This document shows, in pieces, positions 1 through 64,000 of a stretch of DNA of 64,000 bases (within the stretch, counting starts at the first letter, position 1; every line of letters starts with the position of its first letter). The stretch is from IMG/VR virus record IMGVR_UViG_3300040801_001133, positions 1 to 64,000 of that record; one strand, written 5' to 3'. Origin of the DNA: a virus. The notes under the pieces are model-generated. The model was given only the letters and a program-made list of their open reading frames with translations, did not search any database and was not told the origin of the DNA. The position numbers were made by a program, and so were the translations under genes.

Positions 1-2
1 AA

Positions 3-278
3 GATAAATCTTCTGACTTCTTAGATGTAGAAATTGATAAACTAATTGAATCTGGAAAATCTTCAGAAATTCTTCATTATCTTTCAAGAGATACTTCATT
101 AGTTAGTACTGAAGCTTTAGTTAAAGAGGCACTTCAAAAGAGTGTTCTTAAAAAGAGCGGACACAAAATTTTATATCATGATTCAGTTTTAGGTTCTGAA
201 ATTGAGGATGTAGCACAATATTTTATGCTGCCCGAAAATCAAGATTTAAAAATCAGAATTATGGAATCTATAAAGTAG
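3..278 (+). CDS. 3' end of an unknown virion-module gene, truncated by the window edge
   Basis: Open frame from nt 3 to TAG at 276-278 (...HKILYHDSVLGSEIEDVAQYF...IMESIK*). It ends 4 nt before the next ATG. No recognisable motif. Confidence 0.45.
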   Translation, partial: DKSSDFLDVEIDKLIESGKSSEILHYLSRDTSLVSTEALVKEALQKSVLKKSGHKILYHDSVLGSEIEDVAQYFMLPENQDLKIRIMESIK

Positions 279-282
279 AATT

Positions 283-984
283 ATGACTATAAGAGATATG
301 GAGTACGACTTTAAACTAAAAATGAATAAAGTCGATAGTAATCAAAATGCCAGTTTTTCTATACCAGAAATAGACTGGATTTTGAATGAGGCTCAAGAAC
401 TTATAGTAAAAAGAATAGCAAAACCCAGAAGATATAATGGATTAGGTTTTGAGGTTACACAAAGAAGTACAGATGATATTAAATCTATAGTTATAAATAA
501 TTATAGTTTAAATATTAAAAATAGTATCATAACTTTACCTCATGATTACTGGTTCTTTATATCAGGTTATGTACAGGCAAGTAAAAAATCTTGTCAGAAT
601 AAAAAATTAAGATTAATCATACGTCAGCATGATGATATGTTTAATGAGAGTTCTTTTAATAAATCTTCTTTTGAATGGAGAGAAATTAATGGAACATTTT
701 CTAAAGATGGAATAAATCTCCATTTAGAAGATTTTGAAGTTAACAGGGCTTATGTGACTTATATTAAAAAACTATCTTACATTCACAATGCCCAAGACTT
801 TAGAGGGGGGTCTTATAGACTGCCTTCCGGTGAATTACTTACAGGTTCACAAGATTGTGAACTACCAGAGGGTATTCACAGAGAAATTGTAGACTTAGCT
901 GTTTTAATTGCATCAGGGCAAATTCAATCTCCTGGATTTCAATTTCATCAAGCTAAGGCGAATTTAAATGATTTAATAAATTAA
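283..984 (+). CDS. hypothetical virion-module protein
   Basis: 233-aa ORF with ATG at 283, tightly packed immediately upstream of the capsid-like gene. No motif recognised. Confidence 0.6.
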   Translation: MTIRDMEYDFKLKMNKVDSNQNASFSIPEIDWILNEAQELIVKRIAKPRRYNGLGFEVTQRSTDDIKSIVINNYSLNIKNSIITLPHDYWFFISGYVQASKKSCQNKKLRLIIRQHDDMFNESSFNKSSFEWREINGTFSKDGINLHLEDFEVNRAYVTYIKKLSYIHNAQDFRGGSYRLPSGELLTGSQDCELPEGIHREIVDLAVLIASGQIQSPGFQFHQAKANLNDLIN

Positions 985-990
985 GATATT

Positions 991-2229
991 ATGGATAGAA
1001 GTAATGCAGTATTTCAAGTATTAGTAGTAGACCCTTCTAAAGCTCCTATAGGGGCGGGAAGTGCGGTAGAAGACCTCACTGAAGGTCAAATTGGTATTTT
1101 TGATGCCAGCACTAATTTAGCTATTGATGGCACAGAACAAGTAAGAAATTTCTACATGGCTGTAGGAATAGATTCAGATGGAGATGGACAAGTAGATACC
1201 ATTGATAAATCTTGTGGTCAGCTTATTCAGGCCAGAAATATCACTGGCTATACTTTTAGACCCCACACAGCAGCTCAACCTATGGTTGTTGAGTTCACTG
1301 GTTACAAACCTAAGTGTGGAGCTGATTACGGTATTAGGCTAGAGTTTAGAAATCAACAGGTATACGATCACCAAGGATTTAATCAATTTTCTAAAAGCTA
1401 TGTAATTCATACTGAAGAATGTGCAGATTGTGGTGATGAGTGTGAACCAGCTAATGTAAACTTACTTACTCAGAATCTAATTAGAGAAATTAATTACGAT
1501 AATGATGATATGGTTACTGCTGTCGCAATTGCAACGGAAGCCTTAGTAGCAGCTACACAAGGTACCTCTCAAGATTATGCCGAGGGTGATGAAATTAGTG
1601 AAGATGATTTACAAGTTCTAGTGGACTTTAACGAAGCTCAGGAAGATGAAACAACTAAAGTATCTACTGGGATTAGACTAACAACTAAACCCATTGCTAC
1701 TAGAAGATTTGTTGATATTAACACACGTTATCAGAAACCCAGAGGAACTATTATTATCCCTTCTATGATTGCTGGTTTTGGTACCCAGGGTTCTTTTGAG
1801 ACCACTCAAGAAGCAGCTTTTGAAGAGGGTAATGGTTATGATCTAAGATACAGAGAATATTGTGCTGCTGGATACAATGGAAGAGGAGGAGAAGGCGTAT
1901 ATCGCACCTATGCCAATACTGGACTAGCCAGAGAAATTGATTATAGAGTTGACCAAAAGGCTAAGTATGATGTAATTAGTCTTTCATATAATCAACACTC
2001 AAGATCAGCTTGGTTAGAGTACAGTAATGCCCTAAGAACAGAGATTGGAATACCTACTTTTCAAGGAGTTTCAACTGCTGCAAAAGATGGTATCCTTCTG
2101 GTCCTGGACAGAATAGTAGATCAGGTAGGATTAGATTCTTTATCTGATGATGCAGCTAGTGCTAGTGACAACCCCGAATTAGTAGAAAAGACTGAGGATA
2201 AAACCGCAGACACTGACGGCATAGCATAA
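991..2229 (+). CDS. putative major capsid protein (assigned by position and size only)
   Basis: 412-aa ORF at the head of the structural block and visibly less AT-rich than its neighbours. Contains a DxDxDG loop (GIDSDGDGQVDTID) and an acidic Cys cluster (EECADCGDECEP). The fold was not verifiable by eye. Confidence 0.4.
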   Translation: MDRSNAVFQVLVVDPSKAPIGAGSAVEDLTEGQIGIFDASTNLAIDGTEQVRNFYMAVGIDSDGDGQVDTIDKSCGQLIQARNITGYTFRPHTAAQPMVVEFTGYKPKCGADYGIRLEFRNQQVYDHQGFNQFSKSYVIHTEECADCGDECEPANVNLLTQNLIREINYDNDDMVTAVAIATEALVAATQGTSQDYAEGDEISEDDLQVLVDFNEAQEDETTKVSTGIRLTTKPIATRRFVDINTRYQKPRGTIIIPSMIAGFGTQGSFETTQEAAFEEGNGYDLRYREYCAAGYNGRGGEGVYRTYANTGLAREIDYRVDQKAKYDVISLSYNQHSRSAWLEYSNALRTEIGIPTFQGVSTAAKDGILLVLDRIVDQVGLDSLSDDAASASDNPELVEKTEDKTADTDGIA

Positions 2230-2792
2230 TGAGTTATATAAATAGTTTATCACAATCCGGGAGTTCATACTCCCGGATTAACAATCTCTCCATAACTGAC
2301 ACTAGTTTATACTTTGAACTAAGGTCAGTTAATTCTGAGGCTATAAGTTCAGTATTTTTAAACACTGCAAGTAGAATAGCAGCAGGAGAAGATAGTATTG
2401 ATATAACTAACTATGTTAATTTAATTGGAGATAATCAAATAGCTACTGTGAGTATTTGCACTTTTCTTGGAGGATGTGCAAATACTCTTTTTTTCAATTG
2501 TTCTGATCTAACTAAGGAACTTTTATTTTTAGAAGTATATCTGGATAATAGCTATGAAGAATGTGGAGAATGTAGTTCAGACAGTTTTATAATTGTAGAT
2601 ATTTCATCTGAATATAACTTATTAACTAAAAGTGTAATATCTTATAACAAGAAAAAGAAATGTTTTGAATTAAGTGATTGCCTAAAGAATAAGGTAACTG
2701 CATTGCTTCTACTAGAAGAGCAACTTAAGTCAGCCTTTCATTTTGAGGCTATTGAAGTGTACAATCATTATAAATCTCTTTGTTGTGATTAA
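2229..2792 (+). CDS. hypothetical Cys-containing virion-module protein
   Basis: 187-aa ORF with a TAATG start overlap with the upstream gene. Contains an EECGEC motif. Confidence 0.55.
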   Translation: MSYINSLSQSGSSYSRINNLSITDTSLYFELRSVNSEAISSVFLNTASRIAAGEDSIDITNYVNLIGDNQIATVSICTFLGGCANTLFFNCSDLTKELLFLEVYLDNSYEECGECSSDSFIIVDISSEYNLLTKSVISYNKKKKCFELSDCLKNKVTALLLLEEQLKSAFHFEAIEVYNHYKSLCCD

Positions 2793-2976
2793 AGAAGATA
2801 AATCTAACTTTAAAAAATTCTCTTTAAACAAAGAGTATAAAATATTTTTTGGTGAAGAGTCATTTCAACTCTACGAAAAAATGATTTTGGAATGGTTAAA
2901 TAATAAGACCACAAATAAAAAAGATAAAATTAAGTTACAGAGCTTTAAAAAATCTCTTGACTATAAAAAATTGTAA
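2785..2976 (+). CDS. small Lys-rich hypothetical protein (start uncertain)
   Basis: The track ORF 2743-2976 begins at TTG inside the upstream gene. An in-frame GTG at 2785 overlaps the upstream stop (2790-2792). The ORF ends 1 nt before the ATG of the next gene. Confidence 0.3.
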   Translation: MIKEDKSNFKKFSLNKEYKIFFGEESFQLYEKMILEWLNNKTTNKKDKIKLQSFKKSLDYKKL

Positions 2977-2977
2977 T

Positions 2978-4285
2978 ATGTATAGATGGATTCAATGTAA
3001 ATTAAAAGAGCTAGAGTGTAAGCTAAATAAGCTCATTTCTTCTCAATCTATATCTTCTACAGTAGCCATAGAGGATGAAGGAAATCAAGTTGCAGATAAT
3101 GTAGAAAGAATTAATTTTGTTGGTCCAGGAGTTACAGTTACTGGGGGTAATGATAGAACTACAGTTACTATTTTAGAAGGAGTAGGAACAGGAACTAGTA
3201 ATATAGATTTAGATATAGACAGAGAATTATTAAGTTTTTTTATTACAGATGCTAATGGGAATGTACTTACACAAGTTCCGTCAGCTACTCCAAACGGATT
3301 AGCTGGAGCTTTTAGTTCTCCTGATAAATTTAAATTAGATGGTATTGAAAATAATGCCACGGCGGATCAGACTGGAATTGAAATAGTTCAACTTATTAAT
3401 AGTCAATTAGGTTCTACTATCTGGCAACAGGGTGGTTCTAGTAGTAGCGGAGGAAACTCTTTACCCGCACTAGGTTCCCAAAGTATAGAAGTATCTGGAC
3501 AAAATATTATTTCTGCTATTATCTCTACTGACTCAGGTAATACTTTAGAATCAAGAGTTACGGGTCTATATGTACCTCAAGGAACCTCTGGAAGTTCCTC
3601 CGATTTAGGTACTTTATCTGGCCCCTCTTCAGTTGAAATTACTAATACAGGAGGTTCAAATGCTACTGTAAATGCTGTGACAACCACTTCATCTGGTGTA
3701 GCGACTCCTCAAGATAAAATTGATATTACTGACAATACTAACGCTAGACACAATGCTGCTACGGGGTCGGGGGCGATTAGTATTACTAGTTCACAAGTGG
3801 TTAGCTTGTCTATCTCTCCAGACACAGATAACACCCTTCAGGAAAGAACCAATGGACTTTATGTACCCCCTGGTTCAGGGGGTGGAGGCTCTTCATTAGT
3901 AAGAATTACTGATTCAGGAAACTTGGGTTTGTTTTCTTATTCGGTAAGACGATATGGCAATAGTGCTATTTCTGTGACAAACCCTTCTAGTGGGGAATAT
4001 TTATTTGTAGTACCAGCTAATAGTGAAACTATTTGGTATAATCTTAAAGGAGATAGCAGCACAGTTAACGGAGTAGGAGAAATAATAATTAAAGTAGATA
4101 ACTCTGCCAATGGATTTGACTATGAATTTATAGTGTCGCTAGATGATGAGGGAGCAGAACAATTTCCCAACATGTTTTCAAGAGGACATATAATTAGTGA
4201 AACTAATATCAACAACATAACAACTATAACCATACCAAACATAGGAGGTAACTATCCTAATGGCTTCACATTAAAACTAAGATAA
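2978..4285 (+). CDS. tail fibre protein (N-terminal coiled coil, Ser/Gly/Thr-rich shaft with internal duplication)
   Basis: The track start 2957 is TTG; the first ATG is at 2978 (MYRWIQCKLKELE...). Internal repeat: NTLESRVTGLYVPQG versus NTLQERTNGLYVPPG. The C-terminal segment ITIPNIGGNYPNGFTLKLR is shared with the next gene. Confidence 0.6.
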   Translation: MYRWIQCKLKELECKLNKLISSQSISSTVAIEDEGNQVADNVERINFVGPGVTVTGGNDRTTVTILEGVGTGTSNIDLDIDRELLSFFITDANGNVLTQVPSATPNGLAGAFSSPDKFKLDGIENNATADQTGIEIVQLINSQLGSTIWQQGGSSSSGGNSLPALGSQSIEVSGQNIISAIISTDSGNTLESRVTGLYVPQGTSGSSSDLGTLSGPSSVEITNTGGSNATVNAVTTTSSGVATPQDKIDITDNTNARHNAATGSGAISITSSQVVSLSISPDTDNTLQERTNGLYVPPGSGGGGSSLVRITDSGNLGLFSYSVRRYGNSAISVTNPSSGEYLFVVPANSETIWYNLKGDSSTVNGVGEIIIKVDNSANGFDYEFIVSLDDEGAEQFPNMFSRGHIISETNINNITTITIPNIGGNYPNGFTLKLR

Positions 4286-4286
4286 A

Positions 4287-5735
4287 ATGGCTTTACTAAC
4301 AAACTTTACCGCAGCCATCAGTTTTGCTGATGTAGTTAACAACGGGGGAGGCTCATATAATTCTACTTTAAACTTTAGAGTAGATCAACTATCAGAAGGA
4401 TATGATCCAAATGATGTCCAAGTAGGAGATCGTATTGTTACTTCTGATAAACTTCACTTTGAAGTTACAGCTATCAACTCAACTAACTTTTCTAATGCTT
4501 CTGTAGTTTTACAGGGTTTGGGAACTACTAACGCTCCATCTGGGGCTGGTATGATTTATCATTACGATGGAGTTATTGATCTGGTATCTTTACCCCCTCT
4601 TAATTCCTCGGGTATTTCATCTGCTGTTCAGGCTAATATCTTAATTCACAACTTTGAATTACTAAAAGATATTGAACCCGGGAATCCAGTGACAGCTTTT
4701 AGTGTTAACTCTTCTTCCGTTCCAGGAGGAAGAACAGTAAGTCATGAATTTACTATTACACTCCTTGGAGGAGAGACTTTTCAACAAACTATAGAAGTCA
4801 ACAGAGATATTGATTTTTATTTAAACAGTTTAGTTGACACTGTTACTGATCCTACTATTTCTTTGTTAACTAACTTTAGTACTATTGATAGTAACGGTAT
4901 TTCTAGTGGTGATGATAAATTAAAATTTGAAGGGGCTGGTGGAATTACCATTACCGGTAAACAATTAAATACGGAAGATGATATTACTCTCATTATTGAT
5001 GGTTCTGGTATTTCTACAGGAGATAATACAGTAGTAACCGCTGGTGACATTACTGGGGATGGTAGTGCTGGTAATCCGGTTACTTATGTTAGACCTGCAC
5101 CTTCTTGGAATGAATTGACAGATATTCCTCCCGGGTTTGCTGACAATATTGATGATGAAGGAGCTTTTACTGATGATCAAAATCTTTCCTTAAGTGATGG
5201 AACTGGAGGAAGCATCAACATAGATATTGAAGATGGTACATCAGTAACTTTTACTCCTGGAACAGATATTGGATTCACTAGAATAGGAAATGCTGTAACT
5301 ATAGATTCTACAGCCACACCTGCATCTGGGGGTGCTGTCTTTACTGATATTCAAACTCATGATTCAGTAGAATATAGAAGTGTATTTATTCAACAATCAA
5401 ATGTCACTCAAGAAACTCCAACATTTACTGGAACATTCCCAACTAATCAACACACTCTTGACGCTAAAACCCATACTTTATTAAAAACTGAAATTACAGG
5501 GGATAGTAATACTACAAACAGCTTAGGGGAATATAAATTAACTATTGATAACTTAGATGCAGAAAATATGTTCTTTAATTATCAAATAATTGATAAAACT
5601 AGTAATCAAAAAATTGACGAACACGCTAGGGGTAATATTCTTACTCAACAAAGAATAGGTTCAGATCAGATTCTTATTACGATTCCTAATATCGGAGGAA
5701 ACTACCCTAATGGATTTATTTTAATACTAAGCTAA
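4287..5735 (+). CDS. tail fibre protein (shared N-terminal anchor module plus shared C-terminal module)
   Basis: The first ~120 aa (...FRVDQLSEGYD...LPPLNSSGISSAVQANILIHN) are paralogous to the N-termini of 5735-8569 and 9114-11351. The C-terminus ITIPNIGGNYPNGFILILS matches that of 2978-4285. Confidence 0.6.
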   Translation: MALLTNFTAAISFADVVNNGGGSYNSTLNFRVDQLSEGYDPNDVQVGDRIVTSDKLHFEVTAINSTNFSNASVVLQGLGTTNAPSGAGMIYHYDGVIDLVSLPPLNSSGISSAVQANILIHNFELLKDIEPGNPVTAFSVNSSSVPGGRTVSHEFTITLLGGETFQQTIEVNRDIDFYLNSLVDTVTDPTISLLTNFSTIDSNGISSGDDKLKFEGAGGITITGKQLNTEDDITLIIDGSGISTGDNTVVTAGDITGDGSAGNPVTYVRPAPSWNELTDIPPGFADNIDDEGAFTDDQNLSLSDGTGGSINIDIEDGTSVTFTPGTDIGFTRIGNAVTIDSTATPASGGAVFTDIQTHDSVEYRSVFIQQSNVTQETPTFTGTFPTNQHTLDAKTHTLLKTEITGDSNTTNSLGEYKLTIDNLDAENMFFNYQIIDKTSNQKIDEHARGNILTQQRIGSDQILITIPNIGGNYPNGFILILS

Positions 5736-8569
5736 TGATTAATACAAGATTTTATCTAGTAGGAGATTTTTCTAACATAACAGGAGATGATTCTTCCTAC
5801 AGCGGAACTTTTAGCACCAGAGTAGATCAATCCGGCATTGGGTACAGTATCTCGGATATTGAGATTGGTTTTAGGCTGTTTACCTTATCCAGACAAATTT
5901 ATGAGATAACCTCTATTAATTCTCAAACTTTTTCTACTATAGATATTGATTTTATTCCAGTAGAGGGAACTCTGGGGGTTCCTAGCGGGACTTCAATGGT
6001 ATATCAGTATGATGGCACCATAGAAACTCTTCCTGCTCCTCCAGTTAATTCTAGCGGAGTTTCTTCCGCAATGTCGTCGACTATATTAATTCATAACGCG
6101 GGAGTAATTGCCAACCAAAAAGTAGATTATGGCCGCATACGTTATGTGAACAAGTCTCAGGGAGACAATGATACTGCTGTTACAGGAGACCCAACTAAGC
6201 CTTGGGAAGATTTTAGAGCTGCCATAGAGTCTCCTGGGTTACAAGAAGGAGATATAATTCACACTTATAACTCTAACTACGACTTTCAAGACGACTTAGG
6301 AGGGAAGATATTAAACCCGCCTTCTGGATTACTCATGTCTTTTGATAATGTTTATATTAGTAGTGATTCTACTAGTCAGCATTTTCTTTTTGGTGTAGAG
6401 TTGTATTCAACTGAAAACATAGAATTTACTGGAGACACTTATACCCTATCTGTTCTGGGGAGTTTAAGATTAAAAGCTGTCGGTCTTGTTGGTATTTATG
6501 TTGATGACGAAAACTCTGTACTGTCTGATGGAAGAGTTATTCCTAATATTGACATGTCCGTTACTATAGAAGAGTTTGAACCTATAGACTCCTCTAATAT
6601 GTTGTGTGCAATTAATGGAGGAAGTGACAATACAATAAATTTAGATGGTAAAGTTTCACTAGTAAAAAAAGCGGAAGGAACTATTTTGTCTACTGGGTTT
6701 TTTGGTATCTCCAGAGACAGGCCAATGAAAAATAGATCAATTAGATTTTTAATTGATGAACTAGAATTGGCCCCTCTTAATATCCGACCCGGATTGTGGT
6801 TGCATAGTGATAGGCATCATTTAGAGGCAAATGATGTCCAATTTATTATTAATAAAGTTTATGCTCCTACGCCCTTAAACTATAGCGGAGATTTAGGAAG
6901 CAAAAGAGGACAACTATCGAGATTGATAACTTTGGAAAGAGGATGTAAAGTAACAAACTCTAATATACAACTCTATGTAGGGGAACTTATTATGAAGGCT
7001 AGAGGCTCTAGTCTTTCTTTTCAAGGAGACAAAGATTACTCTGACGTACTATATTCTTCCAATACTCTGGGAGATAACCCTAGAATGATTAGACTTTCTG
7101 GTGAGGTCCAAAATACTTTAATAGATATTGAGTTCAGAAGTGCAGTAGTTGAAGACGGATTGTTGCTGATAGATAGACTAACCGGAGACGGAGAGGTATT
7201 ACTGAGAGGTAATGTAGTTTCCAGACAACAAAGTGTAGTTAAATTAGCTCACTCAGGCGACAACAAAATCACCCTTTCTGGATTATTTGCAAGTGATACC
7301 GCGCCAGCAATTTCTTCTGATTTATTAGGAAATACAAATACTAAAAATATTAACTTGTATGGCTCTTACCTAACTAAATCCTCCGCTTTTCCCGCTTTAG
7401 CAGTTAACCGCCCCATAACTTTAACTAACTGCATTATTTCAAGACCCAATACAGATGGGATAAGGCCGGCAATAGAAACTAATGTATCGGGCTTAACTAT
7501 TAAATACGGAGACGTTCGTTATGATGGCGAAGGTGACATATTAGACCCCACTATTTCTGGAGAAGTTCTTCCTCAATTAGACAATTCTAGTGGAAACGGC
7601 ACAACGGCTGAAAATTCTGCTGAACTGTACAATTTTTCTTTTAATGACTCTAAAACTCTGGATAATGTCCCATCTTCACGCAAAGGTGATGTTCTTTTAT
7701 TAAAAGACAATTGTGAGGTTTATAAGTACATTGGTACAGAAAACAATTGGGAATTAGTAGGAACCGTTTTTCCTACTTATTCAGTAATTGATATAACAGG
7801 AGCTGAGGAAAGTTACGATTCCCCTAGTGGAGACGGACAATTACAGGTAAGAAGAAAAAGGTATACTTTCGATCTAAAAGTGTCTGGTAATTATTTACCA
7901 AAAAGTTATGAAATAGTTGATTCTTCAATAGTAGATACTATTGAGAACACTTCTGAGACTCCAGTGCTTTTTGATTCTAATGGACAAAAGACTGAGGACT
8001 ATAGTTTTGATAATCAAATTGTGTTAACTGGAGAGTCAGTTGAGATTTCAAGTTTTCAAGACACCGTTCTAAGACTTACTTATTGTAATGGACAATCTGT
8101 TCTTTTAACTATCAGGGCCGATAAAACCAGCAATCCTACTACATACTCATCTTCGGTAGAATATGAATTAGAAAACTCTGTTGTTGGCCCTCAAGGAGAA
8201 AAAGGGGAAAAGGGGGACTCAGGTGCGGACATAAGCAGTTTTGAGTCTACTGGTCCCAGTTTCATCATAACAGACGGAAACGCTTCTACATTTACCGCAA
8301 GAGGAATGGTAAGGGCTGTAGGAAAAGTAGACATTCCTAGTAATACTTCCTCGGGTGTGCTACAAGTCAATTATACAGGGGTAGACAATAATGAAGTTCC
8401 CTATACTGTAGTTACACTTACCTCAAGAAATCAGGGAGTTCAATTGCCAGCGGGGGCTTCGATTTATGTTGAACAAGACATTGACGGAGCTTTTGAAGTA
8501 AGATACTATGGTTTAGATACAAATGCAGATTATTCATTTAACTATATTGTAACAGTAGCAAACACTTGA
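5735..8569 (+). CDS. tailspike-like protein (shared N-terminal anchor, probable right-handed beta-helix, short collagen-like motif)
   Basis: N-terminal module FYLVGDFSN...RVDQSGIGYS...PPVNSSGVSSAMSSTILIHN. The segment GDPTKPWEDFRAAIESPGLQEGDIIH resembles the entry of pectate-lyase-fold domains. GPQGEKGEKGDSG lies at nt 8186-8224. Stop is TGA at 8567-8569. Confidence 0.55.
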   Translation: MINTRFYLVGDFSNITGDDSSYSGTFSTRVDQSGIGYSISDIEIGFRLFTLSRQIYEITSINSQTFSTIDIDFIPVEGTLGVPSGTSMVYQYDGTIETLPAPPVNSSGVSSAMSSTILIHNAGVIANQKVDYGRIRYVNKSQGDNDTAVTGDPTKPWEDFRAAIESPGLQEGDIIHTYNSNYDFQDDLGGKILNPPSGLLMSFDNVYISSDSTSQHFLFGVELYSTENIEFTGDTYTLSVLGSLRLKAVGLVGIYVDDENSVLSDGRVIPNIDMSVTIEEFEPIDSSNMLCAINGGSDNTINLDGKVSLVKKAEGTILSTGFFGISRDRPMKNRSIRFLIDELELAPLNIRPGLWLHSDRHHLEANDVQFIINKVYAPTPLNYSGDLGSKRGQLSRLITLERGCKVTNSNIQLYVGELIMKARGSSLSFQGDKDYSDVLYSSNTLGDNPRMIRLSGEVQNTLIDIEFRSAVVEDGLLLIDRLTGDGEVLLRGNVVSRQQSVVKLAHSGDNKITLSGLFASDTAPAISSDLLGNTNTKNINLYGSYLTKSSAFPALAVNRPITLTNCIISRPNTDGIRPAIETNVSGLTIKYGDVRYDGEGDILDPTISGEVLPQLDNSSGNGTTAENSAELYNFSFNDSKTLDNVPSSRKGDVLLLKDNCEVYKYIGTENNWELVGTVFPTYSVIDITGAEESYDSPSGDGQLQVRRKRYTFDLKVSGNYLPKSYEIVDSSIVDTIENTSETPVLFDSNGQKTEDYSFDNQIVLTGESVEISSFQDTVLRLTYCNGQSVLLTIRADKTSNPTTYSSSVEYELENSVVGPQGEKGEKGDSGADISSFESTGPSFIITDGNASTFTARGMVRAVGKVDIPSNTSSGVLQVNYTGVDNNEVPYTVVTLTSRNQGVQLPAGASIYVEQDIDGAFEVRYYGLDTNADYSFNYIVTVANT

Positions 8570-8571
8570 CA

Positions 8572-9114
8572 ATGAAATACTTACTAACGTTTCTAATTTT
8601 TTCCCTGGGATTTAGCCTTTCTGCGCAGGAAAGTGTAGTCACTGTTAAACAACATGCGTATGCTTTGCCTATATACTATGTACCTGATTATGACTTTAAC
8701 AGATCGTATAGCTTTGGGTACGAAATAACCTATAATATATTTCCTATTCTCAATTCTTTGCAGAAGCAAGAAGGAGAATTTCATTTGGGTATAGGAGGAA
8801 ACTACACTAATATTATAAACCAAGTAGACAGAGTTGAAGAAGATGTTAGATTGTACTTAGTGGGGATAGCCTATTTTGGTTCTAACTTGCAGTGGCAAAT
8901 GGGAATGAGGGCTTATTACTTAAATGATTTTGAGCTAGATGTAAATTGGAATGGTCTTCCTAACAATTTTGAGGCTTTTATTTCTAGAGATTTTAGAATA
9001 AAAGATGAAACTTACCTCAGAATTTTAATCGGTGCAGGAAACTCTTTTACAGATACTAATATAGTTGCCTTTACGGGTTCTATTGGGATAGTATCAGCTA
9101 TAAAGTCTAAATAA
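8572..9114 (+). CDS. secreted small outer-membrane beta-barrel-like protein
   Basis: The ATG at 8572 gives MKYLLTFLIFSLGFSLSA|QES, a type I signal peptide with no lipobox Cys. The mature part is Gly/Tyr-rich with alternating strand-like segments (LGIGGNYTN, YLVGIAYFG, RILIGAGNSF, FTGSIGIV), and its size is typical of 8-stranded OMPs. Confidence 0.5.
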   Translation: MKYLLTFLIFSLGFSLSAQESVVTVKQHAYALPIYYVPDYDFNRSYSFGYEITYNIFPILNSLQKQEGEFHLGIGGNYTNIINQVDRVEEDVRLYLVGIAYFGSNLQWQMGMRAYYLNDFELDVNWNGLPNNFEAFISRDFRIKDETYLRILIGAGNSFTDTNIVAFTGSIGIVSAIKSK

Positions 9115-11351
9115 TGTTGAGCAAGCAGTTTTATTTAGTTGGAGAATTTACTAATTTATCTGTAAATGGCAATTTGTTTACCGCAGATTTTAATTCTAGA
9201 GTAGATCAATCAGGCAATTCTTATTCCGCTCTTCAAATAGAAGAGTCCAATAGATTGGTAGACATTAGTGGTAACATGTACACTATTGTTTCAGTTAATA
9301 GCGTATCTTTTGGGAGTGCCAATCTTACTTTTAAGTCACTAGGCGATCAAGTGAATCCTTCCGGTACACTAGTGCTGTTTTATTCTTCAAAAGGACAAGC
9401 AACTATTCCGTTACCTCCTAGCAACTCATCTGGCATTTCTACTGCCATGTTATCAAACATATCTACGCATAATGTACTAATGTCTAGCCTTTCTGGATTT
9501 GGAACCGGCAATGTAGTGGACACAGTAAAAAGTTATGGAATTGTTGCGGATGGGCAAACAGATAATGCAGAAGCCCTTTTAAAAATGAGGTCTGATTTAG
9601 CCGGTTCTGACGCTCATTACAATATCCTTCTGCCTCACGGAACTATTTTATCTTCTAATAACACTTGGTTGGCTGGAATTAAAAGTAAAACTGTTATAGG
9701 CAACAATACGGTCTTAAGAACTATTTATGATGGAGTTGATGAAGTTCAAGCCAGAGCCATTTTAGATACTGATCCGTTTTTTTCAAATTTACTTTCTTAC
9801 ACCGGCACAAAAATAGACAATTACACATATAGTTTTTTAGGAGCTAAGTCTGGAGAGAAAACTATAACTCTTAAAACTTTTTCTGACGCTTCTACACTCC
9901 AAGTAGGAGAAAGAATACTACTTTATAATTACGATCAAACAGGGACTAACTATCCTCCCGGAGCAAGAATATATGAGTGGCATGTAATTGAAAGCATTAA
10001 CGGAACTGAAATTGCTTTAGAAATGCCTTTAGCTTATGATTACGAAGACAGAATGTGGCCTTTGTCTTTTGGTAATTCGGGAAGTATGAAAGAAACCCCT
10101 GCTTTTGTTTCTCTAGACCAAGGAGAAACTCCCTATTCAAACTATTCTGAGTACAGTAACATCACTTTTGGAGACTCTATTAGAACTGATAAAAGTCCTG
10201 GTATCCCAGGCAATGTTCAGTTTACCGGTATGAAAGTACTAGTAGAAAATTGCCAAGGAGAAACTGGGTACTGGTGGCCTAGCATGGCAAAATTAAGTGT
10301 TTATAATAACTATAGAACAAAAGGTTCGATAGAAGTAGACCAAGTTTTAGGTCAGATAGTGACTAAAAATTCAGAGTTTGGAAAGGCTATGCTTGGACCC
10401 ACTGGAACTGAAAGTATGGAATTTTACAACTGTAAAATACATGGCTCTCTACAATGTAATCCGGCTCATCTGTCAATTAAAAATGTTCATTTGAGAGGTG
10501 ATGACCAGCCAGATGAATTTACTCCAACCATATCCTGCTCTCCTGCTGCTTGTCCAGTGGAAAGAATGGAACTAGAAAACATAACTTTTACTTCTTCTCT
10601 TTCAAATAAATCTGACTATCATATTTCTAATGGCATTTTACTAGACTATGTAGTTACTCATACAGACGGAGATACAGTAGTAATACCTTTCGTAAGCAGA
10701 CTAGACAATAATACAACTAAACTGCCTTACAAGTCTAAGCCAAGAGTTACTAGGATATGTAAAGAAGATGGGTCTGCTGGAGGAGTAATCAAAAATATTT
10801 ATTTTGACAAAGATTATAATTCTGGTCAAGGAGCGTATAGAATAGATTTACCATTTACACCACAAGTAAATGAGACACTTTTATGGTCTCCTATCACAGA
10901 AATCATAGACAGAGGAGGACACAAAGTAATGGACAACAAATATTTATTTGGACCCGATTCCATGCGTTGGTCGGGAAACTTGACCCCTTCGGGAAGTGTC
11001 CACACTACTACCATAGATGGTAGAAGTATTCGTAGAGAGTCAGGAGAATTACGTTGTGTTTGGCTAGGTGTGATTCTTTCTATTGAAGCCATTGTTACCA
11101 CTCCGACACCCACCACGTCTAAATTTGGCATGGCTGCTGACGATTATACCCACATACTAGAAATAAATTTAGAACATACCGGAAGAAGATATATTGATTT
11201 TAATGGAGCTGTAAACTTGCAACCAGGAGATCAGGCAGATGTTAGTTACATAGGGACATTTCAAAAAAATCTAAGAATGTTAAATTCTAATCTTCCCGAT
11301 TTAAATCAAGAATTAGGAATAATTTATAAAATTAAGTGGAAAGAGCTATAA
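9114..11351 (+). CDS. tailspike / putative polysaccharide depolymerase (pectate-lyase-3-like beta-helix)
   Basis: Has the shared N-terminal anchor module, followed by VKSYGIVADGQTDNAEALLKM, which resembles the hallmark start of Pectate_lyase_3-type tailspikes (V.DYGA.GDG.TDDT.A). Confidence 0.6.
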   Translation: MLSKQFYLVGEFTNLSVNGNLFTADFNSRVDQSGNSYSALQIEESNRLVDISGNMYTIVSVNSVSFGSANLTFKSLGDQVNPSGTLVLFYSSKGQATIPLPPSNSSGISTAMLSNISTHNVLMSSLSGFGTGNVVDTVKSYGIVADGQTDNAEALLKMRSDLAGSDAHYNILLPHGTILSSNNTWLAGIKSKTVIGNNTVLRTIYDGVDEVQARAILDTDPFFSNLLSYTGTKIDNYTYSFLGAKSGEKTITLKTFSDASTLQVGERILLYNYDQTGTNYPPGARIYEWHVIESINGTEIALEMPLAYDYEDRMWPLSFGNSGSMKETPAFVSLDQGETPYSNYSEYSNITFGDSIRTDKSPGIPGNVQFTGMKVLVENCQGETGYWWPSMAKLSVYNNYRTKGSIEVDQVLGQIVTKNSEFGKAMLGPTGTESMEFYNCKIHGSLQCNPAHLSIKNVHLRGDDQPDEFTPTISCSPAACPVERMELENITFTSSLSNKSDYHISNGILLDYVVTHTDGDTVVIPFVSRLDNNTTKLPYKSKPRVTRICKEDGSAGGVIKNIYFDKDYNSGQGAYRIDLPFTPQVNETLLWSPITEIIDRGGHKVMDNKYLFGPDSMRWSGNLTPSGSVHTTTIDGRSIRRESGELRCVWLGVILSIEAIVTTPTPTTSKFGMAADDYTHILEINLEHTGRRYIDFNGAVNLQPGDQADVSYIGTFQKNLRMLNSNLPDLNQELGIIYKIKWKEL

Positions 11352-11360
11352 AAATTGCTT

Positions 11361-11924
11361 ATGAAAAGATATATAAAAAAAGGCAAAAAGAAATATAAAC
11401 CTACTTTCAAGACTAATTTCTCTTTGAGATCTAAGTCAGTTGAAAAAGACTCTATTAAGTTAGAAGTCCCCCAAAGCGTTTGGTTTGATCCCGTTAAAAA
11501 TGGCGGGAAAAACTACTGGTTAAAAGCTGGCGGAAGAACTTATGGCCATCCTTTTAAATGGGGAGTAAACGGGCACAGTTTAAAAAATGACGAGTTTGCT
11601 ACTATGTTAGGATGGAGACCTAAAGAAAACTCTCCTGGAATTTTTGAAGCTGTATGTTATACGAATTATGAAGGTATATCTTATGCTGAAGACGATGACC
11701 ATAAAATATTAGAATTTTCTTGTTTAGAAGAAGGTGGATTTGTAAAACTAATTATAGAAACTACCGCAGATCAAGTAAAGTATTTACTAGAAACTAACAA
11801 GGGCAAAGAAGTAGTTATACATCCATTTGGAAAACTGAGGTTAACTTGGAATATTTCCCCTTGGCATGGCGGTGAAGTCGCGGCGACAAAAAACCATTAT
11901 ATTATTTCTTCTTTAACTAATTAA
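11361..11924 (+). CDS. hypothetical protein with a basic N-terminus
   Basis: The track start 11355 is TTG; the first ATG is at 11361 (MKRYIKKGKKKYK...). No motif recognised. Confidence 0.5.
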   Translation: MKRYIKKGKKKYKPTFKTNFSLRSKSVEKDSIKLEVPQSVWFDPVKNGGKNYWLKAGGRTYGHPFKWGVNGHSLKNDEFATMLGWRPKENSPGIFEAVCYTNYEGISYAEDDDHKILEFSCLEEGGFVKLIIETTADQVKYLLETNKGKEVVIHPFGKLRLTWNISPWHGGEVAATKNHYIISSLTN

Positions 11925-11928
11925 TTAT

Positions 11929-11946
11929 TAATTTTGCTTATATTTG
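11929..11946 (+). promoter_or_regulatory. two tandem TAnnTTTG elements (Bacteroidota -7 promoter consensus)
   Basis: TAATTTTG at 11929-11936 and TATATTTG at 11939-11946. They lie in a 65-nt intergenic gap, one of only two gaps of that size in the + block, 44-54 nt upstream of the ATG at 11990. Confidence 0.3.
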
Positions 11947-11989
11947 AGTATTATTGTAAGAGTTTTATTTTAATTTAAATTTAAGTGAT

Positions 11990-12415
11990 ATGGTTGAGCA
12001 GATTTCGCCTATACTAATAGCTTTAGCCGGGCTGTTAGGGGGAGGGGGCTTTATTGCTGTTTTATCTTGGTTAATAAGTTCTGAATACAGGAAAAAAAGA
12101 ATAAGCGAATGGACTAAGCAAGCAGCACAAGCCGATTTTGATACTTCAAAAATTAGGTTAGAGGGAGTAAAAAACGAGCAAGATCAGTTTGACTGGTTGT
12201 TAGAAAAGTTAAAAGATGTTAAAGTAAAGTATAGTGGGTCTCAGGCCAGTGTCTCAATATTAACGGATAGAATAGATAGACTGATAGCAGAAAACACAAT
12301 GAAAAATACCAGATTGATTTATAATCTGGAAGAAATTACGAAGTCTTGTACGTGCGATGCTAAAAATAAGTTTGATGAAGTAATACAAGAATTAAAGAAA
12401 GAAAATGATGCCTAA
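11990..12415 (+). CDS. N-terminally membrane-anchored coiled-coil protein (holin/spanin-like topology)
   Basis: One TM segment (ILIALAGLLGGGGFIAVLSWLI), then a basic stretch (YRKKR) and a ~100-aa heptad-like charged region. Confidence 0.5.
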   Translation: MVEQISPILIALAGLLGGGGFIAVLSWLISSEYRKKRISEWTKQAAQADFDTSKIRLEGVKNEQDQFDWLLEKLKDVKVKYSGSQASVSILTDRIDRLIAENTMKNTRLIYNLEEITKSCTCDAKNKFDEVIQELKKENDA

Positions 12416-12833
12416 TAGAAATAGACCTAATTTTGAAGCTGCGTTTAATATATTAGAAGATATATATAATAACCCAAGTCTTAACATACATTATCCAGAA
12501 TTTAATAGTTATTCAATATTTAACTGGAATGACCATGCCAAACTTCCTGTCCAAACAACTAAATATATGGATGGGGTGTACTCTTTAAGAGACTACATGG
12601 ACAGCAATAAGGCAACCAGAATGATAACTATATCCAAACCTGGGTGTTTTTCAAATCAGATACATGAAGATATGGATGAACATATCCATATATTAAGAGG
12701 TTCCATTACTGAGAGTATAACCGGAAAAACCCTATATAAAGGAGATCAGTATATTATTCCAGCAGGAACAAAACATGGATTTTACTGGGATAAACCCGGA
12801 GTCTTAATAGATTTAACCTATATAAAAAAGTAA
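12405..12833 (+). CDS. cupin-fold protein
   Basis: Both cupin motifs are readable: HEDMDEHIHILRGSITESITG (HxH...E...G) and GDQYIIPAGTKHGF (G-x5-PxG-x2-H). Confidence 0.6.
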   Translation: MMPNRNRPNFEAAFNILEDIYNNPSLNIHYPEFNSYSIFNWNDHAKLPVQTTKYMDGVYSLRDYMDSNKATRMITISKPGCFSNQIHEDMDEHIHILRGSITESITGKTLYKGDQYIIPAGTKHGFYWDKPGVLIDLTYIKK

Positions 12834-12837
12834 GAAT

Positions 12838-13254
12838 ATGCAAACAACAGTAAAAACAACAAGCGAACTAGGTATTGAGTCACTAAAAGCAGCCATTACT
12901 TACATGGCTAAACATGGTAAGAGTGCTTTTGAAATGGATACAGATGGAGATGGAGAAGTTTCTACTATGGAAATTTTCAGCTATAGTATGGCGTTAGTTC
13001 CTACTTTACCTGGTATTCTGCCTGTATTTAAAAGCTCGGGTTCTGAGCTTTTAGATGTTAGAGGAGTTGAATTTGATCAGCTTGTGGCTCACGTGCAAGC
13101 CACAGACTTCTTGCCTGATGAAAAAGATAGAGCAGAAAAGTATGTAAAATCACTATTCTTCTGGCTTAATATGAATCGCAAGTTTATTAGCTATTCATCA
13201 GACTTTTTCAAAGGGAAAGATGTCTCTTATAACCCTTTGGACGGATTAGTTTAA
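12838..13254 (+). CDS. small protein with a canonical EF-hand Ca-binding loop
   Basis: DTDGDGEVSTME at nt 12937-12972 fits the 12-residue EF-hand loop (D1, D3, D5, G6, hydrophobic 8, E12) and is flanked by helical-looking sequence. Confidence 0.55.
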   Translation: MQTTVKTTSELGIESLKAAITYMAKHGKSAFEMDTDGDGEVSTMEIFSYSMALVPTLPGILPVFKSSGSELLDVRGVEFDQLVAHVQATDFLPDEKDRAEKYVKSLFFWLNMNRKFISYSSDFFKGKDVSYNPLDGLV

Positions 13255-13273
13255 TAATCTTAAAATCAAGTAT

Positions 13274-13306
13274 AAAAGGAGTTACTGCTAGACGGTAACT
13301 CCTTTT
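13274..13306 (+). terminator. intrinsic terminator hairpin
   Basis: AAAAGGAGTTAC (13274-13285) pairs perfectly with GTAACTCCTTTT (13295-13306). That gives a 12-bp stem, a 9-nt loop and a 3' T-run. It sits in the 68-nt gap after the EF-hand gene. Confidence 0.6.
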
Positions 13307-13322
13307 GTCATAATAGTAGATA

Positions 13323-14657
13323 ATGAATAAAGAATTAATAGACTACTTACAGTCTAATCAAGGCAAACTAAATGAACACACCTGGACTTCTTTGGGGGAA
13401 GAGTTCGGAGTACAATCACCAGATTTAGATAGAGCAGAGCAAGATGAGGAGTACCGTAAAAAATCTATAGGAAGAAAGGCTCAATCTATTTGGGTTAACT
13501 ATCTAAAACAGAAGGATAATTTACAACTTACTAAAGAAGTATATAAAGATGGTCAACTACAATCTGAAGTATTTCAGAAAGGTGGCCCCCAAATTGATGT
13601 TGATTATTCCCAGTACGATATTGAAAAATTCAGTGTTTGTTCTAATGGCTTAACCTGGTTAAAGGGTAAGAAGAAAGATAGTCTATACGAGGAAAATCAT
13701 TTAGAATCTCTTAGAAAAATACTGAGAGAAGAGGTTATTCCTTTTGATTTAGATGAAACCAAGAAGCTTTCTTTAGCGGGCAATAAAAGTCTTATGATTT
13801 ATGGATCAGATAAGCACATAGGTGCTCTAACTAAAGAATCTTCAATTTACACTAATAAATATGACTATGATGTAATGAAAAATAGATTAGTAGATCAGAT
13901 AGTAAAAGAAGTAGTTATGGCAACTATCTACAATGGTCCCTTTCAAAGTATTTATATAATGGACTTAGGTGATGCCCTGGATGGGTTTAACCAAAAAACT
14001 ACAGGGGGCCTTAGAGAAACTAGTAGCCACACTTTACCACAACAATACAATAATAGGGAACAGCATGATATTTATGTTGACTTGCATAAGAAGTTAGTAG
14101 ATAGATTAAGAAAAATTGAGTTGAATGGACATTACTTGGCAGAAAATTTCTATTTTATTGCTACATCAAATTCTAATCACGGGGGGGATTTTGAATATGG
14201 GGCTATGAGAACACTAGAGGAGTATATCAAAGCCAAGTATACTGATATGAAAACTCACATTAATACTAATCCATTAAATCATTTCTTTATAGAAGACCAC
14301 TGCATAATTTTTGGTCATGGTAAAGATGATGAGGATATGAAACATGGCATGCCCTTAAATCTAACCGATAAAGTAGAGAACTACATTAATGATTACATAC
14401 AAGTTAATAAACTAGGAGATTATATCATAACTTTTGTTACTGGTGACCTACATCAATCTTCTAAGAACTATGGCAAAAACTTCAGGTATCGTAAAGTATT
14501 ATCACAGTACGGAGGCTCAAAGTGGGTGCATAGTAATTATGGTTCGTCTACTGCTGGTATTAGTATGGAAATCATTACACCCAAATCTCCTAATATAATT
14601 GAGATGGATATATTCTTTGAGAACTCTAATAACTCTAATACAGGTATATTGTTATAA
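13323..14657 (+). CDS. calcineurin-like metallophosphoesterase with an N-terminal extension
   Basis: Ordered motifs: GSDKHIG (DxH), MDLGDALDG (GDxxD), SNSNHGG (GNH-like), FGHGKDD, VTGDLHQ. Confidence 0.55.
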   Translation: MNKELIDYLQSNQGKLNEHTWTSLGEEFGVQSPDLDRAEQDEEYRKKSIGRKAQSIWVNYLKQKDNLQLTKEVYKDGQLQSEVFQKGGPQIDVDYSQYDIEKFSVCSNGLTWLKGKKKDSLYEENHLESLRKILREEVIPFDLDETKKLSLAGNKSLMIYGSDKHIGALTKESSIYTNKYDYDVMKNRLVDQIVKEVVMATIYNGPFQSIYIMDLGDALDGFNQKTTGGLRETSSHTLPQQYNNREQHDIYVDLHKKLVDRLRKIELNGHYLAENFYFIATSNSNHGGDFEYGAMRTLEEYIKAKYTDMKTHINTNPLNHFFIEDHCIIFGHGKDDEDMKHGMPLNLTDKVENYINDYIQVNKLGDYIITFVTGDLHQSSKNYGKNFRYRKVLSQYGGSKWVHSNYGSSTAGISMEIITPKSPNIIEMDIFFENSNNSNTGILL

Positions 14658-14673
14658 TACCTTATATTTGTAA

Positions 14674-15387
14674 ATGATTGTTATAAAAAAAGAAATAGAA
14701 GACTACTTTTCTGGCTTACATTTTGATGAGTCCAGCCATACCTATTCCTTAGAAGAGAATAAGTTAAAAATATCGGTATCTGGCATAGTCAAAAAATTTG
14801 TCAGAAAAGTAGACTTTTTTAGTATAGCAAAAAGAAAAGACCAGTCTCAGGGGCTTCCTGAAGGAACAACCAGAAAGCTTTGGAAAACTAATAATGAGCT
14901 GGCTTGTGCAGAAGGTAACAAGGCTCATTACTTTGCAGAGGTACATGCCTTAAATAGAGATGTTAAACCAACTGATTCTCTAGAAAATGCAGTAGCTAAA
15001 TTCTGGAATACTCTACCAGATCATTTAGAAGTCATGTTTGTAGAGTTAACCATGTACCACAAAAAGTATATGTTTGGCGGTATGGCAGATGTAATACTTT
15101 ATAATAAGAAAACAGGCAAGTTTATTATAGTAGATTATAAAAGCAATAAAAAATTATTTGATAATTATAAAGGTAAAACTTTAAAAATACCATTTAAAGA
15201 TTTACTAGAAACTAATTTTAATAAATATCAACTACAATTTAGTCTATATCAAATACTATTTGAGCAAACTGGTTATAAGGTGGAAAGGAGATTACTAGTG
15301 TGGATTAAAAGAGATGGAACATTTGAGATGTATGACACAGAAGACTATACAGAACGTCTCAAGAAATATCTATCAAAAAGATTATAA
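14674..15387 (+). CDS. PD-(D/E)XK nuclease (RecB/Cas4-like fold, no Cys cluster)
   Basis: GGMADVILY ... FIIVDYKSNKK (D ... D-x-K) followed by YQLQFSLYQ (QxxxY motif). Confidence 0.6.
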   Translation: MIVIKKEIEDYFSGLHFDESSHTYSLEENKLKISVSGIVKKFVRKVDFFSIAKRKDQSQGLPEGTTRKLWKTNNELACAEGNKAHYFAEVHALNRDVKPTDSLENAVAKFWNTLPDHLEVMFVELTMYHKKYMFGGMADVILYNKKTGKFIIVDYKSNKKLFDNYKGKTLKIPFKDLLETNFNKYQLQFSLYQILFEQTGYKVERRLLVWIKRDGTFEMYDTEDYTERLKKYLSKRL

Positions 15388-15390
15388 AAT

Positions 15391-16107
15391 ATGAGATTAG
15401 GAAATATAATAGATAGAATACAAGAGGGATTTTATAGTAAAGGAGTTAAATCAGATGATTCTAGGTTATCTAGTCGACTAATTTATAGTAAAATACTCTC
15501 AGCAAGAGCTAAGTTACTAGAGCAAACCAGCAATAAAAAACAATTTATAAGTCAGAATATGATGCAGACTTTAAGTTGTATAGAATTAATTGAGGCTGAA
15601 AAACATGAGTGCCCTTGTGCTCCTCCTAGAGGATGTAAAATCCTCAGAACTAGTATACCTCTTCCTAGCCCATTAGCTAGTCTTAATGGACATATGATTC
15701 AATCAGTTACTTCAATAACAGGAGAAATAGTATATCCAGAAACTACCTGGGAAACTATAAAGTATCAAAAAGGAAATAAATATACAGCTAATAAACCAAG
15801 CTATTTTATTAGATCAGGTTATTTATATATAACTCATAAAAAAGGCCCAAGAATAATTACAATTACAGCAGCCTTTAATGATCCTATTGAAGCTATGGAA
15901 TTTGGTTCTTACTGTGAAGAATGTAATGAATGTGGTGATAAAATAGATAATTGCTTAAGTTATATGGACTTAGATTTTCCTCTTCAACAGTCTGTTTCTG
16001 ATACTATTGTTACTATTTGCATAAACGAGTTAGTCGCTATATTCCTCCAGTCTCAAGAAGATGTAACTAATAATTCAAGGGATTCAAGAGTAGAACAAAC
16101 TAAATAA
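15391..16107 (+). CDS. hypothetical Cys-rich structural-module protein
   Basis: 238-aa ORF. Contains ECPCAPPRGC and YCEECNECGDKIDNC clusters. Confidence 0.5.
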   Translation: MRLGNIIDRIQEGFYSKGVKSDDSRLSSRLIYSKILSARAKLLEQTSNKKQFISQNMMQTLSCIELIEAEKHECPCAPPRGCKILRTSIPLPSPLASLNGHMIQSVTSITGEIVYPETTWETIKYQKGNKYTANKPSYFIRSGYLYITHKKGPRIITITAAFNDPIEAMEFGSYCEECNECGDKIDNCLSYMDLDFPLQQSVSDTIVTICINELVAIFLQSQEDVTNNSRDSRVEQTK

Positions 16108-16571
16108 TGAAGAATTTAAGAGATTCATATAAATACTATTTAAGCCAAGTAAGTGAAGAAAAGGTGGATATTAAAACCTATTTAAAGGTTACTCATCTAT
16201 TTATGAAATATATAATTAAGAAAGTTATAGAAGGTAACAGGGTTTGTTTACCACAAAACTTGGGAAGCATATTAATTGTTGGTAAAAAGATTAAAGTTAA
16301 TTTTGATAAAGAGGGTAAAATTACTGGATTAAGTCCTGATTGGAAAAGAACTAACGAGCTTTGGGAAAGAGATGAAAAGTCTAGAAAAGAAAAGAAAATA
16401 GTGTACCATTTAAACGAACACTCTGATGGGATTAGGTATAGGTTTGTTTGGAGAAAAAGGGGGGCATTTTTTAAAAATGGAGAGTTTTATTCACTACTAA
16501 TGACAAGACATAACAAAAGGGCAGTTAGCAAATTTATAAAAGATGGTGGCAGCTTTATAACATACGACTGA
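16107..16571 (+). CDS. possible HU/IHF-like DNA-binding protein
   Basis: KKVIEGNRVCLPQNLGSILIVGKKIKVNFDKEGKITG loosely follows the HU/IHF pattern (..G..V.L.GFG.F.V..R....NP.TGE). IHF-like genes are known in crAss-like structural modules. The match is weak. Confidence 0.3.
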   Translation: MKNLRDSYKYYLSQVSEEKVDIKTYLKVTHLFMKYIIKKVIEGNRVCLPQNLGSILIVGKKIKVNFDKEGKITGLSPDWKRTNELWERDEKSRKEKKIVYHLNEHSDGIRYRFVWRKRGAFFKNGEFYSLLMTRHNKRAVSKFIKDGGSFITYD

Positions 16572-17581
16572 TGATAGAAAAATATACTACAATAGATACA
16601 ATTTTAGCTAAATTATCCAGGGACACTGGAAGAGCCTCTATAAATGAATCTGATACAATAGAATGGATAGGAGAGGCCCTCTCTTTTCTAAGTGTTTACC
16701 CTTCTGAAGAACAGGCTATAGCTTTTTTAGAAGTTAAGAATTATGAAGCCCCGCTACCCTTAAATTTACAAACTATACTACAGGTAGCTAGAAATAATCA
16801 CTGGTCTCCTCAGGATAATAATAATCCGTGTGGCTGCCCCCAAAAAGTGGAAGAATATCTTTTAGATGAGGATTGTGAAGATTGTTCGATAATGGTAACA
16901 GATTGTGGAGGGAGCCTTCTTTGTGAGGATTCTAAAATAATTAATAAGCCGTATTTTGACCTTCAATATGGATATTCAAAATGGGTAACTAATCCTTTAT
17001 ACAAACAGGTTTTTACACCAGTTAGACTAGCCAACAACAGCTTTTTTAATACTATTGTATCTAAAGAGAAATCTTTGCCTTACGCAGAAGATAATGGCAT
17101 AGATGAGTACACCATAGTTGGTACTTATGAAAAGATTCTAAGATTTTCTTTTAAAGAAGGTCAGGTTGTAGTCCCTTATACTCGTACAGCTTTGGACAGT
17201 GATACTGGTTATCCCCTTGTTCCTGATAATATCTCTTTAATTACTGCTGTAGTTTATTACGTAAAGTGGAAGATGGCAGAAGTGCTAGAATATAGCGGCA
17301 GAGCAGGTGCTACACAGTTAGCAGAGAAATCAGAACAGAGATGGCTTAAGTATGTTAAGCAAGCTAAGAATAGTTTAAGTATGCCTCAAGGAATTGATAA
17401 ATATCAAAACATGCTTGAGTCTAGTCATCAAATGATACCCAATCATAAAAGATATTATAATTTTTTTGGTAACTTAGGAAGGCCCGATTCAAGAAAATAT
17501 GCTGACCCAGATGGTAGAAATAATAATATACAATATTCTTACAGGGGGGGTAATGTAATAAATCAAGGAAGACATGAATAA
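16571..17581 (+). CDS. hypothetical structural-module protein
   Basis: 336-aa ORF with ATGA-type coupling at both ends. Contains Cys cluster PCGCP...DEDCEDC...DCGGSLLC and a G7 tract at 17544-17550. Confidence 0.5.
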   Translation: MIEKYTTIDTILAKLSRDTGRASINESDTIEWIGEALSFLSVYPSEEQAIAFLEVKNYEAPLPLNLQTILQVARNNHWSPQDNNNPCGCPQKVEEYLLDEDCEDCSIMVTDCGGSLLCEDSKIINKPYFDLQYGYSKWVTNPLYKQVFTPVRLANNSFFNTIVSKEKSLPYAEDNGIDEYTIVGTYEKILRFSFKEGQVVVPYTRTALDSDTGYPLVPDNISLITAVVYYVKWKMAEVLEYSGRAGATQLAEKSEQRWLKYVKQAKNSLSMPQGIDKYQNMLESSHQMIPNHKRYYNFFGNLGRPDSRKYADPDGRNNNIQYSYRGGNVINQGRHE

Positions 17582-20500
17582 TGTATCTAAGCCCTCATTT
17601 GGTATAAACCAAGATTCATCGGAAATAAATCAGCCAAAAGGTAGCTATAGGTTTGCTCTTAATACGCAAATAGAATCTAGTTCCGGGGATGTTGCTACTA
17701 TCTCTAACGAACAGGCTAATTTTGCTTGCACTAAAATACCTCAAGATTATAATATTATAGGTAAAGTTTATTTAACCAAAGGAGAAAATGCTCTTTTTTT
17801 AGTATCTAAAGATGAATCTAAATCAGAAATAGGTATATTAGACAATAATGATAGATATAAAACCTATGTAAATGCTGATTTAGGATTTAGGTTAAATCAT
17901 CAAATAGATGCAATCTATAGACTTAGAAGGGGTTGTGGAAGAACATTATATTGGGTGGATGGAGATAATAATCCTCCTATGACCTATAATCTAGATTCTC
18001 CACAAGATTTTAAAAATTCAGGGGGAGAATGGGATATATCCAAATTTAAATTAAGTAAGACTTATGAAGATCGTCCAACTATAGAAAACTATGAAGTACT
18101 GTCTTCTGGAAGTCTTCCCACAGGTTCATATAATATATCTATTCAATACTTAGATGAGGACTTTAATCCAACAGAATGGATTTCTACATCCGATACCATA
18201 AATATTTATAGTGGAAATACTACCAATGTACCCTTTTCTTCTATTAGAGCAAGTAGCAGTTCAGATAATGAATATAGAAAATCAGAGCAGACTAATAAAT
18301 CTATTAGAGTAAAATTAAGTAATCTAGACTCTTCTTTTCCTTATTATAGACTTGCTATTATAGTAGCCAATAATGGGTCAGGTGAGATTAGTGGGGTCTT
18401 CTTTACAGAAGAGATTTCTAAAGAAATAAACCTTTATACATTTAGTAATATCTCTTCTCTCGTGCCAGGAACAGTAGAAGAAATACAACAATTTTCTAAT
18501 AATATTGAAACAGCTAAACATATAGATCAATTAGAAAATAGACTAATTCTATCTGGTGTTACAGGCAAAAAGATTAATTGGTGTAATTTACAAAAATATG
18601 CATCTAAAATTTCTTCTGATCTAGTTTTAGAAGAAGTAATCTTAAATAGTGTAGATTCTCCTAATAATCAAAAAAGACAAACACTTCATACTGAAAAAGT
18701 AGGTTATATGCCAGGGGAAATATATTCTTTTGGTATAGTTTATGTTTTTGAAGATGGGTATACTTCTCCCGTATTTCATATCCCCGGTAAGGCAGACAGA
18801 CACAACTCTAAAATGTCTAACGACAATCAACTTAAGAACAGATTTTATACTGATAATAGAAGCTGCTCCGGGGATTTATCATACTGGGGCTATGATACTC
18901 AAGGAAAAAGTCTTGTAGGGCAGAATATTAGACATCACAGATTTCCCCTTAGAAGTGAAATAGGAGAAGAATTAGTGAGGAAAGACAGTAATACCACTGA
19001 AATTAATATAAACTCATTACTACTAGATATAACTGGAGAGCTAGACTCTAATTATGAAAAAGAGACAGTAGATTATATTGTAAGCTATACTATAAATGGT
19101 AACACTTTTTCCAGAGAGGGGGAGATAGTGGTTAGTGATTTTATATTATCTAACAATGTACTTGATATACAAATTGAAAAAAATAGTGGTGATATACAGT
19201 TAGTTTCCATAGAAGAAAATAAAGACGGAGTTTTAGTAGATCCATCTCAAAATAGTGGGCTTACTTATACTATAAGACAAGAACAAGAGGAAAGTAACTT
19301 AGAAAACTCTGTGTATAAATCTAATATATATGGGATAAAATTTTCTAATGTTGAATATCCTTCATTATCTGACACAGGAGGACAAAAGATAGTAGGATAC
19401 TATATAGTAAGAAATAAAAGAGACGAGGATAATAAAACCATACTAGATTCTGGGGTGCTTACCCCCTTATTAAACGAAGGAGAAAATAAAAATGATTTTA
19501 TTTCTCACGGACATTTAATGCCAGAGTCTGACAATATTGTAAAAGAATCTTTCGCCTTAATCCATCCTGAACATAAATTTCTAAGTAAAGAGTATGCTTC
19601 GATTTCAGAGATAATAAAAGAAGGTGAGTTTATTAGAACAGAAAAAAAGAAGTCTTCTAGAATAGTACAAGATGTACAGCCCGGGACATCTTATGATGCT
19701 GAAAATAATAAAAATAGGGAAAAGGATTCTGATGGTTTTAGCTTAAACGTTCTAGTAAGAAACAATATATTAGAATATGTAACCAGTTCTGAGCTATTAG
19801 CAAACAGCGGAGAAATAGATGAGATATTTTATTTAAATACTCTATACTCTAAAGATGTAAAAAATCTGCAAGATGAAAGGGTAGAAATCTTTAACGTATC
19901 TTCAGATAATAAGATTGGTATTGTACATTTTAATAAAGAACTAGAAAATTTAGACAAAGATAAATTAGATTATGTTATATTAAAAAGAAGTCTATCGGAC
20001 CCCTATTCCAATTATGAAGTACTTCCTTACTACAGAGAGCATACAAACATGATTAGCTTTAACTCTAGCCAAGAGAGTTCTGTAATTATATTTAATGGGG
20101 ACAGTTATATTAGTCCTATAAAATATACATCTTCACTGTTTTATGATACTAGACTAAGAAAGAGAAGAACTAAGTCTGGACTCTTTAACTTCATTGTAGC
20201 TGGTTTATCTATTGCGGGAGGGGTTGTAGCAGGTATTCTAGGATCACCTCAGGGGGCTATAGCAGCCATTAGCTATGGATTAGCCCAAGCATCTACAGGA
20301 CTAGAAAGAACTAGACTCTCAAAGGTCTACAATGATCTGTATGATGCCGGGTTAAAAGAAACCATTGATGATGAGGATACTCTAGACCATTTTATAGAAA
20401 ATCCTTCAGATGATGAAGTTAGACATGTTTTTGATATACTAGACACTTTATGGCTAGAGTCTTCTGTTAACATGAATTGGAGGTTAGGGTCTAATATTGG

Positions 20501-23066
20501 AATTACAGATTATCTGGACCCTCTAACTGCCTACGATAAAGAAGAGTTAAAATCATATGTTGTTGAGAAACTAACTATATTAGACCCAGAAGCAGATGAT
20601 GGTAGGAACTACCAGGGATTTACTACCCCAGAAATTTACGATCTAAACGAAGACTTTTTAAGAAGGAACAGAGAAAAAATACATTTTTATCTTCCCAGCG
20701 AGTTTGATTGTTGCTCAGACTGTTTAGAGGAATTTCCTCACAGAAGGGCTTATTCAGAGCAATCTTTTCAGGAGGAGTTAACTGATAATTATAGAGTATT
20801 CTTACCTAATAATTACAGTGATTTAAGTGGGGAAACTGGAATTATAACTAATACATTTACTATTCAAAATAGTTTTTATATTCAAACTGAAGAGGCTTTA
20901 TGGCATTCTCCACAGAACATACAAGAAAGAGTTACAGGAGACATAGTTTCATTTATTGGGACCGGAGACTTTTTTGGTATACCCCCAAGAAAAATACTTG
21001 ATGATGAGACAGGCAACTCGGCAGGTTGTCAGCATAAATGGAGTGTAACTCAAACTCCATACGGAGTTGTTTATGTTTCTGAAAATCAAGGCACTGTATA
21101 TTTATTTGACGGAAATACGCTTAAACCTATAAGTTCATCTGGGTTATATTCTTGGTTTAAAGAAGAATTAGTAATTAAATATGATAGTAAATATTATTTA
21201 CAAACTGAGAATCTATACCCTTATAGGGACAATCCTTCCAACTTAGAAGGAACTGGATTTATAAGTACATATGACTCTCGTAATGAGAGATTAATTTTAA
21301 CTAAAAAAGATTTTCTTTATTCATCTAATCTGGATGATAGTAAAAGAGATTATCAGATATGTACTACCAATGGAATAACAAGAATTTTCAATGATGTTTC
21401 AAAAACTATTGAAGATAGAAAGTCAGATGGGTGGAGGTACGAAGGAATAGATGAAGATACCTGTCAATTAAGATTCTCTAAAGAAGAAAGTAAAAAAGAA
21501 GTAATTGAAAGAGTAGAAGAAATCAGCAATGTTACTGATGTTCATGTATTTCTGGATACCTCTGGTTCTTTTGGAAATATTAATGATAGATGTTTATCTT
21601 CTATTAGTGAAGCTGTAGATAACTGGATAGTTCAATTCAAAAGAAGTAATCCTAATTGGGAAGGTAAACTCTACAAATATGAAGACAGTACAGAGAGATG
21701 GTTAAATTTTGCTTCAGTAATTAAAAATGAAACCTACCAGGGTCAAGATACGAGCACTAAAGAAGTTCTTGTAATATCGTTTTGTAATGAAGCTGGCACA
21801 GCTTATCACTCTAATAATTTTACTTCTGGAACACTACAGGTTTCTGAGACTTTTCTTTCTGACTACAACAATTTTATTAATAATGTATACCCCGAGTATA
21901 AAAAGTTTACGGGTATACATTATCCAATTGTTTTTGGCGAAGACTCAGGAAGTTGCAATAATTCTGGAAACTCCGGGAACTTACCAAGTTCTAGAGAATT
22001 TTTGAAACACAGTATAGCAGCTTTATACGGAACAGGACTAACTCAAACTCAAATAAATTCCATTATCCCTAATAAAAATGGGGGATTCTCTGATGTAGAA
22101 TGGCAAGAGTTGGTAGATTCTCTAAAGTTATTAAGCAATTATCCAGGTGCATTAGCTTCTAACTTTGGTTGGACAGGCAAATGGGATAGATTTGCTTCTG
22201 AAGAGGGAGAAGTAATTACCTCTGAACAATTTAATATAGACATTAAAGAAATACTTGACAGTATTCTTTTAGTGGAAGAAATAGAAGTGGATGTACCATT
22301 TGTAGAAGTGGAATATGAAGAGAGTTCACTATTTAAAGATGAAAAATTTGATGCTTCCTGGACTATATCCTATAATTTTAAAACTAATTCATGGATTAGC
22401 TGGCATAGTTATATGCCTAATATTTATATATCAAGTCCTAATAAATTCTATTCTTGGTTAAACTCATCTGATAATATTTATAGGCACAATCAGAGGGGAA
22501 AGTATCAACGGTACTATGGTAAAATACATCCACATATTATAGAATATGTTTCTGTAAATGAACCTTTACAAACTAAAGTATGGAATGATATAAAAATACA
22601 AAGTAAAGCAGAAAAATTACATAAAGAAGAAGACTACTTTTTTGAGGTTTTAGACAAGACTTATAATGAAGTAGTTTTATATAATAGTAACCAGTCTACT
22701 GGAATTATAGAACTTACCCCTAATCTAAAACGAGAGGAGAATTATATGATGGGCCAACTAAAGAAACCAGCAGAAAACTCTGCCGTAATTACTAGGTTAC
22801 GAGAAGATTGGTCTTTTAATGATTTTAGGGATATAAGGGTTAACTATGAGTCTCCAATGTTTATAACTAATCTTGCAAAGATTCAAGAAAACTACTATAT
22901 AGATAAAGTAGTAAATAAAAAATCTCTTGATATATACAAGGACTGGACTCAATTACAAAGACTTAGAGATAAGTACTTGTGTGTAAGATTAATATTTAAT
23001 AACTTTGATGATATAAGATTGTTATTCTATTATTCAATAGAAAATAGTAATATGTCAGCTAGATAG
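17574..23066 (+). CDS. large (1830 aa) tail/nozzle-type structural protein with an embedded vWA-like MIDAS motif
   Basis: Uninterrupted 5.5-kb ORF. VHVFLDTSGSFGN (DxSxS at nt 21555-21569). Gly-rich hydrophobic segment FIVAGLSIAGGVVAGILGSPQGAIAAI. CCSDC cluster. Confidence 0.55.
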   Translation: MNNVSKPSFGINQDSSEINQPKGSYRFALNTQIESSSGDVATISNEQANFACTKIPQDYNIIGKVYLTKGENALFLVSKDESKSEIGILDNNDRYKTYVNADLGFRLNHQIDAIYRLRRGCGRTLYWVDGDNNPPMTYNLDSPQDFKNSGGEWDISKFKLSKTYEDRPTIENYEVLSSGSLPTGSYNISIQYLDEDFNPTEWISTSDTINIYSGNTTNVPFSSIRASSSSDNEYRKSEQTNKSIRVKLSNLDSSFPYYRLAIIVANNGSGEISGVFFTEEISKEINLYTFSNISSLVPGTVEEIQQFSNNIETAKHIDQLENRLILSGVTGKKINWCNLQKYASKISSDLVLEEVILNSVDSPNNQKRQTLHTEKVGYMPGEIYSFGIVYVFEDGYTSPVFHIPGKADRHNSKMSNDNQLKNRFYTDNRSCSGDLSYWGYDTQGKSLVGQNIRHHRFPLRSEIGEELVRKDSNTTEININSLLLDITGELDSNYEKETVDYIVSYTINGNTFSREGEIVVSDFILSNNVLDIQIEKNSGDIQLVSIEENKDGVLVDPSQNSGLTYTIRQEQEESNLENSVYKSNIYGIKFSNVEYPSLSDTGGQKIVGYYIVRNKRDEDNKTILDSGVLTPLLNEGENKNDFISHGHLMPESDNIVKESFALIHPEHKFLSKEYASISEIIKEGEFIRTEKKKSSRIVQDVQPGTSYDAENNKNREKDSDGFSLNVLVRNNILEYVTSSELLANSGEIDEIFYLNTLYSKDVKNLQDERVEIFNVSSDNKIGIVHFNKELENLDKDKLDYVILKRSLSDPYSNYEVLPYYREHTNMISFNSSQESSVIIFNGDSYISPIKYTSSLFYDTRLRKRRTKSGLFNFIVAGLSIAGGVVAGILGSPQGAIAAISYGLAQASTGLERTRLSKVYNDLYDAGLKETIDDEDTLDHFIENPSDDEVRHVFDILDTLWLESSVNMNWRLGSNIGITDYLDPLTAYDKEELKSYVVEKLTILDPEADDGRNYQGFTTPEIYDLNEDFLRRNREKIHFYLPSEFDCCSDCLEEFPHRRAYSEQSFQEELTDNYRVFLPNNYSDLSGETGIITNTFTIQNSFYIQTEEALWHSPQNIQERVTGDIVSFIGTGDFFGIPPRKILDDETGNSAGCQHKWSVTQTPYGVVYVSENQGTVYLFDGNTLKPISSSGLYSWFKEELVIKYDSKYYLQTENLYPYRDNPSNLEGTGFISTYDSRNERLILTKKDFLYSSNLDDSKRDYQICTTNGITRIFNDVSKTIEDRKSDGWRYEGIDEDTCQLRFSKEESKKEVIERVEEISNVTDVHVFLDTSGSFGNINDRCLSSISEAVDNWIVQFKRSNPNWEGKLYKYEDSTERWLNFASVIKNETYQGQDTSTKEVLVISFCNEAGTAYHSNNFTSGTLQVSETFLSDYNNFINNVYPEYKKFTGIHYPIVFGEDSGSCNNSGNSGNLPSSREFLKHSIAALYGTGLTQTQINSIIPNKNGGFSDVEWQELVDSLKLLSNYPGALASNFGWTGKWDRFASEEGEVITSEQFNIDIKEILDSILLVEEIEVDVPFVEVEYEESSLFKDEKFDASWTISYNFKTNSWISWHSYMPNIYISSPNKFYSWLNSSDNIYRHNQRGKYQRYYGKIHPHIIEYVSVNEPLQTKVWNDIKIQSKAEKLHKEEDYFFEVLDKTYNEVVLYNSNQSTGIIELTPNLKREENYMMGQLKKPAENSAVITRLREDWSFNDFRDIRVNYESPMFITNLAKIQENYYIDKVVNKKSLDIYKDWTQLQRLRDKYLCVRLIFNNFDDIRLLFYYSIENSNMSAR

Positions 23067-23086
23067 TGTTATAATAAATATTTAAT

Positions 23087-24604
23087 ATGGAAAAGAAAAG
23101 AAAAAAAATGGCTACTGGTACTGCTGTAAAAGGTTATCTAGAGAATCCTTATCAGGAACTAGCTCAAAACGATATTAATCAAAGACAGGCTCAATTAGAA
23201 GTATCTACTAATCCCTTAGTAAGGGGGTTAGATGTAGTAGGTCAAATGGGAGTACAGTATGGACTAGCTGCTGGTGGATTTGAATCTATTGAAGGTATTG
23301 ATCCTGAAATGGGGGAAGCTGCTAATGGGGCTTTAAGCTTATTATCTGGCCTAAATATGGCAATGGGAGGTAAAGTGCATAATGTCCCTGTTGAAGTAGA
23401 GGGAGAGGAAGTGGCGGAAACTCCCAATAAACAATTGTTAGATTTTAAGGGGCCTTCTCATGAACAAGGGGGTATTGATGTAGACCTTCCAGAAGGAACT
23501 GAAGTATTTTCTAAGAGAATAAAATTAGATGGACAGACTATGGCTGAAAGAAAAAAGAAAAGGGAAAGAACACTAAATAAACTTAGAAAATCTTTGGGAG
23601 AAAATCCTACTAATCAAATTGATAAAAAGACCCTAGAGAGAACCCAGACCAATTTTGATGCTGAGGAGGAGAAGGATAAAATGGTTCAGATGCTTATTAA
23701 AGAAGCTATGGAACCCGCACAAAGAGCTGAACACAAATACGGTAATAGGGTGGGGGGTGATCCTGATCCTTATGCTCACCTACTTCCTAAACAGCCTAAG
23801 CAGTTTACAATGGATTCTAATCAATTACAAAGAATTGAAGGTGATTCATTTCTGGATTATGAAAAGAATATACCACTAGGTTCTACGGAAGTATCAGCTA
23901 GACAACCAGATACTTTTGATAAAATTAAGATGCTACTTAATAAAGTTTCTAATGTAGATATTCCAGAATCTTCAATGCCAACACCAGGAGATGCAGTAGG
24001 TATTGCAGGTAATTTAATGAGCATGTATGGACCATTAAACAATACACTAAGAAATAGGGCAGGAGATACACCTAATATAAATGCCTTTGAAAATTTTGGT
24101 ACTGATGCTATTGACAGTAACCGTCAGGCTATGGAGTATGTAGATGATGTTGAAGATAGACAACTACAGGATTTAGAATTATCTAGGGTGGCACAAACTA
24201 AAAGAAACAGAGGGGGTGCCAAAGGAATTAATACTATGAGGGCACTTGATTTAGCAAGTAATCAAATAGCTGATAATCAAAAATCTCAGGTGAGGTCACA
24301 ATCTGCTAATCAAATGATGCAATTACTTGGCAGAGAATCTCAACTAGAGAACCAAAGAGATAGAATGGTTATGCAAGGGGAATATCAAAGGGATATTGCA
24401 GACAGACAAGACAGAGATGCCTTTTACTCTAATATGGCTCAAAACTTAGTAGGACGAGGAGAAGGAGTACAGCAAATAGGAAAAGAAATTAACCAAATAA
24501 AACAAAGAGAGGTGGTTGAAAACCTTTTAGCAAATCTGTCCAAGTACGGTATTACTGTAGACAAGAAAGGGAATTTAATTCAGAAGAAGAAAGAAAATGA
24601 GTAG
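23087..24604 (+). CDS. internal virion / ejection-type protein (charged, coiled-coil rich)
   Basis: 505-aa ORF rich in Q/E/K/R heptad-like sequence. It lies immediately upstream of the giant cargo genes. No catalytic motif recognised. Confidence 0.45.
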   Translation: MEKKRKKMATGTAVKGYLENPYQELAQNDINQRQAQLEVSTNPLVRGLDVVGQMGVQYGLAAGGFESIEGIDPEMGEAANGALSLLSGLNMAMGGKVHNVPVEVEGEEVAETPNKQLLDFKGPSHEQGGIDVDLPEGTEVFSKRIKLDGQTMAERKKKRERTLNKLRKSLGENPTNQIDKKTLERTQTNFDAEEEKDKMVQMLIKEAMEPAQRAEHKYGNRVGGDPDPYAHLLPKQPKQFTMDSNQLQRIEGDSFLDYEKNIPLGSTEVSARQPDTFDKIKMLLNKVSNVDIPESSMPTPGDAVGIAGNLMSMYGPLNNTLRNRAGDTPNINAFENFGTDAIDSNRQAMEYVDDVEDRQLQDLELSRVAQTKRNRGGAKGINTMRALDLASNQIADNQKSQVRSQSANQMMQLLGRESQLENQRDRMVMQGEYQRDIADRQDRDAFYSNMAQNLVGRGEGVQQIGKEINQIKQREVVENLLANLSKYGITVDKKGNLIQKKKENE

Positions 24605-27026
24605 ATTTTATCAAACAGCAAGGCCCGTATTTGTAGACAATAAAATTTACCAGCCACCCTGGGAGCTTGCACAGAATGTTATTCTTGCTAATGAACAGAG
24701 AGTAGATGCTGCTTTCGCTGAAGCTCAACTAGCTAATGGTGATTTAGGAACCATTAGACATATTGATATGGAATCTGAAAATCAATCTGTTCAGGCTATA
24801 CAACAGAAGTATGGCCAGAGAATAAATGAAATAACAGAAGCCATGAACGGGGATGTTCTTAATTATCAAAAGTATTCTCAAGACCTTGCTAACCTAAGGA
24901 GAGACTTTACTAATGATAGAAACTCTGGTGATATATTTAATATAGAAAGTAGGTATGCTGCTTACCAACAAGATATTCTTGAGAATGAAGAATTAAAAAA
25001 GACGGACCCAGCAGCCTACAATCTTGTATTAAACAAAAGAAGAAGAGAGCTAGAAAAAGCACTAGAAAATGATCCAAAGGCTAGATATAATGCAGGACAA
25101 ATCTACGGTAAGCCTGACGTAACTTCAGAAGATAATGTTAAATTATTTAATGCTATTAAAGCTGATCTTACTAGCGACTTTATGAGAGCACCTGCCCTCA
25201 ATGAGGATGGTACACCTAAACTAGATGAACAAGGTAACCCTATTATGGAAATAGTAACTGATACAGAAGGGAATCCTATGTACAAAGTAAATAATAAGGG
25301 TGTTACAGAACAGGAAGTGCAGTTTATTGCTCTTTCCAAAATGATGGGTGATCCTACACTTCAGGCTTATTCTCAACAAATGGCTGGTTTTGAGGGGTAT
25401 GAAGGCTATGGTGAAGCATTAGTAGACAAAGAGGGGAATATAAATATGAAAAATCCTTTTGGTCTAGAGATAGCTGGTGTTGCTCAGGCTTATGGATTTA
25501 ATGAGTCTGACTTTGAAAGAACCAAAGGTTCGTTAGCATATCAAGAATTTGGTTATGATACTAGAAGATCAACTCAAGACTTTAATGAAGCACTTCATTT
25601 ACAAAATTTAAGAGAAGCTAGAAAAGATGCCAGAATTGGTATGAGAGCAGAAGCTAAAGCCAAGGCATCTAAAACAGTAGATGAAAAATCTGAGAATTTA
25701 ATTTTGGCTTTACCTCAAGATGTTATTACTCCAGAAGAATCTTCAGCCATGTTTGAAACATGGTCTAATCTTGCCCAAAAAAGAGAAGCTGGAACACTCT
25801 TGCCTAGAGAGAAAGCCGACTTAAATAGATTAAGTCTCGCTTTTGAACCCCTAATTGCTAAAGATGGCGATAAAATTCTCACTTCTATAGGTCTTGATCC
25901 TGATGATTATTCTGATAATAGATCAAAGCTTAATGCTTTTCTGAGATTTAAATCTCAAGCTGAAAAATTACAATCTAGAATAAGCGGAGAAAAGAGAAGA
26001 AACAGTTCTTCTCCGCTTGCTGTTGGTATGCCTGGGTCCACCTACTTTAGAAAGGAATCTTTAGCTGATCTATCTTCTTCAGAAAGAGATATACTAGAAA
26101 GAGCAAAGAGTCTAGATGAAGCCTTTGGTGACTTTGATACTTACTTGGCAGAAAATGCAACAGTAACTAGACTTCATATGAATCTAAATCCTGAGACCGA
26201 TGATGGTAAAAGAGTTCTTGGTATTTTAGATCAACATATGAGTGTTTTTGATCCAAGTGTTACTCCTGGTAATTTAACTAGAACAGATGTTACTGGTAGA
26301 AGTAGAGATAATATAAGTGTTACTGTCTATGATAAATATAATCCTAGGTCTCTGGGAGGAAAACAAGTTACCAATCCTTTAAAGAGAGTAATAGGACTAA
26401 TAGATGGTGTTGACAACTTAACTGATCTAGTAGAACAAGGGTATATAATTCCTAATGTTATTCCTACGGACAAAGGAGAAATAAGCGTTTTATGGACTCC
26501 AACGGGCAAAGGTGAGGATATATTTCAAATTGATGGAAGTTTTAGAACTACTCATAGCAATATAGCTAATGAAATATTCCCTGTCAGCACTAATCCAGAA
26601 CAACAGGCCCTACATATTATGGCTAACAAAGGACTTGAGTATAGTGGCATATACAACACTATATCCATGCTTGACAATAAAATGAATAGTGAACAAGATT
26701 ATTTTGAAATGTATCCAGAGGGAAAACCTTTTGCAGTCCCACACTTACAAAACAGTGAAGTGAGTTATAGATATAACCCCGATGGGGGCTTTACTTTAAC
26801 TAGTCATAACTTTATGGCCCCCGGCAACAAATCTAAATATACTGTTACCGCAGAAGATTTACAGGCAACAGCAGAAAGAATAGCAGAAAGTACGGGCAAA
26901 TCTCTGACAGAAATTAAGTTAGACAAGAAATCTATATTGACTGAAATACTTACTAATCATATACAACACATAGATAGTTTTATGGAATTTGACCAAATAG
27001 AAAATACAGATGAGCAGCAAGAATAA
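24597..27026 (+). CDS. internal virion / cargo-type protein
   Basis: 809-aa ORF that overlaps its neighbours by 8 and 17 nt, suggesting translational coupling. No motif recognised. Confidence 0.45.
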   Translation: MSRFYQTARPVFVDNKIYQPPWELAQNVILANEQRVDAAFAEAQLANGDLGTIRHIDMESENQSVQAIQQKYGQRINEITEAMNGDVLNYQKYSQDLANLRRDFTNDRNSGDIFNIESRYAAYQQDILENEELKKTDPAAYNLVLNKRRRELEKALENDPKARYNAGQIYGKPDVTSEDNVKLFNAIKADLTSDFMRAPALNEDGTPKLDEQGNPIMEIVTDTEGNPMYKVNNKGVTEQEVQFIALSKMMGDPTLQAYSQQMAGFEGYEGYGEALVDKEGNINMKNPFGLEIAGVAQAYGFNESDFERTKGSLAYQEFGYDTRRSTQDFNEALHLQNLREARKDARIGMRAEAKAKASKTVDEKSENLILALPQDVITPEESSAMFETWSNLAQKREAGTLLPREKADLNRLSLAFEPLIAKDGDKILTSIGLDPDDYSDNRSKLNAFLRFKSQAEKLQSRISGEKRRNSSSPLAVGMPGSTYFRKESLADLSSSERDILERAKSLDEAFGDFDTYLAENATVTRLHMNLNPETDDGKRVLGILDQHMSVFDPSVTPGNLTRTDVTGRSRDNISVTVYDKYNPRSLGGKQVTNPLKRVIGLIDGVDNLTDLVEQGYIIPNVIPTDKGEISVLWTPTGKGEDIFQIDGSFRTTHSNIANEIFPVSTNPEQQALHIMANKGLEYSGIYNTISMLDNKMNSEQDYFEMYPEGKPFAVPHLQNSEVSYRYNPDGGFTLTSHNFMAPGNKSKYTVTAEDLQATAERIAESTGKSLTEIKLDKKSILTEILTNHIQHIDSFMEFDQIENTDEQQE

Positions 27027-30000
27027 TATACTCGATCAGGCTGTTCAAAGTACGCTTACTGGGGGACCGGGTAAACCTAAGAAGCCCAGTATTTTAGATC
27101 GTATTGATGAAGAGACTCTTAATAATATGGAAATTGCTGCACCTGTAACTCAACTGCAAAGAGGTGTTAGTGTAGATAATTTAGATGAAGCCAGGAGATT
27201 AGGAATGAACCCTAATCTTCAGAGAGGAGGCATGAATATAGATCAGCTTCTTGGAGCAGCTCAACCTACTTCTGAAAAATTTAATAGATTACTTATTGGG
27301 GGTGCTGTACAGTTTGCTGCTGGATTCTTAGATAACTTAAATTATGATCTTCCTGATATGACTTCTATGTTAGTAGGTCAAGAAAAAGAATATGGTTCTT
27401 GGCTTACTGATATTACAGGTAAAATGAAAGATTATGCTGAAGAGTATAAGATATATGAAGATGGCGGGGGCTATGGTAGTATGTCTTACTGGTTAAAACA
27501 AGGACAAAATTTAGCCTATTCTGCTGGGTTGGCTGCATCTGCCATAACAGAGCAGACAGTATTTACAGCATTAAGTGGGGCAACAGGAGGTTCTACTGCT
27601 CCATTACAAGGTATGAAAGCCTATAGAAGTGGACAACTAATTAAGGGTGCTCTATTCGGTGGCTGGAAAGGTATTCAGGAAGGACACTTAAATGGTATTG
27701 AAACCTATAAAAGTGTATACGAAGGTTATCTAAGGGAAGGATACACTAAAGAGCAAGCTGTTAAAGCTGCCTCCCGTGCTGCTTCTGTAGGTTACAACAT
27801 GGAGGTTCTTCCTCTAATGGCCCTCAATGCCCTTCAGTTTGGTCTTGTGGCTAAGTACGACCCTTTTGCTAAGGGCAAGTATAAAGGACCTAACCAGGGT
27901 ATTTCAGGTGCAACAGAAGCTGTCACATCACCCTTAACTAAAGGATTAAAGGGTAGAACCAAATCAGGAGTTGACTTCTTAATGCAGGGTTTTTCAGAAG
28001 GTGTAGAAGAAGGATTACAAACTTACTATGGTAAAGTAGGAGAAGATACAGCTAGAAGAGAGGATAAAATCAAATTTGGGGAATTTGAATATATGGATCA
28101 AGAAATGATTGATTCAGTTATTGGTGGTGTAATGGGTGGTTTCTTATTTGGTGCAATGGGTAAACTATCCAATAGAGCTAACAAAAAAGCTGGTGATGCC
28201 TCTTTAGGAAGAAAGTATGACAGGTTCTTAAACAATGTAGCTGTAAGGGTAGAAAAAGATATTGCTGAACTAGATGAAGCATATAAAGAAAATAATAAAG
28301 AAAAAGTAAAAGATATAAGAGCTAGAATGGAAATGGCTTCTGTTTCCGAGGCTCTCCAGTTAGATTATATGAAGGATTCAACTACAGCATTTGATTCTTA
28401 CATAAAAACCCTTGAGTCTCAAAAAGAAGCTGCACAAGACCCAGAACAAAAGAATAGAATACAGAGTGCAATTGATAATGCCAACCTGTACAGAACAAAA
28501 GCATATACTAATTTAGTAGACTACTCCGATCCACTAGTCGCCTTTGAAATAACTCATAAGCAATTAGCTGTTGATAGAGTATTAGGATTTAAATCTGAGA
28601 AGGAAAGAGAAATTGCAGAGTTCGGTAAGGGGGATAAATACTATGAAAATCTTACTCCCGAAAATAGGGAACGGACTAAAGACTATGTAGAGTTCTTAGC
28701 ACTAAAAGAAGTTGCTGAATCTGGCACTGCTATAACGGAACAGCAAAAGGATAGACTAGTAGAGTTGAACGATCAATTCAAAGATTACAGAAAAACATCT
28801 AAAGCTAATATGTCCGCTCTAGATGCCAACACTTTTGGTAAACTATTTGAATTACAGGTGGATAAAAACCTGTATGAGTCTCAACTAATTGATTTAAATG
28901 ATGCAATTAATTACTGGAATAACCCCAAGAATATCCAGAAGGAAAAAGAAAGAAGATTTAAGGAAAAGGCTGAAAAGGCCCTTGCAGACGATAAAGACTT
29001 AACTAAAGAAGAAGCACAAAAAGTAGAAGAAGACTTGTCTAAAGAGGGACTATTAGATGAAGAGACCCAAAATAAGATAGACAAGAAAAAGGCTCAGGCC
29101 GAAGCTAAAAAAGCTAAGGAAACCAGAGATGAAAAGAATGCAGCACAACAAAGCACTGTAGACTTAATGAATATGTTTGCTCCTGATCCTGAAGAAAGTC
29201 AAAGACAGCAAAGAGTAAGACAAAAGAAACAGGCATCCAACAAAATTGCAGATGCCGTACTACCATCAAGCTTTGAGGATATTGAAGCCCAGGAGTCAGC
29301 AGCAAAAATGGATGATATAGACCCCAGATATGCAGATATGTTTGCTTCACCCTTTGGACAAGTTGAATATTCTGAGGACCAACAAAATAAACTAAAATCT
29401 GGTGTCAAAGACTACTATGAAAATCTAGAAGTTGAACTTGGCAGACCTCCTACCTTTGATGAATTTATTGAAGATTATGTGGCTTTTAATCATAAGGATA
29501 CAGCTAAAAGAGCTTATCAAGCTCTTATTAAAGGTTGGGAATTAAATAACTATAAGCCAACTAACTACAATAAAGTATACAGAACCCGTTTATCTGACAG
29601 ACAACAGTTAGCTGATGTACTTACCAGTACATTAAAAGATGCTGTAAACACTCAAGAGAATACGGCTAAAGAAGCTGATAAGAGTATAGAAAGTGTAGAA
29701 AGAGAAGAAACTAGACCTACTCTTGATGAAAATACTAAACCAGAAGATTATAACGATCTTATTGATGGGCCAACACAACTTTCTACTGTATCCGTAGAAC
29801 CTAAATTTGATATGTCTTTAAGAGCTTATGAAGATAACTCATATATAAATGAAAATGGAGTAAAGGTTAGAAACCTTGAGAGCATAGACACTAATCTACA
29901 AGAAAATGAACTTACTCCTGAAGCCAAAAATCTATTAAGGGCTGATTTTGCCCTAGAAGAAGATGAGTTTACAGTCAGGGTTGCAACAGAAGAAGAGCTA

Positions 30001-33000
30001 GAAAAAATGTATGTCCGTCTTTGGGAAGGTCAAAACGGAGAATTTTCTGAAAAATTACCTTGGTCAGAATGGATTGCTAAAAATAAAGTCACAGAGGATG
30101 ATCCACTCTACTTTTCTAAGGTTCCAATGCTTATTGTAAATCCTGCAACTGGAAAAGCTGTAGCTTTTGTTCGGGATGTGGAATGGTATACAAGATATAA
30201 TTTTGGATTAAAAGGAGACTCTAGTCAGGAAGCCATGATTGAGGAAGCTAGAGCAAAAACCATGAAGGTTAGAAAAGCTGTAGTTGAGTCGGGTGGTATA
30301 CACACTGTAAAAGTGACCAATAAAAGAATTGGCAAAGATTCTTTTGTAAAGTATGAGGATAATAAATTAGTACCAATATTTGAAAATAATCCACAAACTG
30401 CTTTAGGGTACTGGAATGGTACTAAATTTATTACCGATAAAGGTGAATTTTATGAAGATACTGTTTCTATTCATGAAGGTGGATTTGATACGGGTCATAT
30501 CTATGAAATTAGAAGAAGTAATGTACCGGATAGACATATAGCATTTAAGCCTCACTATGGTGAAATAGGACAAGACGTACAACATTCTCTATATAATGCT
30601 GCTATGATATTCTTGGACTATAATAAAGTATTTCAGGAAGAAGCTGAGGCTTTCAAAAAAGCATCTGGTATTGATTTAAATACACTAGACGGATTAATCA
30701 CCCATTTCAAAAACTTTGTCAGAATAGATACTAGATTTAAGAATGATATTATTCCAGGCAATAACTATGGAGAAGTAGAGCAAAATGCCAATGAATACTA
30801 CTCAACGGATCAAGGGTTTGAGGGAGGAACTCCTTATATATTTACTCAAAAAGTTGGTAAAAAGATAGGTATATATTTTGGTGTGGTTGGTGTATTGAAT
30901 GATAATGGCAAACAAACCCAAAAATTATTTAGTAATAATTCACAGATCAAGTCAGAGTTTACTTATTTTCTTAGTCAAATGAAGGTTAACATTAACGAGA
31001 GAATGTTAACTGATGATGCTCAGATGGTTCTTATGGACAGTCAAATGAACAGTTATACTTCTAAAAAGAAGTATAAGGATTATGCAGCAGAGAGAATAAG
31101 AACTAATGTTAAGTCATTTAATGTAGGAACTGAAACTAACCCTTACTACGTAACTTCTGTGGTTCCTGTTGTAGAGTATGAACTATCAAATACAGTAGCC
31201 AGGGATGTAGAATCAGGAAATATATCTACTGAAACAGTAGAAAAAGTTTCTGATAAGATTTCTAAAAGCCAACCACTCAATCCTACAGAGGAAGAGGTAG
31301 TTAATGCTAAGCCTAAAGAGGTTGCTGAGGTAGTGGAACAAAAGGCAGAAGATACCGCCAAGGAAGTTATAGAACAGGACACAGAAGACGCGCCTACAGA
31401 GATACCACAAGAAGCTTTAACGGCTCTTAGAAATGCCTACAAGCTATTTGAAGAAAATGGTAATGTAAATGGTCAGGAAGCTATTAGAGCAAAGGTTAGA
31501 CAATTAGGAGGCAAGATAGATGAAGAAGGGTTCTTTTCTCCTTCACAGAAGATTGATCCTATGCAACAGGAAGCAAGCAGGACATTATTTGGTGATCTGT
31601 TTGGTCTTACTATTTTACAAAATAGTGATATAGTAAAGGCTGTGTATAATAAATTAGCCACAAAATTTGATTTTAAGAAGGGCACAGTTATTACTCAGGA
31701 AGAACTGTTAAAATCTACTGATGAGAGTGTTAGAGATAACGTTTTTATCAAAGGCATGGAGAAGCAAGAAGCGGCCATTAAATCTTTGGAAGAAGCTTAT
31801 TCTGTGTTTCCTGATGAATCTGTGGCTGAACTTATCGAAGAAGCTAAAAATACCCTGGTCAACTATCATCGGGTAATTGATAATTGGACTAATAAACAAA
31901 ATACGGGTATTAGAGACCAAGCTTTTAAGTTATTGAAGAAGTGGACTACTGGTAGTGAAGGAAGTGTTGACACTAGAGATGAAATAAATGTAGACGATCA
32001 GATAGGGGAACTGGATGTAGAAACTGATCAAATATATAGTAAAACCTCATTAGAAGAGTGGGGAAAAGATAATTCTTCATACAGACTTAGGAGATTCTTG
32101 AATGGAATTATTGAGACCACTCATGTTGTCAGAAAGGATGGTAAAATAATTAAGGATGTCACAGTATCTTATGATGTTGAGGCTGGTCTAGTTGCCTATG
32201 ATACTAATAATAAACTTATTAGGGGAGCTGAAATTGAGTCTAAAATACAGAAAGGCTATTTAGGAGTAAATAGATATGTAGGATTTAATAAGGCTTATGA
32301 TATTATTAAGGAAACACTTAATTCTCCCAGTCAATCTCCCTCAACTGTGGAGGATGTTATTTCTAGATTAGCAGAACATACTGTGGCTAATCCTTGGCTA
32401 GTACAAGTTATAGAAAGACTTAAAAGTGATCAAACTGATTCCAGAATACCGCAGGAAATGGTATATAATATGGTAGATCACAATGCTTCTTATAAGTTTG
32501 TAATGTTTGAGAAGAAGAAGAATGGTACTTATAGACTATCTGTATATGACTCTAATGCAGGGGATATTGTAAGGGTAATTAGAAATAGATGGAAAGAAAA
32601 TCTTAAAAGCAATAAAACTGAACTCACTTATGTAAATGAGGAAGGTCAATACATGCTTAGGCACAGTAAGCTTAAAGAATTAGTGCAGCAGTACGAAACT
32701 GAGTTTGTACCTAAATTACGAGCTGCTAAAGCTAAAAATAATAAGGGGGCTAAAGCAGATATATCTATTAAAGCTATGAGTAATTGGCTTGCGCAAATGG
32801 GTATAGAAGTTAGCGATAAAACTCTTATTGATGTTAAGAAAAGAGGTATGTGGGTAGGTTCAGATAATAAACCAGTAACGTTTAATAATCTTTTTGTCAC
32901 CCCTAAAGGAAAGAAAAACCAAACAAAAACAGCAGGCCTGTTTGGTGCTCTATATAATACACTTAATCAACTAGCCTCTAGGGGGCAAGACCTAGAATTT

Positions 33001-36000
33001 ATTGAAGAACCGAAAAATAGTCCTATTGGTGACATTGGCAATATTGGTGATTCCCTAGCCAGAATAGAATCTAGATATAATCTATATACTACAACCAAGA
33101 CATTTAGAGATGGAGGTAAGAGTTTCTCAGGGTTTATTGCACCCACACATTCTACTGAAACTATAGATAAATTAAAACAAGATGAAGAGTTTAGGAATCA
33201 ATTAAAGAATAAAGTATTTAATCGTCACTCTTACATTCTTAAAATGATTGATAAAAACTATAAGCTCAGGGACAAGATTAGTATTTCTCAGCTAGGTAAT
33301 ACTGCTATTAAAGAAAAAGGAGCTTCTATTTATGGCAAAAACTCAATCACTGATTTACCTGATGCTGATCATGAGGGTGTCAAATTGGGGATGTTTATGG
33401 ATAAGAATCAGGGTGCGTCTTTTGATGTACATAGCTCTGTAGGATTTGGCAGAGACTATATTAAGACTAGAATGGCTAGAATGTTCGTACCTACTATGTC
33501 AGATAAGTCTCGTATGTCTTTACTCCATATACCAGTTCTTGATGTTACCAGTAAACATATTGATCTTGAAAATAACAGACTAGATGACGGTTTACTAGAT
33601 ATTATTTATTCTCAGATGGTTAAACCTGAACTTGACAGAATAGTAAAATATCATAAAGATAAAAAGAGAACTAATATTAAGGGGTATGACCATGCAGCCA
33701 AGATGTTTAATTTCTTACCAAGCATCAATAATATTGAGCATGAAGGACAATCTATTCTACTTCACCTAGAAGAGAACTCAGGTAAGTACACAACTGAATA
33801 TGTGGAAGAGGTACTCATGGAGCAAATTAGAGATAAAATCAATGAGTATATATTTAATGAGATAAGCAGAAAAATTAAGTTAAGTCAAGACGGAATAAAA
33901 GAGGGTGATTGGGTAACTGCTGGTTTCTTAGGAAGAAATGAAAATAACGATGAGGTTATTCAATTTCTGGATGAAACATATATGTCTCAATACTCAGGAG
34001 ATATATATACCAAGCTTAGAATGGCTGCTGCTGATTTTGTAATCAACAGTAATATTACTAATGCTAATACTCATATGCTTTTATCGGGAGATATAGCATT
34101 GTATGGTAAAAATTCAACTAAAGAGTATTTTAAAGATGGGGAAGTGTATCTTCCTAATAAAGAGAAATTTGGTGAAGATGTATATCAATTACATGCCAAA
34201 GAGCTAGGAACTAATTTAGGTAAAAGACTAGCTAATCAAGTGGCTCCCGGCAGAAAATTAGCTATGAAAAAGAATGAAAAATACATTCAGTTATATCTAA
34301 ACGATTTCTTTGATCATTCTACTAACATCACAATGCTTGCATCTAAGTTAGATAAAAAGGAATTATCCAATTCAGATTTACAATTGATTAGAGAAATCAA
34401 CGCCAATGCTAATGGAGATGGGACCTTAACACAAGGACAAAAAGATAAGTATAAAAATCTTAAGAAAAGATTTCCCAATACGGCTCCTTACTTTGAATTA
34501 GAATCTACTGATGCTCAAGAGTATACAACTGCATCTGAACACCTTAGAGTATTATGGGGTCAGGGTAGATTAGACAAAGACACTCATACTAAGCTAAAGA
34601 ACAAGATTAAAAAACAGAGAAAAGCTGAGAGAAATAATGATCCTATTCCTGATGATGCTAAGTTCGATCATGAAGAATTAACATTATTTTTTCAACCAAT
34701 GAAACCTGTATACACTGGTTTTATTAATGACGAAGTGAACGGGGTAATGAGAACTGTTTACATTAAATCTTCTTCTATTCCACTATTGCCTCAAGTAACT
34801 TCAGGTTTAGAGATAGATGGTTTAAGGAAACTAATGGAAGGTTACGAGAATGATTCTGGGTTAAAGGTCAGGGCTTCTTATGAATCTGCTAATAAAGTGG
34901 GAGCTAATACTAATGCAATACACGTCTTTGATAAGAATGGTAAGTTTAATTCAAGATTACTGAATGGTATTGGGGAAGAAGCTAAAAAGGAGAGAAACCG
35001 CGAAGTTAAACATGCCTTAGATGAGGCTGTACTTGTACTAAATAGAGAATCATTCAAGATTCAGCAGGATGTACCATTTAAATTAGATAAGAATGAAGTT
35101 ACATTAGGTACTCAAACTCTTAAGTTACTATTTGGTAACGGGGTAACTGAAATGGAAGGATTCTCATTTAGAGGCAATGATAATGTTTCTGGTAAAGAAT
35201 TAAGAGACAGATTTAATAAATTGTTTAATGATTATATTTCTGATAAGAGATTAGCTCTTCTTGAAGAATTAGGAATGAACACAGATGGTACAGCCAAGGA
35301 CCCAGTCCGTACCAAAAAGAAAATACAGAAACTCTTAAAAAAAGAAGCCGAAGAAAGAGGCTATCCAAGACAAGATATTGAAGCTCTTAAATTAACAGAA
35401 GTTAGAAATTCTCAGGGTAGAATAATAGACTATAAATTCAAGTTACCACCCTGGATTTCTCCTAATTCTAATAAGTATGAATCTTTACTAAATTCTATTA
35501 TTAATAGTAGAACAGTAAAGATGAAGATGCCTGGAACCTCTTATGTAGTTGCTTCTGAAGCAGGATTTCAAAGAAAAGCCAATATTAGTAATAAGGAAGT
35601 ACAATCCAGAATTATCTATACGGATAAATGGGAAGGTAAATTAAAAGCTGCTGATTTAGAATATTATACTAACAACGAAGGTAAGCAGAAAAAAAGGGTA
35701 AAAAGTGTTCAAGTATTAGCTCCGTCTAAGTTCAGAGATATTAATGGGGAATTAGTAAAACTGATACTAGATAATGGAGAACCTAATCCTCTATACGTAG
35801 AAAAAGATGAAAACGGTGTACTTAGGTTAAAAGAGGGTATGTTAGAGAGTGGAATGAAAGATATGTTTACTTTCCGTATTCCTACCTCTTCTCATGTGTC
35901 CATGTCTAAGGTAGAAATAGTCGGTTTCCTTCCTCCTGAAGTTGGTAATATGCTTATTGTACCTAAAAACTTAACTCAGCAAAAGGGTCTTGACTTTGAT

Positions 36001-39000
36001 ATTGATAAGGAGACGGCTTACTATAATCATACTTATGTAACTGGTACGGGTAAGATTGTACCTTTTGGTGGTAAGGAATGGCAAATAGATGCTGATATAG
36101 TTCAGGAAAAGTTTGATATAATTGAAGAATTATATCAAGAGAATAAAGACTTATTAAAAGATGAGCAAACTCTTACTGATCTTTATTTAAATGCCATAGA
36201 AAATGGAACCGTAAAGGAGTCAGTTCTATACAAGAAAAGATTAGATGAAGTTAAATCTTTAAAATCAACAGATTTAACCCAAGATGACTACTTTGCTGCA
36301 CGTAAAGAATATGAAAAATTTCACGGTACTAAAGCTAAACAAAAAGTAATGGAGAATGAAATGGTGGACATACATATGTCTGTCATTTCAAATGAACAGA
36401 TGTTTGAGAAAGTAAATAAGGTTCTTTCTATGGCATCAGCTAAGGAACAATCCATAGCTATTTCAAGCCAAGCAGAGAGCGATTCATTGGCTAACTTTAG
36501 TATTTTATCTGATACTTATCAGAAAAGTAAGATGGCCTTAGGTTCATCAGGTAAGCTTGGTATTGGTGTATATTCTAACTTTGTTGTATTAAATTCTCAA
36601 ATACAACAGACTGACTCAGATCATTATTTACAGTATACAAAGGAAGATGGTACCACTGAAAACTTTAATTTCAATATTGGTGGTATTAAATCTGATGGTA
36701 GAATTTCTAATAGTCAAACACTAGGTACTATTAAAAGAGACATTGCTGACGTATTAGCTGAAAGGCAAAATACTGCTACTGATAATGAAAAGGAACAAAT
36801 CATGGGTAGGGTTAACATCAACTCTCAAACCATTAACTTCGATGTTGTAATGATTCTGTTGGGGTATGATAAAACTCCTATGCATTATGTAAAATACTTT
36901 AATGAAGAAACTGGGCAGCAGGAAGAAAGATACTTTGAGACTCAAAAGGAAAAGCAAGATCACATAAAAAAAGTAAAGAAAGACCAAAAAGGTCTAATTA
37001 GAATTTCTAAAGATTATAGTGAATTATCTATCCCTTATGCCTTTACCTCTCAACCTATTATTAGGGAGTATACAGAAATGATGAAGGCTGGTAAGTCCAA
37101 ATTTCAAGAATACAATCCTTCACTCGAAACTGATGTGATTGGGTACCTGATGGACAAATATAATTTTGATGAAGACATAGACCCTAAAGACTTAGATGCT
37201 AAACTTACAGGAGAGACCTTGTTTAGGAACTTATCTAAGCCAGAGGATAGGATACAAACAAGAATACTACAGCTCTTCCAGATTATTAATGGACAAGCTA
37301 AAGAGCTTTCTGAATTACAGAAGGTACTTAATATTAATAATGGAGGACTTGGTAGATCATTCTTTGATGTAATAGAGAAATATGATAACCTGGCTAAAGG
37401 AGGTTTTGGGGGTCAGAACTTGTCTAATAGAGATGATCTTATTGGAGATATTCTCTATTTTAGTGAGGAGCAGTTAGAGGGTGGAGAGTCATTTGATGAT
37501 CTGTTAGAGCAGAGAACTAAGGACGGTTACTTCTACTTTCAGGACAGATATTCTACTGAGATAAGAAAAGGCACATTTGTTAAACCTACTACTCCTAGTA
37601 GCTCTATGCTTATCCAGAGTATACACACAGGTTACAATCTATGGAAAGATTACTATCCCTACTCTTCCGTTAATGTATCTATGCAAATAGATAACATTAG
37701 AGAAAATATCTTAGGTAAAAGAGAATTATCCAGTCAAAAGAAATCTGAGGTTAATCAGGAGATTTTTGCTGAGATGAGAAAGTATCTATTGGCTTCTAGT
37801 AAGTTTGGTTTATTTACTGGGGATATTCAAAAGAAGAGGGCCAAGCTATTTTTTGATACAAAAGAAAACACATCTTTAGCTCAATTCCTTAAAGATAAAA
37901 TGTTAACAGATGAAAGGTTACAGAATAACAAACTACTGTCGAGATTTGAATTTAAGTTAGAGAGTAATGGTTTACCTTCTCTTATTAAGTATGACAATAC
38001 TCAGAATGAAGATTTTGATGAGGACTATCTTTATATTGCTTTACTAGAGTTAATGCAAGAAGACAGAAGCCTTGGAGAATATCAGGGTAGAGAGTATACT
38101 ACTAAAGATTTAGCCAAAGACCTGGTTACTTATTCTTACTTAGGAGAACCTGTACAAGAAGCTATTCAATTCTTACGTTATATTCCTATTTCATACCTAG
38201 AATCTGTAGGATTTTCAGATAATGCAGCTAAAATGGATGAAAAAATTCGTCCGGGTATATTTGATACTCTACTAGGAAAAAAGAGATTTGCTGAACAATA
38301 TGCTCAGCATAATGCTGGTAAGCTAACCAAAATTGATCTTGATGCTTCTTATATATCTAATAAAGAGTATGGTGTTAAGAAATCTAAGGAGTCTTTAATG
38401 TCCTTTAGTGTTAACTATATGGCAGACAGTATGACAGAGGGCTTAGCTAAGAAACTAGATGGAAAGAGTTATGTCACCTTCTACAATAAGAATCTTAAAA
38501 AAGGAACTCAGAAGTATCAAGTATATAAGGCAATAAGAAATAGTCTCGGTACTATAACTCATTATCAAAGAATATCTGTACTTGGAGTACATGGGTTGTC
38601 AGAGTATCAGCTAACTCGTGATACAGCACCTAGAGAGTCATTGGTTAACCCCATATATAAAAAGACCTCACCTAAACCTATTCCTGCTACCCCTGAACCC
38701 GAGAATAACAAAACCCTTACTTTGGGTCAGGAGGTGGAGTCTCTTTCTAAATCTACAGATATTCCTACTGAATTACAAGAATTAGCTAAAGTCCTTTTAC
38801 CTAAAATAGATACTTCTATTAATATAGAAGAAGTTTACTTTGCTTCTAAATTCCCTAAATACAGTGCAGATGAAGGGGTATATCAATCGGAGGAACACAA
38901 AATATATCTTAATAAAGGGAATCCCGTTAATGCTACTAAAGCTGGTAGAGCCAGAGTGTTATTACATGAGGTAGTTCATGCCTTAACTGTTAGACATGTA

Positions 39001-39666
39001 TTCCCCTATATTAAAAAAGATGGTAAAGCTACTATAAAATTAGGACCAGATGGCAAAAGTAAAGAAGTTAGTCCAGAAATAGTAGGTCTTATCAGAGTGT
39101 TTAAAGAAGCTAGAGCTTCATTTGATTCTGCTGTATTGGATTCAATGGAATCTAGTATTGAGTCCGGGACTTCATTTAGTTCTAATGAAGCTAGAATGGC
39201 TTATGGTGTAAAGGATATTTATGAGTTTATGAGTATGCTTACTACGGATAAAGAATTTAGAGATAGAATGTCTAAAATTCCTTACAAGAATACTAATAAG
39301 TCAATATGGGAGAAATTTATTGATTCTATTAGAAGAATTATAGGTAATATTACGGGGATAGAACCTAATAGTATTGCTATGGAGGGTATTGGTTTGACTT
39401 TAGAAATAGTTGAACAACAATCTAAAACAGCAAAGAACTTGTTTGATATAATGGAGGATAATGTACAAGCTACTTTAGACTTGTTATCTGAGGCCACTCC
39501 TGACAATCCCATGCCAGGAATAACTGCTGTACAAACTGATGAGAAGCCTATTGATGATAGTTATGATGAAAAGGATGTATATGAGTCTAGAACTAATACT
39601 GTTATGACCAGTTCTCAATTGATTGCCTTTGAAGAATATAAGGAGACACTAGAAAAAGAATGCTAA
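27010..39666 (+). CDS. giant (4218 aa) virion cargo protein containing a two-barrel-type RNA polymerase catalytic DPBB (DFDID) and a C-terminal HExxH
   Basis: FRIPTSSHVSMSKVEIVGFLPPEVGNMLIVPKNLTQQKGLDFDIDKE (nt 35872-36012) parallels RNAP beta-prime NRAPTLHRLG...NADFDGD. HEVVH lies at nt 38965-38979. The N-terminal region has Gly-zipper hydrophobic segments (VIGGVMGGFLFGAMG). Confidence 0.7.
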   Translation: MSSKNNILDQAVQSTLTGGPGKPKKPSILDRIDEETLNNMEIAAPVTQLQRGVSVDNLDEARRLGMNPNLQRGGMNIDQLLGAAQPTSEKFNRLLIGGAVQFAAGFLDNLNYDLPDMTSMLVGQEKEYGSWLTDITGKMKDYAEEYKIYEDGGGYGSMSYWLKQGQNLAYSAGLAASAITEQTVFTALSGATGGSTAPLQGMKAYRSGQLIKGALFGGWKGIQEGHLNGIETYKSVYEGYLREGYTKEQAVKAASRAASVGYNMEVLPLMALNALQFGLVAKYDPFAKGKYKGPNQGISGATEAVTSPLTKGLKGRTKSGVDFLMQGFSEGVEEGLQTYYGKVGEDTARREDKIKFGEFEYMDQEMIDSVIGGVMGGFLFGAMGKLSNRANKKAGDASLGRKYDRFLNNVAVRVEKDIAELDEAYKENNKEKVKDIRARMEMASVSEALQLDYMKDSTTAFDSYIKTLESQKEAAQDPEQKNRIQSAIDNANLYRTKAYTNLVDYSDPLVAFEITHKQLAVDRVLGFKSEKEREIAEFGKGDKYYENLTPENRERTKDYVEFLALKEVAESGTAITEQQKDRLVELNDQFKDYRKTSKANMSALDANTFGKLFELQVDKNLYESQLIDLNDAINYWNNPKNIQKEKERRFKEKAEKALADDKDLTKEEAQKVEEDLSKEGLLDEETQNKIDKKKAQAEAKKAKETRDEKNAAQQSTVDLMNMFAPDPEESQRQQRVRQKKQASNKIADAVLPSSFEDIEAQESAAKMDDIDPRYADMFASPFGQVEYSEDQQNKLKSGVKDYYENLEVELGRPPTFDEFIEDYVAFNHKDTAKRAYQALIKGWELNNYKPTNYNKVYRTRLSDRQQLADVLTSTLKDAVNTQENTAKEADKSIESVEREETRPTLDENTKPEDYNDLIDGPTQLSTVSVEPKFDMSLRAYEDNSYINENGVKVRNLESIDTNLQENELTPEAKNLLRADFALEEDEFTVRVATEEELEKMYVRLWEGQNGEFSEKLPWSEWIAKNKVTEDDPLYFSKVPMLIVNPATGKAVAFVRDVEWYTRYNFGLKGDSSQEAMIEEARAKTMKVRKAVVESGGIHTVKVTNKRIGKDSFVKYEDNKLVPIFENNPQTALGYWNGTKFITDKGEFYEDTVSIHEGGFDTGHIYEIRRSNVPDRHIAFKPHYGEIGQDVQHSLYNAAMIFLDYNKVFQEEAEAFKKASGIDLNTLDGLITHFKNFVRIDTRFKNDIIPGNNYGEVEQNANEYYSTDQGFEGGTPYIFTQKVGKKIGIYFGVVGVLNDNGKQTQKLFSNNSQIKSEFTYFLSQMKVNINERMLTDDAQMVLMDSQMNSYTSKKKYKDYAAERIRTNVKSFNVGTETNPYYVTSVVPVVEYELSNTVARDVESGNISTETVEKVSDKISKSQPLNPTEEEVVNAKPKEVAEVVEQKAEDTAKEVIEQDTEDAPTEIPQEALTALRNAYKLFEENGNVNGQEAIRAKVRQLGGKIDEEGFFSPSQKIDPMQQEASRTLFGDLFGLTILQNSDIVKAVYNKLATKFDFKKGTVITQEELLKSTDESVRDNVFIKGMEKQEAAIKSLEEAYSVFPDESVAELIEEAKNTLVNYHRVIDNWTNKQNTGIRDQAFKLLKKWTTGSEGSVDTRDEINVDDQIGELDVETDQIYSKTSLEEWGKDNSSYRLRRFLNGIIETTHVVRKDGKIIKDVTVSYDVEAGLVAYDTNNKLIRGAEIESKIQKGYLGVNRYVGFNKAYDIIKETLNSPSQSPSTVEDVISRLAEHTVANPWLVQVIERLKSDQTDSRIPQEMVYNMVDHNASYKFVMFEKKKNGTYRLSVYDSNAGDIVRVIRNRWKENLKSNKTELTYVNEEGQYMLRHSKLKELVQQYETEFVPKLRAAKAKNNKGAKADISIKAMSNWLAQMGIEVSDKTLIDVKKRGMWVGSDNKPVTFNNLFVTPKGKKNQTKTAGLFGALYNTLNQLASRGQDLEFIEEPKNSPIGDIGNIGDSLARIESRYNLYTTTKTFRDGGKSFSGFIAPTHSTETIDKLKQDEEFRNQLKNKVFNRHSYILKMIDKNYKLRDKISISQLGNTAIKEKGASIYGKNSITDLPDADHEGVKLGMFMDKNQGASFDVHSSVGFGRDYIKTRMARMFVPTMSDKSRMSLLHIPVLDVTSKHIDLENNRLDDGLLDIIYSQMVKPELDRIVKYHKDKKRTNIKGYDHAAKMFNFLPSINNIEHEGQSILLHLEENSGKYTTEYVEEVLMEQIRDKINEYIFNEISRKIKLSQDGIKEGDWVTAGFLGRNENNDEVIQFLDETYMSQYSGDIYTKLRMAAADFVINSNITNANTHMLLSGDIALYGKNSTKEYFKDGEVYLPNKEKFGEDVYQLHAKELGTNLGKRLANQVAPGRKLAMKKNEKYIQLYLNDFFDHSTNITMLASKLDKKELSNSDLQLIREINANANGDGTLTQGQKDKYKNLKKRFPNTAPYFELESTDAQEYTTASEHLRVLWGQGRLDKDTHTKLKNKIKKQRKAERNNDPIPDDAKFDHEELTLFFQPMKPVYTGFINDEVNGVMRTVYIKSSSIPLLPQVTSGLEIDGLRKLMEGYENDSGLKVRASYESANKVGANTNAIHVFDKNGKFNSRLLNGIGEEAKKERNREVKHALDEAVLVLNRESFKIQQDVPFKLDKNEVTLGTQTLKLLFGNGVTEMEGFSFRGNDNVSGKELRDRFNKLFNDYISDKRLALLEELGMNTDGTAKDPVRTKKKIQKLLKKEAEERGYPRQDIEALKLTEVRNSQGRIIDYKFKLPPWISPNSNKYESLLNSIINSRTVKMKMPGTSYVVASEAGFQRKANISNKEVQSRIIYTDKWEGKLKAADLEYYTNNEGKQKKRVKSVQVLAPSKFRDINGELVKLILDNGEPNPLYVEKDENGVLRLKEGMLESGMKDMFTFRIPTSSHVSMSKVEIVGFLPPEVGNMLIVPKNLTQQKGLDFDIDKETAYYNHTYVTGTGKIVPFGGKEWQIDADIVQEKFDIIEELYQENKDLLKDEQTLTDLYLNAIENGTVKESVLYKKRLDEVKSLKSTDLTQDDYFAARKEYEKFHGTKAKQKVMENEMVDIHMSVISNEQMFEKVNKVLSMASAKEQSIAISSQAESDSLANFSILSDTYQKSKMALGSSGKLGIGVYSNFVVLNSQIQQTDSDHYLQYTKEDGTTENFNFNIGGIKSDGRISNSQTLGTIKRDIADVLAERQNTATDNEKEQIMGRVNINSQTINFDVVMILLGYDKTPMHYVKYFNEETGQQEERYFETQKEKQDHIKKVKKDQKGLIRISKDYSELSIPYAFTSQPIIREYTEMMKAGKSKFQEYNPSLETDVIGYLMDKYNFDEDIDPKDLDAKLTGETLFRNLSKPEDRIQTRILQLFQIINGQAKELSELQKVLNINNGGLGRSFFDVIEKYDNLAKGGFGGQNLSNRDDLIGDILYFSEEQLEGGESFDDLLEQRTKDGYFYFQDRYSTEIRKGTFVKPTTPSSSMLIQSIHTGYNLWKDYYPYSSVNVSMQIDNIRENILGKRELSSQKKSEVNQEIFAEMRKYLLASSKFGLFTGDIQKKRAKLFFDTKENTSLAQFLKDKMLTDERLQNNKLLSRFEFKLESNGLPSLIKYDNTQNEDFDEDYLYIALLELMQEDRSLGEYQGREYTTKDLAKDLVTYSYLGEPVQEAIQFLRYIPISYLESVGFSDNAAKMDEKIRPGIFDTLLGKKRFAEQYAQHNAGKLTKIDLDASYISNKEYGVKKSKESLMSFSVNYMADSMTEGLAKKLDGKSYVTFYNKNLKKGTQKYQVYKAIRNSLGTITHYQRISVLGVHGLSEYQLTRDTAPRESLVNPIYKKTSPKPIPATPEPENNKTLTLGQEVESLSKSTDIPTELQELAKVLLPKIDTSINIEEVYFASKFPKYSADEGVYQSEEHKIYLNKGNPVNATKAGRARVLLHEVVHALTVRHVFPYIKKDGKATIKLGPDGKSKEVSPEIVGLIRVFKEARASFDSAVLDSMESSIESGTSFSSNEARMAYGVKDIYEFMSMLTTDKEFRDRMSKIPYKNTNKSIWEKFIDSIRRIIGNITGIEPNSIAMEGIGLTLEIVEQQSKTAKNLFDIMEDNVQATLDLLSEATPDNPMPGITAVQTDEKPIDDSYDEKDVYESRTNTVMTSSQLIAFEEYKETLEKEC

Positions 39667-39667
39667 T

Positions 39668-42600
39668 ATGAGCTGTATTTATATAAAGGATGGGAACAGA
39701 CTAAATGAAGATCAACTAAAAAAAGATTTTAGTCAGTCTATTAATAATAGGGTAGAATCTGAAAGTTTCTTTTCTATTAATTCCACCATATATGACCCCA
39801 CCTTTACTAAGGCTGTGGAATATAAAAAAGATTTACTAAGACTTTTAGAGAAAAGAATTAGAAGTCTGGGTAAGCAGGCTAAAGACAATTCGGGTGATAT
39901 AGATTTAGTCTCTGATCTTTTAAACAAGAAAAGAATTACCGAAGAAAGGGCAGCTCTTCTTGAAAGAGATATAGCTATAATGAATAATAAAGAGGCTGCT
40001 AATCTTTTTAAACTGGCTTTCTACGCCCAGGAAGATTTTAAGAGACTAGACTATCTTCTAGCTAATGATGATAGTGCCGAAGCTATTCAAGAAGCTACTA
40101 AAATTGTAAATTTTTATATTGAAATAGGTAGACTAGATAGATATAATCCTATTATTCCAAAAGATGGAATGGTTGATTCTGAGGGAAATATCATTTTAAA
40201 AGATTCAATTAGGGATATACTTCTTGATCTTAAAGATAAAGCACTCATAAGAAAAACTAAGTTAGAAGGTATAAGTCAGACCAAAGCCATGAATTTTATT
40301 AATAATCTTAATAAGGTTCAAAGAATGTATGGTGAAGATGGTAAACTGTCTTTTGATGAAGTATTCTATACAGAAAAAGGACTAAAAGACGCTAATTGGG
40401 TAGATATGTTTGTGATGGATATTACAAATGGTATATTCTCTCATAATGGATTAGCTCCACAAGCTATGATGGTAATACTTCAAGAAGCCATAGCTGATGC
40501 TACTATTTTTGCAAAGGATGCTCAAAGAACAGTAGATAAACTTAAGGATGATGTAGAGAGGATACTTCGTGAGGAACTAAACCAAGGGTTTAAAACCCTT
40601 GGTTTTAAGGGTGTTTCATATGATATTTTTAAAGCTAAGGACGAGGATGGTAACTTTAAGGATGCCATAGTTCAAAGATTTTCTACTAAGTACTTTAATA
40701 TGAAGAAAGCCCAGGATAGAGCTTTTTTCAACTTATACAATATAGCTAATTCAGCTAAAACTGAGACTAGGAGACAAAAAATCATGGCTAATGCTAATAG
40801 AAAGAGGGGTAATTGGTACAGAGCTAATACTATCATTATAGACCCTTCTATGTTACCTGAAGTAATTTCTAATTCAGATTACTCATCTAAAGAGTTAGCT
40901 AATGAACAAGAAGCAGAAGCCTATAAGAAAGAACTAATTAAAGTTCTTGGTTCAGAATTAGCATACAATGAACAAGTTAATATTCAGCTTAACAAGTTAA
41001 AAGATTATAAAGCAAATAGGGCAAGTAGAATTAATGCTCTAATAGCAGAAAATGGAGTATCACAAGAGTCTGAGTTAGATGCTGAGCATAAGAAAAAACT
41101 GCTGTATTGGGAACAGTATAATGACCCCTTTGAAGGAGCAAAACAATTTAAAGATAAAAGGGTAAGAACTCTTAATAAAGGCCAAAATAATTTTAAGACT
41201 ACTCCTAATATTAAGTTTGGTAAAAAGAATAGAGAACAAATTATTGTTAATTTAGATACCAAGAACTCTTCAATAGTAATTGAGGATAGGAAAATTAGTG
41301 GTGCTAAGAAAGGAGATGAAATAGTGTTTAGAAATGCTGCACCTAAACATTCCATTACTTACAATGCTAATAATGGAAGTTTCTCTAGTACTGCTCAAAT
41401 AAGTATGAGATTTAACGGCACTTCATGGGATGTATTTCAGGATACTAACATGAAGTTTAATCAGGACATACCAAAAAGGTCAAATTCAACATCTAATGAT
41501 TTAGGACTGTATGATAAGAATTTTGAGATTATTGAAAAACACGCCCCATTACTAGAATTTCACCAGCTTTTAATGACTGTCCAACAAAAAATGGAAAAGG
41601 TAATGCCTCCTGAAGTTAGAATGAAGTTTGGTCAGAACTCATTAGTAACTATGAAAAAGGGAATATTTGAAATACTAGCTGATACTAGTATGGAACCTAT
41701 GGAAAGACTCTTTAAAGCTATGGGAGAACTTTATGACCGTATTAGACTGTCTTTTGGTATAAATCCCCAATCTCTTACCTCTCAAGTGCCTGTAGACCCA
41801 ATTACAGGTATACCAGAATATACGGTTAATGCAGACTTTTTTAAATCTAATAGAACCAGGATTAATGAATTAAGAACTATTGAGGAAGCTAGAATGAGTG
41901 TTGCATTAAAAAAAGACTTAAGCATACAAAATATTTGGGACATTAATAAGATTACTGATGAGGCTGTACAGGTGCTTGCTGAAAACTTAGGTGTATATGC
42001 TGATACTACTACTCCCCAAACTAAGGCCAAGACCATAGAAGCATTAAAGAAAAGATTACCCAGTCAAGACCTTAGTAAGTTTAATCTGTCTAGAGTACTT
42101 AATTCAGCTATTGAAAGCCAAGTAGTCCAAGAAGCCAGTTTTGACCTTCCTAAAATGATTAAGCTTTACTCAAATCTAACTGCTGAGTATGAGGCTAGAC
42201 AGGTAGTTAAACCAGCTCTTGATTTGATTAAGAAGCACTACCAGGCCATTGAAAAACCCGAAGAAAGTAATCTTGGTTATGGATTATCCAGTAATGGAGA
42301 GAAAGTAACCAACGGGGTTAGAACCCAAGCTAATGCGCAGATGGATTCTTGGTATCAAAGAGCTGCTCTTGGAAACTATGGGAGTAAAGCAGAGTTAGGA
42401 GATACCAGAATTATTAATAAAGCAAATATCGGTGACATTGGATTAAAACCAGGGAAACTTAAAGATACCTTAGATAAGATTAGAATGCCTATTACCGGTA
42501 AAATTTTATCAAAACAAGATAAAATAGATAGAGATAAAATTAATAATATACTTGAAAATGAAGATTTTAAGGGAGATGAACAAGCCCTTGTAGAACAGAG

Positions 42601-44332
42601 AAACAGATTAGGAAAACAGTTTAGTGGAGTTGCTATGTTTGACTCTATATTTAACTTCATAAGACTTAAGGGATTGGGGTGGAATTTAAGCTCTTATGTT
42701 ACCAACTTTATGGAAGGTCAAACAGCTAATATGATTATAGCTGCTAGGGGAGATTACTTTGAACCTGATTTGATTTATGCAGCCAACCATATTGTAAAGG
42801 GTTCTATTCTTAAGAACCTTAATAAAAGAATAGCTACTCCTGGCTCACTAAAAACTAGGGTTTTTATGGATAGGTGGGATGTACTACAGGATGCATCCAA
42901 TGAATTACAGAAGGCTTCTACTAAATCTGCTTTTTCCCGTCTTGGTGTACTAGAGCCCTATGAAGGAACTAGAAGAACAGAGTATTTAAATCAGGCTCCT
43001 CTTATGGTTGCTATGATGATGGATATTAATATCAAAGATAAAGATGGTAATGAATCCACCTTATGGGAAGCAGTAGATGAAGAAGGTAAACTTATAGATG
43101 GATTTAATACTGAGGAAAATATAAATAACTGGGAAAAATCACAAGGACAAGAGTATAAAGATTTTAAATCTAAGCTAACCAAACTTATTGTAGATGCTCA
43201 CGGTGATTACGATCAACTAAGGGGTAACATGGCCTCTGAATATTCTACTGGTAAAGCATTTCTTATGTTTAAAAGGTGGCTATCCAGACAAGTATATCAA
43301 AGATTTGCTAGTGTTGGTTATACTGAACCTGATGCAGACGGAAATAGAGAAAGAATCTTTCAGGATGATTTAGAATCTGAAATTAAAGATTTTGGTGGAA
43401 GGTACTGGTCACACACTCAAGCTAGTGGTATGATACACGGGGCTATATTAGGTATAGGGGGTTTATCATTAGTTGGTGCAGGTCCCTTAGGCTTGTTCTT
43501 GGGCAGTGCTGTTGGCGCACTAGGAGGTAAACTATATGGCGCTAAAAGTAACTTATCATTTCTTGAAGATTTAGCTATAACTGGTAAGAACATGGCTATG
43601 ACAATGATGGCCATTCCAATAAATAATGTTGTTGGTGAGGCCAAAATTAAAGTAGATAGTGTTGATGAAATGACAGGTAATTATAGAATAACAGAAAGAG
43701 ATGCCAAGAACATGAGAGCAAACCTAGTTGAAATGTCTATTACCTTGGCTTGGATAGGATTTATTTTAGGTACTAAAGCTCTTCTATTTGATGATGAAGA
43801 TGAACCAGATGACCCCCGTAGAATGGTACATAATTTATTAGCCAACAGATTTATGACTTTATCATCACAAGCTGGTATGTACCTAGCACCTTCTGATTTC
43901 TATGAAAATACACTAGGTAGTATGGCTCTTATGAGATTTTTTGATGATGTACAGAAAACTGGATTTTACGCAGCTAAAGCTATTGAAGGGAGAGATATAT
44001 TGGCTGCTGGGCCTAATGCAGGAGAATCCGCACTTTATAATCAAACACTAAAAACCTTTTTCCCTGCTGTAGGTAGAGACTTAACTAATATACTTGTAAG
44101 AGGAAATATACCAACAGGAGGATTTGGTACTGCAATGGGCGGACAATTTATGCCAATGCATTATGATGATTGGTTTGATGGTGCTTATACCAAAGCACAC
44201 AGGAAAGTTAAAAGGCTAAGATCAGAAAGAACCATAGAATTACAAAAAGACCATTCTATTCCTGTGAAGGATATTACTAAAATACTTGATAAAGAATTAC
44301 CCTATCCCAAGAAACCTAAGGTCAGTGAATAA
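39668..44332 (+). CDS. large (1554 aa) cargo/ejection protein with C-terminal membrane segments
   Basis: Uninterrupted ORF. Hydrophobic Gly-zipper segments lie near the C-terminus (GMIHGAILGIGGLSLVGAGPLGLFLGSAVGALGG; MSITLAWIGFILGTKALLF). Confidence 0.5.
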   Translation: MSCIYIKDGNRLNEDQLKKDFSQSINNRVESESFFSINSTIYDPTFTKAVEYKKDLLRLLEKRIRSLGKQAKDNSGDIDLVSDLLNKKRITEERAALLERDIAIMNNKEAANLFKLAFYAQEDFKRLDYLLANDDSAEAIQEATKIVNFYIEIGRLDRYNPIIPKDGMVDSEGNIILKDSIRDILLDLKDKALIRKTKLEGISQTKAMNFINNLNKVQRMYGEDGKLSFDEVFYTEKGLKDANWVDMFVMDITNGIFSHNGLAPQAMMVILQEAIADATIFAKDAQRTVDKLKDDVERILREELNQGFKTLGFKGVSYDIFKAKDEDGNFKDAIVQRFSTKYFNMKKAQDRAFFNLYNIANSAKTETRRQKIMANANRKRGNWYRANTIIIDPSMLPEVISNSDYSSKELANEQEAEAYKKELIKVLGSELAYNEQVNIQLNKLKDYKANRASRINALIAENGVSQESELDAEHKKKLLYWEQYNDPFEGAKQFKDKRVRTLNKGQNNFKTTPNIKFGKKNREQIIVNLDTKNSSIVIEDRKISGAKKGDEIVFRNAAPKHSITYNANNGSFSSTAQISMRFNGTSWDVFQDTNMKFNQDIPKRSNSTSNDLGLYDKNFEIIEKHAPLLEFHQLLMTVQQKMEKVMPPEVRMKFGQNSLVTMKKGIFEILADTSMEPMERLFKAMGELYDRIRLSFGINPQSLTSQVPVDPITGIPEYTVNADFFKSNRTRINELRTIEEARMSVALKKDLSIQNIWDINKITDEAVQVLAENLGVYADTTTPQTKAKTIEALKKRLPSQDLSKFNLSRVLNSAIESQVVQEASFDLPKMIKLYSNLTAEYEARQVVKPALDLIKKHYQAIEKPEESNLGYGLSSNGEKVTNGVRTQANAQMDSWYQRAALGNYGSKAELGDTRIINKANIGDIGLKPGKLKDTLDKIRMPITGKILSKQDKIDRDKINNILENEDFKGDEQALVEQRNRLGKQFSGVAMFDSIFNFIRLKGLGWNLSSYVTNFMEGQTANMIIAARGDYFEPDLIYAANHIVKGSILKNLNKRIATPGSLKTRVFMDRWDVLQDASNELQKASTKSAFSRLGVLEPYEGTRRTEYLNQAPLMVAMMMDINIKDKDGNESTLWEAVDEEGKLIDGFNTEENINNWEKSQGQEYKDFKSKLTKLIVDAHGDYDQLRGNMASEYSTGKAFLMFKRWLSRQVYQRFASVGYTEPDADGNRERIFQDDLESEIKDFGGRYWSHTQASGMIHGAILGIGGLSLVGAGPLGLFLGSAVGALGGKLYGAKSNLSFLEDLAITGKNMAMTMMAIPINNVVGEAKIKVDSVDEMTGNYRITERDAKNMRANLVEMSITLAWIGFILGTKALLFDDEDEPDDPRRMVHNLLANRFMTLSSQAGMYLAPSDFYENTLGSMALMRFFDDVQKTGFYAAKAIEGRDILAAGPNAGESALYNQTLKTFFPAVGRDLTNILVRGNIPTGGFGTAMGGQFMPMHYDDWFDGAYTKAHRKVKRLRSERTIELQKDHSIPVKDITKILDKELPYPKKPKVSE

Positions 44333-44335
44333 AAA

Positions 44336-44367
44336 ATAGCACCCAAGATTTTACTCTTGGGTGCTAT
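44336..44367. terminator. bidirectional intrinsic terminator between the convergent gene blocks
   Basis: ATAGCACCCAAGA / TCTTGGGTGCTAT forms a 13-bp stem with loop TTTTAC. It is flanked by an A-run on one side (a T-run on the - strand) and by T-rich sequence on the other. Confidence 0.65.
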
Positions 44368-44463
44368 TACTATTTAGAAGATTTATCTTCTATTTTAGCT
44401 AAAAAGCCTTTTTTCTTCTTCACTTTAGGAAGATTGCTAGTTGGTTTAAAGTGTTTTTTAATT

Positions 44464-44739
44464 TTACGAATCATGATAGTCAAATTTTTGATTTCTTTTA
44501 AATGTGGTCCAATCTTTTAAATCTTTTAATAGAATAAAATTTGAACTAAATATAGTGTATCCAGCGGGATTTAGCAACCTTATAAGAGAGGGTTTTCCAT
44601 TAGGAGTTAACACTACTTGAAAACCTTCTCTATTTACATAATAATTGTTTTCACTGGGAGCAATTTTATATATAAAATTATGCTTTCTCAGTTCATCATG
44701 TAATCTGCGACCTGCGTAAAACTTCTTATTATTGGACAT
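44464..44739 (-). CDS. hypothetical protein
   Basis: The track start 44760 overlaps the dUTPase end by 20 nt. An in-frame ATG at 44739 (MSNNKKFY...) follows the dUTPase TAA directly. Confidence 0.5.
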   Translation of the reverse strand: MSNNKKFYAGRRLHDELRKHNFIYKIAPSENNYYVNREGFQVVLTPNGKPSLIRLLNPAGYTIFSSNFILLKDLKDWTTFKRNQKFDYHDS

Positions 44740-44740
44740 A

Positions 44741-45247
44741 TTAAATATTTGTACTTCCATAAGCCCCAGTTCCTCTTACTGTCTCAGTAATTGGAATACT
44801 ATCAGCTTGATTAACAAATGTATGCACTAATTGTGCAATTTTCTCCCCCTTAGTTAATTCGGCTAGATAAGGAGTACAATTAATTATTATTACTCCTATC
44901 TCCCCCCTAAAGTCTGAGTCAATGGTTCCAACACCATTACCTACTATAAGCCCTCTTTTAAGAGGTACAGAACCCCTTGACCTCACTTGTAATTCAGTCT
45001 CTTCCTGTAAGGAATTAACATAAATACCAGTACCCAAAAGCACCCTTTCAAACCCACGTAATTTAAACCTCCCCTGATTAAAAGATTCTCTAATTAGTCC
45101 CATTTTTTCAGGTGAAAGTTCAATATTGCCTTTAAACATCTTTTTAATGCTCATAGCTTGAACATCAAAGCCAGCAGAACCTTTAGTTTCATAATGAGGA
45201 GTATCTATTCCCTCATCATAAGTTAAATTTAAATCTAAGCCTTCCAT
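44741..45247 (-). CDS. dut: dUTP diphosphatase (trimeric dUTPase)
   Basis: GSAGFDV, VRSRGS, GVGTIDSDFRGEIGVIIIN (IDxDYRGE-like) and RGTGAYGST (C-terminal RG..GFGST-like motif V). Confidence 0.85.
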   Translation of the reverse strand: MEGLDLNLTYDEGIDTPHYETKGSAGFDVQAMSIKKMFKGNIELSPEKMGLIRESFNQGRFKLRGFERVLLGTGIYVNSLQEETELQVRSRGSVPLKRGLIVGNGVGTIDSDFRGEIGVIIINCTPYLAELTKGEKIAQLVHTFVNQADSIPITETVRGTGAYGSTNI

Positions 45248-45804
45248 GATCCTAAGTTTACTGGTAGTTTATAATTGATTACATCTTGTGGTCTGACTAT
45301 ACATTGATAATTTAGACCCTTTAGTCTTTCGTCTATGATTACTTGAACTATATTCCAATTAAGACCTGCTATACCACAGCCAATAAGAGGAAATATAATC
45401 TCTTTAAAATTATATAGTCTAGCCACTTTATCAAAACAGCTATCAATAAAATCATAACTACCATTTGGCCCAGGCTTTTCTTGGGTTAAGGCATTAAGGA
45501 TAATTCTATTATCTTCTCCACTTATAGGAGTAGCAATAATATCACCTCCTTGCCATCTTTCGTCTTCTGTTAATTCCTGTTTATATTTGGAATAACAATC
45601 TGGAAAATGTGTCTTAACTAAGCCAGCTACACCAGCCCCCATAACTCCATAGGTATTACACCCATGTATAAATACCTCAAATTCTTTATTTTTTAGAATT
45701 GTATCGAGGTTTCCTATTCTATATTTCATAGTTTTCTGTTTACTATGGTTAGGAAATAAATTATAATTCGCTTCATGTATGCTCAGTTCCTCTATCTGCT
45801 GCAT
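45235..45804 (-). CDS. macro domain protein (ADP-ribose binding/hydrolase fold)
   Basis: VFIHGCNTYGVMGAGVAGLV and IFPLIGCGIAGLNWNIV match the two Gly-rich macro-domain loops. The track start 45810 is GTG; the first ATG is at 45804. Confidence 0.65.
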   Translation of the reverse strand: MQQIEELSIHEANYNLFPNHSKQKTMKYRIGNLDTILKNKEFEVFIHGCNTYGVMGAGVAGLVKTHFPDCYSKYKQELTEDERWQGGDIIATPISGEDNRIILNALTQEKPGPNGSYDFIDSCFDKVARLYNFKEIIFPLIGCGIAGLNWNIVQVIIDERLKGLNYQCIVRPQDVINYKLPVNLGSWKA

Positions 45805-45827
45805 ACTCACAGATAAATTGGTTCGGT

Positions 45828-46151
45828 CTAAACTTCAGGTTCACTGACTTTTCCTAAGTCATGAGAGTATTTCTTATACTTCTGAAGTCTCATTAATTTT
45901 TTATTGTAAGAAGTTTCTGATGTAGCATCGTATATACCAGCAGCCATTTTAAGAGGTTCTGACAGCTCTAAAGAAAGTAGTTGGATAGTGTTAAGTAAAT
46001 CTTCTATTTCGTCCTCTAGACGTTCTTTATTCGTTTGTTTCTGTCCTTGCTTGATTTCATCTAATCCAAACTGCATAGCTTTAGAACATACATACTGAAT
46101 TTCAGCACACTCCTCCATTACTTTAAGTAAAAGAAACTGTTCTTTATCCAT
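45828..46151 (-). CDS. MazG-like nucleotide pyrophosphohydrolase
   Basis: ~100-aa all-helical protein with LKVMEECAEI (EExxE) and EDEIEDLL acidic metal-binding motifs. Confidence 0.5.
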   Translation of the reverse strand: MDKEQFLLLKVMEECAEIQYVCSKAMQFGLDEIKQGQKQTNKERLEDEIEDLLNTIQLLSLELSEPLKMAAGIYDATSETSYNKKLMRLQKYKKYSHDLGKVSEPEV

Positions 46152-46453
46152 TATTGTACTTCAGTTTTCAAATTTAAATCATCCTCCTCTCTAGCTGCTT
46201 TGTACAGTTCCTTCTCTTGTACGGTTAATGACCTAAGGTCTTGTTCTAGTACGTAATTAGAAACTAACATACCATCCTTTGATACATATCTTACATAGTA
46301 TACTTTATGCATACCAGCAGAGGTTTCCATTAATCCTCTACCTCCAATAAATACAGATGTTTGAGGATTCCCAAACATAGTCCCCCCAGTTAATGCAACA
46401 GGGTACACAACAAATTGAACCAGTTGCCCAATGTTAAATTTGTATTTAGTCAT
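46151..46453 (-). CDS. hypothetical protein
   Basis: 100-aa ORF, co-oriented, with start/stop overlaps with both neighbours. Confidence 0.5.
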   Translation of the reverse strand: MTKYKFNIGQLVQFVVYPVALTGGTMFGNPQTSVFIGGRGLMETSAGMHKVYYVRYVSKDGMLVSNYVLEQDLRSLTVQEKELYKAAREEDDLNLKTEVQ

Positions 46454-47270
46454 TACTTATTAGTTTTTCTTTAATTAGTATTTCTCTTACTGCTTCAATA
46501 AGTTCAGAAATAGTCCCATCATTATCTATCACATAGTCAAATTCCGCGTTATCTAAGGCTGTTTCACTGGAATGGAGGCTAGTGTTATCATAAATCTCAT
46601 GATGTTTTACTATTGACCCATCAGAAATAATAAAGTCTTTATATACTCTATTAACCCTAATTGTTAATCCTCCACGATCTTTTACAGCCTGAAGTTCATT
46701 TGGAAACCTACAATCTGTTATTATCCAGTTAGGGTATGTAGATAAATCTTTTCCACTATCAGGTAAACCAATAGTTATATCCTTTATATATAAACCTATA
46801 GGTTTATATTGATTAAATAAAACATTAATCCACGTATTTGGATGAATTATTTCCCTAAAACACTCTGTACCAATGAGTTGAAGCATTAGTCTAGGTGTCA
46901 TTTTTTGAACACTAAAATGAGAAGCATCGTATGGAAAATCTTCACGTCTGGCGTATATCCTTCTTCCACTTCCTGTGTGAGCTTCAAAATAATCCCACTT
47001 TTCACCAAGTTCAGTTTCTTTAAATTCTTGGTCTTCTAACTGCTCTCTTGTACATCCCAGTAAAATACACACAATATCCTTTAGTGGATCAGCAAACTTT
47101 TTAATTTGCCACTTAGTCCCGTAAGGATGATAGTTTAACCCATTTGGATTTTCAGTTAGCTGTTCAAAGAAATACTCTTTAGAATATTTGTCTTCTATAG
47201 ATAAATACTGAATAATCTTTCCAACTAAATCTTTTCCTGAGTTCTTACGACCCGATATTGAGGTTATCAT
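46446..47270 (-). CDS. deoxynucleoside monophosphate kinase-like P-loop protein
   Basis: The N-terminal ISGRKNSGKDLVG resembles the T4 gp1-type loop G.KRSGKD. Its size and position among nucleotide-metabolism genes also fit. Confidence 0.55.
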   Translation of the reverse strand: MITSISGRKNSGKDLVGKIIQYLSIEDKYSKEYFFEQLTENPNGLNYHPYGTKWQIKKFADPLKDIVCILLGCTREQLEDQEFKETELGEKWDYFEAHTGSGRRIYARREDFPYDASHFSVQKMTPRLMLQLIGTECFREIIHPNTWINVLFNQYKPIGLYIKDITIGLPDSGKDLSTYPNWIITDCRFPNELQAVKDRGGLTIRVNRVYKDFIISDGSIVKHHEIYDNTSLHSSETALDNAEFDYVIDNDGTISELIEAVREILIKEKLISND

Positions 47271-47281
47271 AATTTATATTG

Positions 47282-47530
47282 TTAATTATTAATTTTCGAG
47301 ATTTTACTCCAGTTTTCTAAGTCTTCATCATAAGTATTTGGGAGTATTTCTATTGCGGGTAATATCACGTCATTAGCAGTATCAATAAATTGCTGCGCAT
47401 AAATTTTAGCCGACTTCTTTAGAATTTCTCCACCAATATTATTTGAAATAATAAACCTCATTCTGTGTCTGTTCTCTAAAGTAGGATGATTTTTGATTTC
47501 TTTTAACATTATTTCTTCAAATGTTTTCAT
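47282..47530 (-). CDS. hypothetical protein
   Basis: 82-aa co-oriented ORF in a tight gene array. Confidence 0.45.
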   Translation of the reverse strand: MKTFEEIMLKEIKNHPTLENRHRMRFIISNNIGGEILKKSAKIYAQQFIDTANDVILPAIEILPNTYDEDLENWSKISKINN

Positions 47531-47533
47531 AAC

Positions 47534-47818
47534 TTATGTCTTTATTTTAATAGGATTATTAATAAATCTTTTTATACAATCATCAACACAATGATCAAAT
47601 TTTATAAAAAATATATGCCTCTTTCCAGGATGAACTCGTCTAAAATCTTCTTTAATACGTTCATGTAAAAAATTAAGAGTACGATTATAGCTAGCAATAG
47701 TTATTCCATTACTTAACTCTTCTTCATGTAATTCGGCAGCTTCTTTTTTATCAAACTTTAAACCATCACTAGTTTTATATTCAACTATGACTGTCTCTAA
47801 TCTTTCTATTTTACTCAT
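47534..47818 (-). CDS. hypothetical protein
   Basis: 94-aa ORF with an ATGA overlap with the upstream gene. Confidence 0.45.
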   Translation of the reverse strand: MSKIERLETVIVEYKTSDGLKFDKKEAAELHEEELSNGITIASYNRTLNFLHERIKEDFRRVHPGKRHIFFIKFDHCVDDCIKRFINNPIKIKT

Positions 47819-48021
47819 AATACTTTGGATTTATATAACCTAGTGGTTTTCCACTTATCTATCCAAACATTATCTTTGATATTAAAAGATATAGGTTTTT
47901 GCTCGATTTGATAGTAATGCATCCAGTACCAAGTATTAAATTTAAAAATTGGAAACCAAAAGAATTTGGTCTTCACCCTTACATTTACCCCTATGTATGT
48001 CCATTTATTTTTTGATTTCAC
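47815..48021 (-). CDS. hypothetical Trp-rich small protein
   Basis: 68-aa ORF. Its TGA stop overlaps the next ATG. Confidence 0.4.
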   Translation of the reverse strand: MKSKNKWTYIGVNVRVKTKFFWFPIFKFNTWYWMHYYQIEQKPISFNIKDNVWIDKWKTTRLYKSKVL

Positions 48022-48048
48022 AATTCAATTCGATTATTAGCTATATCT

Positions 48049-48273
48049 TTATACACTTCGGTCACTTGAATATAATATTTTCTTTCTTAATTCTTCATTT
48101 AGTTTATAAAGTATTACTGAATACTCGGTATTAAGATCAGAAAAGAAATGACCGGAACTAAACTCTTTTTTAATACCATCTAATTCATCCTGAGATTCTA
48201 TAATAAGCTCTATATCAATCTTAATTGGAATGAATCTCTTTAATTCTGATTTAGTTATTTTTATTTTAGACAT
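48049..48273 (-). CDS. hypothetical protein
   Basis: 74-aa co-oriented ORF. Confidence 0.4.
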   Translation of the reverse strand: MSKIKITKSELKRFIPIKIDIELIIESQDELDGIKKEFSSGHFFSDLNTEYSVILYKLNEELRKKILYSSDRSV

Positions 48274-48275
48274 AA

Positions 48276-48551
48276 TTATTTATTTTTAAGTATGTACACA
48301 TCTGTTTTGTTCCAATCCCCGCACGTATCACAAACATATTTATCTGTAGTTTCTTTTAGTTCATAATTGTTCCGAATATAAGTAGCTATTTCATACTCAG
48401 ACATATCCTTCACATCTTTGACTAAATTGTCAGGTAACTTGGAAGCAATATTTTCGTCAATGATATAATCATCATATGAATAATCAAAAAGATGATTGGA
48501 ATCTACTAGTATAGTATATCCAAAACATCCATCTACTATTTCTATTTTCAT
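48276..48551 (-). CDS. hypothetical protein
   Basis: 91-aa co-oriented ORF. Contains CDTCGDW (possible half zinc knuckle). Confidence 0.4.
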   Translation of the reverse strand: MKIEIVDGCFGYTILVDSNHLFDYSYDDYIIDENIASKLPDNLVKDVKDMSEYEIATYIRNNYELKETTDKYVCDTCGDWNKTDVYILKNK

Positions 48552-48561
48552 AATAAAATGT

Positions 48562-48747
48562 TTAATAAATGTATTCTTCTAGTATTTCCGCTACTCTGAA
48601 GTTATTGATGGACATAAGTTCTCCCAGAGTTGCCTCAGGATGTACCTTAAACTCATCTCTAGCGCGTTGTAATACTTCTTCTAAAGGATTATACCCTAAG
48701 TCTTCTGAAAGCTCTTCAGAACGCTCTATAATTTGTTGTTTATTCAT
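48562..48747 (-). CDS. hypothetical acidic small protein
   Basis: 61-aa ORF with an ATGA overlap with the ligase gene stop. Confidence 0.4.
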   Translation of the reverse strand: MNKQQIIERSEELSEDLGYNPLEEVLQRARDEFKVHPEATLGELMSINNFRVAEILEEYIY

Positions 48748-49757
48748 TGTAAGTATTGATGGAAAATACGTGCAGCTCTTTTAGAACAAGCAGAAGCAAC
48801 ATCTTTCCAAATTAGTGAATTAGATTCTAAAGTATCTGATTCTTCCGCAATAATATCATTAGCAACCCAGCGAACTACATTACCGGTTTGTTTAATGGAC
48901 TCAGCAGAAGTCTCTTGTATAGCCTGTTTAACCCTGTTAGGAGTTACAGCATAATTAACAAATTCCTCAATAGATTTTAGTTTTTCTACATCTACTTTAG
49001 CTAATTTCTTGACTTTAGAGGAACTATGTTTTTCACCCTTGACTTTAAAGCGAATTGTATCGCCCCTATAAATAGTAGACCATACTACCCCTTCACCTAC
49101 ATTACCTTCTTCTTTATCAAGAAGTATGGTAGCCACGGGACAAGATTTCTCTACTTCTTCGGTGATTTTTACCATCTGGTCAGAAGAAAATTTAGGTTTA
49201 TTAAAGTCAATTTCTACTGAATATACAGGGAAATCATATATATTATAAAAATTAATTTCGGGTATACCAGGATAAGGTACAATATCTTGGTACACATCAT
49301 CGTAATAGGAACCAAAGAGAAAGAAAGATTTTTCTACCTCTGCAATTCCTACTCCTGATTGTATACCCTTACCTGCCCATTCTCCAAATAAGGTTACAGT
49401 TTTATAGTCACTAATGGGTGCTTGTGGTAAAGCATATGTATCAAAATAACATCTTAGTAAATCTTTATTTTTATTTACCCAACCCACAAATTCAAAGTGG
49501 GATGCATCACCCGCATTTAGAGCAATTACGTTATTTCTACTCTGCACATACATCTCATTTTTTTCAAGATCAAGAGTAATGCCAGCATTGGTTCAGTGTA
49601 ATTTAACAGTACCAGTAAAGAGTAAAGTAGGATAAGGTTCTCTATTTTCATAGATAGCATTACCCTCTTCATCTTTCCCTTGAAAATCATGAGATAATCG
49701 TGTTTGCTTTACAATATCTCTAAATTGCCTTGTTTTAGGCCATTTAATATTTTTCAT
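48744..49757 (-). pseudogene. Rnl2-family ATP-dependent RNA ligase interrupted by one in-frame TGA (49593-49595)
   Basis: Track ORFs 49593-49799 and 48744-49553 are in the same frame. Joined they read TGTVKLH*TNAGITLDLEKNEMYVQSR. Motif I KxHGTN (T4 Rnl2 EKIHGTNFS) has the stop where Gly belongs. Downstream motifs are FGEWAGKGIQSG, GEGVVW and RFKVKGEKH. The likely ATG is at 49757 (MKNIKWPK); the track start is TTG. Confidence 0.7.
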
Positions 49758-50216
49758 TAGTATGTGATTTTGTTTTAACTGCTGTGTTATTACTTCCAAT
49801 ATATTTTTTAGAGAAATTAGAAAATTTTACCCATGAAAAATAAAAATTTCTAAGCTCCTGAGACATGTCATTCAAGGATATATATTCATGTTCCAAATCT
49901 TTTTTAAACTTCTCGCAAGCGACTCAGTATAAGTTTTATATCGCATAATTGACATTTTAGGAGCCACAATTTAAACAGCCATCTTCATCTAAATCACAGT
50001 ACTTGTCAAAACCCAATTCTATTTCCAATTTTTTTATGCTAAGTAACAAACTAGTTGGTGGTTTATCCATACTTGCCGCTTTATCCTTTAGTTCTTTAGT
50101 CTTTTTATTTTATCACCAGACACCTGGTTTAGTTTTAATTGATAAATTACTACTTTCTTGGTATTTTTACTTATTGTGCTTTGACGCATAAATCTCTATA
50201 ATGCATTTCGAGAAAA

Positions 50217-50921
50217 CTAATATGAGTAGGAATAAAAAAGCCTCTCATCAGTATCTATTATTATGTATTTGTGAGGACAATCAGTAAGTAACACTTGCTT
50301 ATTAGCTTCAAGATGAGGATTTCTAACTTGGGTATGACCCACTACATGAATATATCCCTCTACTGAATTTCTTACTAAAGAATTGGGTCTAATCCAAATC
50401 GGACTATGCGAGGGAGCATTTCCTTGGGTATTAAAAGTACGGTCATATTTATATCCTTGCTCAAAAGAATATACCCTTGGTTTGGTGGCCCAAAGAAGGT
50501 TTAATGTATCCACCAAACTATACTCATTTCTTAGTTCCGCATTCTCATCAACTTTGTTTAACCAAGAATTGCTAACTCCTGCGTGACTAAATAAGTAATT
50601 GTCTTTTTCGTAAGCTATATCAAAAAGATGTAGATATTTTGTGTAAATCTCCCTAATTTGATGGGCGTGATGAGTTTGGTAACCAGAATATATTTCTCCC
50701 TCTAAATAATGATAGCAATGGTTGCCTATTAATAGTGTTACCTTATTTTTATTCAACAGTTTATAGGCAATAATATTTCTAAAGTTGTTCAGTTGTTGTC
50801 CAAAAGGTATATCAAATGAGTCAAAATAATCTCCTAAAAATACAACTTTATCATAATCTTCCCTTTCAACTCTTCCCCAATTGTTCCTTCCGTGAACATC
50901 ACTAATCACTAGTATTCTCAT
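50217..50921 (-). CDS. calcineurin-like metallophosphoesterase (lambda-phosphatase / Pnkp-phosphoesterase type)
   Basis: ILVISDVHG, VVFLGDYFD, LIGNHCYH, FSHAG and VVGHT, in canonical order. Confidence 0.75.
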   Translation of the reverse strand: MRILVISDVHGRNNWGRVEREDYDKVVFLGDYFDSFDIPFGQQLNNFRNIIAYKLLNKNKVTLLIGNHCYHYLEGEIYSGYQTHHAHQIREIYTKYLHLFDIAYEKDNYLFSHAGVSNSWLNKVDENAELRNEYSLVDTLNLLWATKPRVYSFEQGYKYDRTFNTQGNAPSHSPIWIRPNSLVRNSVEGYIHVVGHTQVRNPHLEANKQVLLTDCPHKYIIIDTDERLFYSYSY

Positions 50922-51023
50922 GTTAATTTAATTTTGCTGGATTGATGCAAGAAAATTGGGGGATAATACACTGAATAAATCTTCCTTTGTAATATATTAT
51001 GTAATCTTTCATAGTTTACTATG

Positions 51024-51263
51024 TCATATAATTTTCATGTACACTATAAATACAAACAAGAAAATAAGAGCATTAAGGAGTAAAACCCAAAAACTATCTT
51101 GCAATATTTTGTGGCAGTCAATAGTAACTTTGTCTTCCTCTCCAAATAAAGACAAAGCAGTATGGTAGAGAGAAGCACAAATAGATAATTGTTTGACTAA
51201 AAAAACTAAAAATATAGTAATTCCTACTAACACGGTAATATAAAATATTTCTATTAATGTCAT
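51024..51263 (-). CDS. small membrane protein with two TM segments
   Basis: IFYITVLVGITIFLVFLV and FWVLLLNALIFLFVFIVYM flank a short polar loop. Confidence 0.4.
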   Translation of the reverse strand: MTLIEIFYITVLVGITIFLVFLVKQLSICASLYHTALSLFGEEDKVTIDCHKILQDSFWVLLLNALIFLFVFIVYMKII

Positions 51264-51281
51264 GGCATATTAAATTGTTAT

Positions 51282-51317
51282 GTGGCCCAGTAGGATTTGA
51301 ACCTACGATCTTCTTGT
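51282..51317 (-). other. orphan tRNA 3' fragment (variable loop, T-arm, 3' acceptor strand and discriminator)
   Basis: The - strand reads CAAGAAGATC GTAGG TTCAAAT CCTAC TGGGCCA C. This is a perfect 5-bp T-stem with a canonical TTCAAAT loop (51290-51306), followed by a 7-nt acceptor 3' strand. No complementary 5' acceptor strand, D-arm or anticodon arm can be folded upstream. Confidence 0.5.
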
Positions 51318-51371
51318 TATGAATAAACTGTTACTAAACAACAACATTCCGTAACAAAAATAGATAATATT

Positions 51372-51647
51372 TTAGGTATTCTTATTTTTGATCTCATTTT
51401 CTTCGATTTTTATTAGTCTAATTCTTAAAGGATTTACAAGTAAATCATAAGCTTCTTTGTCAAGCATATTCTTTCTTTTCTTACCTCCTGATTTATAGAC
51501 AATATACCTGGAATACCACTTGTTATAGGTTTTTATTTGTTTTAGTATTTTCTCTTTCTCTGTTTTTTCAAACAAGTCCTGAAACATACTTATTACAGTA
51601 CTTACTACTGGTATATACTGTATAATTGGGATTTTATTATTACTCAT
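51372..51647 (-). CDS. hypothetical basic protein
   Basis: 91-aa ORF with an ATGA overlap with the upstream gene. Confidence 0.45.
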   Translation of the reverse strand: MSNNKIPIIQYIPVVSTVISMFQDLFEKTEKEKILKQIKTYNKWYSRYIVYKSGGKKRKNMLDKEAYDLLVNPLRIRLIKIEENEIKNKNT

Positions 51648-52270
51648 AATATATCTTTTTTACTAGTTATATAATAGGGAGGGTTAATTGTATTTAATTC
51701 ATGATTAAATACTTCTTGGTCTCTTCTCAATGGTAATTCATATTCTAAAGTACGGATAGGGGCTACAGTTACATTATATTCTTCCATTACCTTTTGTTTG
51801 AACTCAGCGACTGCTAATGGATTTCTTGATAATACTTTATATACCGAAGAATTAATATTCTTTTCACCAAATATACTCTTTAATTGCTTATCAGAGTACA
51901 TATCTCCGTACCTGCCTTCTAAAAAAGCAGTATAGGCATTATTATACTTATCGGGTAACTCCAAAACTAACATATGTTTTCTAGAATCTACTCTAGAGCC
52001 AAATACATAATCAGTAACAAAATAAGGCTCAAAAGAAACCCAAACCATGAACTTGGCCCAATTTTTAGGTTTGAAAGCTTTATCAGTTAAGATATAGACT
52101 AAGTTAAGTTCGGTTGTAGAACTCCCCGCCAGTAGTTCATCATGAATACCTACGCCAAGTTTATTAATTGCACTAAGTTTGTTTCTTAGTTTTTCCCCAT
52201 GTCCTTTTAGAGCTGGAAGCATATACTCCCAAGTTTTATTTTTGTATAGTTGTCCAATCTTTATATTCAT
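51644..52270 (-). CDS. hypothetical protein
   Basis: 208-aa ORF with a 1-nt TAATG-type junction with the exonuclease gene. Confidence 0.5.
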   Translation of the reverse strand: MNIKIGQLYKNKTWEYMLPALKGHGEKLRNKLSAINKLGVGIHDELLAGSSTTELNLVYILTDKAFKPKNWAKFMVWVSFEPYFVTDYVFGSRVDSRKHMLVLELPDKYNNAYTAFLEGRYGDMYSDKQLKSIFGEKNINSSVYKVLSRNPLAVAEFKQKVMEEYNVTVAPIRTLEYELPLRRDQEVFNHELNTINPPYYITSKKDIL

Positions 52271-53157
52271 TAGAAATAGTTAAGACCCATGCACTCTTCA
52301 TAGGTTAATTGATTATAGTATAGTTCTGATTTGCCTAGTCTAGATAAAAAGAATTTTATATCTTCTTCTAAAGAAGGTGTTTGTAATCTAAAAGACTTAA
52401 CTCTTTTATCTACAGATAGATCATTAATGCTTCGTTGCATTATCTCAAATTTATCTAATTGAATATCATCAAAATATCTTGTATACTCATCAATTAAAAG
52501 ATCATGAAGGGGCATTTGAATAAAATCTACATAAGCTTCAGTAGCTTGATATAAATAGCAATAAACCACCAACTGCCAATAATATTGGCTAGGTATTTTA
52601 TTCTTAGATTTGAATGATTTCCAATCTTTAGGAACCTTCACATCTCTAATACCAACTATATCAATTTTATTATGAAGAAAATCTGTTTCTACCTTATTAT
52701 ATCTTATATCACACTCACCAGTAACAAACCCCTTAGTTATTCTTTTTGTGTTCTTTTTATAGTTGGTTCCCTCCTTTCTATTTAATATTTTAATGGCACC
52801 TTCTTCAGATAAAATACCATTTTGTGTAGCTATATACCCAAAAAATCCTTCTGAAGTAGAGAAGTCTACATAACCAATATTATTCTCTAACCAAACTTCC
52901 TTCAAATAATTCTTAGTACCAGGGGGTAAATCGTCTATCAAAGCTAACTCCCTTTGCTCTAAAGCTTTTTTATATGCCTTAGCCACAGTAGTAATACCGT
53001 GGGTTTCACAATAAGTATCTAACTTATCCTTATTATAAGGACCTAATTTTTTATCCTTAATTTTTTCTTTTAGTATTCTTTCAGCTAGAATAACAGAATT
53101 GTTATCTATTTCTGGTCTATGAGTACATATCTTATATGCACTTGAAGCTCTAATCAT
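52270..53157 (-). CDS. YqaJ/lambda-Exo-like PD-(D/E)XK recombination exonuclease
   Basis: GECDIRY ... IVGIRDVKVPK (D ... D-x-K) followed by YYWQLVVYCYLY (QxxxY-type motif). Confidence 0.5.
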   Translation of the reverse strand: MIRASSAYKICTHRPEIDNNSVILAERILKEKIKDKKLGPYNKDKLDTYCETHGITTVAKAYKKALEQRELALIDDLPPGTKNYLKEVWLENNIGYVDFSTSEGFFGYIATQNGILSEEGAIKILNRKEGTNYKKNTKRITKGFVTGECDIRYNKVETDFLHNKIDIVGIRDVKVPKDWKSFKSKNKIPSQYYWQLVVYCYLYQATEAYVDFIQMPLHDLLIDEYTRYFDDIQLDKFEIMQRSINDLSVDKRVKSFRLQTPSLEEDIKFFLSRLGKSELYYNQLTYEECMGLNYF

Positions 53158-53163
53158 TTCCTG

Positions 53164-53652
53164 TTAATTATAAATAGATACTACTTTTCCCTTAAACTCC
53201 TTAAAATCCAAGCGTACAATTTCTCTAAATTCATTAGAGAAATTTTTATCTATTATGGTTTCAGTATATCTCAAAGTAGGCACTCTCAGTAGTAAATTGC
53301 ATAATGTATTTTTAGTTATATATACAGAATCTTCATCATTGTACTTAGAATATATAGCCTTTCTATGTATAACTATACAAATTCTTCTTCTTATTTCTTC
53401 ATAAGGAGGATAATTTTCTTCTATGAGTTTCTTCATTTGAGATAGAACCTTAGAAGGTTTTAAGCCTTTGTGCTTCCCACCCTTAATCTGAATATTAAAA
53501 GGCAGGAATGCCAGATCAACTTTACAGTTGTCTAGCATCCTGCTTGATAATCTCGAAGTTTTACAGTAGGTAAAACCTAGCTCCCTGAATACTTTAGCGT
53601 AGTAGCGTTCAGCATTATGGCCCTTGGTTCTATTAGTTTTTCCTTTTCCCAT
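53164..53652 (-). CDS. small PD-(D/E)XK endonuclease, Holliday-junction-resolvase-like
   Basis: GHNAERYYAKVFRELGF ... CKVDLAF ... FNIQIKGG follows the E ... D ... (E/Q)xK arrangement of Hjc/RecU-type resolvases. It lies adjacent to the exonuclease gene. Confidence 0.4.
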   Translation of the reverse strand: MGKGKTNRTKGHNAERYYAKVFRELGFTYCKTSRLSSRMLDNCKVDLAFLPFNIQIKGGKHKGLKPSKVLSQMKKLIEENYPPYEEIRRRICIVIHRKAIYSKYNDEDSVYITKNTLCNLLLRVPTLRYTETIIDKNFSNEFREIVRLDFKEFKGKVVSIYN

Positions 53653-53673
53653 ACTGTAAAGATAAGAAGATTA

Positions 53674-54948
53674 TCAGTAGTAGTCTTCCTCGTACTCATC
53701 ATCATAATCTTCTTCCTCGTACTCATCATCATAATCTTCTTCCTCGTACTCATCATCATCATCATAATCTTCTTCCTCGTCACTATAATGATCCTCGACC
53801 TTAAAATAAATTTTATCTCTGATTTGATCAAGACGAGTCATAATCTGGGCACGATTTAGTTCAGGAATACTTGGAATTTCTAGCTGATAATTGCTGTCAT
53901 CCTTGTTGTTTACTTCTCCTTTATAAGAGATGATATTGATGAAGTCATCTTCAAAACCATCCTCTATTTCAGGGTCAATAATCTTGCCATCCTCACCAAA
54001 TTCTACCACTTGTACAGGATAGTAAGCACAAGTCCTCATTTTACCATAATTATCCTGTGGAGGTACAGCAACAACATCAGCAGGATTTACAAGTACTTGA
54101 AGACTAGTATTGCCAAAATAATTACGAGAAAGCCTATCTAGACCAGCTACGTGAAGACCACGAGAGCAAGTACGGTTCTGATTAGGGTCACACTTGCTTC
54201 TGTCTACAGTTACAGGCTGTCCCAGACGAATTGTAAAGGTCTTACTGTAAGAATCAGTATACACAGTAGAATTATCTCCTGCTAAGCTCTCATAAAGCTC
54301 CTGTAGTGTACTCCCTTTACCATTATACTTAACAACTTTAAGATTACCATCTACATCTTTTTCCACCGAGTAATTACGGGGGGATTTCTTGTTCTTAAAT
54401 TTAATTCGAGCATACTCAGAACTAATAAACTTGGCTTCCTCAGCATTTGTATCACTGCCTTCAGTTTTTACTAGTACGTTACGATAAGCTACAAACAATC
54501 CAGAAGAAGAGATAGTCATTCCATACTTATTCAAGAACCAGAATAAATTGGTTCTTACTCTGCTATCTGGATTGAGAGAAACTAGGGTCCAAAAGTTAAA
54601 ATAAGATTGCAATAATTCCTGATCATTTTCCGCTTCAGCAGCAGCAATAGAAAAAGCTAAATCTGAGGGAACCGTTAGTTCACAGATGCTTGGAATATAA
54701 ATACTATTACCTTTCCTTACAAGAACAGAAGAATTGTCTAAACTATCAGATTTATCTTTAAAAGCTTCTACTTGCTTTTCTTTTTTATATAGTTCAGGAG
54801 CAATAATTCTTTTAATTGCTTCTTCATCTCCTTGATTCTCAATAACTTGATTATACATTTGGTCAGTACAACTGGTAGTTGTAAGAACCTCTCCATCTTT
54901 AGTTGTGACTATCAGATGGCTCTTTAATCGAATGATCTTCATTTTCAA
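53674..54948 (-). CDS. rIIB-like protein with a hyperacidic repetitive C-terminal tail
   Basis: RTCSRGLHVAG...VNPADVVAVPPQDNYGKMRTCAYYPV resembles the rIIB C-terminal signature as I recall it (CSRGLHV ... HPRDVVSIP ... KMRTC). It sits directly downstream of the rIIA-like GHKL gene. The tail is DEEEDYDDDDEYEEEDYDDEYEEEDYDDEYEEDYY. Confidence 0.5.
   Translation of the reverse strand: MKMKIIRLKSHLIVTTKDGEVLTTTSCTDQMYNQVIENQGDEEAIKRIIAPELYKKEKQVEAFKDKSDSLDNSSVLVRKGNSIYIPSICELTVPSDLAFSIAAAEAENDQELLQSYFNFWTLVSLNPDSRVRTNLFWFLNKYGMTISSSGLFVAYRNVLVKTEGSDTNAEEAKFISSEYARIKFKNKKSPRNYSVEKDVDGNLKVVKYNGKGSTLQELYESLAGDNSTVYTDSYSKTFTIRLGQPVTVDRSKCDPNQNRTCSRGLHVAGLDRLSRNYFGNTSLQVLVNPADVVAVPPQDNYGKMRTCAYYPVQVVEFGEDGKIIDPEIEDGFEDDFINIISYKGEVNNKDDSNYQLEIPSIPELNRAQIMTRLDQIRDKIYFKVEDHYSDEEEDYDDDDEYEEEDYDDEYEEEDYDDEYEEDYY
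53685..53783 (-). repeat. 27-nt coding tandem repeat (about 3.5 copies)
   Basis: Plus-strand unit cttcttcctcgtactcatcatcataat has two exact copies, one copy with a 6-nt expansion, and partial copies at both ends. It encodes the EEDYDDEY repeats of the rIIB-like tail. Confidence 0.85.
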
Positions 54949-57313
54949 TAGGTTTGATATTAAATACAGTTTCTTTTCTTAATTTCTGTACTGCTTCTAA
55001 ATTTGGCTTAAATAGTTTTTTAGTTAATACATAATCAGTGACAAGATTAAGGGTTTCTTCTTTGATAATATTTCTACTATACTCTCTAGTAGAAAAATGT
55101 ATTAATAAAGAAGCATTTTTAAGTTCCTCTTTATTAGAGTCGAATAAAGACTTAATTTTTAAATTAAAATATCCATTTTCTTTAGATAAATCATATATAT
55201 CCTGATACAGTTCTCTATTTTTCTCAGTTAAATAACCTTTTATATATTTATTACGAAAAATATTTAAAGTATTTATGGTATAACTGAGATTTTTAGAAAT
55301 CTTTTCTAGGTTGTCTAGATCATATAAACTTTGCAAGTATGGGACTTCTATTTCCAACATATAAGCAGTAGCTATGTTTCTTATATAGGCATATTTAGTA
55401 CTCATAAAATCTTCAATATTTACTAGATTAGGAATATTCTTTAGTAATTTAACTTTAGACTTGGCTATTTCAATAACATTTGGTCTTAACTTAGACTCAG
55501 ATTTCTGTGTAATAGAGAACAAAGACTTTAGTTTTTCATTTTTAGGTTCCCCATAAACTACTAAAGACTTATATCTCTTATGTAATTCATTTAATTTTAC
55601 ATAATGTTTATTCTTACCTGGAGCATCATTAGGGTCTTGAGTCCTTTCATTTATTCTTAGCTTATAAACTAAAACAGTTTGATCCCAAAAATCCTTGCTT
55701 TTCTTATTCTTAAGTCTTTTATCTTTTTGGGCTTGCTTGTAGTCATCAATATAAGATTGAGGTACAGATTTATTAGTTATTATTTCACACTTAGATACTT
55801 TTTCAAGAAAATAATTAAATACTACTCTAACTGTTTTTAAATCTAAATCTTTGTATTTAGTTTTTTTAACAGAGTTATAATAATAACTATCATAGTTTGA
55901 ATTAAGAAGTCTTTTATAAATAGACTTTATAGGATAAGGAGAAAAGAAAATTGTACCTGAAGACATTGTATCTCTAATCCAAGATTTAGTAATATTGGAT
56001 AAAGAAGACATTTTACATATCTTATAATGACCAGGGGAGTTTCTAATATTTACAACAGATAATATACTATCTGTACTTCTAATACTATTAGATTTAAGCT
56101 CATATGTGACTCCGTGAAATCTAGGTAAAGTATTTCTATAAGAAGTAAAGATACCATATACTCTTTTTAACAAAGTAATATCATAGACTTTTCCTTTAAG
56201 GCTTATATTAGAATTAGATTCATCATATATTAATATAACATTGTCTTTATATTCCCCCTCCAATAATATTAGAGTCTTTCTATTCTCAACTGCTTTTAGA
56301 TAATCCCTTAGATCATCATAATCCTTATTTTCTTGGATTTTAATTAGATTATCTATTTCTTCTTGTACCTTATCTAACTTATCTTCAATTGTTTTGATTG
56401 AAGCAGCAGTATATAATAGTTCCTCTCTATTAGGAACTACTCCTATATCACCAATATCAAAATGTACAGCTAAAGATGAAGTATTAAAATAAGAAGGATA
56501 AGCTTTAGTTAGATTATCAAGCCTCAATAAGTAGGGTACTTTACCTAATAAAATTCTAGTGCCTACTGTATAGGAATTAGAAGTGCTACTGTGGGTACTA
56601 GGTAATATATTACTACTTCTCTTTACTAAGTTACTTACACTAAAAGTATTAAACCTCTTAATCTTAGCATTATTAAACACTTGTGCATATTTATTATTCT
56701 CTATGTCACACACTAAATAGATATTATCAAAATAAGTAAGTTGACTTTTAATGGCACTCCAGTAATCTCTTAATTTTGTATCCTCAAAAGGTATTTTTAC
56801 CTCTACACCATTTCTTTCCTCAGTAGGTATTTTACTTATTAAATCAATAGAAATACTATTACCATCCTTATACATTATGTATACATATTTATTACCCTCA
56901 TATACTGAAGTTATATGTACTGTATCAGAACAAGATAATGCAGAGAATCTTCCTAATCCAAAACCACCTATTTGTCCATTAGTCCCTCTCTTAGTAGAAG
57001 AACCAATATTTCTGTATATATTATTAAATCTCTCTTCACTTAGTCCTACACCAAAATCCTGTATCCTACAGAAATGCTGTCCATCACTAGATTTACCTAG
57101 CTCAACAATAACAGGATCATTAACACCAGCCTCCACATGGGAATCCCAGGCATTACTGACTGTCTCTCTTAAGAAAGATTCTATTGGTTTAGAGTATAGA
57201 TTAGTAGATAAAATAGTAACAATAAAGTCTATATTAGAATTATCAATGGATACTCCATTTGATTTTATGTCACCCTGAATTAAAACTTCTGATTCTCGTT
57301 TTCCAAATACCAT
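54899..57313 (-). CDS. rIIA-like protein with an N-terminal GHKL (Hsp90/MutL/GyrB-type) ATPase domain
   Basis: N box LYSKPIESFLRETVSNAWDSH (compare Hsp90 LYSNKEIFLRELISNASDA). G1 is QDFGVGLS and G2 is GGFGLGRFSA. The 804-aa size and the downstream rIIB-like partner fit the rIIA/rIIB gene pair. Confidence 0.6.
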   Translation of the reverse strand: MVFGKRESEVLIQGDIKSNGVSIDNSNIDFIVTILSTNLYSKPIESFLRETVSNAWDSHVEAGVNDPVIVELGKSSDGQHFCRIQDFGVGLSEERFNNIYRNIGSSTKRGTNGQIGGFGLGRFSALSCSDTVHITSVYEGNKYVYIMYKDGNSISIDLISKIPTEERNGVEVKIPFEDTKLRDYWSAIKSQLTYFDNIYLVCDIENNKYAQVFNNAKIKRFNTFSVSNLVKRSSNILPSTHSSTSNSYTVGTRILLGKVPYLLRLDNLTKAYPSYFNTSSLAVHFDIGDIGVVPNREELLYTAASIKTIEDKLDKVQEEIDNLIKIQENKDYDDLRDYLKAVENRKTLILLEGEYKDNVILIYDESNSNISLKGKVYDITLLKRVYGIFTSYRNTLPRFHGVTYELKSNSIRSTDSILSVVNIRNSPGHYKICKMSSLSNITKSWIRDTMSSGTIFFSPYPIKSIYKRLLNSNYDSYYYNSVKKTKYKDLDLKTVRVVFNYFLEKVSKCEIITNKSVPQSYIDDYKQAQKDKRLKNKKSKDFWDQTVLVYKLRINERTQDPNDAPGKNKHYVKLNELHKRYKSLVVYGEPKNEKLKSLFSITQKSESKLRPNVIEIAKSKVKLLKNIPNLVNIEDFMSTKYAYIRNIATAYMLEIEVPYLQSLYDLDNLEKISKNLSYTINTLNIFRNKYIKGYLTEKNRELYQDIYDLSKENGYFNLKIKSLFDSNKEELKNASLLIHFSTREYSRNIIKEETLNLVTDYVLTKKLFKPNLEAVQKLRKETVFNIKPIENEDHSIKEPSDSHN

Positions 57314-58014
57314 TACCAGTTTATTTTAGTTTGTCCTCTTTTTTCTAAAAGACGGTTAGTTAAGTAAAAGTGATCACATCCTATAAACTCGTGTTCACTA
57401 TGTTTATAATATTCCACCATTGGATGTGGTGCTGTCATTATATAATTAGTGTCAGGAGATATAGGTATATTCTCTATATTTATTCTACCATAAAATGTGG
57501 CATCCTCTCTGTTATGAATATATCTTGCTACAGACGTAGCTCTTGCCCCCCATAACATCCAAATACATGGATTTTTTTTGGATATGAGTTGAATTACCTT
57601 TTTAGTAAAATCTCTCCAGTAAAATTTATGAGAATCTGCGTTACCTGTTTCTACTGTAAGAGAAGTATTAAGTAAAAATACACCTTGATCAGGCCAAGTT
57701 CTTATATTCTTCTCATTAATATCAAGAGAGGAACTTAATTCCTTATATATTATTTGTAAACTTTTAGGAATATAGTCAGTACCATTAATAAAGGCATAAC
57801 CACAAGCATTATTACCAGTTGGGTAAGGGTCCTGACTTAGTATAACTACTTTAATCTTCTCTAAAGGCATAGAAAAAGCCCGAAAAATATTGTGTCTTTC
57901 GGGCTTGTAGCTAGTATTAGGAAGAATTTTTTCTGATAGTTCCTTTAATTTTTCTTCATATAAAATAGGACGTAATTCGTCCCAACTTCTATGTATTTTA
58001 TCTTTAGGATTCAT
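57313..58014 (-). CDS. uracil-DNA glycosylase superfamily protein
   Basis: KVVILSQDPYPTGNNACGYAF (UNG motif GQDPYH...A.G..F) and C-terminal TAPHPMV (compare HPSPLS). Confidence 0.65.
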   Translation of the reverse strand: MNPKDKIHRSWDELRPILYEEKLKELSEKILPNTSYKPERHNIFRAFSMPLEKIKVVILSQDPYPTGNNACGYAFINGTDYIPKSLQIIYKELSSSLDINEKNIRTWPDQGVFLLNTSLTVETGNADSHKFYWRDFTKKVIQLISKKNPCIWMLWGARATSVARYIHNREDATFYGRINIENIPISPDTNYIMTAPHPMVEYYKHSEHEFIGCDHFYLTNRLLEKRGQTKINW

Positions 58015-59041
58015 ATATAAGTTTACTTTGATAAAGAAATTTTCTTAGTTCTAGTCTCCCTTTTTCTTTAAAAAGATCAGAGGGGTCAGTAATATTTTGT
58101 CCTATATTAGGAATATAGAGAGGAGAAGAATTATTAGTATATTTATTAATAATACTGGATATTTTCCTAGATGCTTCCACTCCTGCTCTGTCATTATCGT
58201 AAAATACAATTACCTTTTTAAATCTCTGAGTCAGAGAAGTAAGAGTATTTATTGAAGGCACACAACCTTCATTTTGAAACCATACAGAATTTAATCCTTG
58301 GTTTCTCAGGACTCTACAATCCTTATAAGATTTACTTATTATTAATTGACGACCAAAAGGAACTAGCTTATTTAGTTCTCCTATGTCATTGCTCTTACAG
58401 TTAGTAATGAATCTATATCTCCCATTTCTATTATGAGGACAATAGATTTTCTTTCTATTATGTCTAAAGCTGCAAAAAGAGTATGCGAGTTCATAGAACT
58501 TAATTCTTCTAATACCTCCATTCTTTGTAATATTAACAGAAGAAGTGGCAAATACCTGGTCTTCAATGAGATGTTGTCTATATATACCATAAGATAACCA
58601 ATAATTCTTATCATTTATGGTAAAATCCCTAGTTCTTATATCCAGATTGGTACCGGTATTCTTTTTAATTCTGCTAGGATTAATTTTATTGGGTGTAGTT
58701 ATTATTTTTTTATCATCTACTATGTGATCTTTTATAAATCTTAATACATTCTGAAATCCATCAATGCCAAATTTATCTTCTATAGCATTAAAGCAGTCGT
58801 AATGGGTTCTTAATGGGTCTCCAAAATCTATAAATTGGAGTTTGCCATCAGGACTATAATTAAAATAGGCCCCAGGGGTTTTATCAGGTCTAAAAGGTGA
58901 GGTGATATACTCAAACGCAATTGGCTCAAAACCAAATACAAATTTGAATATATCCTCCTCACTTACTAAACTTAAAATGTATTCTTTAGATAAATACTCC
59001 CCGGAAATAAATTGATTTTCATCTACATCTTTAAAATCCAT
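58004..59041 (-). CDS. DNA primase (Toprim domain)
   Basis: KKVIVFYDNDRAGVEASRK is a Toprim DxD acidic motif preceded by a conserved-Glu-type region (WFQNEG). It lies in the replication module. Confidence 0.55.
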   Translation of the reverse strand: MDFKDVDENQFISGEYLSKEYILSLVSEEDIFKFVFGFEPIAFEYITSPFRPDKTPGAYFNYSPDGKLQFIDFGDPLRTHYDCFNAIEDKFGIDGFQNVLRFIKDHIVDDKKIITTPNKINPSRIKKNTGTNLDIRTRDFTINDKNYWLSYGIYRQHLIEDQVFATSSVNITKNGGIRRIKFYELAYSFCSFRHNRKKIYCPHNRNGRYRFITNCKSNDIGELNKLVPFGRQLIISKSYKDCRVLRNQGLNSVWFQNEGCVPSINTLTSLTQRFKKVIVFYDNDRAGVEASRKISSIINKYTNNSSPLYIPNIGQNITDPSDLFKEKGRLELRKFLYQSKLIYES

Positions 59042-59061
59042 AAGAGTATTTAATTAAAGAA

Positions 59062-59820
59062 TTACCAAATAGCCTTAGGTTTGCTGGCTCCTCCCATATT
59101 ACTGGTTGCGGCAGTAGTTTGGTCAGATTCATCACCCCCTTGCTGGTTAGCTTTGGGGCTATCCATATAGTTCTCCTTTCTGGTGAAAGGATGCTCATTA
59201 CCGGCACCATCTACATAACGAAGACCATTAGAATCGTTTACAGCCTCCCAAGAACCTTCTTGTGGAGAAACTGAAGGGCATAGAAAATAGCCTCCTTTCA
59301 TGTTTTTGGGTAACGTAAGGTAGGTTTGATCATTACCTTCCTTAATAGACCACTGGTATTCGAGAAATACGTCTACAGGCTTACTATCATAATCCGATGG
59401 AACTAGAGACACCATAATTTTGCCCCATTCGACAAAATCCTTGGCAGGGTTGGTAAACGCTTCCGTGATCTGTTCCTGAGTAACACCTGTAGCCTTAACA
59501 GCATGAGTGATTACTCCTTGCACCTGTCCAATGGCCTTGGCATATTCAGCCTTATCTGCTTCATTGGTTAGGTCGAGTTCACGGGGAGCACCCTGGTCTC
59601 TATCATAAATACTGGTTACATCAAATAGACGATTACGATACTCACGATCTGATACAGATACGGTAATATCAAAGGCATCTAGTTCAGCACCATCTTTACC
59701 TCCGTTAGGATTATACTCTATCTTAGTAATGCGAGCACCTGTATTAAGCCCAAACTTACCAGAACCCCGGCTTTGTAAGCTCTGGTCCTGATCGTTTACT
59801 GCTCCAAATAAATTAGACAT
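59062..59820 (-). CDS. hypothetical protein, possibly a ssDNA-binding protein (context only)
   Basis: 252-aa ORF between the primase and the recombination ATPase, with a Gly/Gln-rich flexible C-terminus. No diagnostic motif. Confidence 0.25.
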   Translation of the reverse strand: MSNLFGAVNDQDQSLQSRGSGKFGLNTGARITKIEYNPNGGKDGAELDAFDITVSVSDREYRNRLFDVTSIYDRDQGAPRELDLTNEADKAEYAKAIGQVQGVITHAVKATGVTQEQITEAFTNPAKDFVEWGKIMVSLVPSDYDSKPVDVFLEYQWSIKEGNDQTYLTLPKNMKGGYFLCPSVSPQEGSWEAVNDSNGLRYVDGAGNEHPFTRKENYMDSPKANQQGGDESDQTTAATSNMGGASKPKAIW

Positions 59821-59863
59821 AAAAGTATACTTTAAAAATTAAAAACAGACTAGTCAAATTCGC

Positions 59864-60184
59864 TTATACTGGGTTAGAGAAAACACTTTCAATTTCATTG
59901 TTTTCTTCTTCCGTTTCCTCCTCAGTATCATTAGTTGAAAAGGCATCAACCTGCTCTTCAGTAAGTAGCTCTACTGTTTCTTCGGTACTGTCTACATCAT
60001 CCTCAAAAACAAAAGATACTGTTTCCTTCTTTACTGCTCTCTTATACTTTAAGGTAGGATGAGAAAATAACTCTTTCATCTCACGTCCTGTCAATCCTAG
60101 TTCTTTCTTGATTTCGGGACGTGTCATTCCACGATCTTGGATCATGCTTAAAACATCACTAGCTTTAATAATTCGCTTTTCCAT
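59864..60184 (-). CDS. small HTH-like protein with an acidic C-terminal tail
   Basis: RGMTRPEIKKELGLTGREMKELF looks like a helix-turn-helix. The C-terminus is TNDTEEETEEENNEIESVF. Confidence 0.4.
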   Translation of the reverse strand: MEKRIIKASDVLSMIQDRGMTRPEIKKELGLTGREMKELFSHPTLKYKRAVKKETVSFVFEDDVDSTEETVELLTEEQVDAFSTNDTEEETEEENNEIESVFSNPV

Positions 60185-60210
60185 AATAGTATAAATAATT
60201 AGGTTAAATT

Positions 60211-60639
60211 CTAAGAGTAATATTCGTCTGCCTTCTGAATTACATATCCTAAATCATTGGGGATCAGTAATTCATCAAACATACCAATAGGAGACTTAGC
60301 AGGAATTTCATTACCTGCATTATCTGAGTACTTGTTTGTTACAAAATTATATGTGGCTTTCTTATCTTTGGAACTATACTGCACATGAGTATACAGAACC
60401 ACAGTAAATAACCCTTCTAAGGTTACTTTACTATCTAACATAGAACCAATGGTCTTCATCTTATAGGCCCCAGACTTTTCATCTAAATCACTATGAGTAA
60501 GACAAATAAAGTTGATGTCTTTTCTCATGTTTTTGCCAAATGATATTACGTCATATGCTTCTTTTGCCAAATGATTGAACTTATCATACCCCTTCTTCAG
60601 AGCATTTGACATGAAATGTTCTGCAAGTATATATTGATA
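60211..60639 (-). CDS. P-loop ATPase (Sak4/AAA_24-like), exon 2
   Basis: The frame is open from the splice acceptor. The track 'M' at 60642-60640 is TTG, interpreted here as the last 3 nt of the intron (omega-G at 60640). Exon 2 starts TAT CAA TAT (YQYILAEHF...). Confidence 0.6.
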   Translation of the reverse strand, partial: YQYILAEHFMSNALKKGYDKFNHLAKEAYDVISFGKNMRKDINFICLTHSDLDEKSGAYKMKTIGSMLDSKVTLEGLFTVVLYTHVQYSSKDKKATYNFVTNKYSDNAGNEIPAKSPIGMFDELLIPNDLGYVIQKADEYYS

Positions 60640-61504
60640 CAAATTGTTATCGTAAAGGCTCTTTATCCTTTACTTCTATGTTTTAAATTTCCATACATAA
60701 CCATAAGCAGATTTTTTGTTTCCTTTACAGCAAGTAGATATGTTCTTTTTCATATCTATGTTACCTAAAAATCTGGCAGCATCACTAGCAGAATCCCAGT
60801 CCCGAATAAAGACTTTATTTCTGTCAAACTGGGAGATAGGTTTTTTATTAGCATTTGCTGAATTAATGACCCACTCCTTATGTCTAGGTTTGCTGTTGGC
60901 AATACTAATACGTTTTTTGGCTTCTTCTGTATGCTTATAGCCTGAAGAGCCTTTACAAGAAGTAGGACCCTGCCCACCTTCCGACAGATTAGTCAAACGG
61001 AATCCCCAAATTCTAAATTGAGCAATCCAGAATTTTTCGGTTTCTTGCCAAAACTCATCTTCTACTCCTTCTAATAATTCTATTTTAGGTCTTAGACCTT
61101 TATTAAGTATTGTTAGAAGCCAGTTACTTTTATAGTTAGTCTGTTTTTGTTGCTTATGTATGGAACAATGTTGATACCATCTATCTTTTAATGTTCTTTT
61201 TGTTTTACCTATATATCTAATTTCATTAGATGTAGGGTCTGCAAGTGTGTATATTTTTACCATGCACAAAGATAACAAAATAAGATGATTATCAAAATCT
61301 AAATCGTAATATTTACATAGTTCAGACTATATCATCAGTATTTCTACTGTTCCGCGCTCGTGGGTTTTACTGTCTTTAACTTAATAATAAGACTCCATAA
61401 CCTAGTCGTTGAACCTTCAATGTATTTCTACAAAGCTTGGCTGCTGATTGTCCCTACGGAGGAGTTTCCAGCAATTCACGGAATTTAACGACGACTATCT
61501 TTTA
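60640..61504 (-). mobile_element. group I intron (865 nt) carrying a GIY-YIG homing endonuclease ORF in its 3' peripheral region
   Basis: P1: exon GACGAU (61510-61505) pairs with intron GUCGUC (61495-61490), with a terminal U-G wobble. P10: intron GAUA (61499-61496) pairs with exon 2 UAUC. R element is GTTCAACGACTAG (61402-61415) and S element is GATGATATAGTCTGA (61322-61337), giving P7 GACUA/UAGUC. A terminal hairpin GTAAAGG/CCTTTAC is followed by ...AATTTG with a 3'-terminal G. Splicing restores the frame. Confidence 0.75.
60676..61263 (-). CDS. GIY-YIG homing endonuclease (intron-encoded)
   Basis: MVKIYTLADPTSNEIRYIGKTKRTLKDRWYQH contains GIY, YIG and the conserved Arg. Also NLSEGG. The C-terminal part has NUMOD-like segments (GYKHTEEAKKRIS; KKSAYGYVWKF). 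ATG is at 61263; the track start is TTG. Confidence 0.8.
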   Translation of the reverse strand: MVKIYTLADPTSNEIRYIGKTKRTLKDRWYQHCSIHKQQKQTNYKSNWLLTILNKGLRPKIELLEGVEDEFWQETEKFWIAQFRIWGFRLTNLSEGGQGPTSCKGSSGYKHTEEAKKRISIANSKPRHKEWVINSANANKKPISQFDRNKVFIRDWDSASDAARFLGNIDMKKNISTCCKGNKKSAYGYVWKFKT

Positions 61505-61786
61505 ATCGTCAATTACCACATTCTTAATATCAGGTCTATTATCATTAATATGTTGCAGTATACTAACAATAGTTGGACCATCTGAAACTGAAGCATAGTT
61601 ACCTCCTTCAGAGAGTAAAGTGCCATAATTGGTACGAGAGCCCTTAAAGGGTAGTGGTTTATCCATTACATTAAGAATGGCCGTCTCTTTAGGATCAAGA
61701 CCAATAATATCTAATTCTTTAACTTGGCCTAAAGAAGTGGATTTACCACTTCCAGTAGAGCCAATAACACAATAGGTAGTTGCCAT
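61505..61786 (-). CDS. P-loop ATPase (Sak4/AAA_24-like), exon 1
   Basis: Walker A VIGSTGSGKST and Walker B NVVIDD. The ORF stops at a TAA that lies immediately inside the intron, as is typical of phage group I introns. Confidence 0.65.
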
Positions 61787-61788
61787 AT

Positions 61789-62346
61789 TTATTTCTTTTT
61801 GCTATATTTAACTCCTTCTACAATAATATATTCAATAGTACGAGGGTCAACCTGTTTAGGTCTTCCTCCATCTTCCATATCATAGAACTCTAGTCGTCCC
61901 AGATCATTCATTTTTCCTTCATGACGACCTTTCATAATGCGAAAATCACCAGGAATATATTCTGTGATAGGGTTCTTAATTAAATCTTCAATGAGCAGAC
62001 TCACTTCTAATAGACTTGCATCAGCAAACTCCAAAGATTTATCAGCAATTTCCTTATTTAATGCTGCTTTAGTTTTCTTCTTATCTTTTTTATAGAATCC
62101 TACAGTCATTGCTACTCTAGGAGAATTTATTAATTTCTTAGCTAAAGTGGTTACATTAACATTAGTAATTTCACTATCAAAATAATCTGCTGAAGACAGA
62201 ATATCTTCCACATACTGTTTACCAATAGTGATCTTATTACCTAAAGAATCAACTAGATTTGCTTCATTGTTACTAATACTCTCTACTGTATAGAAAGATA
62301 ATTCTGAAAGAATAGAACCCTTCTTTAGTGAATTAAATTTACTCAT
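61789..62346 (-). CDS. hypothetical protein
   Basis: 185-aa ORF with a 1-nt start/stop junction with the vWA gene. Confidence 0.5.
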   Translation of the reverse strand: MSKFNSLKKGSILSELSFYTVESISNNEANLVDSLGNKITIGKQYVEDILSSADYFDSEITNVNVTTLAKKLINSPRVAMTVGFYKKDKKKTKAALNKEIADKSLEFADASLLEVSLLIEDLIKNPITEYIPGDFRIMKGRHEGKMNDLGRLEFYDMEDGGRPKQVDPRTIEYIIVEGVKYSKKK

Positions 62347-63134
62347 TATTTAGTTATATTTTTGTAAAATCCTCTTGATACATCTTTTCCTAAAGAAACT
62401 TTAGTGCTGTAGTCAGCCCTAGATTTAAAGGTAACATTTAATACTTCTGCTAAACCCTTACCTGTATTATCATAAGACTTCATATTGCTTAGGTCAACAC
62501 CCAGTTTTTCGCTTATTGATAGGCAGTCAATTTCTGTACCTATAAAAGTTACAGTAAACTGACCTTTTCTTCTTTCTATTTCTTTTTTAATGTAGGAACG
62601 TCTGTACTTTTTTGAATAATTTTCATTCCTATCAGTGTAAATATTAATAAGAACTTTTTCATTTAATTTGACAAAGGAGTCTAACTTTTTAAAAGTGATT
62701 CCTATTGCATCATAAAGAGCTGTCATATCCAGAGGATAGAAATTAATTCTTTCTTCAATCTCTTCGGGGTCTTTATTAAGTACATTAAACTTAGCTTTAG
62801 AGCTAAAGGAACAACATGTGTATTTATAAAATACATCTTTACCCTGTTCTTCAATTAATTTATCAATTCCTTCATTAATACCAATGACAGCATTCTGTAT
62901 TTTACTACCACTCATAGAACCACTACAGTCAACAATATCAACTATATGTACTACTGGTAGTTTTTTAGGTTTTCTTTTCTGTTTAGGTGCTTTATATTCT
63001 TGACCTAGTTCTAGATGCTGTTTCATAGACTCGTAAGAATTAAACCCGTAGTCCTTAGCTACTTTTTCTCTCCTTACTTTATTAGCCTTTTTGATAGACT
63101 TGAGTAATTGTTCTGGATTATCTATCTGTTTCAT
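62346..63134 (-). CDS. von Willebrand factor A (vWA) domain protein
   Basis: VVHIVDIVDCSGSMSG is a MIDAS DxSGS motif at the end of a hydrophobic strand, with a later IYTDRNEN (Thr/Asp MIDAS-type positions). Confidence 0.65.
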   Translation of the reverse strand: MKQIDNPEQLLKSIKKANKVRREKVAKDYGFNSYESMKQHLELGQEYKAPKQKRKPKKLPVVHIVDIVDCSGSMSGSKIQNAVIGINEGIDKLIEEQGKDVFYKYTCCSFSSKAKFNVLNKDPEEIEERINFYPLDMTALYDAIGITFKKLDSFVKLNEKVLINIYTDRNENYSKKYRRSYIKKEIERRKGQFTVTFIGTEIDCLSISEKLGVDLSNMKSYDNTGKGLAEVLNVTFKSRADYSTKVSLGKDVSRGFYKNITK

Positions 63135-63394
63135 TATTTACTTTTAAATTGTGAAAAATCCTTTAAAGCTCCGTTCATATTAACTCTAAAGTGTTGAGGA
63201 AACTCACAGTGACGAGATTCTACTAAATGAAGAGTTCTCATAAATGGATATATTTCAGACCCATTACTATCTTTTATTTTAAGACCAAAATGGTTTAATA
63301 ATCTATATCTTTCATCATTTGGATTAAGCATAGTGAGAACATAATCTGCATCTTCGGCTAAGTTCAGTTTTGTTATCGTAATTGTTCTTTTAAT
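63134..63394 (-). CDS. C-terminal exon of a DnaB/RecA-superfamily replicative helicase
   Basis: AEDADYVLTMLNPNDE resembles DnaB EQDADVVMFLYRDDYY. LHLVESRHCEFPQHFRVNMNGALKDF resembles the ..KNRNGPTG...L.F.....F tail. The track 'M' is TTG directly after an in-frame TAA, so the exact splice acceptor is inferred. Confidence 0.5.
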   Translation of the reverse strand: MKRTITITKLNLAEDADYVLTMLNPNDERYRLLNHFGLKIKDSNGSEIYPFMRTLHLVESRHCEFPQHFRVNMNGALKDFSQFKSK

Positions 63395-64000
63395 CAATTA
63401 CATCTACATATTTCTATGTAGCTCAGACTATATCATCATCTCAAATTTGAGATGGTGGGCGCTCGTGTTCCTATTATATTCTACTATTAGTAGTTTCAAG
63501 GATTAGTCGTTGCACCTTCTTTAATTTTTTAAATTAAAGCTTGGCTCAGGGTTACCATATCTTTCGACTTAGGCTTTCTCTGAGTTCACCCACTTTTCTT
63601 ATAATATCACTACTATAAGGGGCTTATTATAATTTGGCTAGTTAAACCTTTCATCTTTTTAGTTAATATTCCTTTTCTGTACTGGGACATATCCCATTTT
63701 GATAAGTTATAGTTTCTTTTAAAAGATTCTAAAGACCTATAAATAATAGTTTGATAACCATTAAATATTTTTACTCTAGTATGATTTGACTGTTTTGCCA
63801 TATCATAGTTAAGAGGAAAGACTTTATATCTTTTTTTACTAAAAAAATAATTTTTTATAGGATTAATTTTCATACCATAATTATCAAACCTACTCATTTG
63901 ATTTGATATTCTAGATTTAGAAATTCCTAGTTCTTTACTAGCAAAAGCAACAGATTTATACTCTTTGTGTAATTTACCAAATAAATTATAACAATACAGT
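63395..64000 (-). mobile_element. group I intron (3' portion; 5' end beyond the window) with an upstream endonuclease ORF
   Basis: The same core as the 60640-61504 intron is present: R element GGTGCAACGACTAATCC (63503-63516), CACGAGCGC, S element GATGATATAGTCTGA (63423-63437), P9 hairpin CTACATA-GAAA-TATGTAG, then ...GTAATTG ending in G before the exon. Confidence 0.65.
63613..64000 (-). CDS. intron-encoded homing-endonuclease-like ORF, C-terminal DNA-binding part (5' truncated by the window)
   Basis: The frame of track ORF 63613-63897 stays open upstream to the window edge (LYCYNLFGKLHKEYKSVAFASKELGISKSRISNQ-MSRFDNYG...). YKSVAFASKELGISKSRIS is a NUMOD1/IENR-like HTH. The catalytic domain is not in the window. 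Confidence 0.45.
   Translation of the reverse strand, partial: LYCYNLFGKLHKEYKSVAFASKELGISKSRISNQMSRFDNYGMKINPIKNYFFSKKRYKVFPLNYDMAKQSNHTRVKIFNGYQTIIYRSLESFKRNYNLSKWDMSQYRKGILTKKMKGLTSQIIISPL

Follow-up and report, generated by a model that had tools for sequence, protein, structure and literature searches.

The window analysed here, 64,000 nt of viral DNA (positions 1 to 64,000 of the IMG/VR record IMGVR_UViG_3300040801_001133), encodes a 4218-aa protein that very probably belongs to the virion of a crAss-related (FpV4-like) Bacteroidota phage and has a single-chain, two-barrel, DNA-dependent RNA polymerase (RNAP) orthologous to gp66 of phage phi14:2 as its central ~2400 residues. The analysis directly shows homology and fold, conservation of the motifs, gene synteny and the boundaries of the modules. 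The giant open reading frame (ORF; 27010..39666, + strand) has an ATG start and contains an N-terminal module, the two-barrel RNAP and a zincin-like module in one frame. A single uninterrupted ORF of this length had been proposed at this position from the nucleotide sequence, and one + strand ORF was confirmed.

The giant ORF and its gene neighbourhood

A homologue of the crassvirus muzzle protein (17574..23066, + strand; Pfam PF25731 crAss_MUZ, E 1.4e-38) marks a crAss-type virion block at this locus. The interval between the muzzle gene and the giant ORF (23087..27026, + strand) is occupied by two genes of intermediate size, encoding 505 and 809 aa, which are syntenic with FpV4 and the related locus L008. 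The 1554-aa ORF located downstream (39668..44332, + strand) is the counterpart of crAss001 gp49 and of the C-terminal portion of phi14:2 gp65; a pair of hydrophobic helices is located close to its C-terminus (residues 1256-1274 and 1356-1374). The gene order around the giant ORF agrees with that of FpV4, L008, L009 and phi14:2, and according to the record notes, MS/MS revealed the phi14:2 homologues in virions. No TerL, portal or MCP could be recognised within the window. The original prediction had described the whole element as crAss-like, which holds only in the broad sense. A muzzle protein and the virion RNAP block are present, but the cultured phages most closely related to it belong to the genus Fipvunavirus, for which the taxonomy line of the NCBI records gives no placement in the order Crassvirales, and Fpv3 falls outside the five crAss groups (Yutin 2021). 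Comparison of the window with ~50,000 phage records produced no nucleotide match, and the window does not correspond to any known phage genome; the crAss-type virion RNAP family is thereby extended by a divergent, unsequenced lineage.

Based on arithmetic from the base composition, stop codons make up ~7% of a random frame at about 34% GC, and 4218 open codons therefore cannot be attributed to chance. The ORF (27010..39666) matches PHROG 16227 ('virion structural protein') with E 1e-266, and no record lists it at full length among called genes. The relatives L007, L008 and L009 break the block at differing points and the chromosomal copy of L006 is scattered over several reading frames, as might be expected if an assembly or frame error had joined two or three real genes. 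Such an artefact is nevertheless extremely improbable, given that a separate, independent JGI contig carries the 3' 3179 codons of the giant ORF in identical form and that a homologue of 4287 aa is present in complete genomes of the FpV4 group of cultured Flavobacterium phages. Moreover, an exhaustive phmmer search with the N-terminal module returned 124 representatives, including 63 independent metagenomic clusters of at least 3400 aa (3460-5383 aa) collinear with the ORF from their own N-terminus. The catalytic signature of the polymerase was present in 55 of these 63 giant relatives using a strict regular expression.

An earlier impression that the family is rare, derived from nine matches, was refuted by the exhaustive search. 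The word index used previously, which gave no match with residues 1-1100, had missed the relatives of more than 3000 aa. The description of the protein as an unusual all-in-one fusion was overstated, with the same fusion being standard in the FpV4-like clade. The layout of a membrane-type N-terminus, RNAP and zincin is typical of a large clade and does not represent a new kind of protein. Previously, fused polyproteins and a Zincin domain adjoining the RNAP were mentioned by Drobysheva et al., and the pairing of virion RNAP with a zincin domain was described by Iyer et al. 2017. Other crAss-like phages encode these modules as distinct proteins in adjacent genes, and fusion or fission at their boundaries is common, providing natural experiments on which parts need joint transport.

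The RNA polymerase module

The gp66-like virion RNAP module was located at residues ~1500-3875 (31507..38634, + strand) using MAFFT mapping and BLASTP. In the MAFFT mapping, residue 1 of gp66 corresponds to about residue 1500 of the ORF and residue 2180 to about residue 3900. BLASTP aligned ORF residues 2012-3285 to gp66 513-1639 (E 2e-25), a range covering the two barrels and the Connector as well as the bridge-helix and trigger-loop segments, and also aligned residues 1533-4138 to the FpV4 protein ALN97145. No Pfam model matches the RNAP region, and the gp66 structure 6VR4 was missed when residues 1700-4218 were compared with the sequences in PDB using phmmer, which we regard as a failure of sensitivity and no argument against homology. 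The family was therefore assigned by BLASTP, alignment and structure prediction. The AF2 model of the RNAP core (pLDDT 80.6, pTM 0.80) was compared with PDB using Foldseek, revealing 6vr4_A as the best match (E 1.4e-31, prob 1.00, query-normalised TM 0.59, ~1026 columns), followed by QDE-1 (prob 1.0) and then by weak matches to multisubunit RNAPs, in each case to the largest subunit. Against BFVD, the same search gave 56 matches, and every named one was a large protein of a crAss-like phage.

The catalytic motif DFDID (D2995, D2997 and D2999; 35992..36006, + strand) was found at the predicted residues 2995-2999, and the translation of nt 35872-36012 is exactly the predicted peptide, FRIPTSSHVSMSKVEIVGFLPPEVGNMLIVPKNLTQQKGLDFDIDKE. 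This motif lines up with 1361-DFDID-1365 of gp66, DFDVD of crAss001 gp50 and DYDID of FpV4, and its three Asp residues are invariant among 23 diverse homologues together with K3000. Two further DxDxD strings are present in the ORF (at 3387 and 3668), with only the one at 2995 matching the motif of the homologues. The surrounding beta-prime-like double-psi barrel region (residues ~2846-3010; 35545..36039, + strand) includes an FRIPTSS segment, in which R2956, P2958 and S2964 are invariant in the 23-sequence alignment.

The beta-like double-psi barrel region, which had been sought upstream, was recognised at residues ~2490-2679 (34477..35046, + strand) based on the alignment and AF2 strands. It is marked by the blocks TDAQEY, QPMKPV, YIKSS and ANKVGA, contains D2501, K2565, K2586 and K2629 as invariant residues (23-sequence alignment), and shows beta-strands at model residues 164-192, 219-230 and 274-287. 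This barrel was identified by its conserved blocks and fold match rather than by a topology read from coordinates. It is located in the same chain directly upstream of the Connector equivalent (residues 2680-2845; 35047..35544, + strand; mapped from gp66 1095-1238). The bridge-helix equivalent (residues 3167-3197; 36508..36600, + strand; mapped from gp66 1529-1559) is at a single long AF2 helix (model residues 768-800, ORF residues 3168-3200), and the trigger-loop equivalent comprises residues 3244-3282 (36739..36855, + strand; mapped from gp66 1598-1636). The proposed beta-prime-type barrel was thus borne out by the BLASTP alignment with gp66 and the Foldseek match to 6VR4; the resemblance to two-barrel RNAPs including QDE-1, the second barrel and the conservation of the motif among homologues were all found.

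Biochemical work has demonstrated RNAP activity of gp66, which depends on Mg and for which every Asp of the motif is essential (Drobysheva et al.). It is very unlikely that the RNAP-like region of the giant ORF is a catalytically dead relic within a protein that contributes only structural or cargo mass to the capsid. GenBank and PHROG label the homologues merely as 'structural protein', and the motif in the gp66 crystal is held in a conformation incapable of Mg binding, both of which would fit a relic. However, gp66 is active with the identical motif, and neither the three Asp residues nor the next Lys nor the lysines of the barrel vary despite ~20% identity, a signature of purifying selection on catalysis. 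The 'structural protein' labels of the 4000-aa FpV4-group proteins hide a polymerase.

The flanking modules

The N-terminal module (residues 1 to about 1436; 27010..31317, + strand) is encoded by a separate gene in some relatives. Its profile matches a separate 1878-aa protein of L009 (E 6e-58), as well as the 1226-aa protein of L008 and the start of the 2859-aa protein of this relative, and no match to the module was found in Pfam or PDB. It contains Gly-rich hydrophobic segments (residues ~90-390; 27277..28179, + strand), for example VIGGVMGGFLFGAMG at 366-384, with a nearly invariant G373, and a K/E-rich charged stretch recognised from sequence composition (residues 611-752; 28840..29265, + strand). 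Both flanking features had been predicted, as had an HExxH motif, and all are present, the last at 3986-3990. A comparable Gly-rich hydrophobic layout is found in phi14:2 gp078 and crAss001 gp47. Homology of the N-terminal module to these proteins was detected neither by BLASTP nor by a 123-sequence profile, and the relationship is a positional analogy only. Homology to the N-terminal domain (NTD) of the N4 virion RNAP (vRNAP) was also rejected after the profile search against PDB gave only K/E low-complexity noise. The module may function in membrane interaction or ejection.

An acidic low-complexity linker (residues 1437-1470; 31318..31419, + strand) precedes the gp66-collinear part, and a Pro-rich linker (residues 3876-3911; 38635..38742, + strand) is located where the C-terminus of gp66 maps. 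The resulting map (N-terminal module, linker, RNAP, linker, zincin) offers clean construct boundaries for protein expression.

The zincin-like module (residues ~3926-4195; 38785..39594, + strand) was delineated by conservation and profile searches. Alignments of 14 and of 20 sequences showed invariant H3986, E3987, H3990, Y4065, E4072 and F4073, with E4072 as the probable third metal ligand. A zincin profile built with gp65 excluded matches residues 201-375 of phi14:2 gp65 (E 6e-15). The HExxH module at the C-terminus of the ORF is the counterpart of the N-terminal gp65 module, shifted across a gene boundary. The profile also matches residues 2223-2321 of the N4 vRNAP (E 8e-5 to 3e-4). The HExxH...E module is found as well in ejection proteins of other short-tailed phages, namely PDB 9sfn_G (E 3e-8) and PhiM1 gp48 (E 1.6e-4), the latter equated with T7 gp16 by its authors. 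The profile link between the crAss zincin, N4 CTD-C1 and the ejection proteins suggests an ejection module shared by podophage families. In contrast, the HEAFH sequence at 2157 of crAss001 gp47 received no support from the profile as the same zincin module.

The AF2 model of the zincin-like module has a core pLDDT of 84-96. Foldseek gave nothing significant with this model (best E 0.33), with the minigluzincins jannalysin and selecase at prob ~0.4, and likewise nothing significant for the link to N4, PhiM1 and 9sfn in a library extending to April 2026, which may lack the N4 and 9sfn entries. The Pfam SprT-like family gave a sub-threshold match in 9 of the 14 members, and zincin-type Pfam families were all sub-threshold. 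The correspondence of the zincin to the N-terminal gp65 module, its profile link to N4 CTD-C1 and ejection proteins, and the separable N-terminus are the new findings of this work.

Proposed mechanism, possible processing and comparison with known systems

By analogy with gp66 and the N4 vRNAP, the protein would be produced late, packed into the capsid in a self-inhibited state, and would leave through the tail and muzzle alongside the DNA. Its ~1400-aa N-terminal module with the Gly-rich segments might insert into or anchor to the membrane during ejection. The polymerase, presumably catalytically active, would then transcribe early genes with D2995, D2997 and D2999 holding the catalytic Mg2+ where their barrel meets the lysine-bearing one upstream. 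For the C-terminal gluzincin-like HExxH...E module, autoprocessing, activation of the RNAP or a role in encapsidation can be envisaged.

It is possible, at rather less than an even chance, that the 4218-aa chain is a precursor cut at the linkers (~1437-1470 and ~3876-3911) by its own zincin or another protease, releasing an ejection protein from the N-terminus, an RNAP the size of gp66 and a small metallopeptidase, similar to the separate proteins of phi14:2. The linkers coincide exactly with boundaries that are gene boundaries elsewhere, and HExxH and the downstream Glu are invariant. Fused polyproteins were considered likely to be cleaved, with the Zincin domain possibly activating the RNAP (Drobysheva et al.), and MPTase domains were proposed to autoprocess polyvalent virion proteins (Iyer et al. 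2017). However, peptidase activity of the zincin-like module is putative in every phage, Foldseek places its model among peptidases only non-significantly, and the recombinant N4 vRNAP, which carries a homologous module, showed no degradation and retained an intact NTD.

An unprocessed 'beads-on-a-string' protein, working as one chain like the N4 vRNAP, is a possibility which we hold equally tentatively. The N-terminus of such a chain would enter the membrane, the tethered RNAP would refold in the cytoplasm, and the HExxH module would be a non-proteolytic regulatory or encapsidation domain. The order of membrane-type NTD, RNAP and HExxH module is that of N4 (NTD, RNAP 1007-2101, CTD-C1 2124-2375), the long flexible linkers are also like those of N4, and the zincin profile match falls in the corresponding N4 region. 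The MPTase-containing region of N4 is required for encapsidation (Iyer et al. 2017), and the N4 CTD autoinhibits its RNAP. On the other hand, the two proteins have unrelated polymerase folds, the searches linked neither their N-terminal modules to each other nor the 1554-aa ORF to N4 CTD-C2 at the sequence level (a candidate equivalence rejected for want of a significant PDB match), and the strict conservation of HExxH and Glu points to retained metal chemistry. Cultured FpV4 phages are a possible system for addressing the cleavage of the giant protein.

Among known systems, phi14:2 gp66 (PDB 6VR4; Phi14:2_gp077, 2180 aa) resembles the central part of the ORF in having two double-psi barrels in one chain with a Connector between them. 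Both proteins also have a DFD[IV]D motif, in which position 4 is Ile, equivalents of the bridge helix and trigger loop, and the same place in the virion gene block. The two proteins share about 22% identity, and the ORF, predicted to be roughly twice as long as gp66, is 1.93 times its length (4218 versus 2180 aa), with extensions of about 1450 residues at the N-terminus and about 320 at the C-terminus. The latter extension is the zincin module, whereas in phi14:2 the zincin is the N-terminus of the next protein, gp65. The FpV4/Fpv1-3/FPSV group of F. psychrophilum phages (ALN97145, 4287 aa; PHROG 16227) has matching architecture and size, with DYDID at 3116, HExxH at 4065 and syntenic neighbours. 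ALN97145, annotated only as 'structural protein', shares 30% identity with the ORF over residues 1533-4138 (30-32% identity in general, with no nucleotide match), and the N-terminal ~750 residues can hardly be aligned.

The core of the Neurospora enzyme QDE-1 likewise consists of two barrels in a single chain with a Connector (Foldseek prob 1.0, E about 1e-3, about 9% identity), but QDE-1 is a cellular RNAi enzyme with a DxDGD-type motif carrying Gly at position 4 instead of the Ile of the ORF. Thermus phage P23-45, according to its description, has a two-barrel virion RNAP within a giant 5002-aa virion protein, in which the RNAP is N-terminal and the fusion partner is a tape-measure protein. 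Coliphage N4 gp50 (3500 aa; PDB 9PNR and related entries) is a giant ejected virion RNAP with the same order of membrane-type NTD, polymerase and HExxH zincin-like module, and the profile match at 2223-2321 is inside its published CTD-C1/MPTase region. However, the N4 polymerase core is T7-like and single-subunit, in contrast to the two-barrel core of the ORF, in which no T7-like single-subunit RNAP domain was found (no Pfam match, and only two-barrel RNAPs in the fold search). At the sequence level N4 shares only the HExxH module with the ORF, with no NTD similarity detected. The crAss three-protein block and the N4 chain might be versions of one ancestral ejection scaffold, ordered as membrane-type N-terminal module, polymerase and zincin-like module, with an exchanged polymerase core (two-barrel versus T7-like), which we regard as rather doubtful; if true, the giant ORF would be the crAss-side form showing this collinearity in one polypeptide.

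The RNA polymerase core of the giant ORF

The gene at 27010..39666 (+) is one uninterrupted open frame of 4218 aa (the giant ORF), which starts with ATG and shares 17 nt with the 3' end of the 809-aa ORF before it. Its DFDID motif occupies residues 2995-2999 (nt 35992-36006), and this is the only one of its three DxDxD strings that aligns with the motif of homologous proteins. The original prediction of a crAss-like virion RNA polymerase (vRNAP) within a larger fusion protein quoted a peptide that is the exact translation of nt 35872-36012, and the flanking features it described were all found (Gly-rich hydrophobic segments at about 90-390, a K/E-rich stretch at 611-752, and HExxH at 3986-3990), fully confirming the observation.

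No Pfam family matches the giant ORF, and PHROGs returned a single family, phrog_16227 'virion structural protein' (E 1e-266). A tblastn search of about 50,000 phage records matched three groups: the Flavobacterium psychrophilum phages FpV4/Fpv/FPSV (about 32% identity across 2000 aa), crAss001 gp50 and its relatives, annotated as 'putative RNA polymerase' (weaker matches), and Cellulophaga phage phi14:2. The phi14:2 homologue, locus tag gp077 (2180 aa), is the protein named gp66 by Drobysheva et al., who describe 2180 residues and the motif 1361-DFDID-1365. BLASTP aligned residues 2012-3285 of the giant ORF with gp66 513-1639 (E 2e-25, against a small database). The motif block reads FRIPTSS...GLDFDIDK in the giant ORF, FRTPTSS...GLDYDIDK in FpV4, YRIPNQG...GSDFDIDK in gp66 and YRVPTED...GSDFDVDK in crAss001 gp50.

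Published gp66 landmarks were transferred to the giant ORF by multiple alignment, placing the Connector (gp66 1095-1238) at 2680-2845, DFDID (1361-1365) at 2995-2999, the bridge helix (1529-1559) at 3167-3197, and the trigger loop (1598-1636) at 3244-3282. The blocks TDAQEY, QPMKPV, YIKSS and ANKVGA are conserved just upstream of the Connector equivalent, with D2501, K2565, K2586 and K2629 invariant in a 23-sequence alignment reaching down to about 20% identity, as expected for the second barrel. Near the catalytic motif, R2956, P2958, S2964, D2995, D2997, D2999 and K3000 are invariant in that alignment too.

Residues 2401-3400 gave a confident AlphaFold2 model (pLDDT 80.6, pTM 0.80), with one long helix at 3168-3200, the position of the mapped bridge helix. 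Foldseek against the PDB matched this model to 6VR4, the phi14:2 vRNAP (E 1.4e-31, prob 1.00, about 1026 aligned columns), to QDE-1 (prob 1.00), and weakly to the largest subunits of Pol I, Pol II and bacterial RNAP. The BFVD search gave 56 significant matches; those with names are all large crAss-like phage proteins. Unlike BLASTP and Foldseek, phmmer against PDB sequences did not recover 6VR4 even at E<=10, so failing to find a match with phmmer says little about long, ~22%-identical, gap-rich homologues. Thus, the original prediction held in fold, in the conserved blocks upstream and in the invariant motif, and the core shares homology, fold and active-site conservation with gp66, an experimentally active virion RNAP.

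Gene neighbourhood

The giant ORF lies within a virion gene block in the order muzzle, 505 aa, 809 aa, 4218 aa and 1554 aa, after which the coding strand switches. The first gene (17574..23066, 1830 aa) encodes a Crassvirus muzzle protein (PF25731, E 1.4e-38), whose nearest phi14:2 match is gp082 (E 2.6e-5). The same order is found in phi14:2 with separate genes: gp082, three mid-size proteins, gp078 (1797 aa), gp077/gp66 (2180 aa) and gp076 (1421 aa). In FpV4, a 4287-aa gene is followed by a 1596-aa gene. Further upstream in the virion block, 2957-11351 (+) holds five large ORFs (442, 482, 944, 182 and 745 aa), of which the four largest matched nothing in Pfam or PHROGs. Portal, capsid and terminase genes, though expected, were not recognised with these libraries, which argues for a highly divergent lineage.

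The opposite-strand block encodes nucleotide metabolism and replication proteins (dUTPase, Macro domain, dNMP kinase, RNA ligase, metallophosphatase, GHKL ATPase, UDG family and Toprim). The Macro-domain protein (45235-45810 (-)), the UDG-superfamily protein (57313-58014 (-)) and the dUTPase (44741-45247 (-)) may serve in counter-defence or in nucleotide sanitising. The replication side also carries two group I introns (RF00028) at 61306-61538 (-) and 63404-63641 (-), scoring 70.7 and 113.2 bits, and a GIY-YIG homing-endonuclease ORF (60676-61278 (-)) directly after the first.

Modules flanking the polymerase

The giant ORF is modular, and two low-complexity linkers, an acidic one (residues 1437-1470) and a Pro-rich one (3876-3911), fall at its two module boundaries. 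The N-terminal module had no match in a word-indexed protein database, and exhaustive phmmer found 124 representative clusters. Sixty-three of these contain proteins of 3460-5383 aa that are collinear from their own N-termini; the [FYW]RxP...DxDxD signature occurs in 55 of the 63, at about 2260-4260, and the zincin signature in at least 27. The module's profile matched a separate 1878-aa protein in contig L009 (E 6e-58) and, in contig L008, a 1226-aa protein together with the beginning of the 2859-aa RNAP gene, showing that some relatives encode the module as a separate gene. A GIY-YIG/NUMOD3 homing-endonuclease gene (L009 9340-9999), located after a 639-aa gene and just upstream of the RNAP+zincin gene, may mark the split point of the block. 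The profile did not detect phi14:2 gp078 or crAss001 gp47, and both resemble the giant ORF in layout (Gly-rich hydrophobic at about 100-200, charged at about 600-900).

In the C-terminal module, LLHEVVHALTV at 3986 resembles LILHEIMHDFTV at residue 245 of phi14:2 gp076, the gp65 of Drobysheva et al., said there to carry a Zincin-like domain. Alignment of 28 modules revealed the shared pattern hHExxHxxT, 80-100 aa, YxxxNxxEFxA, then KSxLxKF. In alignments of 14 and of 20 sequences, H3986, E3987, H3990, Y4065, E4072 and F4073 are invariant. A profile built without gp65 found its residues 201-375 (E 6e-15). The downstream 1554-aa ORF matches only the C-terminal part of gp65, plus crAss001 gp49, so the zincin falls on the opposite side of the gene boundary compared with phi14:2. 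In closer relatives, HExxH follows DxDxD by 845-1078 residues in one chain. Foldseek with the zincin-like model gave no significant match (best E 0.33; minigluzincins at prob ~0.4).

By analogy with gp66 and N4, the giant protein would be synthesised late, packaged in a self-inhibited state and ejected together with the DNA, and would then transcribe early genes with Mg2+ held by D2995, D2997 and D2999. The chain could be a polyprotein cleaved at the linkers or act as one N4-like tethered chain, and we rate these models about equally.

Relatives and comparison with known systems

The crAss-type vRNAP was already known (Drobysheva 2020/21; Yutin 2018, as cited). Drobysheva et al. also described neighbouring proteins fused as one huge polyprotein, as well as an adjacent Zincin domain, and Iyer et al. 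the RNAP-plus-MPTase theme. The same architecture is present in cultured FpV4-group phages and dozens of metagenomic clusters. Megablast of the window found no match among phage records and the giant ORF is 30-43% identical to its nearest relatives; the window therefore represents a new, divergent lineage.

A JGI metagenome contig carries the same gene in truncated form. In a 303-kb contig (L006, ENA ERZ25067879 ctg72840), positions 7788-15655 hold a ~7.9-kb copy of residues 1278-4146 (28-46% identity across aligned pieces, 42% over the main piece), with an intact DFDID inside a 1509-aa ORF (P0001). This copy is broken over at least four reading frames, lacks the N-terminal module, adjoins a T5orf172/MUG113 gene and is surrounded by ordinary bacterial genes (PFOR, TPP enzyme, FKBP, MutS, amidohydrolase, aconitase). 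Decay of a phage fragment, frame errors in a low-coverage assembly, or domestication as a stand-alone two-barrel RNAP like YonO could each explain it. Another homologue (L007, ENA ERZ27280276 k141_1494580), otherwise open over at least 3742 codons, has a sole in-frame TAG at 5923-5925, aligned with a Glu of the giant ORF, which may reflect sequencing error, nonsense mutation, or TAG recoding or read-through as reported for some crAss-like phages. Seven relatives of the RNAP protein (P0018, P0019, P0033, P0040, P0044, P0048 and P0055) carry extra fused domains, namely helicase (AAA_30/PIF1/UvrD_C), NUDIX, NADAR, cpYpsA (SLOG), ART-PolyVal and DUF7831, and the vRNAP chain seems to act as a vehicle for diverse effector domains ('polyvalent protein' behaviour).

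Against PDB sequences, the N-terminal module showed no similarity, and the downstream 1554-aa ORF family did not match N4 CTD-C2. The phage proteins above noise with the zincin profile were 9sfn_G, an 'Internal virion protein' (E 3e-8), N4 vRNAP residues 2223-2321 (9PNR and related, E 8e-5 to 3e-4) and PhiM1 gp48 (8vb2_A, E 1.6e-4), a tetrameric ejection protein that its authors equate with T7 gp16. The N4 stretch matched is the CTD-C1 sub-domain, published as carrying a conserved HExxH motif. The 2026 N4 paper leaves undecided how the NTD, core and CTD of N4 correspond to the three RNAP-associated proteins of crassviruses. The zincin boundary shift and the profile link to N4 CTD-C1 and other short-tailed phages' ejection proteins are of modest added value. 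The giant ORF and N4 vRNAP share the order of membrane-type NTD, polymerase and HExxH module but differ in polymerase fold, and the 2026 N4 paper describes gp66 and N4 vRNAP as 'fundamentally distinct'.

Follow-up and report, generated by a model that had tools for sequence, protein, structure and literature searches.

The stretch of DNA analyzed here comprises 64,000 nt of IMGVR_UViG_3300040801_001133 (hereinafter the window; all coordinates are window positions) and carries, on the minus strand, two open reading frames (ORFs) that each resemble part of an ATPase, with an ORF for a GIY-YIG endonuclease lying between them. The question that this locus raises is whether these are separate genes or a single gene interrupted by an intron and, if the latter, where the intron begins and ends and by what means it would be removed. 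A previous sequence-only reading proposed a group I intron with splice sites deducible from the P1 and P10 pairings. We conclude that the segment 61504..60640 (minus strand) is very probably a mobile, phage-type (IA-like) group I intron, and that its host is a Sak4-like (AAA_24/core-RecA-type) ATPase gene of a crAss-like phage replication module, which is interrupted right after the Walker B aspartates. Given an Rfam score of 70.7 bits (E 6.5e-16) for the segment and an E of 4.8e-52 for the match of the joined exons to phrog_2872, both similarities, and with them the intron reading, are far beyond chance.

The interrupted ATPase gene and its intron-less alleles

Exon 1 of the predicted ATPase gene (61505..61786, minus strand; 94 aa) encodes the Walker A motif GSTGSGKST and the Walker B motif VVIDD and ends in ...GTAATTGACGAT at 61505, with T61505 as its last base. 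Exon 2 (60211..60639, minus strand; 142 aa plus the stop codon) starts with TATC at 60639, i.e., with UAUC in the RNA, which opens with the codon of Y95. When 61505 is joined in silico to 60639, the frame continues as ...NVVIDD|YQYILAEHF (nucleotide junction ...ATTGACGAT|TATCAATAT...), in agreement with the junction that had been proposed from the minus-strand reading, and the result is an ATPase of 236 aa whose coding sequence is interrupted right behind the Walker B residues VVIDD. Over residues 1–235, this joined protein matches phrog_2872, annotated as “Sak4-like ssDNA annealing protein”, and its score with the Pfam family AAA_24 (25.9 bits) is slightly under the cut-off of 27.

Altogether, 2242 homologues of the joined protein were detected, and the best 48 of these are 234–239 aa long, are covered at 100% and show 55–78% identity. 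More than 100 uninterrupted homologues (235–238 aa) span the joined protein, none of them with a gap at VVIDD|YQY, and D93, D94, Q96 and Y97 are near-invariant in the alignment. At the DNA level, DD|xQY is contiguous in all 18 of the intron-less loci examined. Thus, the earlier claim that the ORFs 61502–61786 and 60211–60642 are halves of one ATPase holds: comparison of the spliced protein with its intron-less homologues (up to 78% identical) returns single ORFs across both halves, full-length and gapless at the junction.

The genomic context is that of a crAss-like phage. The gene order in the window (DnaB, ATPase, primase) matches that of crAss001, where the helicase and the ATPase are likewise followed by the primase further downstream, and the window also contains giant ORFs of 4218, 1830 and 1554 aa; the best matches are crAss001-like. 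A megablast search with this region as the query, run on 50,697 phage records, yielded a single 36-nt chance match, so that this phage has no close cultured relative. The exact spliced protein of the window is absent from a collection of 15 billion proteins, and a search for an intron-less allele of the window's own phage found none.

Such alleles were identified for related phages. Five other crAss-like contigs carry homologous introns at the same ATPase site, and these, together with the intron of the window, form the set of six on which the covariation analysis is based. The in-silico spliced proteins of two intron-plus loci, L094 and L101, occur elsewhere as exact contiguous ORFs (P0182 on 76 contigs of up to 98.7 kb, and P0196 on five contigs). 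Furthermore, the intron-less locus L121 and the intron-plus locus L094 are 99.2% identical except for an 886-nt indel that spans the RNA core plus the ORF and is bounded exactly by the predicted splice sites (1-nt ambiguity). Judging from the cluster counts, alleles with and without the intron are both common in the L094/L121 species. The homologous intron thus shows a precise presence/absence polymorphism, in full accord with the splice sites that had been deduced from P1 and P10. The final base of exon 1 is T in all six intron-plus alleles and T or C in the intron-less ones.

Predicted intron limits, guide pairings and the ribozyme core

The predicted intron (60640..61504, minus strand) is 865 nt long, which is the separation noted originally. 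It starts at 61504 with UAA, an in-frame stop codon for the unspliced RNA, and ends in ...CAATTTG, where G60640, read on the minus strand, is the omega-G. The 3′ end is UG in six of six homologous introns.

The internal guide sequence occupies 61490..61499 (minus strand). Its GUCGUC part (61495..61490; GTCGTC in the DNA), located 9 nt into the intron, pairs with the exon 1 end GACGAU (61505..61510, minus strand) to form P1, in which U61505 and G61495 form the U.G wobble of the 5′ splice site, whereas its GAUA part (61499..61496) pairs with the UAUC of exon 2 to form P10. Both pairings had been predicted from the window, and comparison of the homologous introns strengthens each of them. P1 is perfect in 6/6 introns, the wobble included, and the change from GACGAU/GUCGUC to GAUGAU/GUCAUC (exon/guide) represents a compensatory replacement of C-G by U-A. 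P10 is a perfect 4-bp helix in four of the six introns and imperfect in two; it is found as GAUA/UAUC, GGAA/UUCC, GUCU/GGAC and GCCU/GGGC, four sequences that track the first codon of exon 2.

A scan with the Rfam group I intron model, one of the checks envisaged at the outset, matched RF00028 (Intron_gpI) over the full model (1–253), above the gathering score of 50. The limits of this match (61538..61306) are not those of the intron, because the Rfam alignment misplaces P1 and P2 and has its start (61538) 33 nt ahead of the actual 5′ splice site; we rejected this part of the alignment, which also contains many non-canonical pairs. No P2 helix is evident in the intron. The endonuclease ORF and the 3′ module described below fall outside the RF00028 model. 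At the gathering threshold, Rfam missed four of the six homologous introns, so the family appears to be somewhat atypical for this model.

The predicted catalytic core (all elements on the minus strand) comprises P3 to P8, with the P3/P7 pseudoknot and the R and S elements. P3 is a 7-bp helix formed by UUCCGUG (61477..61483) and CGCGGAA (61350..61356), with covariation between the strands and compensatory changes in five pairs. The P4-P5 domain, UGCUGG ... UCCU-CCGUA-GGGA ... UCAGCA (61442..61473), was recovered by RNAalifold and shows covariation, and the adjacent P6/P6a (61413..61441) contains the 27-mer CCAAGCTTTGTAGAAATACATTGAAGG, which is found exactly in 14 IMG/VR contigs. The R element GTTCAACGACTAG (GUUCAACGACUAG in the RNA; 61402..61414) provides the 5′ strand of P7, GACUA (61407..61403), and the S element GATGATATAGTC (GAUGAUAUAGUC in the RNA; 61325..61336) provides the 3′ strand, UAGUC (61329..61325). 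Both elements agree with the Rfam consensus, and P7 is invariant in 6/6 introns, so the R and S elements and the P7 pairing are placed where the sequence-only reading had put them. P8 is the hairpin CAGUA-GAAA-UACUG (61336..61349), with compensatory changes in 3/5 pairs. An insertion between P7 and the 3′ strand of P3 that forms P7.1 and P7.2 is a trait of subgroup IA. In this intron, an extended 40-nt hairpin with a covarying stem (61363..61402; helix 8, three of four pairs compensatory) occupies the same interval; its correspondence to P7.1 and P7.2 is positional, and the assignment to subgroup IA2 is tentative. A P9.0 pairing of J7/9 with the dinucleotide that precedes the omega-G, which by eye was consistent in about four of seven related introns, was dropped.

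RNAalifold, when applied to the six homologous introns, independently recovers P1, P3, P4, P5, P6, P6a, the P7.1-like hairpin and P8. With P7 added, 96.3% of the cells are paired, and compensatory changes are present in 22 of 45 pairs; controls in which the partner strand was slid gave 30–44% paired cells and 1–5 compensatory pairs, and the observed values were reached in 0 of 500 shuffles. The folding energy of the core alone is modestly better than that of shuffled sequences (z = -1.77).

The endonuclease gene and the 3′ module

The 195-aa ORF within the intron (60676..61263, minus strand; ATG at 61263, stop codon TAG at 60678..60676) is, by its sequence, an intact GIY-YIG homing endonuclease gene. 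Residues 4–83 match the Pfam family GIY-YIG (PF01541) with 26.5 bits against a cut-off of 22.6, and Y5, Y17, R28, H32, E76 and N92, which correspond to the catalytic Tyr, Tyr, Arg, His, Glu and Asn, are invariant in 25 endonuclease homologues. The profile of this family matches the catalytic domain of I-TevI (1LN0, E 0.009), in line with the original identification of the ORF; a single-sequence search of the PDB gave chance antibody matches only, and I-TevI was reached just via the homologue profile. Residues 16–194 match phrog_314, “homing endonuclease” (E 1.5e-11), and the C-terminus shows a weak similarity to the I-HmuI NUMOD-like family PF22083 (16.9 bits where the cut-off is 27; E 0.0049). 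The gene is located between P9 and a terminal hairpin, i.e., downstream of the catalytic core in the P9 region, as had been suggested. In other crAss-like contigs, endonuclease homologues with 43–57% identity are found in the same order of exon 1, core, ORF, tail and exon 2.

Exactly 36 nt separate the endonuclease stop codon from the 3′ splice site, and this tail does contain the hairpin that had been noticed in the window. This P9.1-like terminal hairpin, GUAAAGG-AUAAAGAG-CCUUUAC (60652..60673, minus strand), has 7 bp and covaries, with 100% of the positions paired and five of seven pairs compensatory; it is followed by the 3′-terminal single strand GAUAACAAUUUG (60640..60651, minus strand), which ends in the omega-G and in which GAUAA(C/U)A is retained in nine of nine related introns examined. 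The 3′ module of the family can accordingly be described as a 7-bp hairpin (with the loop AUAAAGAG at the ATPase site), the invariant GAUAA(C/U)A and the omega-G. The endonuclease gene sits just upstream of this module, and in some members of the family it is translated through it. A long-range helix between UUGUUAUC, just upstream of the endonuclease ATG, and GAUAACAA of the tail suggests itself on visual inspection but was rejected: RNAduplex performed no better than with shuffled tails at 5/6 loci, and at the window locus 248 of 300 shuffled tails paired equally well.

Upstream of the endonuclease gene, we tentatively retain a promoter-like sequence of the Bacteroidetes type, TTTG-N18-TATCTTTG (61267..61296, minus strand), the last base of which (61267) is 3 nt upstream of the ATG. 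The strict pattern TTTG-N17-21-TAnnTTTG occurs just twice in the window, where chance would give 2.57 occurrences, and the match in the intron alone is not significant; TAnnTTTG is also found upstream of the endonuclease ORF in L094, L097 and L101. One could envisage that the 3′ module and the conserved −33/−7 promoter-like box constitute an undescribed design that couples transcription and translation of the endonuclease with formation of the 3′ splice site or makes them compete with it, or that the module is a protein-binding site for splicing, but we consider such a scheme unlikely.

Proposed splicing and homing, and relation to known systems

The following steps are modeled on the established group I pathway. 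The ATPase gene would be transcribed as a single pre-mRNA, in which the guide GAUA-GUCGUC would first form P1 with the exon 1 end GACGAU, including the U.G wobble. Next, an exogenous guanosine bound at P7 would attack after U61505, and the guide would grip the first bases of exon 2, UAUC, to form P10. Finally, G60640 would dock in the guanosine site, and the exons would be ligated to restore the complete ATPase frame. Translation of unspliced RNA would end immediately because the intron begins with the in-frame UAA. By analogy with I-TevI, the endonuclease may cut intron-less ATPase alleles in mixed infections, and repair off the intron-plus copy would spread the intron (homing). Splicing is supported indirectly by the intron-less alleles, which equal the in-silico spliced products exactly, and homing by the presence/absence polymorphism of the homologous intron between genomes that are otherwise 99.2% identical. 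The analogy with known group I introns and homing endonucleases underlies the expectation that the intron splices, and does so independently of protein factors, as well as the presumed activity and target of the endonuclease; what we infer on the mode and timing of endonuclease expression is to be read in the same way.

There is a small chance that the intron, though genuine and excised in vivo, is not autonomous and requires a protein cofactor, for example an RNA chaperone of the host or the phage, or some maturase-like activity. The lack of an evident P2, along with the insertion of a 0.6-kb ORF between P9 and the terminal hairpin, would offer a possible reason for such dependence. The poor Rfam alignment of P1/P2, the z of the core fold (just -1.77) and the four of six homologous introns that score under the Rfam gathering threshold are compatible with it, as is the possibility that the loop AUAAAGAG and the invariant GAUAAC, for which no RNA partner was found, are a protein-binding site. 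However, the helices of the catalytic core and the R and S elements are all intact and covary; group I introns of phages that loop out large ORFs (T4 td, nrdB and nrdD) self-splice in vitro; and, to our knowledge, no GIY-YIG endonuclease is a maturase.

It is far less probable that the element is a decaying, non-splicing relic, with the ATPase gene being a pseudogene or expressed as two fragments. The absence of the exact spliced protein from the protein collection would fit such decay, but both exons retain open frames and the near-invariant residues, the window copy has a perfect core, P1 and P10, and the endonuclease is full length with a complete set of catalytic residues. Moreover, no fewer than five diverged phages preserve this arrangement, with compensatory changes that indicate selection on the RNA, and the ATPase belongs to the conserved gene set of the crAss replication block (PMC7886860). 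Finally, although GIY-YIG endonuclease genes that stand alone between other genes are frequent in phages (PMC12350094), the notion of two separate genes flanking such an endonuclease gene, with the group I likeness being incidental, has next to no chance and, on the available sequences, is already refuted by the full-length homologues, which are single ORFs of 235–238 aa spanning both halves, and by the precise L121/L094 indel, which takes in both the RNA core and the ORF, and it is further contradicted by the Rfam E of 6.5e-16 and by the covariation of P1 and P10 with the exon sequence.

The mobile group I intron with its own GIY-YIG gene is thus the preferred reading, and it is a genuine and well-formed, yet ordinary, case of a well-known type of mobile element. 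For annotation, the practical consequence is that gene calling turns a conserved replication ATPase into two “hypothetical” ORFs without any relation to each other and an endonuclease, which the called genes of L001 illustrate, whereas the correct product is the single 236-aa Sak4-like ATPase.

Core genes of crAss-like phages, among them ATP_43b, which encodes an ATPase of the replication block, have already been reported to carry group I introns (Yutin et al., 2021, Nat Commun; PMC7886860). Those introns were found via endonuclease protein domains, in the Delta and Zeta groups from the human gut. The phage assemblage, the class of the interrupted gene (a small conserved replication-block ATPase) and the type of insertion (an endonuclease ORF inside a group I intron) are the same here, and judging from the description in that paper and from synteny, ATP_43b is most likely the gene interrupted in the window; a search for the term “ATP_43b” in the supplements of the paper gave no match. 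The present case differs in that the window phage has no close DNA-level relative in the phage collection and that we provide RNA structure, splice sites and guide pairings, which the previous study did not give. Whereas the introns of this family in crAss-like phages were earlier inferred mostly via endonuclease domains, evidence at the RNA level, namely guide pairings, covariation and exact intron-minus alleles, is now available.

Compared with the subgroup IA2 introns of phage T4, i.e., nrdD (sunY) with I-TevII and td with I-TevI, the window intron has no evident P2, its ORF lies between P9 and the terminal hairpin, apparently not in a hairpin loop, and the C-terminal domain of its endonuclease is weakly NUMOD/I-HmuI-like; the host genes have no detectable sequence relationship. 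The in-intron endonuclease promoter of the T4 introns might have a counterpart here. The systems share the group I core, the R and S elements and the extra hairpin between P7 and the 3′ strand of P3, the catalytic residues of the endonuclease align with those of I-TevI, and the GIY-YIG gene is looped out of the ribozyme, its position in the P9 region, on the 3′ side of the core, being that seen in nrdD. In both cases, the host is a gene of DNA metabolism that is cut at a highly conserved catalytic motif. The ATPase intron, then, alters no concept and adds to the known systems another homing intron that has settled in a DNA-metabolism gene at its most conserved motif.

The Split ATPase Gene and Intron-less Alleles of Its Homologs

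Residues 1–235 of the 236-aa product of the joined exons align with profile positions 1–211 of 219 in phrog_2872 ("Sak4-like ssDNA annealing protein"; E = 4.8e-52), and the product scores 25.9 bits against Pfam AAA_24, slightly below the cut-off of 27. A search of 5.8 billion proteins yielded 2242 homologs, the best of which are single ORFs of 235–238 aa with 100% coverage and identity of up to 78%, many encoded on contigs of 90–100 kb. The homolog alignment has no gap at the exon junction, next to which D93, D94, Q96, and Y97 are nearly invariant, and at all 18 intron-less IMG/VR loci inspected the DNA is contiguous at DD/xQY (slash, junction). The sequence-only reading took the two ORFs for halves of a single ATPase, to be checked by alignment to intron-less homologs; the uninterrupted homologs, with full coverage for the best ones and a gap-free junction, bear this out.

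Among cultured phages, the crAss-like phage crAss001 and its relatives give the best matches (39% identity). The crAss001 homolog, Gp84, adjoins the replicative helicase on its downstream side, with the primase further downstream, and the gene order in the window is the same: DnaB fragment (63134..63397), ATPase, primase (58004..59041). The giant ORFs of the window (4218, 1830, and 1554 aa) are also typical of crAss-like phages. Directly downstream of the replication module, adjacent ORFs of 804 and 424 aa (53674..57313, minus strand) match rIIA-like and rIIB-like PHROGs (E = 3.9e-63 and 2.1e-25).

The strongest test of the splice sites is an exact look-up of in silico spliced proteins in public assemblies. 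When the ATPase genes of two crAss-like contigs with homologous introns, L094 and L101, are spliced at the predicted sites, the products are identical, residue for residue, to contiguous ORFs present on 76 contigs (P0182; longest contig 98.7 kb) and 5 contigs (P0196), respectively. One of the contigs with a contiguous ORF, L121, is the intron-less counterpart of L094: it has the same neighbor genes with 99.2% identity on either side, and the difference is an 886-nt indel that coincides at both ends, to within a 1-nt ambiguity, with the predicted intron (2736..3621). Thus, the homologous intron is a discrete unit with boundaries precisely where P1 and P10 predict them, and it is polymorphic within one phage species, as a homing element is expected to be. 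An exact look-up in the protein collection found neither an intron-less allele nor a spliced product of the window's own phage, for which the conclusion rests on homology and on its own perfect P1 and P10 pairings. In the two phage species with both alleles (clusters P0182–P0210), intron-plus exon-fragment ORFs occur on more contigs than the contiguous ORF (for example, a 142-aa fragment on 207 contigs vs. the 235-aa ORF on 76), and the intron appears to be common, not fixed, in such species.

Anatomy and Covariation of the ATPase Intron

Reading the minus strand of 60100..61900 directly, we find that the exon 1 ORF (61786..61502) ends ...AAT GTG GTA ATT GAC GAT, with the final T at 61505 and TAA directly 3' of it. 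The guide GTCGTC (61495..61490), 9 nt into the intron, pairs with GACGAT, with a U.G pair at the end (P1), and GATA (61499..61496), directly before the guide, can pair with TATC at 60639..60636 (P10). The core contains the R element GTTCAACGACTAG (61414..61402) and the S element GATGATATAGTC (61336..61325), within which lie the P7 strands GACTA/TAGTC, and the intron ends ...CAATTTG, with G60640 as its last base. When 61505 is joined to 60639, the exons remain in frame and encode ...NVVIDD/YQYILAEHF.... The internal 195-aa ORF extends from ATG at 61263 to TAG at 60676, downstream of the core, and is followed by a tail of exactly 36 nt that folds as a 7-bp hairpin. All these elements (P1 with its terminal wobble, P10, R, S, and P7, the final G and in-frame junction, and the ORF with its hairpin tail) had been described in the sequence-only reading, which proves correct in every detail as an observation.

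The Infernal/Rfam scan suggested there as a check gives an Intron_gpI match at 61538..61306 (minus strand) with 70.7 bits (gathering score, 50; E = 6.5e-16); in a permissive scan of the whole window, the only further group I match is a second intron, in a DnaB-like gene. The same window contains a sub-threshold match to the eukaryotic snoRNA snoR60 (52465..52538, minus strand; 26 bits vs. 40, E = 0.45), almost certainly a chance match. The Rfam alignment of the 5' end was rejected given its many non-canonical "P1" pairs and its start 33 nt upstream of the true splice site, so the limits of the match are not those of the intron. When the 5' part of the intron is folded thermodynamically, the structure contains P1, P3, P4/P5, P8, and a long hairpin that separates P7 from P3', at an energy only modestly better than that of shuffled sequences (z = -1.77); single-sequence folding by itself would not be convincing.

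Homologs of the window endonuclease (43–57% identity) are encoded on contigs with an exon 1 of ~92–104 aa, ~185–260 nt of non-coding RNA, the GIY-YIG ORF, a short tail, and an exon 2 of ~136–142 aa, in all cases between the DnaB and primase genes. Covariation was examined in the window intron and five independent, well-diverged introns at the same site (contigs L094, L097, L098, L100, and L101). RNAalifold independently predicted P1, P3, P4, P5, P6, P6a, a P7.1-like hairpin, and P8, with 22 of 47 consensus pairs compensatory. When P7 is included as a pseudoknot, 96.3% of the cells of this alignment are paired and both sides have changed in 22 of 45 pairs; none of 500 shuffles equaled these values, and sliding the 3' partners by 1–3 columns gave 30–44% pairing and 1–5 compensatory pairs. 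P1 is perfect in all six introns, with the terminal U.G, and its guide follows the exon codon (GUCGUC for GAC, GUCAUC for GAU). P10 is a perfect 4-bp helix in four introns, with four sequences that track the first codon of exon 2 (GAUA/UAUC, GGAA/UUCC, GUCU/GGAC, and GCCU/GGGC), and an imperfect one in L097 and L098. Each of the six introns has UG at its 3' end, and the last base of exon 1 is T in all six intron-plus alleles vs. T or C in intron-less ones.

At the gathering threshold with default filters, Rfam RF00028 missed four of these six introns (L094, L097, L100, and L101) as well as a DnaB intron of another contig, L095, so that routine Rfam annotation under-counts this intron family. 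The cores of the missed ATPase introns covary cleanly with that of the window.

The Endonuclease, the 3' Module, and Related Introns

The identification of the intron ORF as a GIY-YIG endonuclease stands: it matches Pfam GIY-YIG with 26.5 bits (cut-off 22.6) and phrog_314, "homing endonuclease" (E = 1.5e-11). Among 25 aligned homologs, Y5, Y17, R28, H32, E76, and N92 are invariant; these are equivalent to the GIY-YIG catalytic set known from I-TevI. The alignment profile matches the I-TevI catalytic domain, 1LN0 (E = 0.009), and the C-terminal half is weakly NUMOD/I-HmuI-like (E = 0.0049). Judging by its sequence, the gene looks intact and functional; we infer the activity and target of the enzyme.

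The stem of the terminal hairpin covaries across four loci (100% paired, five of seven pairs compensatory), and the 36-nt tail, with its conserved loop AUAAAGAG followed by GAUAAC, is evidently not an accident. A 7-bp hairpin, GAUAA(C/U)A, a few nucleotides, and UG end all nine related introns examined, including the DnaB-like intron of the window, the L095 DnaB intron, and a Walker B-site LAGLIDADG intron of contig L106. In L098 and L101, the endonuclease ORF translates through the hairpin (...DKEP...) and stops within GAUAA. This anatomy places the endonuclease ORF between P9 and a terminal P9.1-like hairpin. No RNA partner was identified for loop AUAAAGAG or GAUAAC; a long-range helix between the tail and the sequence just 5' of the endonuclease ATG was rejected, being no better than chance. 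A Bacteroidetes-type promoter-like box, TTTG-N18-TATCTTTG (61296..61267, minus strand), ends 3 nt before this ATG, and TAnnTTTG also lies upstream of the endonuclease ORF in L094, L097, and L101; matches to the strict pattern are no more frequent in the window than expected by chance (2 vs. 2.57). We hypothesize that the box is the endonuclease promoter.

The second intron of the window (63365..63641, minus strand, running past 64000; Rfam 113.2 bits, E = 1.1e-28, stronger than the ATPase intron) interrupts a DnaB-like helicase gene, exon 2 of which extends to 63134. Its 3' module, GUAAUUG-AUUAAAAGAA-CAAUUAC GAUAACAAAACUG, places omega-G at 63365 and the start of exon 2 (NLAEDADYVL...) at 63364, so that the called ORF start at 63397 is intronic; the 5' splice site lies outside the window. 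Its GIY-YIG ORF (31% identity to the endonuclease of the ATPase intron) precedes the core instead of following it; this ORF has its stop at 63613, overlaps the 5' part of the Rfam match, and runs beyond the window end. The DnaB gene of L095, with flanks 99.5% identical to those of L094, carries a 1001-nt insertion (~1300..2300) at a different site, ...SILK/NRDGD; a 254-aa GIY-YIG/NUMOD ORF starts soon after the 5' junction and overlaps P3–P5 of the group I core, and the 3' end is the same hairpin + GAUAACAAAACUG module.

In contigs L106 and L115 (70 and 91 kb; reverse strand, ~1..690), a distant ATPase homolog (36.6% identity) is interrupted at the same Walker B position by an intron with the guide GUCGUC, as in the window, and a closely related core. 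Here, a LAGLIDADG-type ORF upstream of the core reads through the guide and stops in the following UUUAAA, and the interval from P9 to the terminal hairpin has no ORF; thus, a shared site and core go together with another type of endonuclease, placed elsewhere in the intron. In L102 (14.7 kb), a related GIY-YIG endonuclease (41% identity) resides in a group I intron (~2290..3117) that splits an AAA_24 ATPase gene at another position (exon 1, 150 aa; exon 2, 59 aa; P1 GAGGGU/GCCCUC), its ORF preceding the S element and its stop TAA directly abutting GATATAGTC. A 27-nt P6/P6a segment, CCAAGCTTTGTAGAAATACATTGAAGG, is identical across introns of 14 IMG/VR contigs (L106–L119) with quite different guides and flanks, which points to a widespread, recently spreading intron family in these phages, probably inserted in several host genes.

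Proposed Mechanism and Known Systems

The mechanism most likely follows the established group I pathway, on which it is modeled and from which we infer its steps. P1 would form, exogenous G would attack 3' of U61505, P10 would align exon 2, and omega-G60640 would dock, with ligation of the exons. The in-frame UAA at the start of the intron would restrict synthesis of the 236-aa ATPase to spliced RNA. During co-infection, the GIY-YIG enzyme would cut intron-less alleles, and recombinational repair would spread the intron; the insertion point, directly after the Walker B aspartates, is an invariant site of the sort preferred by homing elements.

The group I intron reading of this locus is correct and has good support; it is useful chiefly for annotation and as a clear-cut worked example. 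T4 td with I-TevI and nrdD with I-TevII are classical cases. Phage DNA-metabolism genes are a classical location for group I introns that carry GIY-YIG endonucleases (PMC12350094). In crAss-like phages, Yutin et al. had already described group I introns in core genes, among them ATP_43b, the "AAA domain ATPase" of the replication block (PMC7886860). By description and synteny, the split gene is most likely ATP_43b. In that work, introns were detected via protein domains, whereas the window intron is described at the RNA level, which is additional detail rather than a new kind of element.

Follow-up and report, generated by a model that had tools for sequence, protein, structure and literature searches.

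A predicted group I intron with a putative GIY-YIG endonuclease gene in the DnaB-like helicase gene of an FpV4-related phage

At the end of the 64,000-nucleotide stretch of viral DNA analyzed here (the window), a mobile self-splicing group I intron of subgroup IA (64451..63365, minus strand) would split the gene for a DnaB-like replicative helicase of an FpV4-like phage. Judged from its sequence and predicted fold, this element (intron 2) is a genuine but ordinary, presumably self-splicing group I intron with a GIY-YIG gene, in a phage related to Flavobacterium phage FpV4. The whole proposal, which combines a subgroup IA intron, an ORF in the loop of P1, splicing of GGU to AAC, homing, and separate expression of the endonuclease, appears to us very probable. 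A preliminary description of the window had proposed a second group I intron in this gene, related to one in a neighboring replication gene (intron 1). The Rfam family RF00028 (Intron_gpI) bears this out: it matched 63641-63404 with 113.2 bits (E 1e-28), exceeding the gathering score of 50 bits, in a cmscan alignment of 238 nt to the full model (positions 1-253), and it matched intron 1 at 61538-61306 with 70.7 bits. Both matches are on the minus strand, as are all genes between 56 and 64 kb.

The window ends within an open frame, a minus-strand ORF running from 63613 to 64000. We therefore looked up neighboring window proteins in public assemblies and obtained two short JGI metagenome contigs, L001 and L003. 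L001 adds 424 nt beyond the window and ends 23 nt upstream of the endonuclease ATG, short of exon 1. L003 adds 2.6 kb and shares 1,164 nt with the window, 100% identical and free of mismatches; a window position equals 66613 minus the L003 coordinate. On L003, a 313-codon ORF is followed in turn by a 262-aa ORF (P0001), the structured core and the window's 87-codon ORF. Intron 2 is 1,087 nt long (L003:2162-3248), and its 5' 451 nt, past the window end, were read from L003:2162-2612. The helicase exon 1 that the preliminary description expected upstream of 64000 is present on this contig. A megablast search of 60000-64000 against phage genomes returned a 36-nt chance match only, and an exact-pattern scan of viral contigs with the sequence upstream of the endonuclease ORF gave no matches.

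The splice sites were placed by comparison with gp59 of FpV4 (403 aa), which is uninterrupted (...NSDDVKETGNLAEDCDVML...). By tblastn, the 87-aa ORF of the window is 57.5% identical to the C-terminus of gp59, from residue N11 on only. The exon-1 reading frame on L003 has 313 codons, of which those up to codon 299 end in ...LYAGSDDIKDTG; exon 1 comprises these 299 codons and ends in ...DDIKDTG, with GGU as the last codon. Because exon 1 ends in ...GSDDIKDTG, exon 2 starts with N and FpV4 is uninterrupted at this point, the 5' splice site is placed after the U of GGU (L003:2161, window-equivalent 64452). Exon 2 begins at 63364 (NLAEDADYVL...), with the 3' splice site after G63365, and the TTG start at 63397 chosen by the ORF caller is inside intron 2. 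The insertion thus falls between two codons (phase 0) of the conserved motif ...SDDIKDTG|NLAEDAD..., and the joined DTG|NLAEDAD of the window matches ETGNLAEDCD of FpV4. The predicted ligated junction (64452/63364) reads ...GATACGGGT|AACTTAGCCGAAG..., as compared with the FpV4-type intron-less site AAAGAAACTGGT|AATTTAGCAGAAGAT. Ligation of GGU to the AAC at 63364 would restore a helicase of 375 aa; we infer this splicing from structure, covariation and homologues.

The predicted spliced product matched phrog_15558 over its full length (393 bits) and DnaB-like PHROG families, including phrog_19 (E 8e-11). The match to Pfam DnaB_C reached 28.3 bits (cut-off 27) and covers the Walker A region only; weak collinear matches to DnaB structures (PDB E-value 0.076) cover both motifs, Walker A and ...SG.IEQDAD. 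These scores are marginal but consistent, and they agree with the earlier naming of the host as a helicase gene, probably a DnaB-like replicative helicase. SDDIKDTG|NLAEDAD aligns with the motif SDIKDSGGIEQDAD of Helicobacter pylori DnaB, which would put the intron in one of the most conserved helicase motifs. Homing introns usually sit in highly conserved motifs. The gene order (helicase, Sak4-like ATPase, two short ORFs, primase, uracil-DNA glycosylase) parallels that of FpV4. Between the helicase and Sak4-like genes lie two minus-strand genes that are absent at the FpV4 position: 62346-63134 encodes a 262-aa protein weakly similar to phage proteins, one of them annotated as VWA domain-containing (28% identity), and 61789-62346 encodes a 185-aa protein with no family match.

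In the protein collection, 59 relatives of the endonuclease reach E<=1e-5. Contigs fetched for several of them gave ten distinct helicase loci (L003, L004, L005, L008, L026, L027, L029, L030, L031 and L032). All helicase loci examined have the same layout and are interrupted at the same codon boundary, (T/S)G|N. The endonucleases of the diverged loci are 43-59% identical. Since Rfam did not flag the homologous introns in L004, L005, L026, L029, L031 and L032, the relatives were aligned by hand as ORF-deleted constructs (alignment A3, 421 columns) and scored against a structure drawn by hand, with the long-range P1 and the P3/P7 pseudoknot included. The 13 helices of this structure, from P1 to P9.1, were paired in 92.5% of the alignment cells, compared with 74% in shuffles and 29-47% in slid controls. 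Compensatory changes were present in 45 of the 75 pairs, and 0 of 500 shuffles did as well.

The long-range P1 decides where the endonuclease gene lies in the ribozyme. The 50 nt from the 5' splice site to the endonuclease ATG contain no CC, so a local guide sequence for ...GGGU is impossible there. The sole candidate is AGCCC (63624-63620), directly 5' of P2. When ORF-deleted constructs are folded (MFE), it pairs with GGGU|U, which spans the 5' splice site (64455..64451) ~830 nt upstream. With this pairing, the endonuclease gene fills the P1 loop and P1 closes over ~830 nt. A P1 pairing had been anticipated in the preliminary description; the one found here covaries. P1 has 5 bp only in the window phage and P10 pairing is weak. 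The splice-site U would form the G.U wobble of this short P1; the U(-1):G pair is invariant in 10 of 10 loci, whereas the +1 pair is UA in six, AU in two, GC in one and mismatched in one (L026, which in the same register has G-G at -4). We also tried a P1-like pairing of exon AAAGAUA with intron UAUCUUU and rejected it, as it shows no covariation (L005, L029) and leaves the splice-site U unpaired. The preliminary description had put the endonuclease ORF on the other side of the core from that in intron 1. The core does lie downstream of the ORF and just before exon 2; the ORF itself, however, is inside the P1 loop.

Downstream of the guide sequence, P2 follows directly and the compact core from P3 to P9.1 occupies 63593-63378 (Table 1). 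A P7.1 extension between P7 and P3' is a hallmark of subgroup IA. Intron 2 has such an extra P7.1/P7.1a pairing, predicted at 63502-63469, which points to subgroup IA and to the IA2-like phage introns. The P9.1 loop is identical in the eight relatives of the intron subtype found in the window and shorter in L005 and L026.

Table 1. Predicted features of the helicase and Sak4-like loci in window coordinates
Feature	Position	Strand	Evidence
Intron 1 (865 nt), in the Sak4-like ATPase gene	60640..61504	-	P1, core, ORF, terminal hairpin and GAUAACAAUUUG
Helicase exon 2, 76 codons (NLAEDADYVLTMLNPNDERY...) and stop	63134..63364	-	tblastn to FpV4 gp59
Intron 2, part within the window	63365..64000	-	Rfam match; L003 overlap; exon junctions aligned with homologues
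3' tail GAUAACAAAACUG, terminal guanosine (omega-G) at 63365	63365..63377	-	G just before exon 2 in 10/10
P9.1 hairpin GUAAUUG-AUUAAAAGAA-CAAUUAC	63378..63401	-	6/7 pairs compensatory, 100% of cells paired
P9 hairpin CUACAU-AGAAAU-AUGUAG	63404..63421	-	Rfam and covariation
J8/7 and P7 3' strand (AUGAUAUAGUC); S element, in block TCAGACTATATCATCA	63426..63436	-	Rfam and covariation
P8 hairpin	63437..63454	-	Rfam and covariation
P3 3' strand CGCCCAC, in block GCGCTCGTG	63455..63461	-	Covariation
P7.1/P7.1a extension between P7 and P3'	63469..63502	-	4/4 P7.1 pairs compensatory; an insertion in Rfam
P7 5' strand GACUA; R element, in block TAGTCGTTGCACCTTC	63504..63508	-	Rfam and covariation
P6/P6a hairpin, includes block AAAGCTTGGCT	63514..63545	-	7/8 P6a pairs compensatory
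P4-P5-P4' domain	63546..63583	-	Rfam; 4/6 P4 pairs compensatory
P3 5' strand GUGGGUG, pairs with 63461-63455	63587..63593	-	Rfam and covariation
P2 hairpin CUUAUAGUA-GUGA-UAUUAUAAG, GNRA loop	63598..63619	-	9/9 pairs compensatory, 10 relatives
C-terminal 129 codons of P0001	63613..64000	-	Open frame, L001 and L003; motif conservation
Internal guide sequence AGCCC (3' strand of P1)	63620..63624	-	MFE folds of ORF-deleted constructs and covariation

The preliminary description ended the intron after GTAATTG and started exon 2 at about 63394, with the 87-aa ORF (63397-63134) as the exon, but exon 2 starts 30 nt downstream of that point. A TTG-start ORF is indeed open from 63397, and the proposed boundary is preceded by a G. 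However, FpV4 gp59 and 10 of 10 relatives align only from the N at 63364. For the 11 extra codons (LIKRTITITKL) there is no counterpart, and including them would shift the conserved G-N junction of the DnaB motif out of place. GUAAUUG also forms a 7-bp helix with CAAUUAC in which six pairs covary; these compensatory changes in six of seven P9.1 pairs identify GTAATTG as the 5' arm of P9.1 and not as the intron end, leaving the earlier boundary with scarcely any chance of being right. The intron could also be the compact 238-nt element delimited by Rfam (63641-63404), with a local P1 and the GIY-YIG gene free-standing upstream, given that cmscan aligned the full model there. We consider this highly improbable: the P1 in the Rfam alignment is rich in non-canonical pairs and is an artefact of a forced full-length match, the sequence 5' of 63641 is endonuclease ORF and not helicase, exon 1 ends 830 nt upstream at the very residue that precedes exon 2 in intron-less homologues, and the exon-1 end pairs with AGCCC in a pairing that covaries.

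The short P1 and the exon-1 frame that stops shortly inside the intron would also fit a decayed, non-splicing remnant, with the helicase made as two polypeptides in the manner of T4-like genes split by free-standing endonucleases. Against such decay, every ribozyme helix is kept by compensatory changes among relatives that are 54-76% identical, the only start codon available to the exon-2 frame is the TTG inside the intron, and the junction lies within a single conserved motif and is phase-exact in 10 of 10 loci. A remnant is thus very unlikely in our judgement, and we retain the 1,087-nt intron with its long-range P1 as the preferred reading.

With both contigs, P0001 is a complete ORF of 262 aa (window-equivalent 64401..63613, minus strand). 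It lies between the 5' splice site and the guide sequence, and its stop codon is in the 5' arm of P2. The preliminary description had called the part visible in the window endonuclease-like; motif residues conserved in 25 relatives and 34% identity to the GIY-YIG ORF of intron 1 (over the first 135 aa, E 5e-18) now assign it to the GIY-YIG class. P0001 has the motif IYALY...RYIGRT, and Y6, Y18, R29, H33, E78 and N93 are invariant in the 25 relatives. These residues align with the catalytic Y6, Y17, R27, H31, E75 and N90 of I-TevI, at a low hhalign probability. Residues 136-173 form a NUMOD1/HTH segment. P0001 itself is below the threshold of PF01541, which 6 of 25 close relatives match (best E 1.4e-7), and the ORF of intron 1 matches it with 26.4 bits (cut-off 22.6). 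A family profile of P0001 found no solved structure in the PDB. Formal profile support is thus thin, and P0001 is a putative GIY-YIG homing endonuclease with predicted cleavage activity. Its targets would presumably be helicase alleles that lack the intron, as in FpV4; cutting them near the insertion site would drive homing at co-infection.

Several features of the sequence around the start of P0001 suggest that expression of the endonuclease is probably kept separate from splicing. In unspliced RNA the exon-1 frame stops 5 nt before the P0001 ATG. A hairpin abutting or including the ATG was predicted in 10 of 10 relatives (z-score -2.0 to -4.95), and its arm sequences are not conserved between relatives. 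The sequence TAnnTTT(G/A) is present 15-33 nt upstream of the ATG in 10 of 10, usually in the 5' arm of the hairpin; ahead of P0001 this promoter-like motif is TATCTTTG at L003:2184-2191. In Bacteroidota promoters, TAnnTTTG serves as the -7 element. If transcription began shortly after this motif, the RNA would be missing the 5' arm of the hairpin and its ATG would be exposed. TAnnTTTG is not enriched in the whole window (96 observed vs 83 expected), and the argument for a promoter is therefore one of positional conservation. The longer sequence TTATCTTTG, which fits TAnnTTTG, stands ahead of both endonuclease ORFs (61267-61275, minus strand, and L003:2183-2191). It is likewise not enriched in the whole window, and because its other exact copies are inside large plus-strand ORFs we make no promoter claim for the window at large. 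In intron 1, TTATCTTTG ends 3 nt before the ATG at 61263, a spacing that would call for a transcript with no leader or a very short one, or for a start at the upstream TTG 61278.

In T4, I-TevI is controlled by a hairpin at the endonuclease start and a late promoter-like element inside the intron, and intron 2 resembles this arrangement. One could go further and see in these introns the first phage group I lineage with a homing endonuclease gene in the P1 loop together with a conserved control module, made up of the exon-frame stop, the ATG-masking hairpin and an internal Bacteroidota TAnnTTTG promoter in the 5' arm of the hairpin. We regard this as doubtful. If true, the module would keep translation of the endonuclease from disrupting the 830-nt-range P1, and it would be an independent re-invention of the T4 I-TevI late-promoter/hairpin switch.

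Intron 1 splits the gene of a Sak4-like ATPase (phrog_2872, 178 bits) after ...VVIDD. It has a local P1 (GACGAU/GUCGUC) and lacks P2, and its GIY-YIG ORF (61278-60676) lies between P9 and the terminal hairpin. As stated in the preliminary description, four blocks are shared by the two introns: TCAGACTATATCATCA (61322 and 63423), GCGCTCGTG (61354 and 63459), TAGTCGTTGNACCTTC (61403 and 63504) and AAAGCTTGGCT (61432 and 63536). The 64-kb window contains exactly two copies of each, arranged in the same order, where chance predicts 0.00-0.02 occurrences; together they represent the R element (P7 5' strand), the S element (J8/7-P7 3' strand), the P3 3' strand and P6. Besides the IA core blocks, the introns have in common the CACGAGCGC joiner, TTATCTTTG ahead of the ORF and a 3' end with an A-rich-loop hairpin followed by GAUAACAA(N3-4)G; they differ in P5, P6, P7.1 and P8 and in the C-terminal domain of the endonuclease.

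Without its ORF, intron 2 is 74-76% identical to orthologous helicase introns of other phages, 60% to intron 1, 54-55% to the L005/L026 subtype, which shares its helicase site, and 50% to T4 td; intron 1 is 46% identical to T4 td. The view that the two cores are paralogous receives moderate support only, as the introns belong to the same subfamily but most of the shared blocks are generic R/S consensus and identity is 60%. Recent spread of the intron within this genome, also suggested earlier, is not supported, because intron 2 is closer to the orthologous helicase introns (74-76%) than to intron 1 (60%). On these comparisons, introns 1 and 2 are members of one subfamily and not recent duplicates, and their endonucleases are distant GIY-YIG paralogues (34% over 135 aa). 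The Sak4-like gene is uninterrupted in L008 and L029, and by this distribution the Sak4 intron is sporadic, whereas the helicase intron is old and widespread in the phage group. That the two introns were invaded by endonuclease genes independently, as the preliminary description proposed, is plausible; independent and repeated invasion of introns by endonucleases is the stated consensus (PMC3984707).

On L034, the same contig as L030, a group I intron likewise splits the orthologous Sak4-like gene, but at a different site, after ...KTVGSM at about residue 164 (L034:5533-7230). There, a GIY-YIG ORF similar to that of intron 1 follows P7 and overlaps the S element, and the same gene and endonuclease family thus occur at another site and in another loop than in the window. 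A partial Rfam match (37 bits) is at L030:3273-3466.

The helicase introns of the relatives vary in what they carry. L005:3909-5644 (also L006 and L007) is a 1,736-nt intron at the same helicase site with two endonuclease genes, a GIY-YIG gene (272 aa) in the P1 loop and an HNH/NUMOD4 ORF (161 aa, L005:5003-5488) between P7 and P3', in the P7.1 region. The P7.1a loop of L029 holds an insert of ~100 nt (L029:3440-3545) that looks tRNA-like and ends in a perfect T-arm-like CCUUGGUUCGACUCCAAGG and then CCCCCA; ARAGORN found no tRNA in this insert, and L029 gave no Rfam match at E<=0.001. In L031 (1501-2343) the endonuclease ORF (280 aa) overlaps the core, extending through the guide sequence, P2 and P3 into P4/P5. 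In this phage group the helicase gene seems to be a hot spot for introns: a LAGLIDADG ORF lies upstream in the same gene in L026 (1555-2070), a second R/S core pair lies upstream in L032 (~480-560), and in L008 (2414-2959; also L009) a further GIY-YIG ORF (181 aa) lies between helicase fragments of 60 and 268 aa.

Intron 2 is like the IA2 introns of T4 td, nrdB and nrdD (sunY) in having an IA core with P7.1, in interrupting a phage DNA-metabolism gene at a conserved-motif site and in the early stop of the exon-1 frame. The T4 introns encode the GIY-YIG or HNH endonucleases I-TevI, I-TevII and I-TevIII, and P0001 would, like I-TevI, be a GIY-YIG enzyme with a C-terminal NUMOD/HTH DNA-binding part. 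Unlike the T4 introns, intron 2 resides in the DnaB-like helicase gene of a Bacteroidota-type phage and has its ORF in the P1 loop (those of td and nrdB are in P6 and that of nrdD is in the P9 region); its ORF-less core is only ~50% identical to that of td, and its promoter-like motif is the Bacteroidota TAnnTTTG in place of T4 late or middle promoters. An endonuclease gene in the substrate domain, with P1 spanning a long insertion, is a likeness to nuclear rDNA introns such as Physarum PpLSU3 with I-PpoI; those are, however, IC1 or IE introns in rRNA genes with His-Cys box enzymes, whereas intron 2 is IA-like, in a phage protein gene and associated with a GIY-YIG enzyme. In nuclear group I introns, endonuclease genes are documented in P1, P2, P6, P8 and P9 (PMC9223047), and jumbo phages infecting Bacteroides are rich in group I introns that carry HNH, GIY-YIG and LAGLIDADG genes (PMC12880540). 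In the literature covered, which is incomplete, we found no description of this helicase intron or of introns in FpV4-like phages.

These results leave current views unchanged, as phage group I introns, GIY-YIG homing endonucleases and their independent invasion of introns are already established. They correct the annotation of the locus, where apparent genes of 313, 262 and 87 aa would be one 375-aa DnaB-like helicase and an intron-encoded endonuclease. They also define a family of helicase introns that share one insertion site, and its ten sampled members have diverged enough for a structure supported by covariation. Its members, which may carry an endonuclease gene in the loop of P1, an additional HNH gene in P7.1, an insert resembling a tRNA or a shortened endonuclease, form a natural series of variants of a single intron that may be useful for studying how endonucleases colonise ribozymes.
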